Source of the DNA: Gammaproteobacteria bacterium
Lineage (GTDB): Bacteria > Pseudomonadota > Gammaproteobacteria > Eutrophobiales > Eutrophobiaceae
Assembly (NCBI GenBank): GCA_947480335.1
Contig: CANKCB010000008.1
Location: 10,741 to 74,740 of the forward strand
Length of the DNA: 64,000 nucleotides
Direction of reading: 5' to 3'
Shown here: positions 1-64,000 of the stretch, piece by piece
Layout of the letters: every line of letters starts with the position of its first letter
Position numbering within the stretch: position 1 is the stretch's first letter
Made by a program: the position numbers and the translations under genes
Notes under the pieces: model-generated
Seen by the model: the letters and a program-made list of their open reading frames with translations, nothing else
The model's database searches: none
Told to the model about the DNA's origin: nothing

Positions 1-130
1 GGAATGTTTTAAAGTCCGGGGTTTGGTGGGTTGCGGGTGTACAGGACGCTCCAGATTGATATTTACCGGGTATCCTTGGGCTAATACTGCTAAAATTACC
101 GTAACTTCCGTATTCTGATGTCACTACACC

Positions 131-2287
131 ATGTTGCAGACTGCTCCGGATATCTTTTGGTATCGCCAATACTGGGCCAAACGGCTGTTGCCGGCGCCGG
201 TATTGCCGATGTCGCGTGCGGAAATGGACCTGCTCGGTTGGGACGAGTGCGACATTATTATAGTGTGTGGTGATGCCTATGTAGACCATCCCAGCTTTGG
301 TATGGCGTTGGTCGGGCGCTTGCTCGAATCGCAGGGTTTTCGGGTTGGCATTATTGCGCAGCCGGACTGGACCTCGGCCGATCCGTTCCGCGTGCTGGGC
401 AAGCCGAAACTGTTTTTTGGCGTGTCGGCCGGCAATATGGATTCGATGGTGAATCGTTATACCTCGGATCGCAAGATCCGCTCGAATGATGCGTACACCC
501 CGGGCGGGGCAGCCGGTAAACGGCCAGACCGTGCAGTGGTGGTTTATTCGCAGCGTTGTCGTGAAGCCTATTCCGGTGTGCCGATCATTATCGGTGGCAT
601 TGAAGCCTCCTTGCGGCGTATTGCCCATTACGATTACTGGTCAGAGAAAGTCCGGCGTTCGATCCTGTTAGATAGCAAGGCGGACCTGCTGGTGTTTGGC
701 AATGCCGAGCGTGCGATTGTTGAGATCGCACACCGCATTGCAGCCGGTGAGCAGGCACGTGATATTCATGATTTGCGTGGCACGGCGTTCACAATCAAGT
801 CTTTGCCGCCGGGTTGGACTGAACTGGATTCGACCACTCTGGATGAGCCGGGCGCGATTGATGCACACACAAACCCGTATGCAATGACGCCGGTGAAAAG
901 TGCGTGCAGCACGGATACCGAAAAGGTTGCGGAAAAGCCGATCCATTTTCAACGCGAACATCCGAAAAACGAATCGGCCGATACGGTCGTGCGTTTGCCG
1001 GCGTATGAACAATTAAAAGATGATTCGGTGTTATATGCCCATGGGGCCCGGGTGATGCATCTGGAAACCAATCCGGGCAATGCGCGCGCACTGGTGCAGC
1101 GCCACGGCGAACGCGATGTCTGGTTGAATCCGCCACCAGTGCCGTTAACGATGGCGGAAATGGACAGGGTGTATGAGTTGCCGTATACGCGCTTGCCACA
1201 TCCGGCGTATCAGAATGAAAAAATTCCCGCGTATGAAATGATCCGCTTTTCCGTGACGATCCAGCGCGGTTGTTTTGGCGGCTGTTCATTCTGTTCGATT
1301 ACCGAACACGAAGGGCGCATCATCCAGAATCGTTCCGAAGGCTCCATCCTGCGTGAAGTGGAAAACATCCGCGATACCGTGCCGGGATTCACCGGTGTGA
1401 TTTCGGATCTGGGTGGGCCTACCGCGAACATGTACCGCATTGCCTGCAAATCGCCGGACATCGAAAGCAAGTGTCGCAAGCCTTCCTGTGTGTATCCCGG
1501 TGTGTGTCCGAACCTGAACACGGATCACTCCGCCCTGATTCAGTTATACCGCAAGGCACGTGAGTTGCCCGGCATCAAGAAAATACTGATTGCGTCCGGT
1601 GTGCGATACGATCTTGCAATCAAGTCGCCCGCTTATGTGAAGGAGCTGGTCACCCATCATGTCGGTGGCTATCTGAAAATTGCACCGGAGCATACCGAGC
1701 AGGGGCCACTGTCGAAGATGATGAAGCCGGGCATGGGTGCGTATGATCGGTTTAAACAATTATTTGATCAATATTCGAAAGAGGCGGGCAAGGAACAATA
1801 TCTGATTCCGTATTTTATTGCCGCGCATCCGGGCACAACCGATGAAGACATGCTGAACCTGGCCATCTGGTTAAAGCAGAACGGCTTTCGCGCGGATCAG
1901 GTCCAGACGTTCCTGCCTTCGCCGATGGCGCTGGCCACCGCGATGTATCACAGCAATAAAAATCCGTTACGCAAGGTGACCCGCGACAGCGAATATGTGC
2001 CGGTGGCCCGACAACTGAAAGTGCGGCGCTTGCACAAGGCATTCCTGCGCTACCACGATCCGGAAAACTGGCCGATGTTGCGGGTGGCATTAAAACGCAT
2101 GGGACGCATGGATCTGATCGGCCCGGGCAAGCGTTGCCTGATTCCGGCCTGGCAGCCCAGGGCGGCGGACACGAATACCAGCATTAAGCCCGGCAAACGT
2201 TTCCTGACTCGTCATACCGGGCTGCCACCACTGCCAGTTGACCGGATCAAACGCGGCAAGAAGGGTAAATCCTCGAATAGTCAGTAA
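131..2287 (+). CDS. ygiQ: YgiQ-family radical SAM protein (UPF0313)
   Basis: 718 aa. Near-colinear similarity to E. coli YgiQ ([34 protein letters not shown]..., GCFGGCSFC radical-SAM Cys motif, C-terminal basic tail). Confidence 0.85.
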
Positions 2288-2576
2288 CACCTGCCTAAAT
2301 AGCATCTAGTCTCATCTAGCGATGCTGTGGGCTTTATCCTCAAAATCCCGCTGATATACCGATGTTTTCTGCCGTGCTTTTTGCGTGAAAACGGCCCATA
2401 CAAGCGGGCCAAATTGTGCACAAATCATGACGCATGAATCCATTTGATAGAACCGTTCAAATACGATTAAACTTGGGCTGACGCTTCCCGCCGTCGTAAC
2501 AATCGGGGAGGGGGAGAATCTGTCGAATTATCACACCAAGAAGTAAATCAAACCGTATCGTTACTGGAGAGGAGGA

Positions 2577-3467
2577 GTGTCTATGAAAAAAGCGAGTGAT
2601 TATGATCAAGAAGTGCTCGATCTGTATAACCTGTACGTCCATAGCAGAATTAGCCGTCGTGAATTTCTGGAAGGAGCATCAAAGTTTGCTGTAGGTGGAA
2701 TGACCGCGACAGCATTACTGGAGAGTTTGTCTCCGCGTTATGCTGAAGCCCAGCAGGTAAAGCCGGATGATCCCAGATTAAAAAATGAATATGTAGAATT
2801 TGATTCACCCAATGGTACCGCGCCCAAAATCAAGGGGCTGATGTCGTCACCGGCCGATGCAACCGGCAAACTTCCCGCTATTCTGGTAGTTCATGAAAAC
2901 CGTGGTCTGACCCCGCACATTGAAGACATTACCCGTCGTCTGGGTCTGGAAGGCTTTCTGGCTTTTGCTCCAGACGTGCTGACCTCACTGGGTGGTTATC
3001 CCGGTACAGATGAAGCCGGTGTTGAACTGCAGAAGAAACTCGACGGTGGCAAAATGCGTGAAGATTTTGTCTCTGGTGCAGAATTCCTGAAAATACATCC
3101 GAAATCGACCGGTAAGGTAGGTGCAGTAGGATTCTGTTTTGGTGGTGGTGTGGTCAATCAGCTCGCCGTCAGATTGTCCTGGTTGGGCGCAGCCGTTCCT
3201 TTCTATGGTGGTCAACCAACCGCCGCTGACACAGCCAAGATTCAGGCTCCGTTATTACTGCATTATGCCGGTCTGGATGAGCGCATCAATAAAGGCTGGC
3301 CGGACTATGAAGCCGCGTTGAAAGCGAACAACAAGACCTACACCGCGTTCATCTATGAAAACTGCAATCATGGTTTCAACAATGATACGACCCCACGCTA
3401 TGATGAAGCCAATGCGAAACTGGCATGGCAGAGATCGATTGAGTTCTTCAAGAAATATCTGGCCTGA
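2577..3467 (+). CDS. dienelactone hydrolase family protein with Tat signal peptide
   Basis: 296 aa. N-terminal [23 protein letters not shown] twin-arginine motif. DLH-family core (VVHENRGL..., GFCFGGG nucleophile elbow, C-terminal His). Confidence 0.75.
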
Positions 3468-3494
3468 TAGTCGTATTTTGCGGTAAATAAAGGC

Positions 3495-3530
3495 GGGCTG
3501 TGGACCAGGTTCACAGCCCGTCATTTTTTT
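3495..3530 (+). terminator. Rho-independent terminator downstream of the DLH gene
   Basis: GGGCTGTG ... CACAGCCC stem with a 9-nt loop, followed by TCATTTTTTT. Confidence 0.6.
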
Positions 3531-3547
3531 CAGGAGAAGTGAAATAG

Positions 3548-4504
3548 ATGGATTTCAGGGACTACTACAAGATTATGGGCGTTGAACGTAACGCCACCCA
3601 GGACGATATCAAACGCGCCTACCGTAAGCTTGCCCGTAAATACCATCCCGATGTCAGCAAGGAAAAAGATGCCGAGGCCCGCTTCAAGGAAGTTGGGGAA
3701 GCTTATGCGGTGCTACAGGATCCGGAAAAGCGAGCCGCTTATGATCAGTTAGGCAGCAACTGGCAGGCCGGTCAGGAGTTCCGTCCTCCGCCGAATTGGG
3801 ATGCCGGTTTTGAACACCGGGGCGCAGGTGCAGAGCAGGTGGACCCGGCCGCCTACAGTGAATTCTTTGATTCCTTATTTGGTCGTCAGCCCGGAGCCGG
3901 TGGTGGTGGGCGACAGAACTTTCGTTTTCGCGGAGAAGATCATCATGCCAAGGTGCTGATTGCGATCACGGATGCGTATACCGGTGCTAAGCGCGGGATC
4001 AGTCTGCGATCACCTGTGGTCGACAGTGACGGTCATCTGCGCATGAAAGATCGTGTACTGAATATACAAATTCCAAAAGGGGTAAAGCAGGGACAGAAGA
4101 TACGTCTGGCAGGACAGGGCTCACCCGGCTCGGGCGGTGCTGAGGCCGGGGATTTGTATCTCGAAATCGAGTTTGAACCACATCCGTTATTCAAGGTGCA
4201 TGAACGTGATGTGTATCTGGAACTGCCACTGACCACGTGGGAAGCAGCTCTGGGGGCAAAAATCCGGATACCGGTGCCGACCGGTTCGGTGGAAATGCGT
4301 ATCCAGCCGAATACGTCTGCGGACAGCAAACTGCGTCTGAAAGGCAAGGGCATACCGGGTGAGCCGGCAGGCGATATGATTGTGACTCCGCGTATTGTGT
4401 TACCGCAGGCAGATACCGATAAGGCGCGCGAGCTTTATCGTCAAATGGGTGAACAGCTCAAATTCAATCCACGTAGCCATTTTGGAATTATCACAGATGA
4501 ATGA
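3548..4504 (+). CDS. cbpA: curved DNA-binding protein CbpA (DnaJ-like co-chaperone)
   Basis: 318 aa. J-domain at N-terminus (DYYKIMGV..., HPD motif in YHPDVS). Gly-rich linker and DnaJ C-terminal domains. Followed by cbpM. Confidence 0.8.
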
Positions 4505-4805
4505 CACAATGCTGACAGGTAGTTTGCTGGATGAGATGGAGAACATGACGCTGGACGAGCTGGCCGGTATTTGTTCGTGCAAAACGGAATGGATTATCGA
4601 GCTGGTGAATGAAGGCATCATTGAACCGCGTGGACAAAGCCAGACGGAATGGCGCTTCACTGGTAATTGCCTTCTGCGTACCCGCACGGCGTATCGTTTG
4701 TATCAGGACCTGCAAATCAACGTCGCCGGAATTGCACTGGTCATTGATTTGGTGGTTGAAGTGAATGCACTACAAGCGCGATTGCGGGTGTTTGAAACTC
4801 AGTAA
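4497..4805 (+). CDS. cbpM: chaperone modulator CbpM (MerR-like)
   Basis: ATG at 4497 overlaps the cbpA stop by 8 nt. 102 aa, [26 protein letters not shown]... typical of CbpM. The ORF track starts earlier, at 4395, inside cbpA. Confidence 0.7.
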
Positions 4806-4991
4806 CCAGGGCTTGCCGCAGGCGACACATTTCTAAACGACGCTTTATATAACTGGCCGCTCGGCTTTATCTCCATGAGTCGCCCTACCGCTTACATCCA
4901 TGTGCTACGCGGCATTTGCACATCCTGTGCGGCAGATTCCGGGCTTCGCTAACGCGGCCCCGGAATGACGCCGAGTAGTGGTGAAAAACTC

Positions 4992-6884
4992 TTAGACTTC
5001 CAGTTCCAATGCCTCCAGCTCTTCCTGTTTTTGCAACCATTCTTCTTCGGTATCCGCGAGTTGCTTCTTAATCGTGACCTGCTGTTGCAATAGTGTTTGC
5101 AAGGCGGCGCGGTTGTTGTCCTGATAGGTTTGTGGGTCTGCCAGTTGGGTTTCAATCGAAGACAACTGGTTCCGTAGTGTATCCATTTGTTGTTCGAGCT
5201 TTTGCAGGCGGTTTTTCAATGGACTCAATTGCTGACGTTTCGCGGCGGCTTGTCGGCGTTGCTCTTTCGGATTGATTACGTCTTTTACTTGCTCATCTGT
5301 AGCAGCGGTTTGTGTCTCCGAGCGTGCCAGTAGCTTCTGATAGTCTTCCAGATCACCGTCAAACACACTGACCCGTCCATTGGCGACCAGCCAGAACTCA
5401 TCCACACAGTTACGCAGCAGGTGCCGATCGTGCGAGACAACAATCATCGCGCCGTTGAATTCCTGCAAGGCCAGTGTCAGCGCATGGCGCATGTCCAGAT
5501 CCAGATGGTTGGTCGGCTCGTCCATCAATAACAGATTCGGTTTTTGCCAGGCCACAATCGCCAGTGCCAGACGCGCCTTTTCGCCGCCGCTGAACGGCCT
5601 GACGGAAGCCAGTGCTTCGTCACCGTGGAAATTAAAACCACCGATGTAATTGCGGATCGATTGTTCAGTCGCTGTTGGACTCAGTCTTTGCAAATGCAGC
5701 AGAGGACTGGCATCCAGATCCAGTGCTTCGAGCTGGTGCTGGGCAAAATAGCCGATGCGCATATGTTCACCCTGTACTCGTTTGCCGGACAATAGCGGTA
5801 ATTCACCCAGCAGCGTTTTGATCAAGGTGGACTTGCCCGCACCGTTCGCACCGAGTAATCCAATGCGCGAGCCTGGATGCAGGTTCAGTTTGACATGGTC
5901 GAGTAATATTTTTTCTCCGTAGCCGATGGTCGCATCGCTGAGCACCAGCAACGGGTCGGACATTTTCGGGGATTCCAGAATACGAAAACTGAAAGGTGAG
6001 TCGATATGTGCAGAAGAGATCACTTGCATGCGATCCAGTTCTTTCAACCGGCTCTGGGCCTGACGCGCCTTGCTGGCTTTGGCTCGAAAGCGGGTAACAA
6101 AGGTCTCGATCTCGCGGATGCGTAGTTGTTGTTTCTCAAACATGGCCTGTTGCTGTGCCAGCCGTTCGCCGCGTTGTCGTTCGAACGCGGAATAATTGCC
6201 CTTGTACAGGTTCAGTTTCAGATGTTCGACATGCACGATCGAATCGGTGACGCTGTCGAGAAAATCACGGTCATGCGAGATCAGCAACAAGGTGCCCTGA
6301 AACCGCTGCAACCATTGTTCGAGCCAGATGGTCGCGTCCAGATCCAGATGGTTGGTCGGTTCGTCCAGCAATAACAACTCTCCCGGACACATCAAAACCT
6401 GGGCCAGATTTAACCGTATTCTCCAGCCACCGGAAAATTCCTGCACCGGACGGCTGCAATCCTGTTGACTGAATCCCAGACCGTGCAGCAATTGCTCTGC
6501 CCGGTAATGCGCGTTGTAGCCATCAATGTTTTGCAAGGTTTCATGGATACGCGCCAGTTCGTTCGCGTTGTTGTCCTTTTCAGCCTTGTGCAGATCACTT
6601 TCCAGTTGTCGCAATTGTTTGTCGCCATCTATCACATGTTCCACCGCGGTAATGGGACGAAATTCGGTTTCCTGCGCCATGTGTGCAATGTGCAGTCGGG
6701 CAGGCAGATTGATATTGCCCTGATCCGGTGTCAACTCACCAAGCAACAACCGGAACAAACTGGTCTTGCCTGCGCCGTTCGCACCGGTAATACCGATATG
6801 TTGTCCGGCATGGATGGTCAGGCTGGTGGATTCGAGTAAGGGACGACCGCCGCGCTGCAGGCTGATGGATTCAAGGACTATCAT
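4992..6884 (-). CDS. yheS: ABC-F family ATPase (YheS-like): two ABC domains plus C-terminal coiled coil
   Basis: 630 aa. Two Walker A motifs (GANGAGKTS, GANGAGKST) and two LSGG signatures (FSGGWRIRL, FSGGEKARL). N-terminal sequence close to E. coli YheS. No transmembrane domain. Confidence 0.75.
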   Translation of the reverse strand: MIVLESISLQRGGRPLLESTSLTIHAGQHIGITGANGAGKTSLFRLLLGELTPDQGNINLPARLHIAHMAQETEFRPITAVEHVIDGDKQLRQLESDLHKAEKDNNANELARIHETLQNIDGYNAHYRAEQLLHGLGFSQQDCSRPVQEFSGGWRIRLNLAQVLMCPGELLLLDEPTNHLDLDATIWLEQWLQRFQGTLLLISHDRDFLDSVTDSIVHVEHLKLNLYKGNYSAFERQRGERLAQQQAMFEKQQLRIREIETFVTRFRAKASKARQAQSRLKELDRMQVISSAHIDSPFSFRILESPKMSDPLLVLSDATIGYGEKILLDHVKLNLHPGSRIGLLGANGAGKSTLIKTLLGELPLLSGKRVQGEHMRIGYFAQHQLEALDLDASPLLHLQRLSPTATEQSIRNYIGGFNFHGDEALASVRPFSGGEKARLALAIVAWQKPNLLLMDEPTNHLDLDMRHALTLALQEFNGAMIVVSHDRHLLRNCVDEFWLVANGRVSVFDGDLEDYQKLLARSETQTAATDEQVKDVINPKEQRRQAAAKRQQLSPLKNRLQKLEQQMDTLRNQLSSIETQLADPQTYQDNNRAALQTLLQQQVTIKKQLADTEEEWLQKQEELEALELEV

Positions 6885-7041
6885 GGGGGCGGATTCTAGC
6901 AGTTTTTCATAAGGTGCTGATTGAAAATAATCACATTGTGCCGCTACCGCTTATCCGCTAGATTACCGATCATTCTGTGGTAATGATCACTGGCAACACA
7001 CTGCAGGAAAGTTTTAATCCGTTTGGGAAAATATTCTGGCT

Positions 7042-7812
7042 ATGCATCTGGTAACATTTGATCCGTTTCGAACTCTTGGTTGTACCGATGTGCATTACAT
7101 CAAACCCGCGCAGCTGATGAACCATGTTGCCGAGATTGATGCGGCCGATGTCGTGCTGTTTCCGGATTATGCCGATGTAAACCTGCTCTGTCATGCGATG
7201 GGCAAACGAATTTTCCCCAGTCTGTCCAGTTATCAGCTCGGTTTCGACAAGATCGAAATGACCCGGGCGTTCCAGTTACGCTTCCCGCAACATGTACCAG
7301 TGACGCTGATGTTGCCAAATGAGCCGCGCTATCAGGCCCGGGTGCTTGAAAGTCTGGATTTTCCTTTTGTGGCCAAGCTGCCGCGCAGTAGCAAAGGTGA
7401 AGGTGTGTTCCTGATCAATGCCGAGCATGACTGGCATCACTACTGCAGCAAGACGACGATGTTATACGTACAGGAAAAACTCGACATCCACCGTGACCTG
7501 CGTATTGTCTGGATCGGTGACCGGGTGGTTTATACCTACTGGCGTGTGGCGGCACCGGGCGCGTTTCATAATAACCTTGCCCACGGTGGCACCATCGATT
7601 TGAACAATATTCCCGAAGCGGCGCTGACACTGGTCCGCGATATGGCAACCCGATTTGGTATTGACTATGCCGGATTTGATATCGCTATGGTTGGCGAACA
7701 CCCGTATATTTTTGAATTCAACCGACTGTTCGGGCTGGAAGGCTTGAATCAGGCCAGAATCAATACCGGTGAGATCATTCAAAAATATCTGCAACGCCGC
7801 GAGGGCGAATAG
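7042..7812 (+). CDS. ATP-grasp domain protein (RimK / glutathione-synthetase-like fold)
   Basis: 256 aa. ATP-grasp signature organisation (FPFVAKLPRSSKGEGVFLI..., YVQEKLDIHRDLRIVWIGDRV). Specific substrate unknown. Confidence 0.5.
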   Translation: MHLVTFDPFRTLGCTDVHYIKPAQLMNHVAEIDAADVVLFPDYADVNLLCHAMGKRIFPSLSSYQLGFDKIEMTRAFQLRFPQHVPVTLMLPNEPRYQARVLESLDFPFVAKLPRSSKGEGVFLINAEHDWHHYCSKTTMLYVQEKLDIHRDLRIVWIGDRVVYTYWRVAAPGAFHNNLAHGGTIDLNNIPEAALTLVRDMATRFGIDYAGFDIAMVGEHPYIFEFNRLFGLEGLNQARINTGEIIQKYLQRREGE

Positions 7813-7820
7813 TACTGTCT

Positions 7821-8738
7821 CTACACCAGTGCCTGTAAATGCGCCACCACGCTACTGGCCAATGCGGGCAGTGCATAACCTCCTTCCAGTAAAGAGATTA
7901 TTCTGTCCTTGGCATGGCGTTGTGCAAGGTTTCGAACTTCAGTGGTGATCCAATGGTAATCCTGTTCAAGCAGATTCAAACTCGCCAGCGGATCATCACG
8001 ATGTCCATCAAATCCGGCAGAGAACAGAATCAGTTCTGGTGCAAACGTGTCCAGTGCTGGTAATACGGTCGTTGTAACGGCCTTTCGAAACGTTGTGCCG
8101 TCGGTACCGGCAGGCAAGGGCACATTGATGATGTTGTCAGCGACCGGACCCGTACCGGAGTAGGGATACAATGGAGACTGGAAGGTAGAGCACAACAGCA
8201 CAGCCGGGTTATGGCGAAAGATATTCTCGGTGCCGTTGCCATGGTGTACATCAAAATCAACGATGGCGACCCGTTGCAGCGAATACTTCTGTAACGCATA
8301 GGCTGCACCGATGGCCACATTGTTAAAGATACAAAAGCCCATTGCGCGGTGACGCTCGGCATGATGGCCGGGTGGTCGGACTGAACAAAATGCCGCATGA
8401 TTTAGTCCGGACATGACCCGATCGACCGCGAGTATGGCCGCACCTGCGGCGCGTCGTGCCGCTGCCAGGGTATGAGGGTTCATTGTCGTGTCCGGATCCA
8501 GATCGACCATGCCCTGTGTGGGTGAGGAACGAAAGACAAAATCGATATGTTCCACAGTATGAGCCAGCGCCAGTTGTTCACGACTCGCCAGCGGGGCCTC
8601 AACGTATTCGAGTAAGGGTTCCAGTCCGGAAAGCCGTACTTGTTTTTGTATCGCTGCAAGTCGTAAAGGACTCTCGGGATGAGAGCTACCCATATCATGC
8701 AGCGCACAGTCCGGATGGGAGATAAAAGCCAGCGTCAT
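7821..8738 (-). CDS. histone deacetylase / acetoin-utilization (AcuC/AphA) family amidohydrolase
   Basis: 305 aa. FDVHHGNGTE zinc-binding motif, CSVRPPGHHAE, EGGY near C-terminus. Confidence 0.8.
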   Translation of the reverse strand: MTLAFISHPDCALHDMGSSHPESPLRLAAIQKQVRLSGLEPLLEYVEAPLASREQLALAHTVEHIDFVFRSSPTQGMVDLDPDTTMNPHTLAAARRAAGAAILAVDRVMSGLNHAAFCSVRPPGHHAERHRAMGFCIFNNVAIGAAYALQKYSLQRVAIVDFDVHHGNGTENIFRHNPAVLLCSTFQSPLYPYSGTGPVADNIINVPLPAGTDGTTFRKAVTTTVLPALDTFAPELILFSAGFDGHRDDPLASLNLLEQDYHWITTEVRNLAQRHAKDRIISLLEGGYALPALASSVVAHLQALV

Positions 8739-8920
8739 GAACAGGACTCCGTTAGTCTGTGCGGTACAGCGAGCATAACCAACGGCAGGATGTCATGCCA
8801 GCACAATTCGATGCGCTAGACCTTCCGGTTTGTCGCCAGAGATAATCTGCTTTTCTGGTTGTTTCGACTTCAGTACAATCTTGAGCCATAACCTACACCA
8901 ACCAATACAGGAAATAACTT

Positions 8921-9334
8921 ATGAGCGAATCCATTTCCGGCAGTTGTCTGTGTAATCAGGTCAAATTTACCGTGAGAGGGCCTTTCCAGTTGTTCGCCCT
9001 GTGTCATTGCTCCCGCTGCCGCAAGGCGACCGGTTCGGCGCATGCGTCCAATATTTTCACCCATGCCGAAAACATAGAGTGGCTGGCAGGTGAAGAACTG
9101 GTCCGACGTTATGAATTACCCACGGCTGAACGGTTTTCAAAATGTTTTTGTGCTGCCTGTGGTTCGCCTGTGCCCAGCCTGAGTCGAGATGGCAAGCGTC
9201 TGCTGATACCGGCGGGTAGTCTAGATGTGGATCCGGGTGTGCATCCGCAAGTACGGATTTTTCTCGCTGACATGGCGCCCTGGTATAAACATCTCGACAC
9301 AGCCAAATCTTTTGAGGGTGCGCCGGTTTTGTAA
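8921..9334 (+). CDS. GFA family protein (glutathione-dependent formaldehyde-activating / CENP-V-like Zn domain)
   Basis: 137 aa. CLCNQVKF...CHCSRCRKATGS Cys cluster typical of the GFA family. Confidence 0.7.
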   Translation: MSESISGSCLCNQVKFTVRGPFQLFALCHCSRCRKATGSAHASNIFTHAENIEWLAGEELVRRYELPTAERFSKCFCAACGSPVPSLSRDGKRLLIPAGSLDVDPGVHPQVRIFLADMAPWYKHLDTAKSFEGAPVL

Positions 9335-9341
9335 AGCCTGA

Positions 9342-11264
9342 CTAGGGCACTGCCTCCGGTTCGATTACGTCCTCCGCCAGAAAGCCACCGGACTGTCTGG
9401 CCCAGAGTTGCGCATACAAGCCCTTTGCGGCAACCAGTTCCGCATGCGTTCCTTGTTCGATGATGCGACCATTATCGACCACGACCAGTCGATCCAGTGC
9501 AGCAATCGTCGACAGGCGATGAGCAATCGCAATGACCGTTTTACCCTGCATCAGGGTTTCAAGGTTTTCACGTATCGCCGCTTCCACTTCTGAATCCAGA
9601 GCGGAGGTGGCTTCATCCATAATCAGGATCGGCGCGTTTTTCAATAATACCCTGGCAATGGCAATACGTTGGCGTTGCCCACCGGACAGCTTGATGCCAC
9701 GTTCACCCACATGGGCGTCATAGCCACGACGATCACGGGCATCCGAAAGTTCCGGAATGAACTCCTCAGCGCGTGCCTGTTTGGCTGCCTCGAACATTTC
9801 CGCTTCAGTTGCATTGGGTCGGCCATACAGGATGTTGTCGCGTATCGAGCGGTGCATCAGTGAGGTATCCTGCGTCACCATGCCGATTTGTTCTCGCAGA
9901 CTCTCCTGCGAAACCTGTGAAATATCCTGCCCATCAATGAGGATGTGACCGGCTTCGACATCGTAGAAACGCAATAACAGATTCACAAGAGTGGATTTGC
10001 CCGCACCGGAACGTCCGACCAGTCCTACTTTTTCGCCCGGACGGATGTTCAGTGAAAAATCATCTATGACGCCGCTGCCATTGCCATAATGAAAGCTGAC
10101 ATGATCAAAACGGATTTCACCCTGTTTAATCGAGAGCGCAGTGGCCTCGGGCTTGTCAGTGACATGACGGGGTCTGGCCAGCGTGGTTATGCCGTCTTCA
10201 ACCGTGCCGATGTTTTCAAACAGCGCCGAGGTTTCCCACATGATCCACTGCGACATGCCGAACAAGCGGATGACCGGTCCGATCGCCGTGGCAATGGCAC
10301 CGGCTGAAACCGCAGACAAGGTCCATAGATAGATGGACAAACCACTGACAGAAAAAATCAGCAGTGTGTTGATAATCCAGACCGAAATCACCAGCCGGGT
10401 GACCAGCCGCATCTGTTCATGGACGGTGTCCAGAAACCCGGTCATGCTGGCCTGTGCATAATCGGCTTCACGCCGGGTATGAGAAAACAGTTTGACGGTG
10501 GTGATGTTGGTGTAAGTGTCTACGATGCGTCCGGTCATTTCCGAACGTGCATCCGCCTGTCGGTTCGCAACTTCACCCAGCTTGGGTACAAAGTAATACA
10601 GTATGGCGGCATACAGAGAGATCCAGACCAGCAGAGGAATGGTCAGACGGAAATCAGAACCGGCGATCATCACAATCAGTCCGCTGAAATAGACAATCAC
10701 ATAGAGTAGTACATCGAGTAACTTCAGTACCGTCTCGCGTACCGCCAGCGAGGTCTGCATCAATTTGGTGGAAATTCTTCCGGCAAACTCATTCTGGTAA
10801 AACGACAGGCTCTGCCCAAGCAGATAACGATGAGCGAGCCAGCGTATGCTCATCGGGTAATTACCGAGCAAGGTCTGATGAATAATCAGACTGTGCAAAA
10901 ACACGGCTGTGGGCAAACCAATTACCACCATGATGGCCCACCAGACCAGTTGATCCCCCTTGTCCTGGATGAAACTGGCCGGATTTTCGGTGCCTACCCA
11001 GTCAATCAGCTTACCCAGAAAGGAAAACAGGGATACTTCCATCACCGCAATCAGGCCGGTCAGTATCGACATTATTAATAAATACGGTTCCATACCCCGG
11101 GTATAAAACCGGCAGAAGGCGAACAGCGTGGCTGGTGGTTGAACCGGTTCTTCGGTTGGAAACGGTTTAATCAGTTTTTCAAAAAAAGCGAACATATACG
11201 CTGGACAGAATCCAAACAGGGTGATCCATGGTTTTTTTAAGGGAAATCCGGGAAAAAACAGCAA
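9342..11264 (-). CDS. ABC exporter, fused permease + ATPase (MsbA / NdvA-like type I exporter)
   Basis: 640 aa. 5-6 N-terminal TM helices. Walker A GRSGAGKST, signature LSGGQRQRIAIAR, Walker B ILIMDEATSALD. Confidence 0.8.
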   Translation of the reverse strand: MLFFPGFPLKKPWITLFGFCPAYMFAFFEKLIKPFPTEEPVQPPATLFAFCRFYTRGMEPYLLIMSILTGLIAVMEVSLFSFLGKLIDWVGTENPASFIQDKGDQLVWWAIMVVIGLPTAVFLHSLIIHQTLLGNYPMSIRWLAHRYLLGQSLSFYQNEFAGRISTKLMQTSLAVRETVLKLLDVLLYVIVYFSGLIVMIAGSDFRLTIPLLVWISLYAAILYYFVPKLGEVANRQADARSEMTGRIVDTYTNITTVKLFSHTRREADYAQASMTGFLDTVHEQMRLVTRLVISVWIINTLLIFSVSGLSIYLWTLSAVSAGAIATAIGPVIRLFGMSQWIMWETSALFENIGTVEDGITTLARPRHVTDKPEATALSIKQGEIRFDHVSFHYGNGSGVIDDFSLNIRPGEKVGLVGRSGAGKSTLVNLLLRFYDVEAGHILIDGQDISQVSQESLREQIGMVTQDTSLMHRSIRDNILYGRPNATEAEMFEAAKQARAEEFIPELSDARDRRGYDAHVGERGIKLSGGQRQRIAIARVLLKNAPILIMDEATSALDSEVEAAIRENLETLMQGKTVIAIAHRLSTIAALDRLVVVDNGRIIEQGTHAELVAAKGLYAQLWARQSGGFLAEDVIEPEAVP

Positions 11265-11484
11265 TGTTTGGTATTGTAGCGTAAATACAGTATGAAAGCT
11301 GGTGCGATTAAAACTGTGGCAATTCGGGCATTGTTCAGAACGAATATCAGTTAGCCGACTGACTCAAATTGAGCAAAAAGCTCAGGTGGAACTTCCACAA
11401 ATTGTGATAGGTTTTTAAAAGGGAAAGTATATAATATCGGCCATTGTTAGCATTAACTGACCTGCAGGAAATTCCCTTATATAT

Positions 11485-14106
11485 ATGAAGTCTTCAGCAA
11501 CATCGGCGATGCTTGTTATCACCGTTTGCGCTATTTTGACGGTCTGTGTCTGGGCAGTATTAAACCAGCCGGTCATGGAACCCCCTTGGCCTGAAACCCT
11601 GCAAGGCGTTGCCTTTTCTCCCTATCATGAAAATCAGGACGCTGTCGCCGGTATTACGCCGAGCGCCGAAGAAATTGATGCTGACTTGACGATGCTGGAA
11701 GGTAAAATCCATGCGGTGCGTACCTATACCAGCGAAGGCGTATTCGCTCAGGTCCCTGAACTGGCGGCCAAGCATAAAATCAATGTGACGGTCGGAGCGT
11801 GGATAGACCAGCGCCTCAAACACAATGACGAGGAAATCGATCGCGCCATCAAGTTGTCGCAACACCGGAATGTGGTACGTGTGATCGTCGGTAACGAAGT
11901 GTTGTTGCGTAACGATGTACCGATCGAAAAAATGTTTACCTATCTGGATCGGGCACGCAAAAAGATTTCCAGACCGGTCAGCACGGCCGAAACCTGGCAT
12001 ACCTGGATACAATATCCGGAACTGGCTGATCATGTCGATTTTATTGCCGTGCATATTCTGCCGTTCTGGGAAGGTCTGGATGTGGCAGAGTCCGTAAAAT
12101 TCGTATCGGAAAAGATGGATCTGTTAAAGGCCACATTCCCCGACAAGGAAATCGTGATTGGTGAAGTAGGCTGGCCCAGCGAAGGACGTACCCGTTATAA
12201 CGCGGTCGCCTCGGAATCGAATGAAGCACTATTTTTGCGGCGTTTCTTCAAGTTGGCCGATCATGAAGACTATATCTATTACGTCATGGAAGTATTTGAC
12301 CAGCCCTGGAAAATAAAAATAGAAGGTGCCGTCGGTGCCTACTGGGGTATCTATGATGTCCAACGTCAGCCAAAATTCCCGTTCAATGAACCGATCGTCA
12401 GAATTCCGGAATGGCAAACTCTGGCCGGTGTATCCGTGTTTGTTGGCATCATTCTGCTTAGTCTATTTTCCTTTACCAGCCGTACAGTCAATACCGAGGG
12501 TAAGACTTTTCTGGCACTGATTGTCTATACACTCGTTACTGTGTCAGCCTGGGTGATTTATGACTACACCAACCAGTATCTGACCAACACCAGTATTGCT
12601 GTGGGTATTCTGATGCTGATTTGTATGCTCGGTATCATTCTGTGTATGTTGTCTGAAGCGCATGAGTGGATTGAAGCGCACTGGATCAGTGGACGTCGAC
12701 GTGTCTATATCTACAAGAATACTGAGACGGAAACCTATCCGAAAGTATCTGTGCATGTGCCGGCTTATAATGAACCACCGGATATGATGATCGAAACCCT
12801 GAATGCACTGGCGGATCTGGATTATCCAAATTTTGAAGTGATTGTGATTGATAACAATACCAAGGATGAAACGGTGTGGAAACCGGTTGAGGCGCATTGC
12901 GCCTTGCTGGGTGAACGTTTTAAATTCTTTCACGTGGATCCGTTGTCCGGGTTCAAGGCCGGTGCACTGAATTATGCAATGAAGCATACCGCCGCCGATG
13001 TCGAGATTCTGGCCTATATCGATAGTGATTATGTGGTCGATCGAAGCTGGCTGAAAAACATGGTGCCGGCTTTTAATGAGAGCAAGGTGGCGATTGTACA
13101 GGCACCTCAGGACTACCGTGATGCAAAGGAAAATGCATTCAAGGCAATGTGCTATGCCGAGTACCGCGGGTTCTTCCATATAGGCATGATCACGCGCAAT
13201 GATCGCAATGCGATTATCCAGCATGGCACCATGACGATGGTACGCAAGAGCACGCTGGATGAAGTGGGCGGCTGGGCTGAATGGTGTATCACCGAAGATG
13301 CCGAGCTGGGTCTGCGTGTATTTCAAAAGGGCTATGAGGCTCATTACACCTCGAACAGTTATGGTCGCGGACTGATTCCCGATACCTTCATCGATTACAA
13401 GAAGCAGCGACATCGCTGGGCCTATGGTTCGGTGCAGATTATCAAGAAACATGCACGTACACTGTTTTTACCCGGTGGCAGCAAGCTGTCTGCCGGACAG
13501 CGTTATCATTTCGTTGCTGGCTGGTTGCCGTGGTTTGCTGACGGCGCCAACCTGATATTCAATATGTTCGCCATTCTGTGGTCTGTCGGCATGATGTATA
13601 AACCACAGGTGTTTGAACCACCGTTGCTGGCATTCTCGGTATTACCGATTACCTTTTTCATGTTCAAGATGGCCAAGCTGTTTCATCTGTATCGACAGCA
13701 GATCGGTGCGAGTATGATCCAGACCATTGCGGCGGCCATTGCCGGATTATCACTGACCCATACAATAGGTCAGGCCATGTTGTACGGCTTGTTTACCAAT
13801 AATCAGCCATTTATTCGTACACCGAAACGTTCCAATCCGTCTGCATTAACCAGTGCGCTGACATCCGCCTATGAAGAGACACTATTGTTGATTGCCTTTG
13901 TGCTGGCAATCCTGACGCTGAAAACGGTACCGCACGTGGACAGTCCTGATTACCATATGTGGATAGCGCTGATGGGTATGCAATGCATACCCTATGGTGC
14001 AACCTTGCTGACATCATTGATTAGCGTCGCTCCGATTCCTTCCTGGCTGATTGGTCAGGTGATGGAGAAAAAAAGTAATCTGGCTGCCCAGCCGAGAAAG
14101 GGTTAG
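11485..14106 (+). CDS. bifunctional GH17 glycoside hydrolase-like + GT2 glycosyltransferase (NdvB-like cyclic beta-1,3-glucan synthase architecture)
   Basis: 873 aa. N-terminal signal/anchor, then GH17 motifs (VGNEVLL, GEVGWPS). TM segments, then GT2 domain (VHVPAYNEPPDMMIETLNAL, IDNNTKD, DSDYVVD, QAPQDY). C-terminal TM helices. Confidence 0.75.
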   Translation: MKSSATSAMLVITVCAILTVCVWAVLNQPVMEPPWPETLQGVAFSPYHENQDAVAGITPSAEEIDADLTMLEGKIHAVRTYTSEGVFAQVPELAAKHKINVTVGAWIDQRLKHNDEEIDRAIKLSQHRNVVRVIVGNEVLLRNDVPIEKMFTYLDRARKKISRPVSTAETWHTWIQYPELADHVDFIAVHILPFWEGLDVAESVKFVSEKMDLLKATFPDKEIVIGEVGWPSEGRTRYNAVASESNEALFLRRFFKLADHEDYIYYVMEVFDQPWKIKIEGAVGAYWGIYDVQRQPKFPFNEPIVRIPEWQTLAGVSVFVGIILLSLFSFTSRTVNTEGKTFLALIVYTLVTVSAWVIYDYTNQYLTNTSIAVGILMLICMLGIILCMLSEAHEWIEAHWISGRRRVYIYKNTETETYPKVSVHVPAYNEPPDMMIETLNALADLDYPNFEVIVIDNNTKDETVWKPVEAHCALLGERFKFFHVDPLSGFKAGALNYAMKHTAADVEILAYIDSDYVVDRSWLKNMVPAFNESKVAIVQAPQDYRDAKENAFKAMCYAEYRGFFHIGMITRNDRNAIIQHGTMTMVRKSTLDEVGGWAEWCITEDAELGLRVFQKGYEAHYTSNSYGRGLIPDTFIDYKKQRHRWAYGSVQIIKKHARTLFLPGGSKLSAGQRYHFVAGWLPWFADGANLIFNMFAILWSVGMMYKPQVFEPPLLAFSVLPITFFMFKMAKLFHLYRQQIGASMIQTIAAAIAGLSLTHTIGQAMLYGLFTNNQPFIRTPKRSNPSALTSALTSAYEETLLLIAFVLAILTLKTVPHVDSPDYHMWIALMGMQCIPYGATLLTSLISVAPIPSWLIGQVMEKKSNLAAQPRKG

Positions 14107-14158
14107 TTACACATCATTGCAGTTCCTGATGACCGGAGTCTTCGGTCAGGAGTGGCGT

Positions 14159-14737
14159 ATGCAAATGGATACCAACGAATCAGCTACACCTGCCTACGCC
14201 CAGATCCAGCTGGAGCTGAAAAACATCAACCAGTTGTTTCATTCAATGGATCCGTCCCCGTTTCGGGAAAAGGATCTGGATTTGAATGCTGAAGAGTTTA
14301 TTGTTTCCTGGGCCAGGGAGTTGCCTGACAGTGACAAGTTCCAGCTAAAAATTCATCTGACCGATCTGTCTGCCAGCAGTCGTGACAGTCGCGAGATTGG
14401 TGAAGCCGTAAGAAATTATTTCAATTACCGTGCCGATCAGTATGCATTGCGTAAACGTGAGCTGTTGCGTGAAGGCTGGCAAAATCTCGGCATTGGTCTG
14501 TCTTTTCTCGCGACCTGTCTGTTTATTGCCAGATCGTTATTACAGTTTGGCAATAGCGCCCTGATTGCGATTGCCCATGAAAGTCTGATTATCGGTGGCT
14601 GGGTGGCAATGTGGCGGCCTATGCAAATATTTCTGTATGACCGATGGCCGATCAGCCGTATGCAAACCTTGTATCAACGTCTGGGTAATATGGACGTGAT
14701 TGTGGTGAAAAAGGACAGTGAATCCTCCAGTTTGTAA
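14159..14737 (+). CDS. hypothetical protein with two C-terminal TM helices, downstream of the glucan synthase
   Basis: ATG at 14159 preceded by AGGAG. 192 aa. No recognisable family. Probably co-transcribed with the upstream gene. Confidence 0.4.
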   Translation: MQMDTNESATPAYAQIQLELKNINQLFHSMDPSPFREKDLDLNAEEFIVSWARELPDSDKFQLKIHLTDLSASSRDSREIGEAVRNYFNYRADQYALRKRELLREGWQNLGIGLSFLATCLFIARSLLQFGNSALIAIAHESLIIGGWVAMWRPMQIFLYDRWPISRMQTLYQRLGNMDVIVVKKDSESSSL

Positions 14738-14746
14738 GCGTACCAG

Positions 14747-16003
14747 TCATAACCAGCCGGGAACGATCAGGACCAGCCAGACCAGCAGTGGGCCGACCGC
14801 CACCACGATACCGCTGTAGATAAGCATTTGCCGGTAGAAACGATCCTTGTCTTTGTCCTGGGTGTTTGCTACCACCAGTGCGCCATTGGTTGAGAACGGA
14901 CTGACATCAACGATGGTTGAGGCAACCGCGATTGCGGAAACCACGCCTACTGCGCCTATGTGACCCTGCAACAGAAACGGTACAGCCAACGGGATAGTGG
15001 CGCCGAGCACGGCAACGGAAGAGGCAAACGCAGAAACGATACCACCGATATAGCAGAGCAATAAGGCGCCCAACAGCGGTATGCCGATACTGGTCACACT
15101 GTTGCCTGCCATTTCCACAGCGCCCACTTTTTGCAATACCGCAATATAGGTAATGACTCCGGTAATCAATAACACAGTAGACCAGCTCACCTGATCCACC
15201 GCATTTTTCTGTTCGTTGGGAGAGAGTAAAGCCAGAAACACGGCGACAGATATGGCCACTAATCCAACGTTCAGTTCAAAGGCCAGCGAGCCGATGCCCA
15301 ATACCACCAGACCAGTCAGGGTGCACCAGCGATGAAAGTTTAGTCCGCTGTTTGCAGCAGGCGCCGCGTTATCACCCGTGTCAGTAGTTTGTGCCGAGGC
15401 GTGTAATGCACGATGTCCACCGAAGTAGAAATAGATGGCAATGGCGATTAGCAGATTGATCAACAGGCTCGACATGAACAGGGTAAGTTCGTCACCCGGT
15501 AATTGGGCCTTGGCCACAACCTGATTGGTAATGCTGCCGTAAATACTGATTGGGGAAAAACCTCCGGCCTGGGCACCGTGGATCACCATCAAGCCCATTA
15601 ACAACGGGCTGATGCGATACTGATGGGCAAAGCGCAAGGCGATGGGGGCTATAATCGCAACCGCGCCAGGGCTGACCGCGCCCACACTGGTCAGGATGCC
15701 GGTGACAGTAAACATGATCCAGGGCATGGCGGCGATATGACCACGCACCAGCCAGACAGCCTTATGTACCAGCCAGTCTATCGTGCCGTTTTTCTGGGCA
15801 ATCGCAAACAGGTAGGTAATGCCGACCAGCGTGACAAACAGGTCGCCCGGAAACCCGGCGAAAATGTCCTTCGGTGCCATTTCTGCCAGTGCGCCGATTG
15901 CAAATGCCCCGACAAAGGCAAGCGCACCCATATTGATGGGCAGTGCGGTGGCTATGACAAACATGATGACAAGACCAGTAATGGCGGCTAATTCGATAGA
16001 CAT
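14747..16003 (-). CDS. polytopic permease, ion-transporter superfamily (GntP/CitMHS-like)
   Basis: 418 aa, about 11-12 TM helices, Gly/Ala-rich. Family assignment uncertain. Confidence 0.55.
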   Translation of the reverse strand: MSIELAAITGLVIMFVIATALPINMGALAFVGAFAIGALAEMAPKDIFAGFPGDLFVTLVGITYLFAIAQKNGTIDWLVHKAVWLVRGHIAAMPWIMFTVTGILTSVGAVSPGAVAIIAPIALRFAHQYRISPLLMGLMVIHGAQAGGFSPISIYGSITNQVVAKAQLPGDELTLFMSSLLINLLIAIAIYFYFGGHRALHASAQTTDTGDNAAPAANSGLNFHRWCTLTGLVVLGIGSLAFELNVGLVAISVAVFLALLSPNEQKNAVDQVSWSTVLLITGVITYIAVLQKVGAVEMAGNSVTSIGIPLLGALLLCYIGGIVSAFASSVAVLGATIPLAVPFLLQGHIGAVGVVSAIAVASTIVDVSPFSTNGALVVANTQDKDKDRFYRQMLIYSGIVVAVGPLLVWLVLIVPGWL

Positions 16004-16146
16004 GATTTGATCCCTCCCTGTGCGCTATTCTACCGATCTTTCTGATTATTAATAGAAGTGCCACGATGGCAGGGCAGGATACTTCCTGTCCGGGTCGCTT
16101 GTGCTATTATTTGCCTATATAGACCCATAATGTACACCGGGTCAGG

Positions 16147-16851
16147 ATGCAGGAGGAACTTGCTGTGGCCCAGGAAAGCACTTCAATTCAGACCAGCGCG
16201 GAATCAGTGACCGATGCCACTGACAATCTGGCGCTGGTCGAGACCATACTCTGGGAGAAATGTTGCGGGTTCTGGTTATTGCCGGAACATTTGCAACGAC
16301 TCAAGGCCTCTGCTGACCATTTTTCATTTGCGTATAACGAAAGCCGCATACTGGCGCAACTGGATGAGGTGGTGAAAAAGCTTAAATGCGATAGCCTGGT
16401 CCGGCTGGAGTTTTTTCGGGACGGCGTCATCAATCTGTCTACTACGCCCTCGAATGCGAATCGGGAACCGGTTAAAGCCTCTCCTGCCAGACAACCCGTT
16501 GATTCACTGAACGTGTGGTTGCGGCACAGTACCAGTCGACGCGAGCAGTATGATCAGACCATTGTCGGCATCACTGGTGTTGATGAAGTATTATTGTGGA
16601 ACGAGCAGGGAGAGGTAATCGGATCAACCACGTCGAATCTGGTTTTTGAACTGAATGGGCAGTACTACACCCCGCCGCTCGAATGCGGGGTGATGCCCGG
16701 AGTGTATCGGGCCAGCCTGATACAGCAAGGCCGCTTGCAGGAGCGCCGTATTCATTTGGATGAACTGGCGTCCTGCAACAGTATCTATCTGATCAACTCT
16801 GCCATCGGCTGGCGCGAAGTGAACCTGGTTGAGCCAAAGGTTACAGTCTAG
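16147..16851 (+). CDS. aminotransferase class IV fold protein (aminodeoxychorismate lyase PabC-like)
   Basis: 234 aa. Weak but consistent similarity to the PabC core (ILWEK..., LLWNEQGEVIGSTTSNLVFELNGQYYTPPLECGVMPGV). Overlaps the TonB receptor stop convergently by 4 nt. Confidence 0.5.
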   Translation: MQEELAVAQESTSIQTSAESVTDATDNLALVETILWEKCCGFWLLPEHLQRLKASADHFSFAYNESRILAQLDEVVKKLKCDSLVRLEFFRDGVINLSTTPSNANREPVKASPARQPVDSLNVWLRHSTSRREQYDQTIVGITGVDEVLLWNEQGEVIGSTTSNLVFELNGQYYTPPLECGVMPGVYRASLIQQGRLQERRIHLDELASCNSIYLINSAIGWREVNLVEPKVTV

Positions 16852-18965
16852 AAGTTGCCGCTGACAGAAATGAAGAAGCGTGAGCCATCGTTGCGATCTC
16901 GGATGATGGTCCGTTTCAACGGAGTCAGACCACGCAATCCGGTATAAATATAACGATCACGCGACTGGTTCACGTTCAACATATTCTGGCCTTCGAGGCG
17001 GATCTTCAGACCCCAGTAGCGGGTAGTTTCAATAAAGGTATTCACATCCGTACTTTCGTCGAATACTTCCAGTTCATTGACCTTGAACCGTGGGCGTTCA
17101 CGCCGTTCACGTACATCGCCACCCCAGGATATTTTCGCTTCACGAAAATCCTGTCTTAACTTGACCACGGTAATCAGCTGTATCTCTTCCCGAAACGGGA
17201 ATGGTCTGGGAAAGCCACCAACGGAGCTGAGTACACGGGATTCACCGGTGACAGGATCGGTTACCGAAGAATCCTGCCAGCGTAACTGGAAATCCAGACG
17301 ACTGCCGACCAGACCAAGCCAGGTTAAGGGGACGGCGCTTTCCAGTTCCACGCCCCAGCGACGGCCATCACCGATATTGCCCGGTACTTCAAATTCATTC
17401 GTCAGGGGTAACAGATCCTGTACGTCTTTTATCCAGTGGTAAAATCCGGTCAGTTTAAGTACGCCGATTTCGCCAAATCGCAACTCATGACTGAGCTCGC
17501 TGATCCAGGTGGTTTCGGGACTCAGGTTCGGGTTGCCGAGTGCCAGATCGTTGTCCTCGAATACCGCCGTGCTGACAAATTCATTGAAATCCAGCTGTGC
17601 CACTTCACGGACCAGACGCAAGCGTGTCAGCGACTTGTCTTCTGTTGAATAGGTAATCATCGCCATCGGTTTGAGGAAAAAGAAATCACGCTTTTCTACG
17701 GCATCACCGGTCTGGGATATTTGCGAGACTTCACCCCCCATACCATAATCCAGATCCACATTGCCGAGCGTCCAGGTATCCTGCACCATGAAGTCTCCGC
17801 GTGATTCTTTCACCGTGGTGTTTGAACCGGGTATGTCCACTTCCAGTGGTCCAGGGCCCGTATCGGCGGTTTGCAGCAGCGCATTTTCAAGTACGTTCCA
17901 GGCAGCTTCGAAGTTAGCCTGAATCGCATGGTTGCTCCATCTGGCCCAGTCAAATTCGAGGCGGGTAATCACCTCCCTGGTAATGGTTTGCTTGTCGGCT
18001 ATCGTTTCTTCTGTACGCCGGTTGTTTTGATCAAATACCAGTTCATCATCGAGATTGTCCGAATCCTTGTACGACAACAGCAGGATTGCCTTACCCAACA
18101 GATCTTTTTGTAAAAGGCGTTCAACATCCGTACCAAATTCAAACCGTTTCACCAGCGGATCACCATCGGTGGCTTCACGTCCGGTCTTACCACCGGGAAG
18201 TTCCGGAAATTTGTGTGATGCCAGATGGGTGATACGCTTTTCCACAAACAGTTCTGAATTCAGATGCACAAAATTTTCACCGATCCAGGTTGAGGCATTC
18301 AGTGTTCCGTCACCATTGAAAGAGCGGTTATTGAAACGATCAAAGGTCGAATCCGTGAGCACTCCACTACCGTTATAAATCAGATCATTACCATCTTCAC
18401 CGGAGCTGCCACTGCGGCCCTTGATTCCGGCGTTGTATTCAATATCACCCCATCGATCGGACAGCGAAACACTGACATCATAGGTAGGAGGAAATACTGA
18501 AAAATTGTCGCGCATCGAAATTTCCCATCGTGCGGTTGCCGGTGCGTCGGCACGCAGGATGACATTGGCGACAAAAGCATGACCCTGCAGGTCTATATTG
18601 CGAACCTGACCACGAATCAACTCAACCCGTTCGACCTGGTTTGCAGGAATCCTGCCAAGAATTTGAGAAGGCAAATCCTGCTTCGCACTGGGGCGGCGGT
18701 CATTAATCAATACATTACCAACTGCACCACCGAATCCACGCTCGCTGTCACCATTGTTCAGGGTGAACCCTGGAATCTGGTTGACGATATCCAGCGCGGT
18801 TCGTGGTTGATACTGATCAAAAAATGAAACAGGAAAATCGACGATTTGTGCATCGGCCGGAGCATCTGGTACGGCTGGTGTCGAAGGCGCGTTCGTCTGT
18901 GCCTGTACACCCAGCATGCTGATAGTAAAAAGAATTGAAAAGAGTACTGATTGATACAATGACAT
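16848..18965 (-). CDS. TonB-dependent outer-membrane receptor
   Basis: 705 aa. Signal peptide MSLYQSVLFSILFTISMLGVQAQ. Plug/beta-barrel-type composition. C-terminal aromatic residue (...SGNF). Confidence 0.8.
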   Translation of the reverse strand: MSLYQSVLFSILFTISMLGVQAQTNAPSTPAVPDAPADAQIVDFPVSFFDQYQPRTALDIVNQIPGFTLNNGDSERGFGGAVGNVLINDRRPSAKQDLPSQILGRIPANQVERVELIRGQVRNIDLQGHAFVANVILRADAPATARWEISMRDNFSVFPPTYDVSVSLSDRWGDIEYNAGIKGRSGSSGEDGNDLIYNGSGVLTDSTFDRFNNRSFNGDGTLNASTWIGENFVHLNSELFVEKRITHLASHKFPELPGGKTGREATDGDPLVKRFEFGTDVERLLQKDLLGKAILLLSYKDSDNLDDELVFDQNNRRTEETIADKQTITREVITRLEFDWARWSNHAIQANFEAAWNVLENALLQTADTGPGPLEVDIPGSNTTVKESRGDFMVQDTWTLGNVDLDYGMGGEVSQISQTGDAVEKRDFFFLKPMAMITYSTEDKSLTRLRLVREVAQLDFNEFVSTAVFEDNDLALGNPNLSPETTWISELSHELRFGEIGVLKLTGFYHWIKDVQDLLPLTNEFEVPGNIGDGRRWGVELESAVPLTWLGLVGSRLDFQLRWQDSSVTDPVTGESRVLSSVGGFPRPFPFREEIQLITVVKLRQDFREAKISWGGDVRERRERPRFKVNELEVFDESTDVNTFIETTRYWGLKIRLEGQNMLNVNQSRDRYIYTGLRGLTPLKRTIIRDRNDGSRFFISVSGNF

Positions 18966-19113
18966 TGATGAGCCCCCGCAGACCGCTATGAAGTGGCGAT
19001 CATAACCGATTAAATGAAAGAAAGGTTTAGTCCAAAAAGTAAATAATGTGAATTATGCCTGTAGTAGCCGAACTAGTTGTAACAGCCCAACGAGTGAAAT
19101 GAAACTGAAGTTT

Positions 19114-20091
19114 CTATTTTATCGCGTTGTAAAAATTGGCGGCACTGACAATCGAAATCAATACGCCGACCATGATTAACAGCGTTTTAGCATGTACCTT
19201 GCGAGTCAGCAAGGCTGCAAATGGTGCGGCAAATACACCTCCCAGCACCAGTCCAACCACTATTGGCCACGGGCCGCTTCCCACCAGCACGGAAAAGGCA
19301 ATTGCACTGCCAAAGGTCAGGAAGAACTCGGCAAAATTTACCGAGCCTATCGTCATTCTGGGATCATGGCCTGAACCGATTAATGTGGTGGTTACCACCG
19401 GTCCCCAGCCACCGCCGCCAACGGAGTCAACAAATCCACCAAATAGCGCCAGCTTGGCCACATGTTTTGGTTCGTCCTGTGTGGGTTGATAATGATGAAA
19501 AATCTTGCTGACCAGATACAGACCCATAATGACCAGATACCCCGAAATATAGGGCTTCAATACGTCACCATCGATGGAGGAAACAAAATAGGCACCACTG
19601 ATTGCGCCAATCAGTCCCGGTATCAATAATCGAAAAAATAATTTCGGGTTCACATTTTTCATGCGGATGTGGGAAAGGCCAGATACACCAGTAGTAAACA
19701 CCTCGGCGATATGGACACTGGCGGTTGCGATCGCAGGGGAGATACCCGAAGCGAGCAGAAATGTATTGGAGGTAATGCCATATGCCATACCGAGCGCACC
19801 ATCAATAGTCTGGGCCACAACCCCCACTAATACGGCACTCCAGAACACCTTGCTGGTCAAGGCGTCCATAACCAGTGATTCGGCACTCGCCACACTGCCG
19901 GAAAAATTGAAAAAGCGCAGTAACAAATAGCCTACGGCGGATAACAACATGAACGCGGCCAGCCAGGCAAACAGTTTCAACACTGGATGATCGCCCGGGT
20001 GCAATACGGCTTCTTCTACCGGCGGTAGGCCCAGCTCCTGATGTTCTTCATTGACCGGGTCCGGTGACAGATCCAGATTACGCAACTTCAT
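19114..20091 (-). CDS. sulfite-exporter TauE/SafE family membrane protein
   Basis: 325 aa, two homologous 4-TM halves, GGG motif (VGGGGWGPVV). Confidence 0.7.
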   Translation of the reverse strand: MKLRNLDLSPDPVNEEHQELGLPPVEEAVLHPGDHPVLKLFAWLAAFMLLSAVGYLLLRFFNFSGSVASAESLVMDALTSKVFWSAVLVGVVAQTIDGALGMAYGITSNTFLLASGISPAIATASVHIAEVFTTGVSGLSHIRMKNVNPKLFFRLLIPGLIGAISGAYFVSSIDGDVLKPYISGYLVIMGLYLVSKIFHHYQPTQDEPKHVAKLALFGGFVDSVGGGGWGPVVTTTLIGSGHDPRMTIGSVNFAEFFLTFGSAIAFSVLVGSGPWPIVVGLVLGGVFAAPFAALLTRKVHAKTLLIMVGVLISIVSAANFYNAIK

Positions 20092-20291
20092 GCCGTTTTG
20101 AATTCCGTGTGGTTAATTCCAGCGCGGCAGTGTATGTGAGTTTAAAAGCAGATAACAATACCGTAAGAATATATTGATATAGCTTTCCGCTATGGAATGT
20201 CTACTACTGAACCGGGTGAAAAACTGGGTCTTTCCACGGTTTTTAGCATAATATCAGTCTAACAAGCCAGTCAGACAGGTATCATAGTTTA

Positions 20292-21053
20292 ATGAATCAG
20301 CCAGCCATTAACCGGGTTCCCCATATTATCCTGTTGTACTGGGTCATCAAGATTGCCTCAACCACGCTCGGCGAAACCGGGGCAGACATGTTCTCAATGA
20401 CCTTTGAACTCGGCTATGGCACCACGATCAGTCTGTTCATGATCATTTTTATCGGTCTGCTCGGGATCAAGCTGGCCTTGCGACGTTATGAACCGGCCAG
20501 TTACTGGCTGACGTTTACCGCCAGTGCGATTGTCGGCACGGCGATATCGGATTATATCGATCGTACTCTGGAGCTGGGTTATTTGACTGGATCGGCAGTA
20601 TTGTTGTGCCTGCTATTGGTGATATTGTTGGTGTGGTATCTGAAAGAAAAATCCTTGTCGGTTGAATCCATTACCACGGCCTCTGCCGAATGTTTTTACT
20701 GGCTCGCTTTTCTGGTAGCCAATACGCTGGGTACGGCGCTGGGTGATTATCTGGCCGACAGTCTGGAACTGGGATTCATGGTCAGTGCCGGCCTGATAAC
20801 CGGTCTGCTGATCCTGACCGCACTGCTACATTTCTACACAAGGGTCTCTACGATAACATTGTTCTGGATTGCGTTTGTGCTGACCCGACCCTTTGGTGCG
20901 ACTTTTGGTGACCTGCTGACTAAATCACAGGAAGCAGGTGGACTTGGTCTGGGGACGATAGGTACATCCCTGTTTTTTGCAGTGGCTATGGGAATTGCGC
21001 TGTATCAGGAAATAAAAATAGAGAAAACCCGAAAGTTCAACCAGTTGTTCTAG
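20292..21053 (+). CDS. uncharacterized polytopic membrane protein with four internal repeats
   Basis: 253 aa. A G-x-x-x-D-x5-LELG[YF] motif followed by a TM helix occurs 4 times (TTLGETGADMFSMTFELGY, GTAISDYIDRTLELGY, GTALGDYLADSLELGF, GATFGDLLTKSQEAGG). Confidence 0.5.
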   Translation: MNQPAINRVPHIILLYWVIKIASTTLGETGADMFSMTFELGYGTTISLFMIIFIGLLGIKLALRRYEPASYWLTFTASAIVGTAISDYIDRTLELGYLTGSAVLLCLLLVILLVWYLKEKSLSVESITTASAECFYWLAFLVANTLGTALGDYLADSLELGFMVSAGLITGLLILTALLHFYTRVSTITLFWIAFVLTRPFGATFGDLLTKSQEAGGLGLGTIGTSLFFAVAMGIALYQEIKIEKTRKFNQLF

Positions 21054-21085
21054 CGCAATACTTTCAACAGAGTGTTAGCCGGGTA

Positions 21086-21952
21086 TTAACGGTTCCGGCG
21101 CGGGTGAAACTGTGACACTCCCTTGAAACACCCTACTGTGTATGGATATTCCCAGGTGGCGTGGTAGTGATACAAGGTAGTCGTTTGTCCATCCCAGACG
21201 ATGGGGTGTTCATGGCCGTGACACTCATCCAGACTGGCATTGGTCAGTTCCTCTCCCTCAACGCCGCGTTTGCCATATATACCAAAACCATCAAAGGCAT
21301 AACCAATCAATTCCGAATGCGCTGAGCCTTCCTCCTGCAGGCAGCTGGTCATATTATGATAATGATAGGTCCCGTTTTGTGCGGGGTGTCCCTGACAACT
21401 GTCCAGAATTTCATGCGCCACCGCATCTTGACCATTCGCATCCAGCGCATTGAAAAACAATCCTCCGGTCAGGAGCACACCAATTGGACCCAGCGGGACA
21501 CAGCTGGCATGGATTGCCATGACAGGTAGCGTGGGTAATTCAACCACGATTGATTGTGCACGTATCGGATTCGGATTGGGAGAATACTGATAAGTCGGAT
21601 CGGACTTGCTCTTGGGAAATACCGCGGTTGGATGTGAGGGAAGCGCATTACCGCTCACCTTGCGACTATCGCCATCGACAGTAATGCTCAATTCATGTGG
21701 CCAGTTGACCACGCCACCGGCCGCTGGTTTGTTTAAAAAATCAAAAGTCCCATCATCACGTAACCAGGGGCCAGTGTGCACACGATGTGCCCCAAACCCT
21801 TCGGTACGACATGGCCAGACACTGCCTGATTGTGGTTGCGTGGATATATGACCATCACCGACTGGTAGTCGAGTCAGATCCGTACCAGCCGCTACCGTGG
21901 TGATGAAAAACAGTCCGGACAATAGCAGTCGTTCTAGCATGGGAGTCCTCAA
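21086..21952 (-). CDS. secreted YHYH-domain protein
   Basis: 288 aa. Signal peptide. Two YHYH motifs (GTYHYHNMT, TTLYHYHATWEYP). Confidence 0.65.
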   Translation of the reverse strand: MRTPMLERLLLSGLFFITTVAAGTDLTRLPVGDGHISTQPQSGSVWPCRTEGFGAHRVHTGPWLRDDGTFDFLNKPAAGGVVNWPHELSITVDGDSRKVSGNALPSHPTAVFPKSKSDPTYQYSPNPNPIRAQSIVVELPTLPVMAIHASCVPLGPIGVLLTGGLFFNALDANGQDAVAHEILDSCQGHPAQNGTYHYHNMTSCLQEEGSAHSELIGYAFDGFGIYGKRGVEGEELTNASLDECHGHEHPIVWDGQTTTLYHYHATWEYPYTVGCFKGVSQFHPRRNR

Positions 21953-22093
21953 TCGTCGAGTTGGCGCAATCGCGCTTGCCTGTGTACTTTAACGGTTGAG
22001 AGCAGCTTACGTTTACATTGGAACGACAAAGAATGCACAGACTTCTGGAACCAGTCTCAAAATTCAGCTGGCGTATCTGTTTTTAGACAGGTT

Positions 22094-22399
22094 CTAGTCT
22101 TCTATATGCTCAACGTAATCTTCACGATCATAAATCTGGATGACTGTCCCCTCGGCGGTCACTTCCAGCACAAATTCTCCATCATCGGTGTTACCCATGA
22201 CCACATACATGATCACTGTGCCTTCAACATCCACACTGGCTTCTGTAAGTTGCAGTGCCGGCATTCTGAATTTGACTGCTGTGATAACCTTCTCAGGTAC
22301 AAACTTTAACGGCACCGGAGTGTGGGCTAGCACACTGGCGGAGTAGAGTAGAGCGCCGACCAATGACAGAAATAAGTGTAAGCGAATGTTCCTGTTCAT
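22094..22399 (-). CDS. small periplasmic PepSY-like protein
   Basis: 101 aa. Signal peptide (LFLSLVGALLYSASVLAH). Beta-rich PepSY-like C-terminus (GEFVLEVTAEGTVIQIYD). Confidence 0.45.
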   Translation of the reverse strand: MNRNIRLHLFLSLVGALLYSASVLAHTPVPLKFVPEKVITAVKFRMPALQLTEASVDVEGTVIMYVVMGNTDDGEFVLEVTAEGTVIQIYDREDYVEHIED

Positions 22400-22529
22400 A
22401 ATGGCATTGACTTCAACGTCAATACGGACTTGACGTTACTATTTCGAATTGCCGGGCAGCTGTCTGACGTAGAGGAATGAAAAAATAAAGCCGGAGTGAG
22501 TGACATCATTCCGGCTGATTGAGGAATTA

Positions 22530-22871
22530 TCAGGATATTGTGGCAACGCAATCGGAGGAAGAGGTGGCAATCGCATTGCAGGCAGTAATCGCGCTGTCAT
22601 GTGAAGCCTGCAATGACTCGTACATACTGTACTGGGGTTGGCCTGAGCAGTAATCATCCAGCAATTTCATCCGCATTTCGGTCATGTACAGCACGATCTG
22701 CAGACTGGGAATCGTCTCAGGATTCGGGTGACTTGCATTGATTTGATTGAACTCCTGCTCCTATTTGTCTAACTCAGACTGACAGGCCGCCGCGTCATCC
22801 TGTGCATACGTTGTAGCGCTTAGTAGTAACAATCCTGTCGCCAGACCCAGTTGCTTAATCATATGTAACAT
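22530..22871 (-). pseudogene. small secreted protein gene interrupted by an in-frame TAG after codon 36
   Basis: ATG at 22871 with AAAGGGGA SD upstream. Classic Sec signal peptide MLHMIKQLGLATGLLLLSATTYA|QDD. TAG at 22762..22760, then 76 further open codons in the same frame (EQEFNQINASHPN...DCVATIS*). Not in the ORF track because both pieces are under 60 aa or lack a start codon. Confidence 0.45.
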
Positions 22872-22915
22872 TGTATTTCCCCTTTCTAGTTGTATTTAGA
22901 TTAACTTGCCTGTGA

Positions 22916-23875
22916 TTATTTTTTAACCAGCGTGTCAAAGTGTGCCTTGATCTTCTTGCGCATGGTTTCATCCGGCTGTTTGCCCAGACCGGCACTGAGG
23001 TTATCCACCATATTGCTGGCCTTGGTAGTCTCAGTCAGGATCGTGTTGATGGCAGGCTGACCGAGCAGATATTTCAGGTTAAATTGCCCCCAGCTATTAC
23101 ATTCAAACTCAGCGGTCCAGTCCGGCAGTGTCTGGCCCTTGACGGTTTTGAAATATTCTCCGCCATTAAACGGGCTATTGATTAACACCCCGATACCGAG
23201 ATCCTGTGCCAGTGGCAAGATGCGTTGTTCAGCTTCCGGTTCGAGCAGGGAGTAATTCACTTCAATAAAATCAGGCTTGTCACTCTTCATGAATGCTTCC
23301 ATACGTTCATGGTCTGCCGTGGCCGACGTGGTGATACCGATATATCTGGCTTCACCGCTGCTCTTCCAGTCTTTCAAACTTGGCCAGTGCAAATCCATAT
23401 CCGTCATGCTTTCAACAAAAATCAAATCAGCTGGTGTTCGATGGAACAGGCGTTTGGTCTGCTCATACTGACCGATACCGCCTTGTTTATCGACCTCACG
23501 TACATCCAGAAATCGGTTCAGACCTATCTTGGTCGTAATAAAAAACTTGTCTTTGAATTGTGGCAACACCAGCACATTACCAAAAGCCTCATCGATTTCC
23601 TTTTCACGCGGTGCTGTATCGATCACGCTGGATCCCAGCTTCAGCATGGTTTCCAGCAGTTCGGTCATCAGCGCCGGACCATCTTTCACGATCAATCGAA
23701 CAGCCGCCGTAGAGCCAAAGCCAATCACCGGTAACTTCTCACTGGTGCCATGTATGACGCGTTTAATCATGGTTCCGGCGGCTTGCTGGGCAATGGCACT
23801 GGTTGGTAACAGGCTGGCAAAGCCCAGTGCGGTGGCTGTCTTGATAAAGTCTCTTCTGGTTTGTTCATTGAACAT
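22916..23875 (-). CDS. aldo/keto reductase family protein with Tat signal peptide (paralog 1)
   Basis: 319 aa. TRRDFIKTATALGFASLL twin-arginine signal. AKR-like motifs (VIDTAP, YIGITTS, NYSLLEPE). Confidence 0.65.
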   Translation of the reverse strand: MFNEQTRRDFIKTATALGFASLLPTSAIAQQAAGTMIKRVIHGTSEKLPVIGFGSTAAVRLIVKDGPALMTELLETMLKLGSSVIDTAPREKEIDEAFGNVLVLPQFKDKFFITTKIGLNRFLDVREVDKQGGIGQYEQTKRLFHRTPADLIFVESMTDMDLHWPSLKDWKSSGEARYIGITTSATADHERMEAFMKSDKPDFIEVNYSLLEPEAEQRILPLAQDLGIGVLINSPFNGGEYFKTVKGQTLPDWTAEFECNSWGQFNLKYLLGQPAINTILTETTKASNMVDNLSAGLGKQPDETMRKKIKAHFDTLVKK

Positions 23876-23904
23876 AGTCAGGTTTCCCGTGTTGGTGGTT
23901 AAGA

Positions 23905-24864
23905 TTATTTTTTAACGAGCGTATCGAAATGTGCTTTCATCTTTTTGCGCATCTCGGCATCCGGCAGGTGGCCAGTAGCGGCACGCAGATTTTCTTCCAT
24001 GTTGGTTGTCTTCGTGGTTTCGGTGAGCACACAATTGATGGCAGGTTCACTCAGGATGTATTTCAGATTGAATTGTGCCCAGCTGGTGCAATCAAATTCC
24101 GCTGTCCAGTCTGGTAGTGTCAATCCCTTTACTGTCTTGAAATATTCTCCACCGCCAAACGGTGTGTTAATCATGACGGCAATTCCCTTGTCGCGGGCCA
24201 GTGGCAGGATGCGTTGTTCGATTTCCGGCTCCAGCAGCGAGTAGTTCACCTGGATAAAGTCTGGCTGGTGCGTGTTCATATAGCCTTCCATTTTTTCGTG
24301 GTCGACTGTGTTCGAGGTGGTGTAGCCGATATAGCGGGCGTTGCCCTGGCTTTTTTCTTCCTGCAGGGTTGGCCAGTGCAGATCCATATCAAGCATCGTA
24401 TCGACCAGAATCAGATCAGCCGGGTTACGCTGAGAGAGTCTTTCTGTTTCACGAATCTGGTTAATGCCGCCCTGTTTATCCACTCGTTTCAGGTTCAGCG
24501 CGCGATTACGTCCAACTTTGCTGTTGACGAACAGTTTTCCCTTAAATTGCGGTAACAGTAGTAACTGGCCAAAAGCCTGTTCGACATCGGTTTCTCGCGG
24601 AGCCGTGTCAATCACACTGGCACCCAGTTTGACCATGGTCTCCAGAATCGAGGTCAGTGAAGCAGGGCCGGTTTTCAATAAAACTTCCACAGCAGCGGAC
24701 GATCCGAAACCGAGTATCGGCATCATCTCGCTGGTACCCGGTATGGCCCGTTTGATCACTGTGTCGGCGACAGTCTGGGAAAATCCGGTTACAGGTAACA
24801 GGCTGGAAACACCAAGTGCAGTGGTGGTCTTCAGAAAATCGCGTCTGGTCTGACAAGTCAACAT
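23905..24864 (-). CDS. aldo/keto reductase family protein with Tat signal peptide (paralog 2, tandem duplicate)
   Basis: 319 aa, about 60% identical to the adjacent gene over its full length. TRRDFLKTTTALGVSSLL Tat motif. Confidence 0.65.
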   Translation of the reverse strand: MLTCQTRRDFLKTTTALGVSSLLPVTGFSQTVADTVIKRAIPGTSEMMPILGFGSSAAVEVLLKTGPASLTSILETMVKLGASVIDTAPRETDVEQAFGQLLLLPQFKGKLFVNSKVGRNRALNLKRVDKQGGINQIRETERLSQRNPADLILVDTMLDMDLHWPTLQEEKSQGNARYIGYTTSNTVDHEKMEGYMNTHQPDFIQVNYSLLEPEIEQRILPLARDKGIAVMINTPFGGGEYFKTVKGLTLPDWTAEFDCTSWAQFNLKYILSEPAINCVLTETTKTTNMEENLRAATGHLPDAEMRKKMKAHFDTLVKK

Positions 24865-24951
24865 CTCATACTCCCCTCAAAAGAATTACTGACCATAGTA
24901 TAAAGACACTCTGATCGGTTTAATAGCATCGCCCGTCACCCGGAACAGGTT

Positions 24952-25842
24952 TTACCGTGTCAATATCAGGGCGGTTCCTGTTACAGACAAAATTGCACCG
25001 ATCCAGGCTCCTTTGGCCGGTGATCGACGCAGGAATATCCATAAAAGCGGTAATAACAGTATCGGCGTGACAGAAGAAAGTATGGCCACCATGCCTACGT
25101 CACCGAGATGTAGTGCAAGTAACAGTAGTGACATGCCGATGGCCATACCGACCACACCACTGAGTGCGGTCTGGCCCAGGATGCGCAAGGTGATCGGCTG
25201 GATTGCACGTGCGGATTTGATACCCAGACCCAGAATCACCATATGCCCACCGCAGGAAGCCGAGACACGGATAGCCGAGGCCAGGATCGGATCCATCGTG
25301 CCAGTCATGATTGGTTTGGCAATCATCGTACTGACTGAATGACACAGTGCAGCCGTTAAACCGAGAATAATACCAAGGCCATGATGACCGTGATTTTGTT
25401 CCCAGGCATGGTCTTCGGTTTTGCGACGGCCATACATGACGGCGATCATGACGCCGGAAATGGTCATGATCGCGCCGAGCGTGGCCTGCAGATTCATACG
25501 CTCGTCGAAAATTGAAAAACCGAGTACGGCACTGATCAGCGCATTGGTCGAAAACAGGATGCCGGAGCGGCGCGGTCCCAGCATATTCATGGCGCTGAAA
25601 TTGGCCGTGTCACCGATAAAGATGCCGATAAATCCACTTAACGCCATGGTTATCAGCTGGGTAGATGTCATTGTTTGCCAGCCACTCAAGGACAGCGTGA
25701 TAATCCATAGAACGATCGCCACCATGAACATGCGCCAGCGGGTAAACGCAATCGCGCCCAGATGGCGAGAGGGAGTAACAGACAACATACTGCCAATCGC
25801 CCAGCAGGCAGCGGCGGCCAAGGCTAGCAGGTCATTGGACAT
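24952..25842 (-). CDS. DMT superfamily (EamA-type) transporter
   Basis: 296 aa, 10 TM, two EamA-like halves. Confidence 0.7.
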   Translation of the reverse strand: MSNDLLALAAAACWAIGSMLSVTPSRHLGAIAFTRWRMFMVAIVLWIITLSLSGWQTMTSTQLITMALSGFIGIFIGDTANFSAMNMLGPRRSGILFSTNALISAVLGFSIFDERMNLQATLGAIMTISGVMIAVMYGRRKTEDHAWEQNHGHHGLGIILGLTAALCHSVSTMIAKPIMTGTMDPILASAIRVSASCGGHMVILGLGIKSARAIQPITLRILGQTALSGVVGMAIGMSLLLLALHLGDVGMVAILSSVTPILLLPLLWIFLRRSPAKGAWIGAILSVTGTALILTR

Positions 25843-26056
25843 GGGCAGATTCCTGTTATTGTGTTTGTTCAGACCAGGTAATGTGCAACTGCCAAATTCT
25901 ATCGAAAAACCGGCAATAAGTCTTATAATGATGGCGATATAAAGTTTCCGGATCCGGTTGAATATATTTAAGGGGACTTGGCGTCAAGGCCCGCAACATT
26001 CTGCAAAGTTACCTGTCTATGTAGTTGTCCAGTTTGGATAACAGAAGAAGGGTTGT

Positions 26057-26266
26057 ATGAATCAACTTGGAACGGTATCAGCTTTACTGGTATCAGGTAC
26101 ATTATTGATGGCCAGTGCGGTAATGGCTGAGCCGGAACGTCAGTCCATCCATAGCAAGATGCTCGATCAAAGTACAAAGTTTTGCAGAACAAATCACAAT
26201 TGCCGTTCACAGGCCAATAGTCTGGAGCAGGATGATCGTGACGAGGAACGTCCATCATTGGTTTAG
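26057..26266 (+). CDS. possible small secreted protein
   Basis: 69 aa. Hydrophobic N-terminus (LLVSGTLLMASAVMA). Acidic C-terminus. Weak support. Confidence 0.25.
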   Translation: MNQLGTVSALLVSGTLLMASAVMAEPERQSIHSKMLDQSTKFCRTNHNCRSQANSLEQDDRDEERPSLV

Positions 26267-26358
26267 ATCATCAGAATCTCATATGGAAATGCAATACTGG
26301 GCAAGAAAATTCAGGGTAATCAAACACAGAACATGGCCAGAGTAGTCAGTGTGACGGC

Positions 26359-26999
26359 ATGAGTGTCGATAAGGCTGCATTATTCAGTCATGAAGTGGTT
26401 CCGTTCTATCTGTCACTTGCGGTTCTGGTTGCTGTTGCCATGCTCTGTGATGGCTTTTTGCATCTGTATGACATCGTCTGGATTGGTCGCTATCTTGGGA
26501 TTCCAGGTACATTAAATCATTCCAACAGGAGCTGACCGAGCAGGATTGTATGGCCTGTCATACAGATCATGCCGGACTGGTGCTGGCCCACAGCCCTAAA
26601 CCATTCTTACATAACTTATTGAAAATACAGGTTCGTGAGCAGTGTGCAACTTGTCATAACGTACCGGTTAACGACATTTATCAAAACCTGATTGAAAAAT
26701 GCTCACAATGCCATAACTCTCAGTCCTGGAAGCCAGCAAAGTTTGACCATAATAAATTTTTCCAGCTGGATAAAAACCACAATACATCCTGTATCACCTG
26801 CCACGTGGACAATGTCCATACCGAATTCACCTGTTTTGGGTGCCATGCACATACACTGGATAACATTCGCCGCGAACATGAAGAAGAGGGTGTCCCCAAT
26901 TTTAATAACTGTGTCGAGTGTCACCGCAATGCGCATGATGAACCCGGTAGCGAGGGTGGTCGCAAGGAAGATGGTGGAGAGCGTGAAGAGAATGATTGA
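26359..26999 (+). pseudogene. membrane-anchored hexaheme c-type cytochrome, apparently frameshifted (or needs recoding) between TM anchor and heme domain
   Basis: Frame 1, 26359..26535: MSVDKAALFSHEVVPFYLSLAVLVAVAMLC... (TM anchor), ending at a TGA. Frame 0 is open from 26472. It holds a CxxCH (CMACH) immediately before the track ATG at 26550, then five more CxxCH (CATCH, CSQCH, CITCH, CFGCH, CVECH). Confidence 0.5.
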
Positions 27000-27074
27000 T
27001 TTCGGATTACAGCAGTGTAGTCAGACAGGCTTATTGGAATAAATTATCTGATACCACTATTCTGTATCCCGGAA

Positions 27075-27623
27075 TTACAGTGTTATCTTCTCGATTGATT
27101 TCCAGTGTCCGGGTTGCAATTCGTCTAGGCTGATATCTCCGATTTTGAGTCTGACCAGTCGCAGTGTGGGGTGACCGACGGCGGCAGTCATTTTCCGTAC
27201 CTGGCGGTTGCGTCCTTCGCGGATGGTCAATTCAATCCAGGCCGTCGGCACGTTTTTGCGAATTCGTATCGGGACAGATCGCAGGGGAAGGTCGGGATCT
27301 TTTTCCAGCAGGCGTACTTCCGCCGGCCGTGTTTCCCTGCCCTCAATCACCACGCCCTTACGTAATTTTTGCAGCGACTCTTCTGATGGAATACGCTCTA
27401 TCTGCACAAGATAGGTTTTGGGTAGTTTGAACTTCGGATCGGTAAGTTTATGCTTTATCTGGTTATCATCGGTTAACAGCAACAGTCCTTCACTGTCGTA
27501 ATCCAGCCTGCCAACCGGATAGACATTTTTCGGGAAGTCGAAATCCTGTAAAGATTGTTTCCCCCCTTCAGGCATGAACTGGGAGAGTACAGCGTAAGGT
27601 TTGTTAAACAGGATATACATCAT
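27075..27623 (-). CDS. rluE: 23S rRNA pseudouridine synthase RluE (RsuA family)
   Basis: 182 aa. MMYILFNKPYAVLSQF..., GRLDYDSEGLLLLTDD catalytic Asp motif. Confidence 0.8.
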   Translation of the reverse strand: MMYILFNKPYAVLSQFMPEGGKQSLQDFDFPKNVYPVGRLDYDSEGLLLLTDDNQIKHKLTDPKFKLPKTYLVQIERIPSEESLQKLRKGVVIEGRETRPAEVRLLEKDPDLPLRSVPIRIRKNVPTAWIELTIREGRNRQVRKMTAAVGHPTLRLVRLKIGDISLDELQPGHWKSIEKITL

Positions 27624-27786
27624 AGTGAAGAAACTTAGCAGAATTGAGTGGTTAGAACAAATCGAGAGATTAAAAGTTAATCACTCTGATGCTTTAAGTG
27701 TTGATTATGAATCTTTACGCTGGCCCTAATTATTTACAATCAACATTGGCACGTTATATTTTTTTTACCTAGGTGGTCTCTATTTT

Positions 27787-27930
27787 CTATTGCAACAGTT
27801 CACTGAAAGCTTCGAACGGTGTTTTCCAATCTAACACTTTTCTGGGTCTGCCATTTAACCTGTCCTGGGCCTTCTGTATTTCATAGGCACTGACCTGGTT
27901 AAAGTCCGTCCCTGTAGTGGTCCAATTGCA
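27787..27930 (-). mobile_element. IS30-family transposase 3' remnant (C-terminal ~47 codons only)
   Basis: Reverse-strand translation ...GTDFNQVSAYEIQKAQDRLNGRPRKVLDWKTPFEAFSELLQ* matches the conserved IS30 Tnp C-terminus (N-RPRK-L-W-TP-E-F). Truncated exactly at the left end of the IS3 element. Confidence 0.6.
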
Positions 27931-27943
27931 ATGGACACCTTGA

Positions 27944-29157
<1,214 letters not shown>

Positions 29158-29304
29158 CCACCACACCCTTTCGGAAAGTATTTAGGTGTCCGGCATTAGT
29201 AGACCACTTCAAGCAGCTTTTTATAGCTTATTGTCAGCATAGATTAATAACCCACTTAATCTTTGCTTATCTACTTTTCCCCTAATTATTTCTTGCAGAT
29301 TTCA

Positions 29305-29700
29305 TACTTTACAAGGATGAAGGCGGAACTGGTGTGCGATGCATTGAGGATGGCACTGTGGCGACGCGAACCAAAGGCTGGGTTGATTGTGCATTCTGAC
29401 CGAGGTTCCCAGTACGCCAGCAAGAAATACCGGCAGTTGCTGAAGGCGTATGGATTCATCGGGAGCATGAGAAGGAAAGGGAATGGTTGGGACAACGCAG
29501 TTGCAGAAAGTTTCTTTGGCAGTTTGAAACAGGAACAAGTGCAATGGTGCCATTACCAAAGCCGATATGAGGCGCAGCAAAATGTGCTGGATTACATCAC
29601 TATATTTTACAACAGCGTCTGACTGCATTCGTATCTGGGTTACAAAAGTCCAATGCACTATGAAGCACAGAGGGCAACATTGAGGAAAAAAACGGCTTAA
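29305..29700 (+). pseudogene. 5'-truncated fragment of a second, different IS3-family OrfB with internal TGA nonsense codon
   Basis: AELVCDALRMALWRREPKAGLIVHSDRGSQYAS...WDNAVAESFF...FYNSV*LHSYLGYKSPMHYE. About 45% identical to the intact OrfB over the last ~130 residues. Stop codon where IS3 OrfBs have Arg (YNSVR-LHS). Confidence 0.7.
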
Positions 29701-29841
29701 CTGGGAGTGTTTAAATTTATTTGACTAAATGATAGCTATTATATATATATATTCAGCAAGATAATTAATGTACATTTAATCCATACTTTCCTTAGGGACT
29801 GTATCATAACAATTAAAATTGAAAACGAAGATACTTACAAG

Positions 29842-31539
29842 TTGCTGATAGGTGGATCCGTTGCCTTATTGGCAGCTTGTGGTGGCGGTGGTGGAGGCGG
29901 CGAATCAGCCCCGCAAGCAGCACAGGCTGGTGTGCCATTGACGGCGGCTGAAAATCTTGCGCTTGATCTTGCTGCTGCCCGTTTCCTGCAACATGCCCAT
30001 TTTTCCTCTACCGATGGAGAAATTGCTGCAGTAAGACAATTGGGCGCCAGTGCCTGGCTGGCTCAACAGATGACTCTGACATCACAAAGTGCCTGGGACT
30101 GGCTGGTCTCTCAAGGCTATACCGCTATAGACAGTAAAAATAATTACAATAATAGCAACCAGGCCAACTATATGGCATGGCATCAGCTGATGACTGCTCC
30201 GGATTCAGTACGTCAACGGGTGGCGCTGGCCTTATCCGAGTTTTTTGTGGTGGGCACGGAGGGTGTGGAGTTGAACTGGCCACAATTTGCGATGGCAGCG
30301 TTTTGGGATGTACTGGCTTCCAATGCCTTTGGTAATTACCGGACGTTGCTGGAAGCGGTTACACTGAACCTCGCTATGGGTGAATACCTGAATACCTTGG
30401 GGAACCTGAAAGAGGATATTCCTACAGGTCGCCAGCCGGATGAAAACTATGCCCGCGAAGTAATGCAATTGTTCAGTATTGGTTTGGTGAATCTGAATAT
30501 CGATGGCACCCCTGTGCTGGACAATAATGGTCAGCAGATCGAGTCTTACAATCAGGATGATGTTTCAAATTTGGCCAGAGTGTTTACCGGCTATCTTGCC
30601 GATGAAACCGAGGGCACGGTGCTTGTTCCCAACACTACAACCAGAATAAAGAATGTTGGATATGCCAAACGACCGATGCTGCTGACGGCCAGTCGGCATT
30701 CCACATTGGAGGCAAATTTTCTGGGTGCGCGTGTTACGGCAGGGACTGATGGGGCGCGCGCCTTGCGTATAGCACTGGATACATTATTTAACCATTCGAA
30801 TGTAGGGCCTTTTTTTGGCAGGCAAATGATACAAAGACTGGTGACCAGTAATCCGTCACCTGCGTATGTTGCCCGGGTCGCCAGTGTCTTTAACAATAAT
30901 GGCAATGGAGTGCGCGGTGATCTGACGGCCGTATTCAGGGCGATACTGCTGGATGAAGACGCCAATTCATCTGCCGGATTGACTTCAACCAGTTATGGAA
31001 AATTGCGTGAGCCGATAGTCAGGCTTGCGCAGTGGGCAAGAACATTCGCTGTCCGATCCGTTCTGGGTACCTGGCGCGTTGGCAACCTGACCACACAATT
31101 AAGTCAGAGTCCATTGCAGTCTTCGTCCGTATTCAATTTTTTCAGGCCGGGATATGTGCCGCCCAACACAACATTGACTGCCAGCCGTTCTACTGCACCC
31201 GAGTTTCAATTGGTCAATGAAGTCAGCGTACCGTCCTATATTAATTATCTGGAAGGCATTTTGGCCAGAGGCATCAATGTAGGTACGCCGGAAGGTCTTG
31301 ATATTGTCCCGACCTACACAACAGAATTAACACTGGTAGGCGATCCTGCGGCACTGATCGATCGCTTGAATAAACTACTAACGGCAGGTCAGTTATCAAA
31401 ATCCACGATGGAGTTGATGGTCGCTGCGTTAACATTTGACCGGAGCACCACGGCCAGTTCTGAGACCACGAAGTCTGCGTATGTAGCGAAAGCAATTATG
31501 CTGGTAATGGCCAGTCCAGAATATTTAGTGCAAAAATAG
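29842..31539 (+). CDS. DUF1800 family protein, probable lipoprotein
   Basis: 565 aa. TTG start in track. LIGGSVALLAAC lipobox-like N-terminus followed by a Gly run. DUF1800-type sequence throughout. Confidence 0.65.
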   Translation: MLIGGSVALLAACGGGGGGGESAPQAAQAGVPLTAAENLALDLAAARFLQHAHFSSTDGEIAAVRQLGASAWLAQQMTLTSQSAWDWLVSQGYTAIDSKNNYNNSNQANYMAWHQLMTAPDSVRQRVALALSEFFVVGTEGVELNWPQFAMAAFWDVLASNAFGNYRTLLEAVTLNLAMGEYLNTLGNLKEDIPTGRQPDENYAREVMQLFSIGLVNLNIDGTPVLDNNGQQIESYNQDDVSNLARVFTGYLADETEGTVLVPNTTTRIKNVGYAKRPMLLTASRHSTLEANFLGARVTAGTDGARALRIALDTLFNHSNVGPFFGRQMIQRLVTSNPSPAYVARVASVFNNNGNGVRGDLTAVFRAILLDEDANSSAGLTSTSYGKLREPIVRLAQWARTFAVRSVLGTWRVGNLTTQLSQSPLQSSSVFNFFRPGYVPPNTTLTASRSTAPEFQLVNEVSVPSYINYLEGILARGINVGTPEGLDIVPTYTTELTLVGDPAALIDRLNKLLTAGQLSKSTMELMVAALTFDRSTTASSETTKSAYVAKAIMLVMASPEYLVQK

Positions 31540-31548
31540 GCAGCTAAT

Positions 31549-33003
31549 ATGGATTTGAAAGATAAAAAACATACACGACGTGAATTCCTGATTAAGTCAG
31601 GCCAAACAGCAATGGGTGGACTGGCAGCACCGTGGTTAATCAATATGGCCGGCATGAGCGAAGCGGCCGCGTTCAGCGCTTCTGATTACAAGGCGCTGGT
31701 GTGTGTGTTCCTGTACGGTGGAAATGATTATGCCAATACGGTTGTCAATTTTGATAATACCACTTACGGAAAATATTTTGCGATTCGTGGAGCCTCATCA
31801 GTCTTCATCCAGCAATCCGCGTTGAAGGCTACAGAGCTTTTGCCGACGGTGCCTTTGGGCAATGGCGTAAAATATGCGCTACACCCGTCGATGACAGGAC
31901 TTGCCGGTTTGTTTAATAGTGGCAAGGCAGCTGTGCAATTAAATGTTGGCCCTTTGATAGTGCCCTTGACTCGCGCCCAATATAACCTGAACAACTTCAG
32001 GAACTTTCCATTACCTCCGAAGTTATTTTCCCATAACGATCAGGTATCGACATGGCAGTCATTTGCGACGGAAGGTGCAACTGTTGGTTGGGGTGGAAAG
32101 ATCGGTGATCTGGCAACAGGTAATAATTCAGATCCTTTGTTCACCTGCGTTAGCGTGACCGGTAATAATGTCTTCATGTCCGGCGTCTCAACCCCGCAAT
32201 ATAATCTGAGCAGCACGGGATCGGCGATTCTGGTCAACCCAGCCACTAGCACGTTTTTTGTGCAGCCCGAATTGCGAACAGCCTTTGTGACCATGCTGCA
32301 ACAGCAACGTACGCATCAGTTGGAAAATACCTATACCACCGTGACACGTCACAGCATGACTTCGGCCGCCATGATCAATACGGGCATTAATGCAGTTGCC
32401 ATGAAAACGGTGTTCCCTTCAAACAGTAACCTGGCGTCACAACTAAAAACGGTGGCGCAATTAATTGGTGCCCGTAATTCAATCGGAGCAAAACGTCAGG
32501 TGTTTATGGTGTCGCTCGGTGGTTTCGATCTGCATGATTATCTGGATACACGCCATGCTCCGTTGCTGCAGCAGTTGGACCAGGCGCTCACGGCCTTTTA
32601 TCAGGCTACAGTGGAGTTGGGAGTAGCCAATCAGGTAACGGCTTTTACCGCGTCTGACTTCGGGCGCACACTCAGTGTGAACGGTGACGGGTCGGATCAT
32701 GGCTGGGGCAGTCATCATCTGGTAGTCGGTGGCGCGGTGCAGGGCAAGGCGTTCTATGGCAAGGTCCCGCCGGTCAGTGTTGGTAACAGCACCACCTTGC
32801 CTGACGACCAATGGCATGTCGGTCAAGGTCGACTGTTGCCCAGTACTTCTGTGGATCAATTTGCGGCGACGCTGGCCAAATGGTACGGCGTGACGGATCC
32901 AGAGCTGCAATTACTGTTACCCAATATCAAGAACTTTGGTGTTGCCGGTGGCAGACCGGATTATCCCGTCAATCTGGGATTTCTTGGCGGCCCAATCATT
33001 TAA
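31549..33003 (+). CDS. DUF1501 family protein with Tat signal (sulfatase/alkaline-phosphatase-like fold)
   Basis: 484 aa. HTRREFLIKSGQTAMGGLAAPWL twin-arginine motif. Canonical DUF1800-DUF1501 pair, 9-bp spacing. Confidence 0.7.
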   Translation: MDLKDKKHTRREFLIKSGQTAMGGLAAPWLINMAGMSEAAAFSASDYKALVCVFLYGGNDYANTVVNFDNTTYGKYFAIRGASSVFIQQSALKATELLPTVPLGNGVKYALHPSMTGLAGLFNSGKAAVQLNVGPLIVPLTRAQYNLNNFRNFPLPPKLFSHNDQVSTWQSFATEGATVGWGGKIGDLATGNNSDPLFTCVSVTGNNVFMSGVSTPQYNLSSTGSAILVNPATSTFFVQPELRTAFVTMLQQQRTHQLENTYTTVTRHSMTSAAMINTGINAVAMKTVFPSNSNLASQLKTVAQLIGARNSIGAKRQVFMVSLGGFDLHDYLDTRHAPLLQQLDQALTAFYQATVELGVANQVTAFTASDFGRTLSVNGDGSDHGWGSHHLVVGGAVQGKAFYGKVPPVSVGNSTTLPDDQWHVGQGRLLPSTSVDQFAATLAKWYGVTDPELQLLLPNIKNFGVAGGRPDYPVNLGFLGGPII

Positions 33004-33017
33004 TTAAGTACTAATAA

Positions 33018-34523
33018 TCAGGGGGCCGTTGCCGGAGCCTGTCCGAAGTCCGGCATACTGTTCAGATCAATTCCCCATAACCAAGGTAACAGTACCAGTA
33101 CAAACACCGAGATCAGTATGATGGCGGTGATGTTTAGCCAGAATCCGGCCTTGATCATTTGTCCCATCGTGACATAACGGGTGGCGAATACAATTGCATT
33201 CGGTGGTGTGCCAACAGGCAACATGAACGCATACGAGGCGGCAAACGTGGTCGCGATCATCATGCCGTACGGATGCACCTGCATCGCGGTTGATAGAGCC
33301 ACCATGATCGGCATCATGATTGCGGCGGTGGCGGTATTCGAGGTCAGCTCGGACGCGAACACCACTATCGTGATAACCACAGGAATCACCAGAACAATGC
33401 TGGTGCCTTCCAGTACGGACAGCTTGCCGGCCAGATAGGTGGTCAGACCAGTATCGGTGAATCCCTGTGCCAGCGCAAAGCCACCGCCAAACAGCAGCAG
33501 CACGTCCCACGGTATCGTGACGGCAGTTTTCCAGTCGAGCAAGAATTCATTCTTTTTGAAATTGGATGGAATCAGGAACAGCAGTATCGCACCGCCCATC
33601 GCAATCGTGGTGTCGGTGACCATGCTCAGTGCCTCGATTTTAACAAACCCGCGCACGATCCAGAGGATTGCAACCGAGCTGAATACAGCAAAGATCCATT
33701 TTTCTTCCCGGCTCATGCGACCCAACTGGGCGATTTCCTGTGCAATGGTTTCGCGCCCGCCGGGCAGGGTGGGGAAGTTACTCGGGTAGAAAATCTTCAC
33801 CAGTGCAAACCAGGTCAGCAGCAGCATGATGGTGGCGATAGGCACGCCGATTTTCATCCATTCGACAAAGCTGATGTTGATGCCATAGGTTTTTTCGACC
33901 ATACCGGCAAACACCGCATTCGTTGGAGTGCCGACCAGTGTACCGGCGCCACCAATCGAGGCGGCATAAGCCACGCCCAGCATCAGGGCGATACCAAAAT
34001 TAAAATGGCCCGGACGGGTGTCGACCGTATTACCCTCACTGGCGGAGACAGTTTTGGCCACCTGGGTCAATACCGGCAGTGCAATCGTGACCATCATCAT
34101 GGCGGCGGCGGTATTGCTGATCCACATTGAAATGAACCCTGTCGCGATCATAAAGCCCAGTACGATACGATCCGGCGTCACGCCAACCAGCCGGATCGTA
34201 TGCAGGGCAATGCGCCGGTGCAGGTTCCACTTTTCCATCGTGACGGCGATCAGGAAGCCTCCCATATACAGGTATATGAGCTGGTCGGCATAGGAGAGCG
34301 TGGCCTTGGCGCCGGGCATGATGCCGAGCACCGGAAACAGGAACATGGGCAGCATCGAGGTTGCTGGAATCGGAACCGCTTCAGTGATCCACCAGACCGC
34401 CATTAGCGTGGCCACAGCGGCCAGATGTTTGGCTTCGACTGGCATTCCCTCCGGCGTGGGCATCATTACAATCAGGAAGAACAGCGCCAGGCCGATTATC
34501 AGGCCAATACCTTGTCGGGACAT
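33018..34523 (-). CDS. SLC13/DASS family anion:Na+ symporter
   Basis: 501 aa, polytopic, DASS-like N-terminus (AVATLMAVWWITEAVPIPATSMLP). Confidence 0.75.
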   Translation of the reverse strand: MSRQGIGLIIGLALFFLIVMMPTPEGMPVEAKHLAAVATLMAVWWITEAVPIPATSMLPMFLFPVLGIMPGAKATLSYADQLIYLYMGGFLIAVTMEKWNLHRRIALHTIRLVGVTPDRIVLGFMIATGFISMWISNTAAAMMMVTIALPVLTQVAKTVSASEGNTVDTRPGHFNFGIALMLGVAYAASIGGAGTLVGTPTNAVFAGMVEKTYGINISFVEWMKIGVPIATIMLLLTWFALVKIFYPSNFPTLPGGRETIAQEIAQLGRMSREEKWIFAVFSSVAILWIVRGFVKIEALSMVTDTTIAMGGAILLFLIPSNFKKNEFLLDWKTAVTIPWDVLLLFGGGFALAQGFTDTGLTTYLAGKLSVLEGTSIVLVIPVVITIVVFASELTSNTATAAIMMPIMVALSTAMQVHPYGMMIATTFAASYAFMLPVGTPPNAIVFATRYVTMGQMIKAGFWLNITAIILISVFVLVLLPWLWGIDLNSMPDFGQAPATAP

Positions 34524-34790
34524 TCCGGGTTCTCTGTGGTTGGTTTATTGTTCGGGGCAGCATGACAAATTCATCCGGTGAAATCAACGCTTGCCATAAT
34601 TGATGAAGTACCTTGATGCCGAACCCCGTGTACAGGTATTTATGTAACAGTTGATGAAAGGACCTGAATGGCCTTTTATATCATGTGATTAATAGAATAG
34701 AATGTTTCCAGAAGTTTACGCTCATCCAGCAGGGATTAAAGCCAGTAGGTAGGTTGTACACCTGCTGTACTCACAGGGGAAATTACCGGA

Positions 34791-35243
34791 ATGTCAGTTT
34801 TGAAGTATTTGCGTCATCCCGATCGGGTCTTCGCCCTCATTCTGATCGCGATATGTGCCGTGATGTATCTATTGACCGGCAAGATGGAAGAGCCCACTGA
34901 ACCCGGCGCAATTTCTGCTTCCACTTTCCCGTTATTGACGCTGCTGGGAATCGCGTTGATCTGTCTATTCATAATTATCAAGCCAGAGAAAGAAGATGTA
35001 CCGCCGCCTTCCTCGTGGAAAGGAATGCTTGTGGTTTTGTTGACAGCGATCTATATCGCGCTGATCGAACCCATCGGGTTTTTTATCGTCACGCCGATAT
35101 TTCTTTTTGTACAGCCGCTACTGGAAAATTTTCGTCGATTTAAATTACTGGGGATCAGTGTGGCACTGATTACCGTGAGTGTTTATCTGTTATTTGATTA
35201 TGTGCTGGCGATTCCGCTACCAACAGGCATTTTGGGAGACTAG
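34791..35243 (+). CDS. tctB: tripartite tricarboxylate transporter small subunit TctB
   Basis: 150 aa, 4 TM, immediately upstream of tctA. Confidence 0.65.
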   Translation: MSVLKYLRHPDRVFALILIAICAVMYLLTGKMEEPTEPGAISASTFPLLTLLGIALICLFIIIKPEKEDVPPPSSWKGMLVVLLTAIYIALIEPIGFFIVTPIFLFVQPLLENFRRFKLLGISVALITVSVYLLFDYVLAIPLPTGILGD

Positions 35244-35246
35244 CGC

Positions 35247-36731
35247 ATGCTGGATAATCTGATTCTTGGTTTTTCCACGATTGCGACCTTGCCCTGTACT
35301 GTCGCGATCATCGCCGGTGTGATTATCGGGATCATCTGTGGCGCACTGCCGGGGCTGAGTGCTTCGACGACTGTTGCACTGATGGTGCCGTTTACCTTTG
35401 GCATGGACCCGATCGTGGCGATTGTACTGCTGATATCGGTCTATCAAGGGTCCGAATACGGTGGATCCATTACCTCCATTGCTGTGGGCATGCCGGGTAA
35501 CCCGTCAGCAGCGGTAACGGTAATTGATGGTTATGAACTGACCAAACAGGGCAAGCCTGGGCTTGCGTTAATGATTTCATTAATCGGTTCAACCTTTGGT
35601 GGTATCGCTGGTGCGTTCGTACTGTTTGCCTTTGCCGAACCACTGGCGAACGTGGCCTTGTCATTTGGTGCGCCGGAATATTTTTCGCTGGCAGTATTCG
35701 GACTGGCCATCATCGCCAGTCTGGCCGGTGACAATTTGCTCAAAGGTTTTCTTGTTATGTTTATCGGTCTGTTTCTCAGTACGATAGGACTGGATGGCTT
35801 TACCGGTGAAGAGCGGTATGTGTTTGGTGTTGCCAAGATGATGGATGGCCTTGGGATAATTCCCTGTCTGATTGGTTTATTTGCGATGGCGACCGTATTT
35901 TCTGAAATTGAAAACAGTATGGATAGTGCGATTGAGCGCATCAAGGTAACGTTTGAGAAACCCGATATGAAAGTTGTGTTCGGATTGTGGAAAGTCTATC
36001 TGCATTCCTCCATTATCGGTTCGATAGTCGGAGTGCTTCCTGGCGCAGGGGCGACCATTGCCTCTTTTATTTGTTACAGCGAGGCCAGACGCGTTTCAAA
36101 GCACAAGGAACTGTTTGGCAAGGGCTCACTGGAAGGGGTGGCTGCGCCCGAGTGTGGGAACAATGCCGTAGTGGGTGCTTCGCTGATTCCACTGTTGACA
36201 CTGGGTATACCCAGTTCTGCCACCGCTTCCGTGTTGGTAGGTGCGCTGATGCTGCATAATATTCAACCTGGACCGTTGTTGTTCCAGACCAATGGCGACA
36301 TTGTCTATGGCATCTTTGCCGGTGTAGTGATGTCCAGTGTTGCGCAGCTGGTATTTGGGCTTATCGGGATACCGGTATGGGTCAAAGTCATTTCGGCACC
36401 GAAGCCGATATTACTGGCGGTCATTACTGTACTGTCTGTGATTGGTTCTTATGGATTTAACAACAGTATTGTTGATGTATGGATCATGCTGGGTTTTGGC
36501 GTGCTTGGATATGTGCTGACCAAAATCAATTTCCCGGTGACACCGATCGTTCTTGGCCTCGTGCTCGGTGGGATGATGGAGGAAAACTATCGCAGGGCAT
36601 TGATGGTTTCCGGCGGTGATCACTCTATATTTATTACTCACCCGATCAGTGCAGGACTGCTGATCGTGGCTGCATTATCGTTACTGAGTCCGTTGCTGTA
36701 CAAAAAAATTACAAAATCCACTACCACCTGA
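35247..36731 (+). CDS. tctA: tripartite tricarboxylate transporter large permease TctA
   Basis: 494 aa, many TM helices, TctA-type repeats (GALPGLSASTTVALMVPF..., GVLPGAGATIASFICY). Confidence 0.85.
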   Translation: MLDNLILGFSTIATLPCTVAIIAGVIIGIICGALPGLSASTTVALMVPFTFGMDPIVAIVLLISVYQGSEYGGSITSIAVGMPGNPSAAVTVIDGYELTKQGKPGLALMISLIGSTFGGIAGAFVLFAFAEPLANVALSFGAPEYFSLAVFGLAIIASLAGDNLLKGFLVMFIGLFLSTIGLDGFTGEERYVFGVAKMMDGLGIIPCLIGLFAMATVFSEIENSMDSAIERIKVTFEKPDMKVVFGLWKVYLHSSIIGSIVGVLPGAGATIASFICYSEARRVSKHKELFGKGSLEGVAAPECGNNAVVGASLIPLLTLGIPSSATASVLVGALMLHNIQPGPLLFQTNGDIVYGIFAGVVMSSVAQLVFGLIGIPVWVKVISAPKPILLAVITVLSVIGSYGFNNSIVDVWIMLGFGVLGYVLTKINFPVTPIVLGLVLGGMMEENYRRALMVSGGDHSIFITHPISAGLLIVAALSLLSPLLYKKITKSTTT

Positions 36732-36761
36732 TTATTAACATTACAAGCCAGAGATTACACC

Positions 36762-38201
36762 ATGTCCATTCAGCAGAACCAGTTTGCAGTCGTACCCGTC
36801 TCCAGTCGTATCACCGAACAGGCCGCCGCGTTTATTGAAGCGACGACATTTGAGTCCTTGCCTGCCGAGGCTATCGCTATTGGTAAGCGTTGTTTGCTCG
36901 ATGGACTTGGTTTGTTTGTTGCCGGTTCGGATCATGAAACCGCTGCGATGCTGGCTGAGCTCGCAGCAGAGCAGGGTGGTAAAGCCGAAGCACTTTTGCT
37001 AGGACATGGTCAGACTCGTGTGCCTGTGGCACTCGCGGCCAGAGTATTGGGAACAGCGGGTCATGCGCATGACTGGGATGATTCACAAGTGAGTAAGGAT
37101 CCGGATCATGTGTATGGTTTGCTCACACATCCAACCATACCGCCGTTAACCGCCTCACTGGTGATTGCCCAACAACTGGGTGGTATATCTGGCAAGCAAT
37201 TCATGCTGGCCTTTTTGACCGGCTTTGAAATTGAAGCGAAGATTTCGGAATGGATGTTCTCGCAACATTATAAACGTGGCTTCCATTCCAGTGGCACAGT
37301 AGGTACGTTTGGTGCATTTACGGCCGCAGCGAAACTGCTAGGTCTGAAAGGGGACAAATTGCGTAATGGTATCGGCATCGCTGCAAGCTTTGCTGCCGGT
37401 ATACGTTGCAACTTCGGCACGATGACCAAGCCCTTGCATGTCGGGCGTGCAGCGGAGAACGGTGTGACTGCTGCAATCATGGCGAACAAGGGTTATACCG
37501 CCGACAAGAATGCACTGGATGGACCGTGGGGTTATTTTGCCGTGCAGGGTGGTGGTGTGACCGAAGCCAAGCTGGCAAAAGAAGGTTTTGGCAAACCGTG
37601 GACGATAGTCGAGCCGGGTGTCAGTATCAAACCGTATCCGTGTGGTGTGTTGACGCATCCGACCATTGATCTGATGGTGAAGCTGGTGGTGGAAAACGAT
37701 ATCAAACCGGATGAGATTGAACAGGTGGTGATCAGTGCCGGTTCGAACATCCTTAATCCGATACGTTATCCGATCGCCAGTAACCATCTGGAAGCGAAAT
37801 TCTCATTACAGGCGGTGTTGTCGATGGTGGCGCTGAATCGTAAGGCAGGCAAGCTCGAATTTGAGGACGGTTTTGTACAAAGCGATGCAATGCAAAAAAT
37901 GCAGAAACGGATGCAGACCCGGTTTGATCCGGAAATTGAAGCGATGGGTTTTGACAAAATGCGTTCAAGCATCCATATTCAGTTGAAGAATGGCAAATCG
38001 GTGTCTGGCAAGGCAGATGAGCGTTATCGCGGCGGACCGGAGAACCCGATGACCGACCCGCAGCTGGCTGACAAGGTGCTGGCCTGCTGTGATGGGGTGC
38101 TCGACAAGGACCGGATTGCAAAACTGATCAAGGTGGGATCGTCGGTGCTGGAGATGAAGGATGCGTCCGAACTGGCGGTGTTGATACAAACGGGTAATTA
38201 A
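36762..38201 (+). CDS. MmgE/PrpD family protein (2-methylcitrate dehydratase / cis-aconitate decarboxylase / IDS-epimerase superfamily)
   Basis: 479 aa. PrpD-family sequence throughout (FIEATTFESLPAEAIAIGKRCLLDGLGL..., two-domain length). Confidence 0.8.
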   Translation: MSIQQNQFAVVPVSSRITEQAAAFIEATTFESLPAEAIAIGKRCLLDGLGLFVAGSDHETAAMLAELAAEQGGKAEALLLGHGQTRVPVALAARVLGTAGHAHDWDDSQVSKDPDHVYGLLTHPTIPPLTASLVIAQQLGGISGKQFMLAFLTGFEIEAKISEWMFSQHYKRGFHSSGTVGTFGAFTAAAKLLGLKGDKLRNGIGIAASFAAGIRCNFGTMTKPLHVGRAAENGVTAAIMANKGYTADKNALDGPWGYFAVQGGGVTEAKLAKEGFGKPWTIVEPGVSIKPYPCGVLTHPTIDLMVKLVVENDIKPDEIEQVVISAGSNILNPIRYPIASNHLEAKFSLQAVLSMVALNRKAGKLEFEDGFVQSDAMQKMQKRMQTRFDPEIEAMGFDKMRSSIHIQLKNGKSVSGKADERYRGGPENPMTDPQLADKVLACCDGVLDKDRIAKLIKVGSSVLEMKDASELAVLIQTGN

Positions 38202-38307
38202 CTTCACCCGTCATGCAGGATTTCACCAGAATGACGGCTCGAAGCGATTCTGGATCTTTAATATTTCCCTTAAACAGGGGTTAAGTGATTTACAACGGAG
38301 GGGTACG

Positions 38308-39225
38308 ATGAAAATGAAAACATTTCTGATCAGTATGATAGCGTTGCTTGGCATGAGTGTTACATCGGCACAAGCCGCCTGGCCCGAGAAGCCTATTACC
38401 CTGATCTGCTGGTCCAGCGCAGGTTCCAGTCATGATCTAATGGCACGTATCGTGGCCAAAGTCAGTGAGGAGTATCTCGGACAACCGATTGTGGTCGTCA
38501 ACAAGGAAGGTGGTTCTGGCAAGGTGGCGATGAGTTATGTGCTTTCCCAGAAACCGGATGGTTACACCATCATGAGCAATACCCGCAGTATGACCGAGCT
38601 GTTTCCGGACACTACCGGCAAACTGTCGATTGATGATTTCAAATACGTTGCCCGCATGGTTCGTGATCCGTTTGTAATTACGGTGCGTCAGGAAAGCCCG
38701 TTCAAGACGATCGATGATCTGATTGCCTTTGCCAAGGCAAATCCGGGCAAAGTGACGATAGGTGGGTTCAGTGTGAAGTCCGTTGACGAAGGTCTGGTCA
38801 AGGATTTTGAAAAAGCAGCCGGGATTAAACTGAATTATATTCCATACAAGGGTGGCAGCGAGCCAGTTGTGGCCGTGCTGGGTGGACACATCGACTCGGT
38901 TGTTTCCAATCCGGGTGAAGTCAATGCCAATTTCAAGGCGGGCAAGCTCAGGGTGTTGGCGCTGGCGACGGAAGAGCGATTTGCTCCATTTGAAGATGTG
39001 CCTACGCTGAAGGAAAAAGGCTTCCCCATTGTTACAGAACACTGGCGTGGTTTGATGGTGTCAAAAGATGTGCCAGATGAAATTGTGGCGAAACTGAATG
39101 CAGCTATGGTCAAGGTCATTGCGCATCCGGAATTTGCGCAGTTTCTGAAAAATACCAATATGTATGAAGGTTATATGCCCGGTGCAGAATTTGCCAAACT
39201 GGTGAAGGAACAGACTGCCAAGTAA
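38308..39225 (+). CDS. tctC: TctC/Bug family periplasmic solute-binding protein
   Basis: 305 aa. Signal peptide. WPEKPITLICWSSAGSSHD Bug-family N-terminal motif. Confidence 0.8.
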   Translation: MKMKTFLISMIALLGMSVTSAQAAWPEKPITLICWSSAGSSHDLMARIVAKVSEEYLGQPIVVVNKEGGSGKVAMSYVLSQKPDGYTIMSNTRSMTELFPDTTGKLSIDDFKYVARMVRDPFVITVRQESPFKTIDDLIAFAKANPGKVTIGGFSVKSVDEGLVKDFEKAAGIKLNYIPYKGGSEPVVAVLGGHIDSVVSNPGEVNANFKAGKLRVLALATEERFAPFEDVPTLKEKGFPIVTEHWRGLMVSKDVPDEIVAKLNAAMVKVIAHPEFAQFLKNTNMYEGYMPGAEFAKLVKEQTAK

Positions 39226-39322
39226 TATTGTTTACATTACCGAGCTTTTTGTATTTCAGTTCTATACTGAGGCAGTAATTTTTCGGTATTTATTCCGGGA
39301 TCATGAAGCTAGTTTTAAGTCT

Positions 39323-39350
39323 GTAGGGGCACAGCATGCTGTGCCCCTAC
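39323..39350. repeat. perfect 13-bp-arm palindrome (GTAGGGGCACAGC AT GCTGTGCCCCTAC) between convergent tctC and dehydrogenase genes
   Basis: Seen directly. Followed by two 11-bp direct repeats TCACTCCTCAC at 39359..39369 and 39391..39401. Confidence 0.6.
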
Positions 39351-39414
39351 AAAAACCTTCACTCCTCACGCTGAGGCGGTACAAACCCCCTCACTCCTCA
39401 CCCCTAACAAGAGA

Positions 39415-40548
39415 TCAATACCCCGCTTTCTTGTCGACCACATTCAGTAACTTGTCGCCAGTAACATAACGGCGCAGGTTTTCCTGCACCACCAGCCAGC
39501 GGCGCCAGCGTCCCTGATCCGTATTCGAGGCCATGTGCGGAGTAATAATAATGTTTGGCAATTTCCAGATTTCATGTTCAGGTGGCAGTGGTTCAGGATC
39601 GGTCACGTCCAGACTTGCCGCAGTGATACGACCATCCTTCAATGCGTCCATCAGATCCGTCGTGACGGTGCTTTCGCCACGTCCGAAGGAGATATAGAAC
39701 GCTCCTTTCTTTACGGTATCAAAAAACTGCTTGTTGAACAGGCCGCGTGTTTCATCTGTTAGTGGCAGTGCATTAACAACCACGTCTGCACGTTTTGACA
39801 GTTCCAGTAATTCATCTGACAGACCAACGTATTCGACAAAATCCGGGCCTTCATGGCTGGAATTGCGGGTGGCAATCACCTTCATACCCAGAGCATGGGC
39901 ACGACGGGCAACCTCCGTACCGATGCCACCTAATCCAGCAATTAACATGGTTTTTCCGGCAATTTCAATTACCGGAGTGGCTATATCTCCATCTATCCAT
40001 TCATGTTTTGCTTGTGCAGAATGGTAGACAAACAGACCGCGGGTCATCATCAGCATCATACCGATAACATGTTCCGCAATCGGTGGACCGGATGTGTGCT
40101 GGGCATTGGTCATGATGAAGTCGCGTTGTTTGACGACCGGATCCAGACATTCAGCCACACTGTGCGAGGAATGCTGGAACCAGTGCAGTTTCGGTGCTTT
40201 CGCCAGCACGTCCTTGTTGCAACGGCCTATCAGTACTTCCATATTATTAATGTCGTCCTCGCTGAGCTTGTTGCTAATCTGAACAATCTCAACCTCACCG
40301 ACCGCTTTTTTAGCTGATTCCAGCATCATCGGCAATTCATCTTTCGGGCCATAGGCCGAAAAATTGATGTAAATCTTTTCCGGTTTATGCCAGCCCGGCT
40401 GGTCGCGCAGCGCGGTGTCGGCTTCCTCAAGCGCGAGTTCGGCAATCAGTTCGGCGGGAGAACGATCCGGCATTTGTGCCCGCACCAGAAAGGTAGGCAT
40501 CATTAATACACAGATAAACAATACGAGTTTGGCTTGTAACTGTTTCAT
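39415..40548 (-). CDS. D-isomer-specific 2-hydroxyacid dehydrogenase family protein with N-terminal signal peptide / anchor
   Basis: Start chosen at MKQLQAKLVLFICVLMMPTFLVRAQ (378 aa). The ORF track starts 24 codons earlier. NAD-binding GLGGIGTEVARRAHALGMKV. Catalytic Arg/Glu/His (FGRGE, IITPHMAS). Confidence 0.75.
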   Translation of the reverse strand: MKQLQAKLVLFICVLMMPTFLVRAQMPDRSPAELIAELALEEADTALRDQPGWHKPEKIYINFSAYGPKDELPMMLESAKKAVGEVEIVQISNKLSEDDINNMEVLIGRCNKDVLAKAPKLHWFQHSSHSVAECLDPVVKQRDFIMTNAQHTSGPPIAEHVIGMMLMMTRGLFVYHSAQAKHEWIDGDIATPVIEIAGKTMLIAGLGGIGTEVARRAHALGMKVIATRNSSHEGPDFVEYVGLSDELLELSKRADVVVNALPLTDETRGLFNKQFFDTVKKGAFYISFGRGESTVTTDLMDALKDGRITAASLDVTDPEPLPPEHEIWKLPNIIITPHMASNTDQGRWRRWLVVQENLRRYVTGDKLLNVVDKKAGY

Positions 40549-40737
40549 GATTTTATATCCGGATTGGTTAGTGTTGTAGTAGGCAGTATTTTGATACCCA
40601 GACCTATAGTAAAGGATCATTTAATAGTCTGGCAATTTGCATAAGGCAAAATATAATTGCGTATGGTCGTATTTGCTTCATACGCTAAAAAAGCGAATAC
40701 TTAAGCAATCGAAGTTTCTAACAGGCAGGAGCACGCT

Positions 40738-41187
40738 ATGATTCTATGCAAAATCTACTCACAACTTGAACAGGTCGCGGTCAAATTACAGACCATTACC
40801 TGGGAGTTACTTCGAATCGTTTGTGGCGTGATGCTGGTATTCGGGCACGGTTACGGCAAGATGTTTGGTGAGAATGCCAAGCCGTTTTTCGGTGGTCTGG
40901 ATTTCTTTGGAATCAACCTTGGCATCAATATGCTTTGGGTGGCCGGGTTTATTGAATTTTATATTGGCATTCTGATCATACTGGGCCTGTTTACCCGCCC
41001 CGCCGCTTTATTAACAGCCACCTTGATGGTGATGGCCTATCTGACCGCCCATCGGGCCTGGTTTCCGACCCTGAACGGTGGAGAATTGGCCGTAGTCTAT
41101 TTTCTGATTTTTATGGCGATTTTTGCCTATGGCCCGGGGCCGTGGAGTCTGGATGCGAAGTTGTTTAAAAAACGGGGAAAGGAGTAA
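40738..41187 (+). CDS. DoxX family membrane protein
   Basis: 149 aa, 4 TM, DoxX-like. Confidence 0.7.
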   Translation: MILCKIYSQLEQVAVKLQTITWELLRIVCGVMLVFGHGYGKMFGENAKPFFGGLDFFGINLGINMLWVAGFIEFYIGILIILGLFTRPAALLTATLMVMAYLTAHRAWFPTLNGGELAVVYFLIFMAIFAYGPGPWSLDAKLFKKRGKE

Positions 41188-41334
41188 GAAAGGTCTTTAC
41201 ACATTAAGTGGTTAAATGTGCTGTTAATCGTTCATCCGCTTCGAGTCGGCTGATTCGCCAGACTTGCTTGAGGTAAGCAGCAGGTTCAGGTTACACTGAA
41301 TTTTATCCAGTAATCTGACCGGAGGGGTTCTGCA

Positions 41335-41802
41335 ATGGCGAATCAATTTAACATCAACGTCGATGGTGTCGACTATCAAATTGAGGCCGAGCCAGACATG
41401 CCTCTGCTGTACGCACTGACCAATGATCTCGAACACAAGGGGCCCAAGTTTGGATGTGGTCTGGCCCAATGTGGTGCCTGTACAGTCATACACGAGGGTG
41501 TTGCCATTCGTTCCTGTGTCACCCCGGTATCGGCTGTGACTGGCAAGGTTCGTACACTGGATGGAATCGGTACCACCGAGAATCCCCATCCTTTGCAAAA
41601 AGCCTTTATCCAGTCTGAAGCTGGCCAGTGCCAGTATTGTATCAACGGCTGGATTATGACCTCGCTGGCATTTCTGGAACAAAATCCCAAACGTACAGAT
41701 GCGGAAATTCGTGATGCACTGGCAGGATTGAAATGTCGGTGTGGTACTCATATGGCGATACTGCGTGCGGTACGCAGTGCTGCTGATGAAATGGCCGGTT
41801 AA
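41335..41802 (+). CDS. (2Fe-2S)-binding small subunit of a molybdenum hydroxylase (IorA/CoxS-like)
   Basis: 155 aa. CGLAQCGACTV and CQYCINGW two [2Fe-2S] cluster motifs. Confidence 0.85.
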   Translation: MANQFNINVDGVDYQIEAEPDMPLLYALTNDLEHKGPKFGCGLAQCGACTVIHEGVAIRSCVTPVSAVTGKVRTLDGIGTTENPHPLQKAFIQSEAGQCQYCINGWIMTSLAFLEQNPKRTDAEIRDALAGLKCRCGTHMAILRAVRSAADEMAG

Positions 41803-41814
41803 GGGGGAACGCTC

Positions 41815-44139
41815 ATGCTTATCGAATCATTAAATAATCTGAAAATTGCCCGACGCGATCTGTTAATCAACGCCATGAAGGGTGGTGGTGCGCTGGTACT
41901 GGGTTTTAACCTGCCCGGATCAGCCCTGTTTGCAGCTGACAGCAGTGCAGCCTTGCCGGGCGCGAGAAAACTGGATCCGGCCCGACTGGATACCTGGATT
42001 GCGATCAATAAAAAAGGCGATGTCACGGCCTATTGGGGCAAGATGGATATGGGCCAGGGAGTGGATACAGCCATCAGTCAGATGGTGGCAGAAGAACTCG
42101 ATGTGAAGATTGAAAAGGTTACCGTGTTATTCGGTGATACCTATGTAATGACAGACCAGGGCGGTGCCAGTGGCAGTTCCGGCGTCAGTAATTCCGGTGT
42201 GGCACTACGTGAAGCCGCCGCGGAAGCCAGACAGGTTTTGCTGGAAAAGGCCTCAACCTTGATGAATCTGCCTGTCGACAAGTTAACGGTCATTGATGGG
42301 GTCATACAGGAGCAAGGTAATTCCACGCATACACTCAGCTATGGCGATATTATCGGTGACAAGTTGTTCAATGTGCCGCTGGAATGGAATGGCGAAATCG
42401 GTAATGAGCTTGAACTGAAAAGCCGCGCAAAATTAAAAGATCCAGCCAACTATAAAGTGGTTGGTACCTCGGTTGGTCGTAAAGACATCACTGGCAAGAT
42501 CATTCCGAAAACGCGTTTCACGGTTCATTCGCGGGTTCCGGGTATGTTGCACGGTCGTATGATCAGGCCACCTTCTGCCGGAGCGACAATTGTATCGGTA
42601 GACAAGGATTCGATTGCACATATACCGGGTGTGCAGGTAGTGGTTGAAAAGGATTTTATTGGAGTGGTAGCACCGAAAGAATGGGATGCCATCCGTGCCT
42701 CGCGTGCATTGAAAGTCAATTGGGACGAAACCAAATCCGGATTTCCCACCACTTCAGAAAAACTGCATGACTATATTCGCAAGGCGACAGCTGACAAGTC
42801 TGAAGTACCGGAAAATATTGGTGACGTCGATGCGGCGCTTGCTTCGAATAAGAAGCCGATGGAAGTGGAATATGAGTGGCCGTTCCAGAGCCATGCCCGC
42901 ATGGCCGCTTCAGTCGGTCTGGCCGATGTTAAAGTTGAATCCGGCGGTACGGTGTGGACAGATTCACAAAAATTTTATGACACGGCAATCTGCACGGCAA
43001 AGATGTTGGGATTGAAAGCGGAAGGTGAACAGATTCCCGTGCGTAGTATCTGGGGGCCGGGTCCGGGTTCCTATGGCCGTTCAGATTCAGCAGATGGTGT
43101 ACTGGATGCAGTTGTACTGTCAAAAGCCGTGGGTGCGCCCGTGCGAGTACAATGGATGCGTAACGAAGGCATTGCCTGGGACCCCAAGGGACCGGCCTCT
43201 GTCATTAATATGCGTGCAGCAATTGGTGAGGATGGCAAGGTGAGCGCCTGGCATTTCCATCTGAAAGGATTCTCCCGTCAGGATGTCAGTTCGCGTGAAC
43301 ACAGCCCGAGTGAGACCCTGGCCGGGCAGTTACTCGGTCACACACGTAAACGTAACTGGACCATGTCTGAACCGGCGAATTCTTACGGCTTTGCCAACAA
43401 GCGTTACAGCTGGGATGCGATCAAGCCATTACGTGATATGGGTTCACCACTGCGTACATCCCATTTCCGTGATCCGTATGGTGCGGAGATCCATTTTGCT
43501 GTGGAATCCTTTGTCGATGAAATGGCGTACTCGACCGGAATGGATCCGGTTGCGTTCCGTCTGCAATATCTGACTGAACAACGGGACATCGATGTAATCA
43601 AGGCCGTTGCCGATCTGGCACAGTGGCAACCCCGTACCGCCGCACGCAAACAGAAGAATGCGAACGGCATGCTGGTCGGTACCGGTATTTCCTATGCGCA
43701 GCGTAATGCGTCAGTCAATGCGGTGATCGCCGAAGTGGAGGTCAATCCGCAAACCGGACGTGTCTGGGTAAAACGTTTCTTTGTGGGTTCCGATTATGGT
43801 TTGATCATCAATCCATTCACGCTGGATCGTACGATTGAAGGTAATCTGATCCAGGGTACCAGCCGTACCCTGTTTGAAGAGGTCAAGTTCGACGAGAAGA
43901 CGGTACATTCGGTGGATTGGGCCACATACCCGATTGTTGAGGTAGCTGATGCACCCGAAGAAGTGAAAATCGTCAAAATCAATCGCCCTGAGCTGGGACC
44001 CAAAGGTGCCGGTGAACCGGTTACGCGAGTAGTTCCAGCCGCTATAGCCAATGCGGTGTTTGATGCGACCGGTATCCGCTTCCGCAAGGCACCGCTTACG
44101 GCGGCAAGGGTGAAAGCGGCTCTCGACGCGGCTGTCTGA
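41815..44139 (+). CDS. molybdopterin-binding large subunit of xanthine-dehydrogenase-family oxidoreductase (IorB / membrane aldehyde dehydrogenase-like) with Tat signal
   Basis: 774 aa. ARRDLLINAMKGGGALVLGF twin-arginine signal. XDH-family Mo-binding domains. Confidence 0.85.
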   Translation: MLIESLNNLKIARRDLLINAMKGGGALVLGFNLPGSALFAADSSAALPGARKLDPARLDTWIAINKKGDVTAYWGKMDMGQGVDTAISQMVAEELDVKIEKVTVLFGDTYVMTDQGGASGSSGVSNSGVALREAAAEARQVLLEKASTLMNLPVDKLTVIDGVIQEQGNSTHTLSYGDIIGDKLFNVPLEWNGEIGNELELKSRAKLKDPANYKVVGTSVGRKDITGKIIPKTRFTVHSRVPGMLHGRMIRPPSAGATIVSVDKDSIAHIPGVQVVVEKDFIGVVAPKEWDAIRASRALKVNWDETKSGFPTTSEKLHDYIRKATADKSEVPENIGDVDAALASNKKPMEVEYEWPFQSHARMAASVGLADVKVESGGTVWTDSQKFYDTAICTAKMLGLKAEGEQIPVRSIWGPGPGSYGRSDSADGVLDAVVLSKAVGAPVRVQWMRNEGIAWDPKGPASVINMRAAIGEDGKVSAWHFHLKGFSRQDVSSREHSPSETLAGQLLGHTRKRNWTMSEPANSYGFANKRYSWDAIKPLRDMGSPLRTSHFRDPYGAEIHFAVESFVDEMAYSTGMDPVAFRLQYLTEQRDIDVIKAVADLAQWQPRTAARKQKNANGMLVGTGISYAQRNASVNAVIAEVEVNPQTGRVWVKRFFVGSDYGLIINPFTLDRTIEGNLIQGTSRTLFEEVKFDEKTVHSVDWATYPIVEVADAPEEVKIVKINRPELGPKGAGEPVTRVVPAAIANAVFDATGIRFRKAPLTAARVKAALDAAV

Positions 44140-44172
44140 CCCGATGCTGCCTGAAGCCTGAATGGTAATCTA

Positions 44173-44928
44173 TTAGGGTAAATACGCTCCGCCATTCACA
44201 TGGATGGTCTGACCGGTGATATAGCGCGCTGGCAGACTGCATAGATAGACAACCATCGCGGCGACCTCCTGCGGTTGACCGCGACGCCCGACCAGATTCT
44301 TGATGCTGGCATGATGATGCGGTGATGTTCCATCTGCACGCAAGGTATCGATCAAGCCGGGGGATATACAATTCACGGTAATACCCTGTGCAGACAATTC
44401 GTGAGCCAACGCTTTCGTGAATCCAACAATACCGGATTTGGCCGCAATCACATGTACCCGATTGGCTGCTCCGGTGTGCCCAGTTAGCCCACCTATATTG
44501 ATGATGCAAGCCCGATCACTCTGTTGCAGAGTGTCGAGCGCTGCGTGGGTTGTCAGAAACGCCGCATCAAGACAGACGCTCATCACCTGACGCCAATCGG
44601 CATAAGTCATTTCCGCAAATGAGGTTTCTGGACGGACAGCGGCGTTGTTGACCAGCATGTCGAGTCGACCGAATCGGGTGATGATTTCCTTGATAATACG
44701 TGGTGCGGTAGCAGGGTCACTCAAATCACCCATTACCAGCAAGGCTTTGGCGCCAGCCTGTTCTACCAACCGTACGGTTTCGCTGGCAGCCTGTTGATCC
44801 TGTGCCGCATGGACGACAACATCGGCACCGGCCTCTGCCAACGCACAGGCAATTGCGCGACCAATATTACGCGAGGCTCCGGTTACCAGTACCACACGAT
44901 CCTTCAGTTCCTTGTTTAAAGCAGTCAT
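44173..44928 (-). CDS. SDR family oxidoreductase (FabG-like)
   Basis: 251 aa. TGASRNIGRAIA cofactor motif. NNAA, YxxxK (YAAAKSG) catalytic motif. Confidence 0.85.
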   Translation of the reverse strand: MTALNKELKDRVVLVTGASRNIGRAIACALAEAGADVVVHAAQDQQAASETVRLVEQAGAKALLVMGDLSDPATAPRIIKEIITRFGRLDMLVNNAAVRPETSFAEMTYADWRQVMSVCLDAAFLTTHAALDTLQQSDRACIINIGGLTGHTGAANRVHVIAAKSGIVGFTKALAHELSAQGITVNCISPGLIDTLRADGTSPHHHASIKNLVGRRGQPQEVAAMVVYLCSLPARYITGQTIHVNGGAYLP

Positions 44929-45353
44929 TTCAGTGCTCCGGATTTACTGATTAAGAGATGCTCTGCCATCAGGCTAGCAATGTTGTCACAAAACTGCAGC
45001 AGTATAGCTGCATCCGGGGTTCCACCAAACCGGCAGTTGATTCAGGTTGTGCTTTCAGCTACTGAAAATAGCGAGAACCTGATTGGGTTAGTAACATGTC
45101 CACTTACCAAAATTCGGGAAAGGAGATTTACCCATAACAGATGTTTTATTCTGGTTAGGGAGACTATTGAACCAGGATGGATACAGGATAGTTTTGAAAC
45201 TTGCAGGTGATTGATACAGTTACTTGATTCAATTCTACTAACTTTCAGTGTCGATAATTATTCTCAATATGAACGGATTAGGAAGGAGCGTGGTCAGTTC
45301 TGTGAGTGTGCAAATAGTAGACAACTTTATTCAGATTTTTCACCATCATTTCG

Positions 45354-45382
45354 CTGACAGAACAGGGTGTTCCGGCTATAAT
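45354..45382 (+). promoter_or_regulatory. candidate sigma-70 promoter of the nuo operon (CTGACA -17 bp- TATAAT)
   Basis: -35 CTGACA at 45354..45359, 17-bp spacer, perfect -10 TATAAT at 45377..45382, about 100 nt upstream of nuoA. Confidence 0.4.
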
Positions 45383-45484
45383 GCCGCCCATTATAAATGA
45401 CAGCGTGTTTTACCCGGTTTTCAAATCTGCTTAAAACGGACTGTTTCTGTACTTCAACTTGGGTGTACGAGTTTAAATACGAGA

Positions 45485-45841
45485 ATGTTGGCTAATTATT
45501 TACCGATTCTGATTTTCCTCATTATTACCATGGTAATGGGTTCGGCGTTTTTCCTGATTGGTTATGTGCTCGGCCCGAAGAAGTTCGATTCCGAGAAAAT
45601 GTCCTCGTATGAATGTGGTTTTGCGGCATTCGAAGATGCCCGCATGAAATTTGACGTCCGTTATTACCTGGTAGCTATCCTGTTTATCATTTTTGACCTG
45701 GAAATCGCCTTTTTCCTGCCCTGGGCTGTGGCCTTGCGCGAAATCAATATTGCTGGATTCTGGGCCATGATGATCTTTCTGGGTGTACTGGTCGTTGGCT
45801 TTATTTACGAATGGCGTAAAGGGGCACTGGAATGGGAGTAG
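45485..45841 (+). CDS. nuoA: NADH-quinone oxidoreductase subunit A
   Basis: 118 aa, 3 TM, first gene of the nuo operon. Confidence 0.9.
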
Positions 45842-46317
45842 AAGAAAAAATTCACGAGTCAGGTATCGTGACCACTACGGTGGACAATCTGGTGAACTGG
45901 GCAAGAACCGGCTCCATGTGGCCGATGACGTTTGGTCTGGCGTGCTGCGCAGTCGAAATGATGCATGCCGGAGCCTCCCGTTATGATCTTGACCGTTTTG
46001 GTATCGTATTTCGTCCCAGTCCCCGGCAATCGGATGTGATGATTGTGGCCGGGACGCTGGTCAACAAGATGGCACCGGCCTTGCGCAAGGTGTATGACCA
46101 GATGCCAGAACCTCGCTGGGTTATCTCAATGGGGTCGTGTGCAAACGGTGGTGGTTATTATCATTATTCCTATGCGGTAGTACGTGGTTGTGATCGTGTC
46201 GTGCCGGTTGATATTTATGTACCGGGTTGTCCACCAACAGCAGAGGCCCTGCTGTTTGGTATCATCCAGCTGCAGAAGAAAATCAGACGCGGCAAAGTCA
46301 ATATTATTTCTGCCTAG
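45832..46317 (+). CDS. nuoB: NADH-quinone oxidoreductase subunit B
   Basis: 161 aa. [18 protein letters not shown] Fe-S (N2) ligands. Confidence 0.9.
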
Positions 46318-46334
46318 GAAGATACGTACCCATC

Positions 46335-47030
46335 ATGTCGGAAACGCTGGAACAACTTCAAAATCGTTTGACCGCTTGTTTTGGCGATAAAATCAGCGCA
46401 TCTATTATGCATTGCGGGGAACTCACGCTTGAAGTTGAAGCCGCCAATGCGATTGACGTATTCAGCAAGTTACGCAAGCTGGAAGAATTCCATTTTGAAC
46501 AGCTGATTGATCTTTGCGGTATTGATTATCAGCGATTTGGCAAGGCAGACTGGGAAACCGAAGATACCACCAGCACCGGTTTTAGTCGGGGCGTCAGCAA
46601 GGACATCTATAATGAGAACCTGAATAAGCCAGCACGGTTTGCTGTGGTATATCACCTGTTGTCACTGCTACACAATCGCCGCTTGCGAGTACGAGTATTT
46701 TTGCATAACAATCCGCCGCGTATTGAATCGGTTACCAGTATCTGGGCTTCTGCCAACTGGTTTGAGCGAGAGGCTTTTGATTTGTTCGGTATCCTGTTTG
46801 AAGGACATCCGGATCTCAGACGTATCCTGACAGACTATGGTTTTATCGGACATCCCTTCCGCAAGGACTTCCCGTTGGAAGGCAATGTGGAAGTAATTTA
46901 TGACCCGGAAAAGAAGCGTGTGGTTTATCAACCAGTCACGATCCGAAATCGTGTGTTGGTGCCGAAAGTGATACGCCATGACGACAGATTTACCAGCAAC
47001 CCGCCGCCCGCGGGAGCAAGTACCAAATAA
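46335..47030 (+). CDS. nuoC: NADH-quinone oxidoreductase subunit C (separate, not fused to D)
   Basis: Start at [12 protein letters not shown]. The track ORF starts upstream, inside nuoB. 231 aa. Confidence 0.85.
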
Positions 47031-47050
47031 TATTAGCGAGCCCGGAATTC

Positions 47051-48304
47051 ATGCCTGAAATCAGAAATATGACAATGAACTTTGGTCCACAGCATCCTGC
47101 GGCCCACGGTGTATTGCGTCTGGTACTGGAGATGGACGGTGAAATCATTGAGCGTGCCGATCCGCATGTAGGCTTGTTGCACCGGGGTACCGAAAAACTG
47201 GCCGAATACAAACCCTATAACCAGAGTATCGGCTATATGGATCGGCTCGATTATGTATCAATGATGTGCAATGAGCATGCGTATGTGTTGGCCATCGAGA
47301 AATTGCTTGGTGTGACACCTCCTATACGTGCGCAGTATATCCGTGTGATGTTCGATGAAATTACGCGTGTACTGAACCATTTGATGTGGTTGGGTGCGCA
47401 TGGCTTGGATATCGGTGCAATGACCATGTTCCTGTATTGTTTCCGAGAACGTGAAGACCTGATGGACTGCTATGAAGCGGTGTCGGGTACCCGTATGCAT
47501 GCTACCTATTATCGTCCAGGTGGTGTGTATCGTGATTTGCCTGGAACAATGCCGCAATACCAGACCTCAGTCTGGAAAAATGCAAAACAGGTTTCGGAGT
47601 TGAACCAGAACAGACAGGGGTCCCTGCTGGACTATATAGAATCGTTCACCAGTCGTTTTCCGGCGTGTGTAGATGAATATGAAACGCTGTTAACCGATAA
47701 CCGAATCTGGAAACAGCGTACCGTGGGCATAGGCGTGGTTACCCCGGAACGAGCATTACAACTGGGTTTCACTGGCCCGATGCTACGTGGTTCCGGTATC
47801 GAGTGGGACCTGCGCAAGAAGCAACCGTATGAAGTGTATAGTCAGATCGATTTTGACATTCCGGTAGGCGTGAATGGTGATTGTTATGATCGCTATCTGG
47901 TTCGAATCGAGGAGATGCGTCAATCCAATCGCATTATCAAACAGTGTGTGGACTGGCTGCGTAAAAATCCAGGGCCGGTGATACTCGATAATCACAAGCT
48001 GGTACCGCCACGTCGTGAAGAAATGAAAGACGATATGGAATCGTTAATTCATCATTTCAAACTGTTTACTGAGGGTTACTGTGTTCCGGAAGGTGAAGCA
48101 TACGCCGCCGTTGAGCATCCGAAAGGCGAATTTGGTATTTATCTGGTATCGGATGGTGCCAATAAACCTTATCGCCTGAAGATTCGTGCTCCCGGGTTTG
48201 TGCATTTGTCCTCAATGAATGAAATGGTCAAGGGACACATGCTGGCTGACGTGGTTGCCGTCATTGGTACGCAGGACATCGTATTCGGGGAAGTGGATAG
48301 ATAA
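47051..48304 (+). CDS. nuoD: NADH-quinone oxidoreductase subunit D
   Basis: 417 aa. [16 protein letters not shown] conserved N-terminus. Confidence 0.9.
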
Positions 48305-48305
48305 T

Positions 48306-48803
48306 ATGACTGATCAAGTAAAGCCTGTATTGTCCGAACATGCCCGCAAGGAGATTGATCACTGGCTGGCCAAATATCCGGAAGATCGTAAACAATCAGC
48401 TGTGCTTGCCGCCTTACGGGAAGTGCAGCATGAGAATAACGGATTTCTGACTACGGAATTGATGGACGCGGTAGCCGATTATCTGGGTATGCCGCAGATT
48501 GCTGTATATGAGGTGGCAAGTTTTTATTCGATGCTGGAGACCAAACCGATTGGTCGTCACAGTATTTCTATTTGTACCAACATCTCCTGCATGTTGTCCG
48601 GTTCGGATGCGGTTGTTGACTATACCGAGAAGAAACTGGGAATCAAAACCGGCCAGTCGACAGCGGACGGACGGTTTTTCCTGAAAAAGGAAGAAGAATG
48701 TCTGGCGGCCTGTTGTGGCGGGCCGATGATGATGGTGGATCATGTGTACTATGAAAATCTTACCAACGAAAAGATAGATGCAATCCTGGAAAAACTGGAC
48801 TGA
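48306..48803 (+). CDS. nuoE: NADH-quinone oxidoreductase subunit E
   Basis: Start at MTDQVKP (48306). 165 aa. CxxxxC...CxxxC [2Fe-2S] motifs. Confidence 0.85.
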
Positions 48804-50110
48804 TGGCCGAGATAAAACAAAATTTGGTTTGTTATGCCACACTTGGTGTGGAGCAGCCGTGGACGCTGGAAAATTATCATCGTGTAGGTGGTTATGACGC
48901 GTTGAAAAAAATTATCCGTGAAGGGATTACTCCGGAACAGGTGATTGAAGAGATGAAAGCCTCCGGTCTGCGTGGCAGGGGTGGAGCGGGTTTCCCGGCC
49001 GGATTGAAATGGAGTTTTATGCCGGCCAAGTTTGAAGGCCCGAAATATGTGGTTTGTAATTCGGATGAAAGCGAACCGGGTACCTGCAAGGACCGGGACA
49101 TACTGAGATTTAATCCGCACTCACTGGTCGAAGGCATGACCATTGCCTGTTATGCCATGCGTACCAAGGTTGGCTATAACTATATGCGTGGCGAGTTTAT
49201 GGATGAGCCGTTCGCCCGGTTTGAAAATGCACTGAAAGAAGCGTATACGAATAATTATCTGGGCAAGAATATTCTGGGTTCGGATGTCAGTATCGATATC
49301 CATGCCACGCTTGGAGCAGGTGCGTATATCTGTGGCGAAGAAACAGCGTTGCTGAATTCACTCGAAGGCAAGAAAGGTCTGCCGCGCTTCAAGCCACCGT
49401 TCCCTGCCAACTTCGGCTTATATGGCAAACCGACAACTATCAACAATACCGAAACCTTCGCCTCTGCTCCGTCGATTATACGTAATGGCGCCAAATGGTT
49501 TGCGGATCTGGGTGTGGCCAATAGTGGTGGAACCAAATGTTTTTCCGTCAGTGGCCATGTAAACAAGCCTGGGAATTTTGAAATTCCGATGGGTACATCG
49601 TTCCGGGATTTGCTTGAATTGGCCGGTGGTGTTCGTCATGGCAGAAAATTGAAAGCAGTGATTCCGGGCGGATCTTCTGTACCGGTATTGCCTGGCGAAA
49701 AAATGATGCAGGCCAATATGGATTATGATTCGATCAAGCAGGTTGGTTCGATGCTTGGGTCCGGTGCGGTCGTCATTATGGATGACACTACCTGTATGGT
49801 GAAAATGCTTTGCCGTATTTCGCAGTTTTATCATGCTGAATCCTGCGGCCAGTGTACGCCTTGTCGCGAAGGAACTGGTTGGCTGTATCGTATGCTGCGT
49901 CGGATTATGGATGGCAAGGGTGAACTGGAAGATATGGACAAACTGGTCGATGTGGCAAACAAGATCGAAGGCCGTACGATATGTGCGCTGGGTGATGCCG
50001 CTGCCTGGCCGGTTCAGAGTTTTATGAAACATTACCGGCATGAATTTGAATACATGATCAGAAACAAGGGTCGCAGCATAGTCGACAGCCCGGATTATAA
50101 AGCGGCTTAA
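48803..50110 (+). CDS. nuoF: NADH-quinone oxidoreductase subunit F
   Basis: 435 aa. [21 protein letters not shown] motif. [12 protein letters not shown] [4Fe-4S]. Confidence 0.9.
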
Positions 50111-50142
50111 CGAACAGCCGCAAAGATAATGAAATTATTTAA

Positions 50143-52515
50143 ATGACTGACGATACAATAACAATCGAAGTAGACGGCAAACCTCTGCAGGCCCGAAAGG
50201 GTCAAATGCTGATCGAGGTGACGGATGCGAACGACATTTATATTCCGCGTTTTTGTTACCACAAGAAACTGACTATCGCGGCCAATTGCAGAATGTGTCT
50301 GGTTCAGGTTGAGAAAGCGCCCAAGCCATTGCCAGCCTGTGCTACACCGGTGATGGATGGAATGAAAGTCCAGACCCGTTCGGCCTATGCGCGTGACGCA
50401 CAGAAAGCTGTAATGGAATTTTTGCTGATTAACCATCCTCTGGATTGCCCGATTTGCGATCAGGGCGGTGAATGTGAATTGCAGGATCTCGCGATGGGTT
50501 ACGGATCGGATGTTTCGCGTTATCAGGAAAAGAAACGTGTTGTTAAGGACAAGAATATCGGTCCATTGGTACAGACCGAAATGACACGCTGTATCCATTG
50601 CACGCGTTGTGTACGCTTTGGTGAGGAAATAGCCGGTTTGCGTGAATTGGGTGCAACCGGTCGCAGTGAATTTATGGAAATCGGTACCTATGTCGAAAAA
50701 AGTATGGTGTCCGAATTATCCGGCAACGTGATAGATGTTTGTCCGGTCGGAGCGTTGACATCAAAACCTTTCCGTTTTTCAGCACGTACCTGGGAAATGA
50801 CCCAGTATCCAGGCATTGCCCCACATGATGGTACCGGTTCAAATATCCACTTTCATGTGAAACATGATGTAGTAAAACGTGTGGTTCCGGCTGAAAATGA
50901 AGCTATCAATGAAGTCTGGCTATCTGACAGGGATCGATTCAGTTATGAAGGACTCTACAGCCAGGATCGCCTGACTGTTCCAATGGTCAAGGAAAATGGC
51001 GTATGGCGTGAAACGAGCTGGGAGGCGGCACTGGATCAGGTTGCCAGCCGTATGCAGAAACCAGTTGGTGCCACGGCCAGTCAATTAGGTGCACTGATCT
51101 CTCCGACAGCTACCTCCGAAGAAGCCTGGTTGATGCAGAAGTTAGTCAGGGCAGCTGGCAGTAATAATATTGATCACCGCTTGCATCAATCAGACTTTAC
51201 TGATGCAGCGCATGATCCGGCATTCCCCTGGTTAGGCCAGGCGATACCGGAACTGGAACAGCTCGACACAGTCTTGTTAATCGGTGCCTGGCCACGGAAA
51301 GAACAACCGTTATTAAACCTGCGTTTGCGCAAGGCGGCGTTACGGGGTGCCAATATCATGGTGGTCAATACAATTGACTACGATTTCAATTACAAAATCT
51401 CAGACAAGCTGATTTCCGATCCGGTCACTCTGATCCACGACGTTGCCGCAGTATTAAAAGCGGTGTCTGAAATTTCCGGAAACAAAATTGAATCGGGCAA
51501 GTTATTGGAAGCTGTAGTAGTCAATGACAAGCATCGCGCGATTGCGAGCAAGCTGGCTGCGGGTAAAAAATCAGCCATACTCGCGGGCAATCAGTTTATG
51601 GCACACACACAGTATTCTACATTGAGATATTTGGCTGGTCATATAGCCAGCCTGTCGGCTTCCAGTTTTGGATATCTGGGAGAATCGGCCAATGAGGCAG
51701 GCTGCTGGTTGGCTGGCGCAATACCCCATCGAGGTACCGGTGCTAAAAAGATCGATCAGCCAGGTTTGAATGCACGCAGTATGATGGAGCAGAAGTTATC
51801 CACTTATTTGTTGTTCAACATTGAACCGGAACTGGATTGTGCCAATGCGGCATTGGCCATGGCGAGTCTGCAAAATGCGGAAACGGTAATCGCTTTTACA
51901 CCCTATAAGTCAGCTTCTCTGTTGCAGGTAGCTAACATTATGTTACCAATTGCGATCTATGCAGAAAATGAAGGTTCTATGATTAATGTGGCTGGTCAGT
52001 CGCAAGTCTACTCAGCCTGTGTACCGGCTCAGGGTGAGGCACGACCCGGCTGGAAAATCTTGCGTGTGCTGGCCAATCGTTTGGGCGTAGCTGCATCGGA
52101 GTACCAGTCAGTCGAAGCAGTACGTAATGAACTCAATACAGTAATCTCTTCGGTAACACCGGATAACCGAGCAGACTGGGTCAGGCCGGAAGCTTTGCCC
52201 TCAGTACCGGGTGGAATATTGAGGACGACTGAAATCCCGATGAATTCAGTCGATACACTGGTCAGACGCGCTGAGGCCTTGCAACAGACAGCAGATGTCG
52301 CCGATGGTGCAGTACATATCAATAGCAATCTGGCTGGTAAACTCAGATTGAACGGTAGCAGCAAGCTTGTGGCGCAACAGCAGGGGAGTGCGCTGGAGCT
52401 GAATTATGTGCTCGACAACAGATTACCGGATAATACCGTACTGATTCAGGCTGCCCATCCCGCAACGTCGGCATTGGGTGCCTGGTTTGGTGAAATCACC
52501 CTGAGGAAACTGTAA
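50143..52515 (+). CDS. nuoG: NADH-quinone oxidoreductase subunit G
   Basis: 790 aa. N-terminal 2Fe-2S / 4Fe-4S Cys clusters (CYHKKL..., [13 protein letters not shown]). Confidence 0.9.
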
Positions 52516-52520
52516 AGCCA

Positions 52521-53633
52521 ATGTTAAACACATTGTTAAACACAGTTTTCGAATGGATACAGACCAATATCCTGATGCAAATCATCGGGGTTGTGGTGCC
52601 TGTGGCATTCCAGAATGAGGCCCTGCTGATTGCGAGTACAATAGTGAAGATAATTGCCATTATTGCGCCGTTGATGATCATCGTGGCGTATACCACCTAT
52701 GCCGAGCGCAAGATCATTGGTTACATTCAATGTCGTATCGGTCCTAACCGGGTTGGGTTCTTTGGTTTTCCCCTGGTTGGATTGGGGCAGCCTATTGCCG
52801 ATGCGGTCAAACTGATGTTCAAGGAAATTATCATTCCGACCGGCGCCAACAAACCCTTGTTTATTATTGCCCCGATATTATCGTTTGCTCCGGCGCTGGC
52901 CGCCTGGGCTGTCATACCGTTTGATGATGTGATGGTGCTTGCTGACATCAATGCGGCACTGATTTACATACTTGCACTGACCTCGCTGGCTGTTTATGGA
53001 ATCATCATTGCCGGTTGGGCTTCGAACTCAAAATATGCTTTTCTCGGCGCCATCCGCTCTGCAGCGCAGATTATTTCCTACGAAATTGCGATGGGATTTG
53101 CACTGGTGTGCGTACTGGTGGCAGCAGGCAGTCTGAATCTGGGCGACATCGTCGAGGCGCAAAGTGGCAGCGTATTAACGTGGTTCTGGATACCCCTGTT
53201 CCCGGTATTTGTTATTTACTTTATATCCGGTGTGGCAGAAACCAATCGCGCGCCGTTTGACGTGGCTGAAGGTGAATCAGAAATCGTGGCAGGGTTCCAT
53301 GTTGAGTATGGTGGTATGGCTTTCTCAATTTTCTTTATGGCGGAATATGCCAATATGGTACTCATTTCAGCCCTGGCATCGATCATGTTTCTGGGCGGCT
53401 GGCTGTCTCCGTTACAGGGAGTGCCGGTAATCGGTGAACCTTCACTTGGCTGGTTGTTGCTGAAGTCGTCATTTTTCCTGTTTCTGTTTTTATGGCTCCG
53501 TGCAACGTTCCCCCGATATCGCTATGACCAGATCATGCGTCTCGGCTGGAAAGTATTCCTGCCCATTACCATTGTCTGGATAGTCATTGTTTCAGCGATG
53601 GTGGTGATGAGAATACCACCCTGGTTTAACTAG
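52521..53633 (+). CDS. nuoH: NADH-quinone oxidoreductase subunit H
   Basis: 370 aa. [18 protein letters not shown] motif. Confidence 0.85.
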
Positions 53634-53657
53634 ACGATTCGGCAACGAGCTTAGATT

Positions 53658-54146
53658 ATGCAAAAAATCGGACAATATTTTCAGAGTTTGCTGTTATGGG
53701 AATTGCTGAAGGGCTTGCAATTAACAGGCAAGTATCTGTTCAAACGCAAGATTACTGTGCAGTACCCCGAGGAAAAAACACCGATGTCTCCACGCTTCCG
53801 TGGTTTGCATGCACTTCGTCGTTATCCCAATGGAGAGGAACGTTGCATTGCCTGCAAGTTATGCGAAGCTGTTTGTCCGGCTGTGGCCATTACCATTGAT
53901 TCTGAACAACGCTCAGACGGCACACGACGCACGACACGTTATGATATTGATTTGACCAAATGTATATTTTGCGGGTTTTGTGAAGAATCCTGTCCGGTTG
54001 ACTCTATCGTCGAAACCCATGTGTTTGAATACCATGGTGAGAAGAAGGGTGATTTATTGATGACCAAACAGAGATTGCTGGAAAACGGTGACAAGTATGA
54101 GCAGCAGATTGCGGCTGCACGTGCCAGTGACGCGATGTATCGATAG
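53658..54146 (+). CDS. nuoI: NADH-quinone oxidoreductase subunit I
   Basis: 162 aa. Two CxxCxxCxxxCP ferredoxin motifs. Confidence 0.9.
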
Positions 54147-54181
54147 TACGGAATACCTGATTAATAACGGCTGACTGACGA

Positions 54182-54790
54182 ATGTTTGAACTTTATATAT
54201 TTTATTTTTTTGCAGCGATGATGTTGCTGTCAGCGACGATGGTCATCACTGTGCGTAATCCGGTACATGCGGCCTTGTTTCTGGTACTGGCATTCTTCTC
54301 CAGCGCGACCGTCTGGCTGTTATTACAGGCCGAGTTTCTGGCGATCATTCTGATTCTGGTTTATGTCGGTGCCGTCATGGTTCTGTTCCTGTTTGTGGTG
54401 ATGATGCTGGATATCAATCTTGCCCGAATACGGGAAGGCTTTGCCCGGTTTTTGCCAATCGGGATAGTCGTCGCCGTGTTGATGGCTGTGGCGATGGTCA
54501 TGGCACTGAAAACCGTGTATCTGGATGCGGCACATCTTGATGTCTTTGCAGCGCCTGCGGCAGATTACAGTAACACCCGTGAACTGGGCATGGTTCTGTA
54601 CACAGAATATCTTTATCCATTTGAGATCTCGGGTGCAATCCTGCTGGTCGCCATAATTGCCGCCATCAGCCTGACCCTGCGTAATGGTAAACCCAACAAG
54701 ACCCAGAATCCGGAGGAACAGGTTCGGGTAAAGAGCAAGGACAGGGTGCGTATCGTCAAGGGTATGGATACGGAGCAAAAGACATCATGA
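54182..54790 (+). CDS. nuoJ: NADH-quinone oxidoreductase subunit J
   Basis: 202 aa, 5 TM. Confidence 0.85.
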
Positions 54791-55092
54791 TTACGCTGGG
54801 ACAGGTACTGGTTCTTGCCGCGATACTGTTTTGTATCAGTGTTGCCGGCATTTTTATCAACCGCAAGAATGTGATCATTCTGCTGATGTGTATCGAGCTG
54901 ATGCTGTTATCCGTCAATATGAATTTCATTGCCTTCTCACACTTTTTGCATGATATCCATGGACAGATATTTGTCTTCTTCATTCTTACTGTAGCCGCTG
55001 CTGAGTCTGCGATTGGTCTGGCGATTCTGGTCGTGCTGTTCCGGAACAGAAGTACGATTAATGTTGCCGACCTCGACAGTTTGAAGGGATAG
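54787..55092 (+). CDS. nuoK: NADH-quinone oxidoreductase subunit K
   Basis: 101 aa, 3 TM, overlaps nuoJ by 4 nt. Confidence 0.9.
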
Positions 55093-55096
55093 ACGG

Positions 55097-57073
55097 ATGC
55101 AGGCACTCGATATGAAATCAATTTATCTGGCCATTGTGCTGGCACCACTGGTCGGTTCAGTCATTGCCGGTTTGTTTGGTCGTGCAATAGGCCGTAATGG
55201 CGCCCATTGGGTGACCATCCTTGGCGTGGGTATTTCCAGCCTGTTATCGCTGTATGCCTACAAGCATATTGTATTTGATGGTGGCGAGCTGTTTAACGAG
55301 GTGATCTATAACTGGTTAACTACAGGCAACCTCAGTCTGAGTGTTGGTTTCATGGTAGATCGTCTGACAGTGACGATGATGGTGGTTGTGACATTCGTAT
55401 CGTGGATGATACACATCTACACCATTGGATATATGCATGAGGACCCTGGCTATCAGCGGTTCTTCAGTTATATATCGTTATTTACATTTGCCATGCTGAT
55501 GCTGGTCATGTCGAACAACTTTATGCAGTTGTTTTTTGGTTGGGAAGCGGTTGGTCTGGTCTCTTATCTGTTAATTGGTTTCTGGTTCAAGAAGGAAACT
55601 GCCATCTTTGCCAATATGAAAGCTTTTCTGGTAAACCGTGTGGGCGACTTCGGATTCCTGCTCGGTATAGCCGCTGTGTTGATGACATTCAAGACGCTCG
55701 ATTACGCGCAGGTATTCTCCCAGGTTTCAACGTTCGCCAATGCCACTGTGCAAATTTTGCCTGGCACGGACTGGTCATTAATGTCGGTAATCTGTATTTG
55801 TCTGTTTATCGGTGCGATGGGTAAATCGGCACAGGTACCCTTGCATGTGTGGTTGCCGGATTCAATGGAAGGTCCGACACCTATCTCTGCGTTGATCCAT
55901 GCCGCTACGATGGTCACTGCCGGTATTTTTATGGTGGCAAGAATGTCACCCTTGTTTGAGTTGTCTGAGACAGCATTGTCATTTGTGTTGGTCATCGGCT
56001 CAATCACCGCCTTCTTCATGGGTCTGTTGGGACTGGTGCAGAATGACATCAAACGAGTCATTGCTTATTCAACCTTGTCTCAGCTGGGCTATATGACAGT
56101 GGCGCTAGGTGTGTCTGCCTATTCAGCGGCGATTTTTCATCTGGTGACACATGCCTTTTTCAAGGCATTGTTGTTCCTGGCGGCGGGCTCAGTCATCATT
56201 GCGATGCATCATGAGCAGGACATGCGCAAGATGGGTGGTTTGTATCGACACTTACCCGTGACCTGGATTACTTCGCTGATTGGTTCGCTGGCGTTGATTG
56301 GATTCCCGGGTACTTCCGGATTTTTCTCCAAGGATGCCATTATTGAAGCTGTGCATGAATCACATCTACCCTTTGCTGACTGGGCCTATGTGGCGGTACT
56401 TAGTGGCGTATTTATTACCGCACTGTATTCGTTCCGTCTGTTTTTTATGGTATTCCATGGCAAAAAGCGAATGGATCATCATACCGAAGAGCATTTGCAT
56501 GAATCACCTGCGGTGGTGACGGTGCCCTTGTCCGTGCTGGCAATACCTTCATTACTGATTGGTTCGTTTCTGGTAGGCCCAATGTTATTTGGCGATTATT
56601 TCCTTGAGGCGATCTATGTAGCACCTCCACATAATGTACTCGAAGTGATGGGTGAGGAGTATCACGGTATTGTTGAATTCACCTTGCACGCCTTCTCGGC
56701 AGCCCCGGTCTATCTGGCATTGGCGGGTGTGTTTGTCGCCTGGTTACTCTATATCAAATATCCGGATGTGCCTGAAAAGATTGCATCGCGGTTTGGTCTG
56801 ATACACCGGATACTGTTAAACAAATATGGGCTGGATGATTTCAACCAGATTGTGTTTGCCGGTGGCGCCAGATTACTGGGTAGATTTTTGTGGCAGAACG
56901 GTGATGTCAGATTGATAGATGGTTTACTGGTAAATGGTACCGCTTCAGCTGTGCGCTGGTTCTCGTCGAGGATCAGGGTGATCCAGTCTGGTCTGTTACA
57001 TGATTATGCGTTCACTATGATCATTGGGCTGCTGGTACTGCTTGCAGTTTTCGTTCTACGGTTCTTGCAGTAA
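55097..57073 (+). CDS. nuoL: NADH-quinone oxidoreductase subunit L
   Basis: 658 aa antiporter-like subunit. Confidence 0.9.
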   Translation: MQALDMKSIYLAIVLAPLVGSVIAGLFGRAIGRNGAHWVTILGVGISSLLSLYAYKHIVFDGGELFNEVIYNWLTTGNLSLSVGFMVDRLTVTMMVVVTFVSWMIHIYTIGYMHEDPGYQRFFSYISLFTFAMLMLVMSNNFMQLFFGWEAVGLVSYLLIGFWFKKETAIFANMKAFLVNRVGDFGFLLGIAAVLMTFKTLDYAQVFSQVSTFANATVQILPGTDWSLMSVICICLFIGAMGKSAQVPLHVWLPDSMEGPTPISALIHAATMVTAGIFMVARMSPLFELSETALSFVLVIGSITAFFMGLLGLVQNDIKRVIAYSTLSQLGYMTVALGVSAYSAAIFHLVTHAFFKALLFLAAGSVIIAMHHEQDMRKMGGLYRHLPVTWITSLIGSLALIGFPGTSGFFSKDAIIEAVHESHLPFADWAYVAVLSGVFITALYSFRLFFMVFHGKKRMDHHTEEHLHESPAVVTVPLSVLAIPSLLIGSFLVGPMLFGDYFLEAIYVAPPHNVLEVMGEEYHGIVEFTLHAFSAAPVYLALAGVFVAWLLYIKYPDVPEKIASRFGLIHRILLNKYGLDDFNQIVFAGGARLLGRFLWQNGDVRLIDGLLVNGTASAVRWFSSRIRVIQSGLLHDYAFTMIIGLLVLLAVFVLRFLQ

Positions 57074-57085
57074 ATCAGGGGGAGT

Positions 57086-58603
57086 ATGGATCTTAATCTG
57101 CCATTTTTAAGCCTGCTAATCTGGACCCCTATACTGGGAGGTATCTGGGTGCTGTATCTTGGCGATGGTCAAGAGCAGACCGTCAAGGTGTTTTCGCTCA
57201 TGGTCTCGATTCTGGTGTTTGTCTTGTCATTGCTGGCCTATGCTGATTTTGATACCACTACCTCTGCCATGCAGTTTGTTGAATTACGTTCCTGGATCGA
57301 CGCGTTCAAGATTAATTATCATCTCGGAATTGATGGCATCGCACTGCCCTTGATACTACTGACTACCTTTACCACAATACTGGTGATCCTGTCGGCATGG
57401 GATGTGATTGAATATCGTATTTCCCAGTTCATGGCCGCATTTCTGATTCTGGAAGGTTTGATGAACGGAGTATTTGCATCGGTAGATGCAATCCTGTTTT
57501 ATTTTTTCTGGGAAGCCATGCTGATACCGATGTTCCTTATTATCGGTATCTGGGGTGGACCACGCCGGGTGTATGCCACAATCAAGTTCTTTCTGTACAC
57601 CTTTCTGGGTTCCGTGTTCATGCTGGTCGCACTGTTATATATGTATTCTAAAGCGGGCAGTTTCAGTATTCCGGACTTACAGGCCATGCCTTTATCCCTG
57701 GCCGAACAAAAACTGATTTTTATTGCATTCTTCCTCGCCTTTGCCGTCAAGATCCCGATGTGGCCGGTACATACCTGGTTGCCGGACGCCCATGTGGAAG
57801 CACCTACCGCAGGTTCAGTTGTATTGGCAGCAATCATGCTGAAAATGGGTGGCTATGGTTTTATTCGTTTCAGCCTCCCCATCACACCGGATGCAAGCAT
57901 GGCTTTTGATTCGTGGATGATAGTGTTGTCACTGATTGCCATTGTCTATATAGGTTTTGTGGCTTTGGTACAGTCAGATATGAAGAAGCTGATTGCGTAT
58001 TCCTCTATCTCACATATGGGATTTGTGACGCTCGGTTTTTTCATTGTTTTTTCAATTTATGCCACTACTAATGACAGCAGTGGTGCCGTGATGGCGCTGG
58101 AAGGCTCAATGATGCAGATGATCTCGCATGGATTTATCTCGGGTGCGATGTTCCTCTGTGTGGGTGTTTTATACGATCGTATGCATAGTCGCGAAATCAG
58201 CGCCTATGGTGGCGTTGCCAATACCATGCCGCGATTTGCAGCATTTATGCTGTTATTCACAATGGCCAATGCCGGTTTGCCCGGTACAACCGGATTTGTC
58301 GGTGAATTTCTGGTTATCCTTGGCAGTTACCAGTCCGGATTCTGGATAGCTTTCCTTGCCGCACTAACATTGATTATGGGTGCAGCCTATTCATTATGGA
58401 TGTACAAACGGGTCATCTTTGGTGATGTGGCGAATGAACATGTAGCCGAATTGACAGATATTAATACACGGGAAACGTTTATCCTGGCGGTACTGGCCAT
58501 TACTGTACTGGTTTTTGGAATCTGGCCCGCACCGATATTCGAGATGATGCAGCCATCAATCGAAAATCTATTCAATCACATCATCCAGTCGAAAACAGGT
58601 TAA
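57086..58603 (+). CDS. nuoM: NADH-quinone oxidoreductase subunit M
   Basis: 505 aa antiporter-like subunit. Confidence 0.9.
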   Translation: MDLNLPFLSLLIWTPILGGIWVLYLGDGQEQTVKVFSLMVSILVFVLSLLAYADFDTTTSAMQFVELRSWIDAFKINYHLGIDGIALPLILLTTFTTILVILSAWDVIEYRISQFMAAFLILEGLMNGVFASVDAILFYFFWEAMLIPMFLIIGIWGGPRRVYATIKFFLYTFLGSVFMLVALLYMYSKAGSFSIPDLQAMPLSLAEQKLIFIAFFLAFAVKIPMWPVHTWLPDAHVEAPTAGSVVLAAIMLKMGGYGFIRFSLPITPDASMAFDSWMIVLSLIAIVYIGFVALVQSDMKKLIAYSSISHMGFVTLGFFIVFSIYATTNDSSGAVMALEGSMMQMISHGFISGAMFLCVGVLYDRMHSREISAYGGVANTMPRFAAFMLLFTMANAGLPGTTGFVGEFLVILGSYQSGFWIAFLAALTLIMGAAYSLWMYKRVIFGDVANEHVAELTDINTRETFILAVLAITVLVFGIWPAPIFEMMQPSIENLFNHIIQSKTG

Positions 58604-58615
58604 TACAAAATTGTC

Positions 58616-60052
58616 ATGATCTCGGATATTCTGCTACTGGCTCCTGAAATTGTTTTGCTAACGATGGCCTGTATCATTCTGGTACTGGATACGATCTCGA
58701 CAGACCATGACAAGGCCTTAACCTACTGGTTAACCCAGGCCACACTGGTGTTAACAGTATTTTTGATTGTGTGGTTTTCACCCGCAGCGGAAATCGTGGC
58801 GTTTAATGGCCATTTTGTTACCGACCCAATGAGTGTGGTACTCAAGATTACTATCTGTCTGGTTACACTGGTTGTATTTTTCTATTCGTATGATTACCTG
58901 AAGAAGCACGAGATCATTCGCGGAGAATATTTTGTGCTGGGTTTGTTTGCTGTGCTCGGTATGTTGATTATGTCCTCTGCGGCCAGTTTGCTGACTATCT
59001 ATATGGGTCTGGAACTCTTGTCATTGTCGCTCTATGCAATGGTCGCAATGCATAAGCATCCGGTAACCGCCTCTGAAGCCGCAATGAAATATTTTGTGCT
59101 CGGTGCATTGGCCTCTGGCATGCTGCTATATGGTATATCAATGATCTATGGTGTGACCGGTGCACTGGATTTGAAGAGTATTGCCGATTTTGCCAATCAG
59201 ACTACCGATGCTAATTCCAGTCTGTTACTGGTATTTGGTCTGGTGTTCCTGGTCGTTGGAATTGGTTTTAAACTCGGTGCTGTGCCTTTCCATATGTGGG
59301 TGCCGGATATCTATGAAGGCGCGCCAACCGCAGTAACATTGTTTATCAGTACGGCCCCGAAGATTGCCGCCTTTGCGATGACGTTCAGATTACTGGCGGA
59401 TGGTCTTCAGGCGCTATTGCTGGACTGGCAGGGGATGCTGATGGTGTTGTCTGTGTTGTCGATGGCAACTGGAAACATCATTGCCATATCCCAGACCAAT
59501 ATCAAACGCATGCTGGCCTATTCAACCATCGCACATGTCGGATTTTTTCTGTTGGGCATGATCAGTGGCAGCAATAATGGTTATGCCGGTTCAATGTTTT
59601 ATATCATTATCTATGCAGCCATGAGCATGGGATCTTTCGGCATCATCATTCTGCTCGGTCGCAAAGGTGCAGAAGCGGATACCTTGAATGATTTCAAGGG
59701 ACTTGCCCGTCGTAGTCCCTGGTATGCGTTTATCATGCTGATACTGATGTTTTCCATGGCCGGAGTGCCGCCTTTGGCCGGGTTCTGGTCAAAATGGTTT
59801 GTGATCAAGGAAGTAATTGCATCGGGTCATGTGACGCTGGCAGCGATTGCCGTGGTCTTCTCTGTGATAGGCGCATTCTATTATCTTCGTGTGGTCAAGC
59901 TGATGTATTTTGACGAACCTGAAAACATGATTGCGTTCAAGGCATCCCAGCAGATGCGGTTTGTGCTCAGCCTGAACGGAATTCTGGTGCTGCTAATTGG
60001 CTTTATGCCCGGTATGTTAATCAGCTTATGTCTAAAAGCTATCGGCGGGTAA
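58616..60052 (+). CDS. nuoN: NADH-quinone oxidoreductase subunit N
   Basis: 478 aa antiporter-like subunit, last gene of the operon. Confidence 0.9.
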   Translation: MISDILLLAPEIVLLTMACIILVLDTISTDHDKALTYWLTQATLVLTVFLIVWFSPAAEIVAFNGHFVTDPMSVVLKITICLVTLVVFFYSYDYLKKHEIIRGEYFVLGLFAVLGMLIMSSAASLLTIYMGLELLSLSLYAMVAMHKHPVTASEAAMKYFVLGALASGMLLYGISMIYGVTGALDLKSIADFANQTTDANSSLLLVFGLVFLVVGIGFKLGAVPFHMWVPDIYEGAPTAVTLFISTAPKIAAFAMTFRLLADGLQALLLDWQGMLMVLSVLSMATGNIIAISQTNIKRMLAYSTIAHVGFFLLGMISGSNNGYAGSMFYIIIYAAMSMGSFGIIILLGRKGAEADTLNDFKGLARRSPWYAFIMLILMFSMAGVPPLAGFWSKWFVIKEVIASGHVTLAAIAVVFSVIGAFYYLRVVKLMYFDEPENMIAFKASQQMRFVLSLNGILVLLIGFMPGMLISLCLKAIGG

Positions 60053-60081
60053 TTTGATCCTTACAAGCGGCGGATAACAGA

Positions 60082-61407
60082 TTACTTCAGCGTAGCGATT
60101 TGTTTGCCAAGTTGTACAGACTGACCTGCATGCGTATCCTTATTCCACCGCAGGTGGTTTTCCTCAAACAGCATAATGACGGTTGACCCCATATTGAATC
60201 GGCCCATTTCCACGCCCTTGTCGATGCGAATCGGCTTGTCAGATTGAGTATAGTGCTGGACTGATTTTTCATGGGCATCTGCAGGGGTAATCTGACCCGC
60301 CCAAACCGTTTCCATACTTCCTACAAAGATGGCTCCTACCATCACCAGTGCAACATTACCTATATCCGTATTGAACAGGGTTACCAGCCTTTCATTGCGG
60401 GCAAACAGATTATCAATTGTACGTGTCGTTGCCGGATTAACTGAAAACAAATTGCCGGGTATATATGTCATGCTTTGCAGCGTTCCAGTAACTGGCATGT
60501 GTATACGATGATAGTCTTTAGGTGACAGATAAATCGTTATGAATTCACCGTTATTAAATTGGCCGGCCAGTGCAGAATCTCCACCGAGTAGTTGTTCAAC
60601 GGTGTAATCGTGATTTTTAGCCTGGATCAGTCGACCATTACTGATACGACCAAACTGACTGATCGCACCATCAACCGGTGAAATGAGGGAATAGATACCA
60701 GGGTCAACCGGACGTGCAGTATCTTGTAAGGAACGGGTGAAAAATTCATTAAATGTCCGGTAATCCTGTGGTTTGTGTTTAACAGCAATGGACATGTCCA
60801 CGTGATAGGTGCGGATAAATGTGTTAATCATCAGGTTTTTCAGGGGAGACCAACGTATGCGGGTAATCTTGTACATCATGGCGGACAACCAATGTTGTGG
60901 TAACAAATACTGGTACATCACGGCATAGTCAGTCCAGGATCCGGTTGTTGCGTCATCTGATTCTTTATGCGTGGAGTTATTGTCTGACATTTTTCTTACT
61001 TCAGCCTCAACTGTAATACTGGTTCCATCTGCAAATTGCAGGGTTAATGGGATGGTTTCACCGGCTACAGGTGAGTTGCCATTATTGTATAACATCAAGT
61101 GTAAATCGCCAGATGCGAATTGCACGCTTGTTCCGGCCGCCAGTTCAATTTTATCCAGCCTTTCCATGCGGCTTGTTCCCTGGACGTTCAGGCTTTTGTG
61201 TATTTCTATCCGGGGGAACCGCGTACTGCTAATGGCGACCAGGGTAATATTTGTCAAGCCTGTGTTATCAAGCTGTAGATAACCGGCATTGACCGGTGTA
61301 GCAGGGGGTGCTTCAGCAATCCATGTATTGTTGCTGATGACAGAACTATCCGCGTAGGCAGTGATGAAAGCCAGAAGTAATCCGCAGAAGCCAAAAAAAC
61401 GTAACAC
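60082..61407 (-). CDS. psd: continuous ORF: signal peptide + PCu(A)C copper-chaperone domain (aa 1-139) read in-frame into a complete phosphatidylserine decarboxylase proenzyme (aa 140-441; internal ATG at 60990)
   Basis: GTG start. PCu(A)C-like motifs: AGYLQLDNTG, GDLHLMLY, PLTLQFADGTSITVEAEV. Psd motifs: YQYLLPQHWLS, YRTFNEFF, LSPKDYHRIHMP, autocleavage site FNMGSTV. No stop codon between the domains. Confidence 0.75.
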   Translation of the reverse strand: MLRFFGFCGLLLAFITAYADSSVISNNTWIAEAPPATPVNAGYLQLDNTGLTNITLVAISSTRFPRIEIHKSLNVQGTSRMERLDKIELAAGTSVQFASGDLHLMLYNNGNSPVAGETIPLTLQFADGTSITVEAEVRKMSDNNSTHKESDDATTGSWTDYAVMYQYLLPQHWLSAMMYKITRIRWSPLKNLMINTFIRTYHVDMSIAVKHKPQDYRTFNEFFTRSLQDTARPVDPGIYSLISPVDGAISQFGRISNGRLIQAKNHDYTVEQLLGGDSALAGQFNNGEFITIYLSPKDYHRIHMPVTGTLQSMTYIPGNLFSVNPATTRTIDNLFARNERLVTLFNTDIGNVALVMVGAIFVGSMETVWAGQITPADAHEKSVQHYTQSDKPIRIDKGVEMGRFNMGSTVIMLFEENHLRWNKDTHAGQSVQLGKQIATLK

Positions 61408-61408
61408 G

Positions 61409-62080
61409 TCAGTCCTGACGTGAGATAAAGCCAGAGATATTTGTAATTGCTGAGATCAGTATGTCGGTTGAGTGTGGTGCGGAAAAGATACCCACTAGCC
61501 TGGCTTTTGGATCCAGCAGAAACACAGAACTGGTATGTTGTACCGTGTAGCTTCCATCTGTAGCGACAGATCCGATGATATGGGCGATGCCGATTTGAGA
61601 AGTCAGTTGGTTAATTTGTTCATCTGAGCCACCCAAGGCTGTTATTTTGCCGTTGAAGTAGCTGATATATTTTGCCAGGTGGGATGTCGTGTCCCGTTGT
61701 GGATCAACTGTAACAAACAGAGACTGAAGCGAGGGTTGGCCTGGTTGTAGCTGCAATCGTGTCTGGACCTGTTCCATCACTGACAGGGTCACAGGACACA
61801 CATCCGGGCAGTAGCTATATCCGAAAAACAGCAAGGACCAGTGGCCTTGTAGCTCGTTTTTGCCGAATGGTTTGCCGTTATGATCAATCAGGCTGAAATC
61901 CGTCAATTGTTTAGGATCAGGCCACAGTAGTCCCGGTATTGTCTCCGGTGCAGAAGAAGTCTGAAAATAACGGGTTGAATACAGCCCAAGTCCGGCACCG
62001 ATAATTATCAGTGCCAGAATCATGGAAGTAGTTATCAGGGTCTGCCGGCTCACCATATTTTGATTATACCTGAATAGCAA
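61409..62080 (-). CDS. SCO1/SenC family copper chaperone (thioredoxin-like)
   Basis: 223 aa. N-terminal TM anchor. CPDVCP motif. Stop TGA 1 nt before the GTG start of the PCu(A)C ORF. Confidence 0.8.
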   Translation of the reverse strand: MLFRYNQNMVSRQTLITTSMILALIIIGAGLGLYSTRYFQTSSAPETIPGLLWPDPKQLTDFSLIDHNGKPFGKNELQGHWSLLFFGYSYCPDVCPVTLSVMEQVQTRLQLQPGQPSLQSLFVTVDPQRDTTSHLAKYISYFNGKITALGGSDEQINQLTSQIGIAHIIGSVATDGSYTVQHTSSVFLLDPKARLVGIFSAPHSTDILISAITNISGFISRQD

Positions 62081-62314
62081 TCATCTGCATTGAAGAATCA
62101 CACTGAATTATATGGAAAAAAGTGCCTTACGTTCAGTATCAATTTTAAAGATATAAAAAAAATGTAAATTATTTGAATAATGAGTAAAGAAAATAATTTG
62201 ACTGCCGATAAAACAAATGTAGGGCGTGATCCGGGTACGGGAGATTGCCGGATTACGAAATGATCTACGCCGGATGATTATTTATCGACCACAAAAAACA
62301 GAAGAACAGAAAAA

Positions 62315-62665
62315 ATGTCCATGAATAATATTACTATAGTAATTGCAAATTCCGATTTCTCTGAAGGAGAAAAACTGAAGGTCGTTATCGGTCGGGAGTT
62401 TAATGTGATCCTGATTACCCAGCCAGTACCGGTAAAATATCTGGTAGAACGTTGTCAGGCCGTAATCGTAGGCAGTAATATTTCAGGAAGTGATGGGCTC
62501 GATTTTATCAAGGCCGTCGTCTCCAATACCTACATACCGGTTCTGATAATCACCCCGCTGGAAAGACAGATTGAAGCAACTCAGGCAGGTCCGGTTCAGC
62601 ATGCAGATAAATTGACCAGAGCAAGCTGCAAAGCAACAGTATCAGTCTGTTATAGCATCCGGTAA
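62315..62665 (+). CDS. possible degenerate response-regulator receiver (pseudo-receiver) domain protein
   Basis: 116 aa. Receiver-like beta-alpha pattern (ITIVIANSD..., AVIVGSNISGSDGLDFIKAV, IPVLIITP). The phospho-acceptor Asp position appears replaced by Ser/Gly. Weak support. Confidence 0.35.
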   Translation: MSMNNITIVIANSDFSEGEKLKVVIGREFNVILITQPVPVKYLVERCQAVIVGSNISGSDGLDFIKAVVSNTYIPVLIITPLERQIEATQAGPVQHADKLTRASCKATVSVCYSIR

Positions 62666-62827
62666 TGAAAGCATCTGGCTGCACTTGGGCACCTGTCCAT
62701 AAGGTCTGATTGAGTTATTGTTTATCGGCAATTACTCGGAAACCTGTAGTCAGGCACAAAACTGGCGGTCTTTATCAGGATTGGTATACTTGAGCAGATT
62801 TTTAACAATATCTCCTGGGAGTTAGTA

Positions 62828-64000
62828 ATGGAATCTTCTGCCGCTGCCGAACTGGCATTACATGAGTTGCATACCACAGCACTGGTACTGGGCATCGGTG
62901 TGTTCGTTGCAGTACTCGCACGCTTTGTAAAAACGCCTGATGTGGCCTTGTTATTGATAGTCGGTATGCTGGTAGGACCGGCAGGTCTGAACTGGGTCAA
63001 TGTTCCAATCGAATCGGAAATGAACCAGTTAATCCTGATTTTTGGGTCAGCCTATATTTTATATGATGGCGGCGCTTCCTTGCGCTTGTCAGTATTGCAA
63101 CAAACATGGATAACTATTACGGTAATCTCCACCCTTGGCATTCTGATTACCTGTGGCATTACCGCGGTGGCAGCACATTATTTGATGGGCCTGGCCTGGC
63201 CGATCGCCCTGTTACTGGGAGCGGTCATTGCTTCTACCGATCCGGCCACACTGGTTCCGGTATTTCGTCAGGTGGCCATTCGGGAACGGGTTGCCCAGAC
63301 AGTGATGAGCGAATCAGCGTTTAATGATGCCATGGGAGCAATTGTTACCTTTACCTTGCTGGCAATGGTTATGGGCGGCACAGGTGAATTTTCCGCGACA
63401 AGCGCAGTAATTGACCTGCTATGGCAAGCCGGTGTTGGCGTATTGAGTGGGGCAGTCGTCGGTTATGTGGTCATGTATCTGGTTGGACATCCACGCCGTG
63501 CCTGGGCTGCCGATCATGCATCCGTGTTGACACTGGTATCGGTCATCGTTGCTTATATCGGAGCAACATATTTTCATGCCAGTGGATTTATGGCGGTATT
63601 CGTACTGGGTATTTTTATGGGTAATCAGGATGTGCTCGGTTTTAGTATGTCTCAAAAGGACTTGCATAAAACCGAGGAATATACGCTGACAACGGCTTTC
63701 GTGATGCGAGTGTTTATCTTTATTCTGCTGGGTACACATGTGGACTTCAAACTGATACTGGAGCAGGGCATGTCTACATTATGGGTTGTCCTGGCATTTA
63801 TGTTCGTTGCCAGACCTGTTACGGTTTTCATCTGTGCCGGGGTGGACAGACGGGCCAGATGGTCACTGCAGGAACTTATCTTTATGAGCTGGACCCGTGA
63901 AACAGGCGTTATCCCCGGAGCACTTGCCGGTATGTTGATGGGAATGAATGCGCCTGGTGCCGATGTGATTGCCTCGGTGACGCTGGTAGCCATACTGGTG
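62828..64000 (+). CDS. NhaP-type Na+/H+ antiporter (CPA1 family), 3'-truncated by the window end
   Basis: Open frame from ATG 62828 (GGGAG SD 8 nt upstream) to the window edge, 391 codons. CPA1 hallmark ...AVIASTDPATLVPVF... Multiple TM. Absent from the ORF track because no stop codon falls in the window. Confidence 0.8.
   Translation, partial: MESSAAAELALHELHTTALVLGIGVFVAVLARFVKTPDVALLLIVGMLVGPAGLNWVNVPIESEMNQLILIFGSAYILYDGGASLRLSVLQQTWITITVISTLGILITCGITAVAAHYLMGLAWPIALLLGAVIASTDPATLVPVFRQVAIRERVAQTVMSESAFNDAMGAIVTFTLLAMVMGGTGEFSATSAVIDLLWQAGVGVLSGAVVGYVVMYLVGHPRRAWAADHASVLTLVSVIVAYIGATYFHASGFMAVFVLGIFMGNQDVLGFSMSQKDLHKTEEYTLTTAFVMRVFIFILLGTHVDFKLILEQGMSTLWVVLAFMFVARPVTVFICAGVDRRARWSLQELIFMSWTRETGVIPGALAGMLMGMNAPGADVIASVTLVAILV

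Follow-up and report, generated by a model that had tools for sequence, protein, structure and literature searches.

The locus raises the question of whether a gene for a putative beta-glucan synthase and the genes on either side of it work together in the synthesis and export of a glucan, as an earlier sequence-only reading had proposed, or whether the synthase acts alone. The window, which is the whole stretch of 64,000 nucleotides that was analysed, was found from the ORF list and the translations to contain all three of the claimed open reading frames: a half-size ABC exporter gene, a divergently transcribed gene of 873 codons and a small downstream ORF (Table 1). It is highly probable, in our judgement, that the 873-aa protein is a stand-alone NdvB-type synthase with its own channel, that the ABC exporter gene is an older backbone gene and that the small ORF is an independent member of another family.

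Table 1. Features of the ndvB-type locus, with positions given in the window.
Feature	Residues	Coordinates	Strand	Basis or remark
ndvB-type gene, 873-aa bifunctional GH17 transglycosylase / GT2 beta-glucan synthase		11485..14106	+	ORF, Pfam, PDB, ndvB identity
N-terminal signal anchor	8-26	11506..11562	+	hydropathy score 2.71; one basic residue ahead
GH17 domain	~36-300	11590..12384	+	phmmer to 4WTP; predicted to be on the periplasmic side
Catalytic Glu in VGNE	138	11896-11898	+	alignment to 4WTP
Catalytic Glu in GEVGWPS	227	12163-12165	+	alignment to 4WTP
Three TM helices	312-330, 341-359, 371-389	12418..12651	+	hydropathy; BcsA TM region alignment
GT2 catalytic domain	419-648	12739..13428	+	PF13641, 92.6 bits; BcsA motif alignment
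GT2 motif DNN	456		+	
GT2 motif DSD	513	13021-13029	+	aligned to BcsA DCD
GT2 motif QAPQ	539		+	aligned to BcsA QTPH
GT2 motif TED	603	13291-13299	+	aligned to BcsA TED
GT2 motif QRHRW	641-645	13405-13419	+	aligned to BcsA QRIRW
C-terminal membrane region, BcsA-like channel half	~676-850	13510..14034	+	BcsA alignment to residue 750; hydropathy
Two-TM protein of 192 aa, from a large family without annotation		14159..14737	+	neighbouring gene; a role in the glucan system is not supported
ABCB-type half-transporter exporter, probably 617 aa		9342..11195	-	PF00664 and PF00005; neighbouring gene; a role in the glucan system is not supported
Divergent intergenic region between the ABC and ndvB genes, 289 nt, AT-rich (38.8% GC)		11196..11484	.	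sequence

The domain order that had been claimed for the 873-aa protein (anchor, GH17, TM helices, GT2, C-terminal TM helices) was seen in the hydropathy analysis and in the profile and PDB matches. Kyte-Doolittle analysis showed a hydrophilic stretch of 285 residues, corresponding to the GH17 domain, after the anchor at residues 8-26, and a second of 319 residues, corresponding to the GT2 domain, after the third TM helix; C-terminal hydrophobic segments followed, including residues 709-727 and 792-810.

Residues 57-294 matched the GH17 crystal structure 4WTP at E = 2.6e-18 when the full protein was searched and at 5e-19 with the isolated domain. Consistent with the two catalytic-Glu motifs that had been reported from the sequence (VGNEVLL and GEVGWPS), VGNE was located at residue 135 and GEVGWPS at residue 226 (GWPS at 229), and in the phmmer alignment VGNEV was paired with VGSEV of 4WTP and GEVGWPS with SETGWPS. 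Both E138 and E227 were unchanged in 14 homologs of the synthase. The Pfam GH17 model PF00332 scored 22.5 bits against a cut-off of 28.2 (E = 1e-4) and covered residues 218-298 only, while most of the homologs with 57-60% identity carry a precomputed PF00332 match. Since the score of the protein itself was under the cut-off, its GH17 membership rests on the 4WTP match and on these PF00332-bearing homologs. The structure is that of RmBgt17A, a GH17 beta-1,3-glucanosyltransferase from Rhizomucor miehei, in which both catalytic Glu motifs align with those of the synthase; it is, however, a soluble fungal single-domain enzyme of distant similarity, whereas the domain studied here is fused to a membrane synthase.

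A GT2 profile search, one of the checks suggested in the sequence-only reading, gave scores of 81-93 bits for the Pfam models PF13641, PF00535 and PF13632, far over their cut-offs (4.8e-26). The GT2 domain and the flanking TM channel aligned with BcsA over residues 341-750 (E = 9e-22, approximately 1e-21), and all of the processive-synthase motifs were present. The DxD/QxxRW-like motifs that had been assigned to DSDYVVD and QAPQDY were thus correct in part: DSD matched the DCD of BcsA, but QAPQDY was rejected as QxxRW, as it aligned to QTPHHF of BcsA and the true QxxRW motif was the QRHRW listed in Table 1. The synthase also differed from BcsA in several respects. BcsA has no N-terminal GH17 domain; its C-terminal PilZ domain had no counterpart here, with no PF07238 match obtained after the C-terminal TM region in the Pfam search; and none of the bcsB, bcsC and bcsZ partners was seen among the genes flanking the synthase. 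The NCBIfam equivalog models for CelA/BcsA scored far under their cut-offs (120 vs 699 bits).

The closest characterised counterpart was NdvB (PA1163) of Pseudomonas aeruginosa. The synthase shared 50.4% identity with the CDS annotated as "ndvB: glycosyltransferase NdvB" in P. aeruginosa NZ_CP131792.1, in an alignment that covered 97% of the query length. With PAO1 NdvB the identity was 49% in an 845-residue alignment containing 9 gaps; the PAO1 sequence was taken from the S1 File of PMC10237404 and was machine-read, so that it may contain reading errors. In agreement with the proposal of an NdvB-type GH17+GT2 fusion, the two proteins were collinear from end to end. They have the same order of anchor, GH17 domain, three TM helices, GT2 domain and C-terminal TM region, similar lengths (approximately 870 and 873 aa) and a common set of motifs (VGNE and ExGWP, DxD, TED and QxxRW); both are without PilZ, and neither has dedicated partner genes. 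They differ in gene context, which is tcdA, ndvB, dapE in P. aeruginosa and ABC, ndvB, small ORF, MatC here, and in their host, which here is an uncultured gammaproteobacterium known from sequence alone. In the literature the ndvB-type BcsA-like synthase of pseudomonads is named "Orphan".

The synthase has thousands of homologs, many of which are labelled as GH17/cellulose-synthase fusions, and it is therefore a known kind of gene. One database protein (P0121, in the NCBI MAG GCA_947467065.1) was 100% identical to it, and only five clusters exceeded 66% identity, all of them at 75% or more. By these sequence comparisons, the 873-aa protein falls within the known NdvB family, as one of its ordinary members.

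The likely mode of action was drawn from the published model of the family and from the hydropathy-based topology. That model has a periplasmic GH17 domain, a cytoplasmic GT2 domain and an internal channel (PMC10237404), and the topology of the synthase, with its anchor, 285-aa loop, three TM helices and 319-aa loop, fits it. The N-terminal anchor would keep the GH17 domain at the periplasmic side of the membrane, and the three TM helices would bring the chain back to the cytoplasm, where the GT2 domain would polymerise beta-1,3-glucan from UDP-glucose. The growing glucan would be threaded through the synthase's own BcsA-like membrane channel, then cleaved, re-joined or cyclised by the GH17 domain; a separate exporter would not be needed for an enzyme of this type. 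The expected products are periplasmic, probably cyclic, beta-1,3-glucans, with putative roles in osmoprotection and the sequestering of solutes. Cyclisation by this synthase is suggested by orthology.

An enzyme of the same architecture might instead make a linear or branched beta-1,3-glucan, similar to curdlan or laminarin and either periplasmic or secreted. Isolated Pseudomonas GH17 domains carry out cleavage and elongation transfer in vitro, and cyclisation by the full enzyme has been proposed, not demonstrated (PMC10237404). The surroundings of the gene point the same way. The Bradyrhizobium locus for cyclic beta-1,3;1,6-glucan, with NdvB, NdvC and NdvD, has an NdvB of the same GH17+GT2 architecture, given as PF00332-PF13641 for the NdvB-like protein of Bradyrhizobium BTAi1 (PMC10237404), but the NdvC-like second GH17 membrane protein found there was absent near the synthase here, no MdoB-like gene was found near it either and the whole window contained no MdoB-like homolog. 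Against a different product stand the 50% end-to-end identity to P. aeruginosa NdvB and the conservation of the catalytic and channel motifs, and for these reasons a non-cyclic glucan is considered unlikely, if still the most credible of the alternatives.

The preferred reading, of a synthase that acts alone, was next weighed against its gene neighbourhood. The loci compared, 80 with GH17-GT2 genes and 85 with homologs of the small ORF, were in both cases the top-scoring part of a set of more than 590 matches. Neither the ABC exporter nor the small ORF was found near the GH17-GT2 genes of other species (0 of the best 80 loci of more than 590), and none of the best 85 small-ORF loci (of more than 590) carried a GH17-GT2 gene. 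The gene-neighbourhood check that had been recommended thus went against the earlier proposal, as synteny of the ABC gene and the small ORF with the synthase was absent outside the immediate lineage. Clustering of the neighbours revealed no conserved partner in the best 80 (of more than 590) species-level GH17-GT2 loci; the largest cluster was present in 11 of the 80 and consisted of lineage-specific housekeeping genes. In P. aeruginosa, ndvB has no ABC or small-ORF neighbour. Among the loci compared, the ABC gene and the small ORF adjoin ndvB only in one lineage.

The 192-aa reading of the small ORF was supported by an AGGAG ribosome-binding site approximately 7 nt upstream of the ATG at 14159 and by the lengths of its identical or close homologs (188-197 aa). 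It had been described as an orphan with no recognisable family. This holds in that no Pfam or NCBIfam model matched it and no Pfam domain was present in any of the best 120 homolog clusters (of 4505), but it does not hold for the protein as such, which has at least 4505 homologous clusters at E≤1e-3. Two motifs of the family, DPSPF...AEEF and GWVAMWRPM, were invariant. The AF2 model had a pLDDT of 82.8, and the fold search returned generic helical hairpins only. No conserved partner was identified by neighbour clustering around approximately 83 small-ORF loci; the neighbours varied and included an MFS transporter and PilZ/DnaJ, Cpn60, holin-family and stress genes. On a Bradyrhizobium plasmid, a copy of the family was surrounded by holin-family, universal-stress and Mla genes rather than by ndv genes. 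Azospirillum plasmids contained both small-ORF homologs and GH17-only genes, and there was no small ORF within 7 kb of the one Azospirillum GH17 locus that was inspected.

These results bear on the possibility that the two-TM protein was captured 3' of ndvB in the sub-lineage that includes the window, is transcribed with it and modulates the synthase, for example in its activity, chain length or localisation, with the family doing another, or a more general, job elsewhere. The small ORF begins 52 nt past the ndvB stop on the same strand, with the AGGAG site and without any terminator-like site found in the gap, so that the two genes may be co-transcribed in the sub-lineage, and its product is a membrane protein, as is the synthase. 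Two related loci (L166 and L168) and the P0003 contig retained the adjacency, with small ORFs that were 72-100% identical. However, it was limited to close relatives in which the wider synteny was conserved too, and it therefore has little independent weight. The small ORF was absent from a further relative (L173), there was neither a GH17-GT2 linkage nor any conserved partner in the other loci described above, and generic hairpins gave the fold no specific match. Recruitment of this kind is considered improbable, and the accessory subunit suggested by the sequence-only reading was not borne out. Should recruitment prove true after all, which we doubt strongly, its occurrence in a marine or environmental gammaproteobacterial sub-lineage would provide the first functional handle on the small-ORF family.

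The divergent gene does encode a half-size ABC exporter, as had been claimed, but it is probably shorter than the 640 aa first given. The maximal ORF of that length has a TTG start at 11264, whereas identical and related database proteins are 611-617 aa long, so the gene probably spans 617 codons; orthologs of 68-83% identity have lengths of 609-619 aa. The suggestion that it exports the glucan, by analogy with NdvA/ChvA, fared poorly. Like NdvA, ChvA and Cgt, the protein is of the half-size ABCB type, with a membrane domain followed by a nucleotide-binding domain, and the glucan-exporter model PRK13657 was its second-best NCBIfam match; the score of 348 bits, however, fell far short of the cut-off (733), that for TIGR01192 (chvA) was 277 against 585, and MsbA-related models scored equally well (360 against 780 and 342 against 602). 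No NCBIfam equivalog cut-off was reached for the exporter. Among the PDB structures its membrane domain alone matched only Sav1866 (E = 1.8e-7), which gives no clue to the substrate. NdvA, ChvA and Cgt export a beta-1,2-glucan that is made in the cytoplasm by the Cgs enzyme of approximately 300 kDa, which is also named NdvB in Sinorhizobium and is a different enzyme from the GH17-GT2 NdvB. The analogy is weak, since those exporters serve a cytoplasmic synthase whereas the GH17-GT2 NdvB aligns with the BcsA channel and is modelled with a channel of its own.

Orthologs of the ABC protein that were at least 68% identical formed at least 120 clusters. In four loci (L175-L178) orthologs of 74% identity were located in the order GSDH-ABC-HDAC; GSDH and ABC were separated by 116 nt, and neither ndvB nor the small ORF was present. 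In L173, in which the synthase was 75% and the ABC protein 78% identical, the order was HDAC-GFA-permease-ABC-ndvB-GSDH. In relatives with an 82-100% identical synthase the block of ABC, ndvB and small ORF was intact, while its outer flanks differed (GFA vs amino-acid permease; GSDH present or absent). A lineage-specific functional link would also yield an intact trio with changing flanks. The patterns of presence of the two neighbours nevertheless indicate that ndvB, with the ABC exporter on one side and the GSDH/MatC genes on the other, now lies between older backbone genes, and that the presence of the small ORF varies independently. Judged by this distribution, the gene for the ABC exporter belongs to the older backbone of this gammaproteobacterial lineage. 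A single glucan module, in which the ABC protein acts as NdvA/ChvA and the small protein as an accessory subunit, would account for the adjacency of the genes, the common 289-nt divergent intergenic region and the retention of the trio, but it conflicts with the model scores, with the 0 of 80 ndvB loci, with ABC orthologs in the same backbone without ndvB and with the missing small ORF, and it is largely refuted by the synteny results and very improbable indeed.

The safe annotation for 11485..14106 is that of an NdvB-type GH17-GT2 beta-1,3-glucan synthase; labels that refer to glucan export or to an accessory function should be avoided for its two neighbours, the ABC exporter and the small ORF. 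The locus is of little importance beyond correct annotation, although it may be of modest use that the small ORF points to a large and conserved family of membrane proteins that is still without a Pfam or NCBIfam model.

The remaining sequence features were unremarkable. The divergent intergenic region presumably holds the promoters of both the ABC and the ndvB genes; promoter consensus matches within it were not above chance. Across 9000-16200, the promoter and terminator consensus scans found about as many sites as in shuffled sequence (11 vs 7.8±2.9; 8 vs 6.7±2.5), with the intergenic gaps empty, and there was no Rfam match in this region or elsewhere in the window. Repeats in 11100-14800 were short, chance-level pairs only, without the hallmarks of insertion. 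The GC content was 48.9% for ndvB and 47.2% for the small ORF. The immediate neighbours had 52-54% and the window as a whole 49.6%, a gap too small to make a case for recent transfer.

A separate observation was made in the nearest outgroup synthases (61-66% identical), in which the synthase gene was directly preceded by a coupled MdoB-like PF00884 gene; in one database protein, an MdoB-like PF00884 protein and the synthase were fused. These couplings add cases to a partnership with a single literature example and lend support to the proposed phosphoglycerol-substitution step.

The three open reading frames (ORFs) described in a sequence-only reading of this region, an 873-aa GH17+GT2 synthase, a divergent ABC exporter and a 192-aa two-TM protein (the small ORF), were confirmed at the positions listed below. 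The region was preceded by two further genes, one HDAC-like and one of the GFA family, and the remainder of the window was ordinary chromosome, such as a nuo operon at ~46-60 kb. The AT skew was strongly negative (-0.18 to -0.24) at 54-60 kb, coinciding with nuoL/M/N-type membrane subunits, and was ordinary. Rfam gave no match across the whole window. The RimK-like and HDAC-like genes were convergent, with ends 8 nt apart.

Features of the synthase locus and its surroundings in the window
Feature	Position	Strand	Remark
RimK-like ATP-grasp gene	7042-7812	+	ORF
HDAC-like (PF00850) / acetylpolyamine-amidohydrolase-type gene	7821-8738	-	
ABC exporter	9342..11264	-	ORF
873-aa synthase	11485..14106	+	ORF
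Small ORF	14159..14737	+	ORF; maximal ORF from TTG 14117
MatC/CitMHS-type carrier	14747..16003	-	Comes after small ORF
NuoG-like and NuoH-like genes	50143-53633		Complex I operon, 46000-60100

Residues 57-294 of the synthase matched RmBgt17A (4WTP), a GH17 beta-1,3-glucanosyltransferase (E = 2.6e-18; 5e-19 for the GH17 domain alone). VGNEV was aligned with VGSEV of 4WTP and GEVGWPS with SETGWPS, and when 14 homologs were aligned, both motif glutamates proved invariant. The Pfam GH17 profile PF00332 scored below its cut-off (22.5 against 28.2 bits); read literally, the absence of a GH17 profile match that the sequence-only reading had named as refuting is a borderline case here. This profile was recorded for most synthase homologs; as judged by sequence comparison, the GH17 homology of the N-terminal domain is settled by the 4WTP match together with the homologs' PF00332 matches. 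In the Pfam search PF13641 covered residues 419-648 (92.6 bits), PF00535 and PF13632 also matched, and no PilZ domain was found in the synthase. In a search of solved structures, residues 341-750 aligned to BcsA (E ~1e-21), with DSD(513) corresponding to DCD, QAPQ(539) to QTPH, TED(603) to TED and QRHRW(641) to QRIRW. Since QAPQ aligned to QTPH and QRHRW to QRIRW, the QAPQDY stretch that had been taken for a QxxRW-like motif is not one; the true motif is QRHRW.

Hydropathy analysis revealed an anchor (residues 8-26), a 285-aa hydrophilic part, three TM helices, a 319-aa hydrophilic part and further C-terminal hydrophobic segments; this predicted arrangement is that of the published family topology, with GH17 periplasmic and GT2 cytoplasmic (PMC10237404). 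In plasmid-labelled records, tblastn found 50.4% identity over 97% of the query to a CDS of P. aeruginosa that carries the annotation 'ndvB: glycosyltransferase NdvB'. PAO1 NdvB, taken from the supplement of PMC10237404 as machine-read text in which small errors are possible, was 49% identical over 845 residues with 9 gaps. The family was a very large one, with E<=1e-3 reached by 7730 of the 8000 candidates that were scored, and a protein 100% identical to the synthase was already at NCBI, in MAG GCA_947467065.1. On its domain order, motifs, topology and identity to annotated ndvB, the NdvB-like GH17+GT2 call was upheld; with the family size and the identical NCBI protein, these features place the predicted product among the regular members of the NdvB/'Orphan' family. 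On Azospirillum megaplasmids (for example L181, Azospirillum lipoferum 4B plasmid AZO_p4, 6983-8764), a 593-aa 'glycosyl hydrolase family 17 protein' is encoded as a stand-alone gene. Its match to the synthase was confined to the anchor, the GH17 domain and the first TM portion (36-38% over residues 9-373), an NdvC-like architecture without the GT2 domain.

What this analysis observed is the order of the domains, the motifs and the signals of topology, together with orthology to ndvB of P. aeruginosa and the absence of conserved partners; the most likely mechanism is taken from the family (PMC10237404, including Mah 2003, Sadovskaya 2010 and Hreggvidsson 2011 cited there). By analogy, the GT2 domain would convert UDP-glucose to beta-1,3-glucan, followed by translocation, and the GH17 domain would carry out cleavage, transfer and cyclisation to give periplasmic glucans, with ring formation and any substitution of the rings putative here.

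A scan with the synthase alignment, one genome per species, was used to select the best 80 loci of >590 matches (53-60% identity; flanks of <=8 kb each side), from Steroidobacteraceae, other Gammaproteobacteria and Desulfobacterota. Neither a small-ORF homolog (0/80) nor a full-length ABC-exporter ortholog (0/80) was present within these flanks; the ABC matches were weak nucleotide-binding-domain ones to unrelated ABC ATPases and, in locus L064, a single exporter of 30% identity at a distance of 3 kb on the downstream side. Clustering of all flanking ORFs of the 80 loci gave no conserved neighbour. The largest cluster, a TPP enzyme, occurred at 11 loci, followed by glyoxalase, EamA, peptidase S9 and transglycosylase clusters; such recurrence is lineage-level synteny. 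The P. aeruginosa annotation places ndvB between tcdA and dapE, in agreement with the literature name 'Orphan', and in the loci examined the synthase, like this ortholog, lacks conserved partner genes. Conservation of the exporter and small ORF beside GH17-GT2 genes was thus not borne out in genomes beyond the close relatives.

The exporter is an ABCB-type half-transporter (PF00664 and PF00005), whose orthologs are labelled generically in sources as 'subfamily B multidrug efflux pump'. NCBIfam scores were alike for MsbA_rel (360 bits), glucan exporter PRK13657 (348) and MsbA (342), all about half the cut-off or less; the chvA model TIGR01192 scored 277 bits against a cut-off of 585. The membrane domain alone matched only Sav1866 among solved structures. 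NdvA/ChvA exporters serve Cgs, a cytoplasmic beta-1,2-glucan synthase of ~300 kDa that shares nothing but the name ndvB with the GH17-GT2 synthase. The GH17-GT2 enzyme has been modelled with its own BcsA-like channel, which brings the chain to the periplasmic GH17 domain (PMC10237404). For these two reasons the NdvA/ChvA analogy is mechanistically weak. Given the low model scores, the lack of orthologs at the 80 loci and the ortholog without ndvB in L175-L178, a role as glucan exporter is not supported.

Gene order in the window and its close relatives (L numbers, loci from other genomes or metagenomes; P0003, a database protein)
Locus	ABC identity	Synthase identity	Arrangement
Window and L166	100% / 99%	100%	HDAC-GFA-ABC, ndvB-small, MatC
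L168 and P0003 contig	83% (L168)	82% (L168)	HDAC-permease-ABC, ndvB-small, GSDH-MatC
L173	78%	75%	HDAC-GFA-permease-ABC, ndvB, GSDH; without small ORF
L175-L178	74%	Absent	GSDH, ABC, HDAC contiguous, one strand; without ndvB or small ORF

The simplest reading of these arrangements takes the ABC, HDAC and GSDH genes as an old backbone, into which ndvB, between ABC and GSDH, fits in only some members of the lineage, with the small ORF added or lost in another step that can be separated from this. The backbone reading is in keeping with the at least 120 clusters of ABC orthologs at >=68% identity, as against only five synthase clusters at >=75%, the next being <=66%. In L173 only 127 nt separated ndvB from GSDH. 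In L175-L178 (L175, 8001-10808) the ABC and HDAC-like genes shared a strand, with 55 nt between them, and they remained neighbours in every relative examined; in the window, where the pair occupies 7821-11195, it is separated by a GFA-family gene of opposite strand. This pairing recurred in more examined loci than ABC-ndvB.

The small ORF had at least 4505 homologous clusters at E<=1e-3, across Gammaproteobacteria, Alphaproteobacteria, Acidobacteriota and Planctomycetota. No Pfam domain was present in the 120 clusters listed and no Pfam or NCBIfam model was found for the family, for which a new definition could be drawn up. Its conserved blocks (family alignment A2) were NQLF-S-DPSPF-EK-LD--AEEF and ES--I-GWVAMWRPM--FLY--WP, within which DPSPF..LD..AEEF and GWVAMWRPM..LY..WP were invariant. 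The AF2 model (pLDDT 82.8, pTM 0.70) began with a small alpha/beta unit at the N terminus; a long helix then extended into TM1, and TM2 was followed by a short helix and, at the C terminus, a strand. In a metagenome scan (best 80 loci of >590 matches, 42-51% identity, plus five further loci), none of the 85 small-ORF loci contained a GH17-GT2 gene, and no neighbour family recurred; individual contexts included an MFS transporter, PilZ/DnaJ genes, a Cpn60-like gene and a 157-aa unknown. Plasmid copies occurred in Bradyrhizobium, Rhizobium, Ensifer, Azospirillum and Variovorax, all 'hypothetical protein' where annotated; neighbours of the Bradyrhizobium copy were holin-family, universal-stress and Mla genes. 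The 52-nt gap after ndvB, with an AGGAG site and no terminator-like site in a consensus scan, would allow co-transcription; a lineage-specific role of the small ORF, to which no result pointed, is improbable. With 0/80 and 0/85 loci and its absence from L173, the proposal of an accessory subunit is likewise not supported. On metagenomic contig L172 (5388-7537), the last 4 nt of a 538-aa Cpn60/TCP1-family gene overlapped the start of a small-ORF homolog (60%), which suggests translational coupling at this locus.

An MdoB-like phosphoglycerol transferase partner for the synthase has been proposed, with one adjacency known, in Desulfofustis glycolicus (PMC10237404). The window held no MdoB-like gene, and no homolog of the PF00884 gene was found there or in the best 80 genome loci. 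Next in closeness to the lineage of the window came synthase homologs at 61-66% identity. Each of these was preceded on its own strand by a PF00884 'sulfatase'-family (MdoB/OpgB-like) gene of 537-539 aa, whose end lay 2-3 nt ahead of the start of the synthase gene (L169/L170, 5385-6998; L171, 287-1906; L174, 1-1401). A diacylglycerol-kinase gene lay ~400 nt downstream in L169, and one database protein (P0161, 1475 aa) combined the synthase domains and PF00884.

Follow-up and report, generated by a model that had tools for sequence, protein, structure and literature searches.

Positions 26359–26999 of a 64 000-nucleotide stretch of DNA from a gammaproteobacterium (the whole stretch analysed is referred to as the window) carry two overlapping reading frames, one of which begins with a hydrophobic segment while the other contains a series of heme-binding motifs. 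The question raised by this arrangement was whether the two frames are the halves of a single membrane-anchored hexaheme c-type cytochrome gene, as was put forward in the original prediction, or whether they have separate origins. The reading frames were compared with intact relatives in protein and genome collections and the locus was compared with independent assemblies of the same population.

The heme-motif frame and its intact homologues

The called ORF at 26550..26999 encodes 149 amino acids with five CxxCH motifs and lacks a signal peptide. Its frame stays open in the 5' direction to 26472 (a TGA codon lies just before, at 26469–26471) and includes a sixth motif, CMACH. In the neighbouring frame, the ATG at 26359 starts a 58-residue ORF (MSVDKAALFSHEVVPFYLSLAVLVAVAMLC...) with a clear transmembrane-like (TM-like) segment and a stop codon at 26533–26535. 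All three of these readings had been part of the original prediction and were borne out by the sequence. The cytochrome frame before 26550 contains no ATG, GTG or TTG start codon and no hydrophobic segment, and the annotated methionine of the called ORF is an internal methionine within heme motif 3. The coordinates of all features are given in Table 1.

The heme motifs are not a product of chance, since the encoded sequence scored above the gathering thresholds of the Pfam models Cytochrome_C7 (PF14522; 32.3 bits, cut-off 24.8) and Cytochrom_CIII (PF02085; 26.2 bits, cut-off 22.9) and homologues were matched with E values down to 8e-81. Homologues were collected using the conceptual join of the two ORFs as a query, which gave 275 matches among 5.8 billion protein clusters. 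Apart from one 149-residue entry (P0001) that is 98% identical and equally truncated, the homologues are ~245 residues in length and possess their own N-terminal hydrophobic anchor (e.g. MISRWILTLVAIVTVALVVLTFIYP...) together with eight CxxCH motifs; counted over the 117 full-length sequences, eight motifs are present in 108, ten in eight and seven in one. A chimera of the hydrophobic N-terminus with a hexaheme domain was not encountered among the homologues found. The closest intact relative, P0002 (72% identity, E = 8e-81), is encoded on contig L002 and was found on a second independent contig (L003), and no intact homologue closer than this was detected among the 5.8 billion clusters.

Residues 82–246 of P0002 matched the window with 74.5% identity in a tblastn search (E = 1e-83), and the window translation aligns to the homologues only from residue ~86 onward (...IKSFQQELTEQDCMACH...). 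Over this range (window 26514–26996, residues ~86–246, 72–75% identity to P0002) heme motifs 3–8 line up with those of the family, as do most of the conserved histidines. The frame 5' of 26514 shows no homology and contains no start codon or hydrophobic stretch. The window copy has the heme-domain homology of the family, with six CxxCH motifs in place of eight; it differs from the intact members in having no in-frame N-terminal TM anchor, no motifs 1–2 and no start codon of its own, and in the loss of three near-invariant residues. The compact six-heme cytochrome of ~210 residues that had been envisaged gives way to an octaheme ancestor of ~246 residues.

The NapC/NirT/NrfH family, which had been named in the original prediction, is not the one to which the protein belongs. 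The matches are to c3/c7-type models, and the Cytochrom_NNT model (PF03264) gave no match at E ≤ 1 for either the remnant or intact P0002; a scan of NCBIfam yielded only a sub-threshold DmsE-family match (28 bits, cut-off 192). NapC, NirT, NrfH and CymA share with the present family the principle of an N-terminal TM helix that holds a multiheme c-type cytochrome on the periplasmic face of the inner membrane, but they carry four to five hemes, whereas the octaheme family has eight hemes and an obligate His-rich membrane-protein partner (see below). The resemblance to class III cytochromes c3/c7 (PF02085, PF14537, PF14522) lies in the dense spacing of the CxxCH motifs, with ~27 residues per heme, and in extra conserved histidines that fit bis-His ligation. 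Classical c3/c7 proteins are soluble periplasmic cytochromes with three to four hemes and a cleavable signal peptide, in contrast to the eight hemes and the uncleaved-looking anchor found here. A close solved structure was not found for the cytochrome, the best sequence match in the PDB having E = 9e-4. The family belongs to the Betaproteobacteria, with members for example in Azonexus hydrophilus, [Acidovorax] ebreus, Rhodoferax, Gallionella and Ferrigenium, which go under the names 'cytochrome c3 family protein' or 'class III cytochrome C family protein' in NCBI annotation; the ~245-residue anchored octaheme family is annotated yet uncharacterised.

Deletion junctions and gene remnants

On contig L002 the gene directly upstream of the cytochrome gene (1360..1947; referred to as gene A) encodes a 195-residue protein that starts MSVDKAALFSHEVVPFYLSLAVLVAVAMLCDGLLHLYDIVWVGRYLGIPGTLL... 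/ MSVDKAALFSHEVVPFYLSLAVLVAVAMLCDGLLHLYDIVWVGRYLGIPGTLLILG..., and the two genes overlap by ATGA. Residues 1–52 of the 58-residue ORF in the window are 96% identical to this protein, after which the ORF reads past a junction into foreign sequence before its stop at 26535. The ORF at 26359 is, by homology, the N-terminus of the neighbouring gene for a 195-residue His-rich membrane protein, a gene other than that of the cytochrome, and the TM segment that had been regarded as the cytochrome anchor belongs to it. Orthologues likewise offered no continuous ORF of the kind that had been suggested: they encode the heme protein separately from gene A, an outcome that the original prediction had named as counting against it, and the heme protein begins at an ATG with an anchor of its own. 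The gene A family comprises more than 6,200 clusters, nearly all of 192–195 residues, with no Pfam domain and no name, and neither a 58-residue nor a chimeric form was found outside the window's own population. In a scan of species-representative genomes at least 574 loci encode relatives of the cytochrome; in 79 of the best 80, which were examined, only a few bases at most separate the end of a gene A homologue from the first codon of the cytochrome gene, and in the last the cytochrome gene lies at a contig edge. Directly upstream of the cytochrome remnant in the window, only 52 codons of this gene are left.

The extent of the loss was defined by blastn against L002. Two segments, L002 1258–1514 with window 26257–26513 (92.6% identity) and L002 2199–3327 with window 26514–27666 (81.5%), abut exactly at 26513|26514 in the window, and the intervening L002 positions 1515–2198 have no blastn counterpart there; a second copy of gene A or of the cytochrome gene was not detected by tblastn within the 64 kb. 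A functional paralogue may exist in the part of the genome beyond these 64 kb, but it would leave the reading of this locus as it is. The missing 684 bp comprise gene A codons ~53–195 (the 3' three-quarters of the gene) and cytochrome codons 1–85, which encode the anchor and hemes 1–2, so that the cytochrome remnant retains heme motifs 3–8 only. The junction was set from the blastn segments; a MAFFT global alignment of the window with L002 put the gap in the wrong place. The base position of this junction is uncertain by a few nucleotides and each junction of the locus is placed within a few bases, as the closest intact reference is only ~81–93% identical in DNA sequence. Microhomology around ACATTA at the junction is possible.

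In the intact arrangement gene A and the cytochrome gene are read in different frames. The loss of 684 bp, a multiple of three, preserves this offset and leaves the joint out of frame, which gives the locus the look of one gene split over two frames. Each of the two reading frames is native to a gene of its own, and no single-base insertion or deletion restores any natural protein.

Table 1. Features of the remnant locus and its flank (window coordinates)
Feature	Position	Strand	Description
Remnant 1: secreted-protein gene stump	26057..26256	+	First 67 codons, with signal-peptide-like N-terminus, of a ~201-aa gene
Deletion junction 2	26256..26257	.	~1.5 kb missing relative to the L091/L002 arrangement
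Gene A promoter/leader region, retained	26257..26358	+	Within blastn segment L002 1258..1514, 92.6% identity
Remnant 2: gene A stump	26359..26513	+	First ~52 codons; TM helix 1 and start of helix 2
Deletion junction 1	26513..26514	.	684 bp missing relative to L002 positions 1515..2198
Remnant 3: octaheme c3-family cytochrome gene stump	26514..26999	+	Last ~161 codons and stop; original ~246 aa
Heme motif CMACH	26547-26561		Sixth CxxCH of the cytochrome frame; first Cys precedes the annotated Met
Heme motif CATCH	26643-26657
Heme motif CSQCH	26700-26714
Heme motif CITCH	26790-26804
Heme motif CFGCH	26832-26846
Heme motif CVECH	26910-26924
RluE-like pseudouridine synthase gene, intact, convergent	27075..27623	-	Pfam PseudoU_synth_2, E = 6.9e-22
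IS3-family coding region	27947..29157	+	orfA (HTH_Tnp_1, 108 aa) and orfB (rve, 295 aa), overlapping, in different frames (Pfam)

The small secreted ORF noted next to the supposed cytochrome gave a similar picture. The called ORF (26057..26266, 69 residues, stop codon at 26264–26266) has a signal-peptide-like N-terminus, but it is not a standalone small protein: in a search of 1.84 billion representative proteins it was 85% identical to P0297 (201 residues) over residues 1–67 only, and three further homologues are 215–221 residues in length. It is the truncated stump of a ~201-residue gene, and the remaining residues of P0297 are absent from the window by tblastn. P0297 has an RD-rich middle part and a conserved C-terminal YCREY...GTAC.QPDG.W motif. 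Its last 44 residues are 100% identical to the translation of L002 1..132, which places a gene of this type upstream of a 166-residue gene and gene A in the intact arrangement. A further contig, L091, matches window 25903..26256 with its positions 1..355 (86% identity); as the homology to L091 ends at 26256 and that to L002 (from its position 1258) begins at 26257, a second deletion lies between them. It removed the last ~134 codons of the 201-residue gene (two-thirds of this gene), the whole 166-residue gene (L002 483..983) and intergenic DNA. Read in this way, the interval 26057–26999 consists of three gene stumps and one retained promoter region.

The most likely course of events can be outlined. 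The ancestor carried, in order, the gene of the ~201-residue secreted protein, that of the 166-residue protein, gene A, the gene of the 246-residue anchored octaheme cytochrome and a convergent rluE, an arrangement that the closest intact relative (contigs L002, L003 and L091) retains. One deletion of 684 bp joined gene A codon ~52 to cytochrome codon ~86 and another of ~1.5 kb took the 3' part of the secreted-protein gene along with the entire 166-residue gene; we infer both their order and their mechanism, presumably illegitimate recombination, possibly at short microhomology. The cytochrome fragment that was left is now drifting. We therefore regard 26057–26999 with high confidence as gene debris and the split cytochrome as two gene stumps fused by the 684-bp deletion, an ordinary pseudogene. 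That the locus is a pseudogene had been one of the readings in the original prediction and is borne out; the cause proposed there, a frameshift or a sequencing indel, has to be replaced by the deletion.

Pseudogenes derived by deletion are a known kind, and no new compact cytochrome is involved. The window copy is truncated relative to all of its homologues and has lost its start and its export signal, and it shares with ordinary internal-deletion pseudogenes the truncation, the break in frame, the lost targeting, a faster substitution rate and a nonsense polymorphism. What sets it apart is only that the missing stretch crosses from one gene into the next, so that the outcome mimics a single gene with a frameshift. 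As a general caution, ORFs that overlap in adjacent frames and resemble one frameshifted gene may be two neighbours that a deletion has fused, which nothing but a comparison with orthologues reveals.

Decay of the remnant and alternative explanations

In cytochrome c maturation heme is attached on the periplasmic side, and an apoprotein that is not exported stays heme-free. Without an export signal the heme ORF as called cannot function, a point on which the original prediction was right. The stump has no start codon and neither an anchor nor a signal, and two of the eight heme sites are gone; it could not reach the periplasmic heme-attachment machinery, and it most likely is neither expressed nor functional and does nothing.

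Conservation was assessed over the region covered by the remnant using the 53 alignment columns in which the 117 intact homologues show a conservation of 95% or more. The remnant departs from the consensus at five of these columns, while the intact homologues do so at no more than four, and 88 of the 117 at none. Two of the five departures affect conserved histidines, one by a change of FHQ to FQQ (CAA at 26523–26525) and the other by replacement with tyrosine (TAT at 26679–26681); both were probably distal heme ligands. A third affects the glutamate of the CHEH motif (GCA at 26847–26849). In a relative-rate comparison, 15 changes from the family consensus are unique to the window lineage and four to P0002 (binomial p = 0.019), and of the 116 other homologues 115 are more similar to P0002 than to the window sequence.

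Variation within the population has the same direction. At the two histidine sites the loss is stepwise: L001 has H and H, L085 has H and Y (the first histidine being kept) and the window has Q and Y; the polymorphic positions among the three are 26525 (A/C) and 26679 (T/C). Contig L001 also contains a nonsense change in the gene A remnant (TAT to TAA at 26409, codon 17). Over 1,155 bp, on this one short metagenome contig, L001 differs from the window at nine positions, all in the two remnants (26409–26950), and at none in the ~450 bp of flanking sequence; the three nucleotide differences that fall within the 149-residue ORF are all non-synonymous. The numbers are small (five sites; 15 against four changes) and all point in the same direction, which suggests that the remnant is decaying under relaxed constraint.

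Among the alternatives, a functional new gene fares best and is nevertheless very unlikely. Such a gene would give either an anchored six-heme chimera through frameshifting or reinitiation, or a 149-residue product with a new cytoplasmic role. Consistent with this, the 149-residue ORF is open in all of the population variants seen and the promoter region of gene A has been kept. Frameshifting would call for a slippery sequence, but the ORF at 26359, searched in frame over its whole length, contains no heptamer of the type X XXY YYZ; for initiation at the ATG at 26550, the nearest AGGAG lies ~18 nt upstream, too far for a good Shine–Dalgarno site. The stop at codon 17 in L001 truncates the would-be anchor, and the replaced histidines and glutamate, the faster evolution relative to the intact relative and the exclusively non-synonymous differences from L001 in the 149-residue ORF all speak against a maintained function.

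That the 684 bp and 1.5 kb were dropped by mis-assembly from a genome that is in fact intact is less probable again, and we consider it highly improbable. The sequence is metagenome-derived and the nearby insertion sequence does break some contigs (L088 and L089 end there). The identical junction and gene order were, however, recovered in L001 and L084–L090, that is, in at least eight independent assemblies, which were taken from ENA (several studies), from the NCBI metagenome-assembled genome GCA_947467065.1 and from Logan, with contigs of up to 83 kb and one listed at 217 kb. Junction and flanks are identical even though the contigs, some of 50–217 kb, stem from different studies and samples and from different types of assembly (k141, k127, scaffold-type and Logan unitig-based), and there is no collapsible repeat at the junctions. 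The exact 149-residue ORF is indexed in 45 blocks of the sequence collection, and the exact 149-, 58- and 69-residue ORFs are present on many contigs. As the same junction is found in at least eight independent assemblies it is no sequencing error, and the deletion appears to be present in the genome and to be no artefact; the substitutions at conserved sites and the nonsense variant are likewise what real decay would leave.

The remaining possibility, a single TM-anchored hexaheme gene of ~210 residues broken by a one-base indel in 26472–26535 through mutation or sequencing error, can be dismissed almost entirely: the ORFs do overlap in adjacent frames such that a −1 shift would join them, and helix 1 of gene A would, judging from its charge distribution, plausibly put the part that follows into the periplasm, but the N-terminal segment matches the start of a separate, widespread gene, every full-length homologue has an anchor of its own and usually eight hemes, 684 bp and not one are missing, and the interval proposed for a homopolymer error contains no run of four or more bases (only GGG and AAA).

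The reading of the locus as deletion debris has consequences for annotation. The 69-, 58- and 149-residue 'proteins' in public collections are deletion remnants that should be flagged as pseudogenes, and metabolic reconstructions of this uncultured freshwater lineage should not credit it with a c-type cytochrome on their account.

The intact cluster in relatives and the surroundings of the locus

In 72 of the best 80 loci a gene of ~429 codons lies directly upstream of gene A. Its product has a TM segment at the N-terminus, domains that bind FAD and NAD, and a 2Fe–2S domain at the C-terminus, so that the cluster consists of a reductase, the 195-residue membrane protein and the anchored octaheme cytochrome c [for example L059 2139–4762 (Ferrigenium straubiae), with others in L004–L081]. 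It is common in Betaproteobacteria and occurs in Rhodoferax, Rubrivivax, Propionivibrio, Azoarcus, Ferrigenium and other genera. L002 has the pair with no reductase gene beside it, and no homologue of the reductase was found in the window.

The gene A product is a five-helix protein with six invariant histidines (H35, H80, H94, H98, H170 and H184), of which H80/H94 and H170/H184 form pairs on predicted helices; the spacing within each pair is 14 residues, which is also found in di-heme b cytochromes. Weak but recurrent domain matches were obtained to DUF4405 (15 of 25 members) and to Ni_hydr_CYTB, the prokaryotic cytochrome b561 family (11 of 25, best E = 2e-5); a solved structural relative of gene A or of the cluster was not found. 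Inner-membrane complexes of the CbcL and CbcBA type in Geobacter combine a di-heme b cytochrome (HydC/FdnI, Ni_hydr_CYTB type) with a multiheme c-type cytochrome, and the intact pair similarly combines a small His-rich membrane protein with a multiheme c-type cytochrome. The gene content suggests a putative electron path from NAD(P)H through FAD and 2Fe–2S to a di-heme b membrane protein and on to the periplasmic octaheme cytochrome c. Such a conduit would resemble a split version of the NOX/ferric-reductase arrangement that ends in a periplasmic heme wire. We offer only tentatively, as a possibility that is itself doubtful, that the cluster is an NAD(P)H-driven inner-membrane electron-export chain that was discarded by the freshwater lineage of the window; a functional chimeric hexaheme protein in the window is far less likely than that.

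A description of the pair or of the cluster was not found in the searchable literature, including work on the cytochromes of Gallionellaceae and Ferrigenium; the 'octaheme complex' of a Ferrigenium preprint is a different, four-gene unit. This widespread, strictly conserved and unnamed cluster thus appears to be undescribed and may deserve a separate study.

Downstream of the remnants, the convergent rluE served as a synteny anchor, as its counterpart in L002 (2736..3284, minus strand) occupies the same place and is covered by the blastn segment of 81.5% identity. An IS3 element follows directly after rluE, and some contigs of the same population end there; a second, truncated rve-type transposase fragment of 119 residues comes after it (29263–29622). 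Deletion mediated by an insertion sequence was considered and found no support, the IS3 element being ~1.4 kb away with an intact rluE between and no IS sequence at either junction. With the IS elements and the two deletions, the stretch from 26 to 30 kb stands out as one in which genes have decayed and been rearranged. A promoter and terminator scan of 25800–27700 gave counts no higher than those of shuffled sequence.

On the other side of the remnants, at 22916–24864 on the minus strand, there are two tandem aldo/keto reductase genes of 319 residues each, which look like a tandem duplication; at least the second carries a twin-arginine-like signal (MLTCQTRRDFLKTTTALGVSSLL) and is therefore probably periplasmic. 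Further downstream, a same-strand run of ORFs at ~45800–60100 looks like a nuo operon (NADH:quinone oxidoreductase): a 417-residue product is named NuoD in its cluster, and products of 790, 658, 505 and 478 residues fit NuoG, NuoL, NuoM and NuoN in size. The run is ordinary housekeeping context, and the GC content of the window is 49.6%.

Follow-up and report, generated by a model that had tools for sequence, protein, structure and literature searches.

A PCuAC copper chaperone fused in frame to phosphatidylserine decarboxylase in uncultured Gammaproteobacteria

On the minus strand of a 64-kb stretch of gammaproteobacterial DNA (64,000 nucleotides, referred to here as the window), a single open reading frame (ORF) of 441 codons encodes a PCuAC-type copper chaperone joined to a complete phosphatidylserine decarboxylase (Psd) proenzyme, and it is nearly certain that this is a real fusion conserved in an uncultured gammaproteobacterial clade. 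The parts are known (PCuAC, Psd and the Sco1 operon); the fused combination is new. Bacterial Psd is a cytoplasmic-face enzyme and psd is essential; to our knowledge there is no precedent for a periplasmic bacterial Psd. The locus is laid out as follows:

61409..62056, minus strand: sco1 (Sco1/SenC copper chaperone; Pfam PF02630, E=6e-40, 136.7 bits)
61405..61422, minus strand: 7-bp hairpin, CACGTCA-GGAC-TGACGTG, spanning the sco1 stop and sequestering the GTG of the fusion ORF (-11.9 kcal/mol)
60082..61407, minus strand: pcuAC::psd fusion ORF, 441 codons, from a GTG start to a TAA stop (60084..60082)
61351..61407, minus strand: putative Sec-type signal peptide, codons 1-19, MLRFFGFCGLLLAFITAYA with the putative cut before DS; contains the only Cys of the protein
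60991..61341, minus strand: PCuAC core domain, codons 23-139 (PF04314)
60922..60990, minus strand: disordered acidic/polar linker, codons 140-162 (AF2 pLDDT of about 33 over residues 142-162)
60988..60990, minus strand: in-frame ATG, codon 140, candidate Psd start, in the context GTA AGA AAA ATG
60805..60936, minus strand: three N-terminal amphipathic Psd helices, codons 158-201 (AF2 helices 158-168, 171-181 and 187-201)
60085..60804, minus strand: Psd catalytic body, codons 202-441 (PF02666, TIGR00163)

The frame of the fusion ORF was open throughout, with no stop until that of psd itself, and its product begins with a putative Sec signal peptide, followed by the entire PCuAC domain, some 20 residues of disordered linker and, last, a Psd proenzyme that is likewise complete. 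The initial annotation had placed both domains in a single frame, and the ORF listing and Pfam searches bear this out; the motifs it quoted (GDLHLMLY, PLTLQFADGTSITVEAEV and FNMGSTV) were all found in the ORF, codon 140 is indeed an ATG (60990..60988) within GAG GCT GAA GTA AGA AAA ATG, and a TAA does lie out of frame at the junction, as G TAA GA. When modelled with AF2, the fusion folded into two well-folded domains separated by a disordered linker (pTM 0.64). Within the 64-kb window pcuAC and psd each occur only once, and scanning it with Rfam and for tRNAs returned no matches.

The putative signal peptide is the most hydrophobic 19-mer in the whole protein, and in the alignment all complete N-termini share the sequence features of an n-region Arg, a hydrophobic core of 12-15 residues and an AXA site. 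The domain that follows, for which a comparison with PCuAC profiles had been proposed, matched PF04314 over its full length (residues 27-133, profile positions 3-109 of 109; E=1.5e-26, 92.8 bits against a cut-off of 29.4). The Cu(I) ligands H70 (61200..61198), M81, H103 and M105 (61095..61093) are invariant across 20 fused sequences, and their spacing, H70-x10-M81-x21-H103-x-M105, is that of the HXnMX21HXM ligand motif of PCuAC/PcuC (PMC6669012). AF2 predicted a beta-sandwich over residues 23-138 with high pLDDT, and PDB matches of the PCuAC part included 9yah, 3zja and 2k6w.

The Psd portion was recognized by PF02666 (PS_Dcarbxylase; residues 219-438, E=3.5e-65, 219.8 bits against a cut-off of 22) and by NCBIfam TIGR00163 (residues 210-439, 249 bits against a cut-off of 111.75). 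Across 34 sequences there is no variation at D246, D298, H300, H303 or the autocleavage site G407-S408-T409 (60189..60181); D246, D298, H300, H303 and S408 are equivalent to E. coli D90, D142, H144, H147 and S254. The three helices preceding the catalytic body align to helices of E. coli PSD (6l06/7cnw) and, as modelled, form a monotopic membrane-binding module, not a transmembrane segment. Judged from these invariant residues, both halves of the fusion are under selection.

Upstream, the minus-strand ORF at 61409..62080 proved to be SCO1/SenC (PF02630, E=6e-40), as had been recognized from its CPDVCP; the translation carries the CX3CP copper site as YCPDVCP and an N-terminal membrane anchor in the hydrophobic stretch LITTSMILALIIIGAGLGLY. 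Translation of sco1 more likely begins at ATG 62056 (215 aa) than at the TTG at 62080, to which the ORF lister extends it; contigs identical to the window have it called as 215 aa. Sco1 lay upstream in all fused loci examined. In the window the sco1 TGA (61411..61409) stands 1 nt ahead of the fusion GTG, within the hairpin listed above, which probably serves translational coupling; its significance is uncertain because it was found in the window only, the relatives examined lacking it.

At least 24 contigs, drawn from independent assemblies, carry exactly this ORF; in three assemblies (L082-L084) the flanking DNA departs from that of the window by 16-39 nt. The base-calling error that had been considered is thereby refuted. 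The length of 441 aa is also retained in a strain variant that has 4 amino-acid changes. Fusions of PF04314 and PF02666, which the initial annotation had suggested looking for in protein databases, were found in 26 further protein clusters that are 46-62% identical, making 27 in all, and eight distinct fused DNA junctions were read. The fused loci came from contigs encoding fused proteins and from a metagenome scan with a PCuAC-only alignment; a profile scan of genome contigs gave only split operons. Among the assemblies with fused genes are GCA_038131795.1 and GCA_038922765.1.

Split sco1-pcuAC-psd operons are found in many Gammaproteobacteria. They share the gene order of the fused locus and also its neighbours, the mrp operon on the upstream side and, downstream, convergent nuoN/nuoM, but their pcuAC ends at a stop and psd begins 18-83 nt further on or overlaps in another frame; the encoded Psd is 55-61% identical and usually has cysteines. 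A stop lies between pcuAC and psd in, for example, L085, L086 (OZ245331.1), L136 and L137; in L085 one in-frame TGA separates the two parts, and an ATG, preceded by GAGG, follows 6 codons past this TGA. The junction of another locus, L138 (P0107), contains a run of N and so gives no information. Split clusters P0028-31 fell inside the fused clade in 82-99.5% of distance-based bootstraps, so the fused or split state has switched several times. The suggestion that a point mutation destroyed the pcuAC stop thus holds in part: as a private or recent lesion it is contradicted by the 26 other fused clusters, but as the evolutionary origin it is probably right, given that the same gene order occurs split and that a single TGA divides the L085 locus. 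A stop at the junction does exist in 4 in-clade relatives, against 27 fused clusters, too few to make an artefact of the finding.

A second family, Sco1::Psd (P0141, P0274, P0276 and P0175), is rarer than PCuAC::Psd, with 4-5 clusters only; P0280 was rejected as a member, as it looks like a frameshift artefact. For either fusion, no literature was found joining PCuAC, a copper chaperone or Sco1 with phosphatidylserine decarboxylase.

The sole strongly hydrophobic N-terminal segment of the fusion is the putative signal peptide. When 19-mers were sampled at starts 152-188, covering the junction and the Psd helices, all gave at least 13 kcal/mol by a position-independent Hessa-type sum. The 19-mers sampled over 152-206 (all at least 13 kcal/mol) led us to reject a concealed transmembrane helix that, lying between the two domains, would hold Psd in the cytoplasm; a transmembrane reading was also rejected for the hydrophobic stretch 352-370, which is a conserved core beta-strand of Psd. 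Since no transmembrane segment lies between the domains or elsewhere after the putative cleavable signal peptide, the whole long-form chain should be exported and be wholly periplasmic.

We propose a model in which this ORF yields two products. The fusion, which is maintained by selection, probably arose in the conserved sco1-pcuAC-psd operon through loss of the pcuAC stop and of the short spacer ahead of psd. A long form would start at GTG 61407, translationally coupled to sco1, and after cleavage of the Sec signal peptide the whole chain (PCuAC core, flexible linker and Psd) would be exported. In the periplasm the cofactor-free Psd moiety would fold and cleave itself at G407/S408; its three amphipathic helices would settle on the periplasmic leaflet of the inner membrane, thereby tethering PCuAC near membrane-anchored Sco1 and CoxB, and the enzyme may decarboxylate phosphatidylserine (PS) in that leaflet. 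Initiation at the internal ATG (60990..60988) would give a second, short form, the conventional cytoplasmic-face Psd. We give the full model about an even chance. That the periplasmic face of the inner membrane carries an active Psd, covalently joined to PCuAC (or to Sco1 in other lineages), and that phosphatidylethanolamine (PE) synthesis is thereby coupled physically to cytochrome oxidase biogenesis, is a proposal we make tentatively.

The short form is suggested by the methionines of the linker, as read from the alignment of fused proteins. Met is present in 26 of the 27 fusion linkers, against 15.4 expected; it occupies column 160 in 12 of the 27 and column 183/184 in 13 others, columns that coincide with the start positions of the unfused P0029/P0031 and P0028. 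Met occurs at more than one of these sites only in P0011 and in three members of the P0023-27 subclade (extra Met at column 165), P0004 has lost M160 and gained a new Met at column 189, and the linker of P0021 has none. In L137 psd is a separate ORF, and its first start codon is the homologous ATG. The codons before the ATG are purine-rich (GTA AGR AAN) in 5/6 DNA sequences, where AGR makes up just 13-41% of Arg codons; in the window, the R138 codon is the sole AGA in the ORF. Repeated switching between fused and split states would, moreover, mean that psd must always be expressible alone. The nested gene with internal initiation that had been raised as a possibility therefore gains circumstantial support from the Met kept at two alternative start positions.

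Were only the long form made, all Psd would be a PCuAC fusion confined to the periplasmic face, and PS would have to be flipped across the bilayer. The ORF lacks a stop, and no convincing, well-spaced Shine-Dalgarno sequence precedes the internal ATGs at the fused junctions read, where motifs are weak or badly spaced: a GAGG lies 14 nt upstream of the window's internal ATG, and the purine-rich GTA AGR AAN is spaced too close. A Shine-Dalgarno core was, however, found in only 15/38 window genes (about 40%), and split relatives often have none. The mature fusion proteins are Cys-free, Psd makes its own pyruvoyl group and needs no cytoplasmic cofactor (PMC7952604), and mitochondrial Psd1 shows such a topology (PMC13425903). 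The linker Met, too, could serve copper binding and not initiation, since Met is enriched about 2-fold and His about 4-fold in the C-terminal Cu-binding extensions of PcuC (PMC6669012); in the fusion family His makes up 6.4% of linkers against 2.9% overall, one linker (P0021) is Met-free, and if the Met frequency is doubled then, by a rough estimate, some 19-20 of the 27 linkers would be expected to contain Met, which shrinks the excess. What makes exclusive use of the long form unlikely, in our judgement, is that proteins with Met at one of the two positions hardly ever have it at the other too, that a compensating Met appears where one was lost, that the positions match the starts of unfused relatives, and that easy switching to split genes within the clade implies a working psd start already in place.

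Export of the Psd moiety, which both the two-product model and sole use of the long form entail, is also consistent with the cysteine pattern. The Psd domain is Cys-free in 27/27 fused proteins as against 36/102 unfused relatives (Mann-Whitney p=3e-8), although the fused sequences amount to some 6-7 independent subclades owing to relatedness, so that all p-values are overstated. Cys is restricted to the signal peptide of fused proteins, with one exception in the C-terminal tail of P0010; 3/5 unfused members inside the fused clade contain Cys, and the Psd parts of three independent Sco1::Psd lineages are Cys-free as well. This absence would fit a periplasmic, copper-handling location for the mature fusions; it could also descend from one Cys-free ancestor, because 35% of unfused Psd are Cys-free. 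The charge of fused and unfused Psd, compared as a possible export adaptation, showed no difference of note.

It could instead be that read-through is merely tolerated, only the short cytoplasmic Psd being functional and the exported Psd tail being clipped, degraded or harmless. Interconversion of fused and split states within the clade suggests a small fitness difference, the disordered linker is open to proteases, and the conserved Met start positions fit such a reading. We consider this decidedly improbable: Cys-free Psd in all 27 fusions and in three Sco1::Psd lineages, next to split in-clade members that carry Cys, needs selection acting on exported Psd; a stop is one mutation off (AAA to TAA or AGA to TGA before the ATG), yet there are 27 fused clusters and 4 split; and exporting and degrading a 300-residue domain with each chaperone molecule would be costly.

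Sequencing or assembly error, a private stop mutation or a pseudogene is scarcely credible, for while L085, L086, L136 and L137 have a stop between the genes, the ORF is identical in assemblies from different samples, the 26 further fused clusters have diverged linkers with no stop, and catalytic residues are invariant in both halves. Equally remote is recoding, in which a frameshift near codon 137 would lead to termination at the out-of-frame TAA and release a stand-alone PCuAC: a +1-frame TAA or TGA does occur at or near the PCuAC end in 7/8 fused junctions, and L089 and L090 have a GGG G before it that could slip, but the 8 junctions share no slippery sequence (the window reads GAA G, L092/L093 read CAA G), in L094 there is no +1-frame stop close by, the out-of-frame stop is the expected by-product of a conserved Val-Arg (GTA/GTG AGR), and Cys-free Psd would go unexplained; a programmed frameshift was thus rejected for want of a conserved slippery site.

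Deposited proteins of this kind are labelled plainly as phosphatidylserine decarboxylase (e.g. NNE36777.1 and NNE38893.1), which hides the copper chaperone and probably misstates the psd start; curation of psd and pcuAC in such genomes should record one fused ORF together with a candidate internal start. The widespread sco1-pcuAC-psd order and two independent chaperone::Psd fusions point to an unrecognized functional link between CuA assembly and PE synthesis. If exported with the copper chaperone, Psd would change the site of PE synthesis in the Gram-negative envelope, and the fusion would illustrate how a soluble chaperone of the periplasm can gain a membrane tether in nature. If the model is true, a bacterial Psd would for the first time show the topology of mitochondrial Psd1, which would imply that PS is flipped and PE then formed in the outer leaflet.

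The chaperone half resembles PcuC of Bradyrhizobium diazoefficiens and PCuAC of Thermus thermophilus (PDB 2K6Z) in its putative Sec signal peptide, its adjoining sco1 and its cupredoxin-like core with HXnMX21HXM ligands. As in PcuC, a flexible extension of about 20 residues follows the core; PcuC extensions are often His-rich (PMC6669012), whereas that of the window holds just 1 His and 2 Met. Unlike the PcuC extension, that of the fusion has no free C-terminus but runs without a stop into a 300-residue enzyme, and unlike PcuC, which is described as soluble and periplasmic, the fusion would be membrane-tethered via Psd.

The enzyme half is close to E. coli PSD (6L06, 7CNW): residues 147-407 match the solved beta chain (E=1.7e-71), and the three amphipathic helices, the D-H-S triad and the G-S-T self-cleavage site are shared (PMC7952604). 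E. coli PSD, however, is translated from a start codon of its own, lacks a signal peptide and works at the cytoplasmic face, on the cytoplasmic leaflet (PMC7952604), whereas the frame of the window Psd extends upstream into a secreted domain and its Psd part is Cys-free.

The Sco1::Psd proteins repeat the arrangement, with a periplasmic CuA-assembly chaperone ahead of a complete Cys-free Psd and a Met at the junction; they differ in that the partner is thioredoxin-like with an uncleaved membrane anchor, and in a genomic neighbourhood where no PCuAC gene is adjacent. The proposed use of two start codons in one ORF has counterparts in bacterial in-frame internal starts (Meydan et al., bioRxiv 10.1101/520783), and as with those truncated proteoforms, a short product lacking N-terminal targeting would end in another compartment; unlike those cases, what precedes the internal start here is an entire, independently functional secreted protein from a different pathway, and use of that start is proposed from conservation.

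Finally, the long form recalls mitochondrial Psd1 of yeast and PISD in that its catalytic domain is predicted to lie on the side equivalent to the intermembrane space (IMS), the site of CuA assembly; mitochondrial Psd1 faces the IMS, where its PE product supports respiratory complexes (PMC13425903, PMC6441012). Psd1 reaches the membrane by mitochondrial import and is anchored through a transmembrane segment in its beta subunit, whereas the fusion lacks any such segment and would rely on a putative Sec signal peptide derived from PCuAC; a common origin of the topology is not implied.

The minus strand of the window carries one reading frame in which a PCuAC copper chaperone and a phosphatidylserine decarboxylase (Psd), both textbook proteins, follow one another with no in-frame stop, by ORF listing and sequence reading, ahead of the terminal TAA.

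Features of the pcuAC::psd locus
60082..61407, minus strand: pcuAC::psd fusion ORF, 441 codons, GTG start, TAA stop at 60084..60082
Residues 27-133, minus strand: PCuAC domain, Pfam PF04314, profile positions 3-109 of 109, E=1.5e-26
Residues 219-438, minus strand: PS_Dcarbxylase domain, Pfam PF02666, E=3.5e-65
60990..60988, minus strand: in-frame ATG, codon 140, context GAG GCT GAA GTA AGA AAA ATG
Upstream of the fusion ORF, minus strand: Sco1/SenC gene, PF02630, E=6e-40, CPDVCP motif

The initial annotation had described a single minus-strand frame with PCuAC, then full Psd, and Sco1 upstream, and this was borne out by ORF reading, by Pfam, in which the N-terminal domain matched PF04314 and was complete, and by the NCBIfam equivalog TIGR00163 (249 bits, cut-off 111.75); the ATG at codon 140 was found exactly where it had been placed, with the junction as quoted. 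Against solved structures, residues 20-139 aligned with PCuAC chains 9yah, 3zja and 2k6w, and residues 147-407 with the E. coli PSD beta chain 6l06 (E=1.7e-71). Between the TGA that ends sco1 and the GTG that opens the fusion ORF lies a single base; this junction is spanned by a GC-rich, 7-bp hairpin followed by a T-run (61405..61422, minus strand), which may serve translational coupling or attenuation and was not present at the same junction of relatives. At the other end, the psd and nuoN stops are convergent with just 29 nt between them (60052..60082), a stretch in which no terminator-like hairpin was found; the nuo operon occupies roughly 45.8-60.05 kb. Divergent from sco1 lies a 116-aa ORF (62315..62665, plus strand) with no Pfam hit on record, kept at the same position on identical contigs, and the single sigma-70-like promoter match of the region falls inside it (62452..62481, plus strand). 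The whole 64-kb window held no tRNA genes and no Rfam families at the gathering threshold.

Independent assemblies (Logan, ENA, NCBI) supplied 24 contigs on which the identical 441-aa protein, indexed in 38 blocks, was read, which disposes of the base-calling error first considered; three of these contigs differed from the window by 16-39 nt across 6.9 kb of flank, with the ORF unchanged, and a strain variant (P0121) carried four substitutions at the same length of 441 aa. Database searching recovered the PF04314+PF02666 architecture in another 26 clusters, defined at 90% identity (46-62% identical, 398-471 aa), so that a stop-destroying mutation, also proposed initially, no longer stands as one private to this genome. 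Eight distinct fused DNA junctions were read (the window and loci L089, L090, L091, L092, L093, L094 and L096/L107); all were in frame and stop-free, with linkers that have diverged nearly wholly, and Sco1 lay directly upstream in all fused loci examined. The PCuAC ligands H70-x10-M81-x21-H103-x-M105 were invariant across the fused family and fit the published copper site HXnMX21HXM (PMC6669012), and the Psd residues D246, D298, H300, H303, G407 and S408, equivalent in the structure alignment to E. coli D90, D142, H144, H147, G253 and S254 (PMC7952604), were invariant in 34 sequences; judged from these residues, both halves look functional. We are all but certain that pcuAC::psd is a real, conserved fusion in which neither active site is damaged. 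As a domain architecture it has not been described before: some fused sequences are already in public databases, labelled just 'phosphatidylserine decarboxylase', and in the full-text literature no paper was found pairing PCuAC, copper chaperone or Sco1 with phosphatidylserine decarboxylase.

The order sco1-pcuAC-psd, as separate genes, is common in Gammaproteobacteria (L001, L002/L086, L003, L010, L018, L021, L028, L085, L100, L114, L115, L129, L136, L137), often with an mrp operon on one side and, on the other, the end of a convergent nuo operon; we know of no functional reason linking CuA-assembly chaperones with PE synthesis. At these split loci the PCuAC tail is short and frequently His-rich (...SEHHHHPEHDEH...HQHSH*, ...DAHQHHNHR*, ...DHAHHHH*), and psd starts 18-250 nt past the end of pcuAC or overlaps it, as at L137, where the psd ATG lies in another frame. 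L085 (3935-4010) is one mutation from the fused state: a lone in-frame TGA stands between the PCuAC tail (…KISDNQ*) and psd, whose ATG, preceded by GAGG, follows 6 codons later. Two split loci encode short Cys/Gly/Lys-repeat peptides, one overlapping the PCuAC gene out of frame (L018:1405-1520, MMKCGSKCGSKCGSKCGSK) and one ending it in frame (L028:4308-4395, …QMKCGSGKCGSM), possibly thiol-based metal-binding tails unlike the usual His/Met tails. In a neighbour-joining tree of Psd domains, bootstrapped over 200 replicates, fused proteins were strictly monophyletic in 0/200, and split P0028, P0029, P0030 and P0031 fell inside the smallest clade that takes in every fused protein in 82-99.5%, with deep branching poorly settled. 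It follows that the fused state is old and, at 27 clusters to 4, predominant, but that fused and split states have interchanged several times; one or two mutations suffice for each change.

Canonica et al. (PMC6669012) describe, for most PcuC-type chaperones, a flexible extension of the C-terminus (median length 20 residues), enriched 2-fold in Met and 4-fold in His, which binds Cu2+ and is the site of copper hand-over to CoxB. Fused linkers are 20-28 residues long, disordered in the AlphaFold2 prediction and richer in His than the whole proteins (6.4% vs 2.9%), from which we infer that the linker combines a former PcuC extension with a former Psd N-terminal tail; in the window the linker reads MSDNNSTHKESDDATTGSWTDYAVM, acidic and with one His only. 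The AlphaFold2 model, built on the 34-sequence alignment, placed a beta-sandwich at residues 23-138, a disordered linker at 142-162 (pLDDT about 33) and three helices (158-168, 171-181, 187-201) ahead of the Psd body; its pTM of 0.64 suggests two domains on a flexible tether.

A Met was present in 26/27 fused linkers, where the Met frequencies of the individual proteins would predict 15.4, a pattern with only about 6-7 independent subclades behind it. It occurred at alignment column 160 in 12 sequences, including M140 of the window, and at column 183/184 in 13, with both occupied in P0011 only; P0004 has lost M160 and gained a Met at column 189, where its sisters read V-L or V-F. These columns are the start positions of unfused relatives (P0029/P0031 near column 160, P0028 at column 183), and at L137 the separate psd ORF has the homologous ATG (AGG GAA C ATG) as its first start codon, 4 codons past a stop, with in-frame TTG and GTG further downstream. 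In the M160 group, GTA/GTG AGR AAN preceded the Met in 5/6 DNA sequences; locally, 13% of Arg codons are AGR, and the window's ORF has no AGA other than R138. For the split state to have arisen repeatedly, psd must be expressible alone once a stop appears, and the linker Met pattern reads as a signature of psd keeping its own start. Against this reading, PcuC extensions are themselves enriched in Met (PMC6669012). Shine-Dalgarno motifs ahead of the internal ATGs are weak or badly spaced; a 4-nt core, however, preceded the first start codon in only 15/38 long ORFs of the window.

Of all 19-mers in the fusion protein, the most hydrophobic is the N-terminal one, MLRFFGFCGLLLAFITAYA|DS, and an AXA-type cleavage site was kept in all complete fused N-termini of the alignment. 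No membrane-spanning segment was found in residues 152-206, where every sampled 19-mer scored at least +13 kcal/mol in a position-independent Hessa-type sum, and hydrophobicity outside the N-terminus is confined to one stretch (352-370), a conserved strand in the Psd core; lacking a stop-transfer segment, a chain engaged by Sec from codon 1 is predicted to be wholly periplasmic. Unpaired thiols are expected to be avoided in a protein folding in an oxidising compartment beside a copper donor, and PCuAC itself uses His and Met only. Fused Psd domains contained no Cys in 27/27 cases, compared with 36/102 unfused relatives (mean 1.3 Cys; Mann-Whitney p=3e-8, which overstates independence because the sequences are related); in full-length fused proteins Cys was confined to the signal-peptide region, except for one in a C-terminal tail. 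Cys was present in 3/5 unfused in-clade members (P0028, 2; P0030, 1; P0031, 2) and 9/9 syntenic outgroups (1-4 each), and a rough Fisher test within the clade, worked by hand and with no phylogenetic correction, gave p about 0.002. Inheritance from one Cys-free ancestor could also account for this pattern, which we read as a probable signature of real periplasmic exposure of the Psd moiety.

Psd has also been joined to Sco1. A search of 1.84 billion representatives, followed by Pfam scans and a second homology search, yielded P0141/P0274 (516 aa, 79% identical), P0276 (502 aa, 41% identical) and P0175 (496 aa), with mutual identities of 41-79%. In each, an N-terminal membrane anchor and a CxxxC Sco1 (SenC) domain are followed, across a junction containing Met, by a complete Psd that lacks Cys.

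Sco1::Psd loci
L139:3001-4509: stand-alone gene, MTS-type methyltransferase gene adjoining
L140:1908-3458: stand-alone gene, MTS-type methyltransferase gene adjoining

No pcuAC was found beside the Sco1::Psd genes at these two loci. Counting pcuAC::psd, Psd has thus been fused on at least two independent occasions to a periplasmic factor of CuA assembly, and the two partners have unrelated folds. Another protein, P0145 (483 aa), joins Psd to a C-terminal 6-O-methylguanine-DNA methyltransferase DNA-binding domain (PF01035) and may be an artefact.

The mechanism we favour, though as no better than an even call, is that two proteins come from one ORF: a long form that is exported and whose Psd moiety would bind the periplasmic leaflet, tether PCuAC beside membrane-anchored Sco1 and CoxB, and perhaps itself be active there, and a short cytoplasmic Psd started at the internal ATG. 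That the long form is the sole product is unlikely; tolerated read-through with a useless Psd tail is still less probable, as the Cys loss is hard to reconcile with it. An artefact and frameshift recoding can each be given next to no weight.

E. coli PSD needs no external cofactor and is monotopic, three amphipathic helices binding one leaflet, on which it acts (PMC7952604). The three predicted helices of the fusion protein are of the same kind, and by analogy an exported fusion Psd could bind the periplasmic leaflet. Such a topology, if true, would be new for a bacterial Psd, and is that of mitochondrial Psd1 (PMC13425903).
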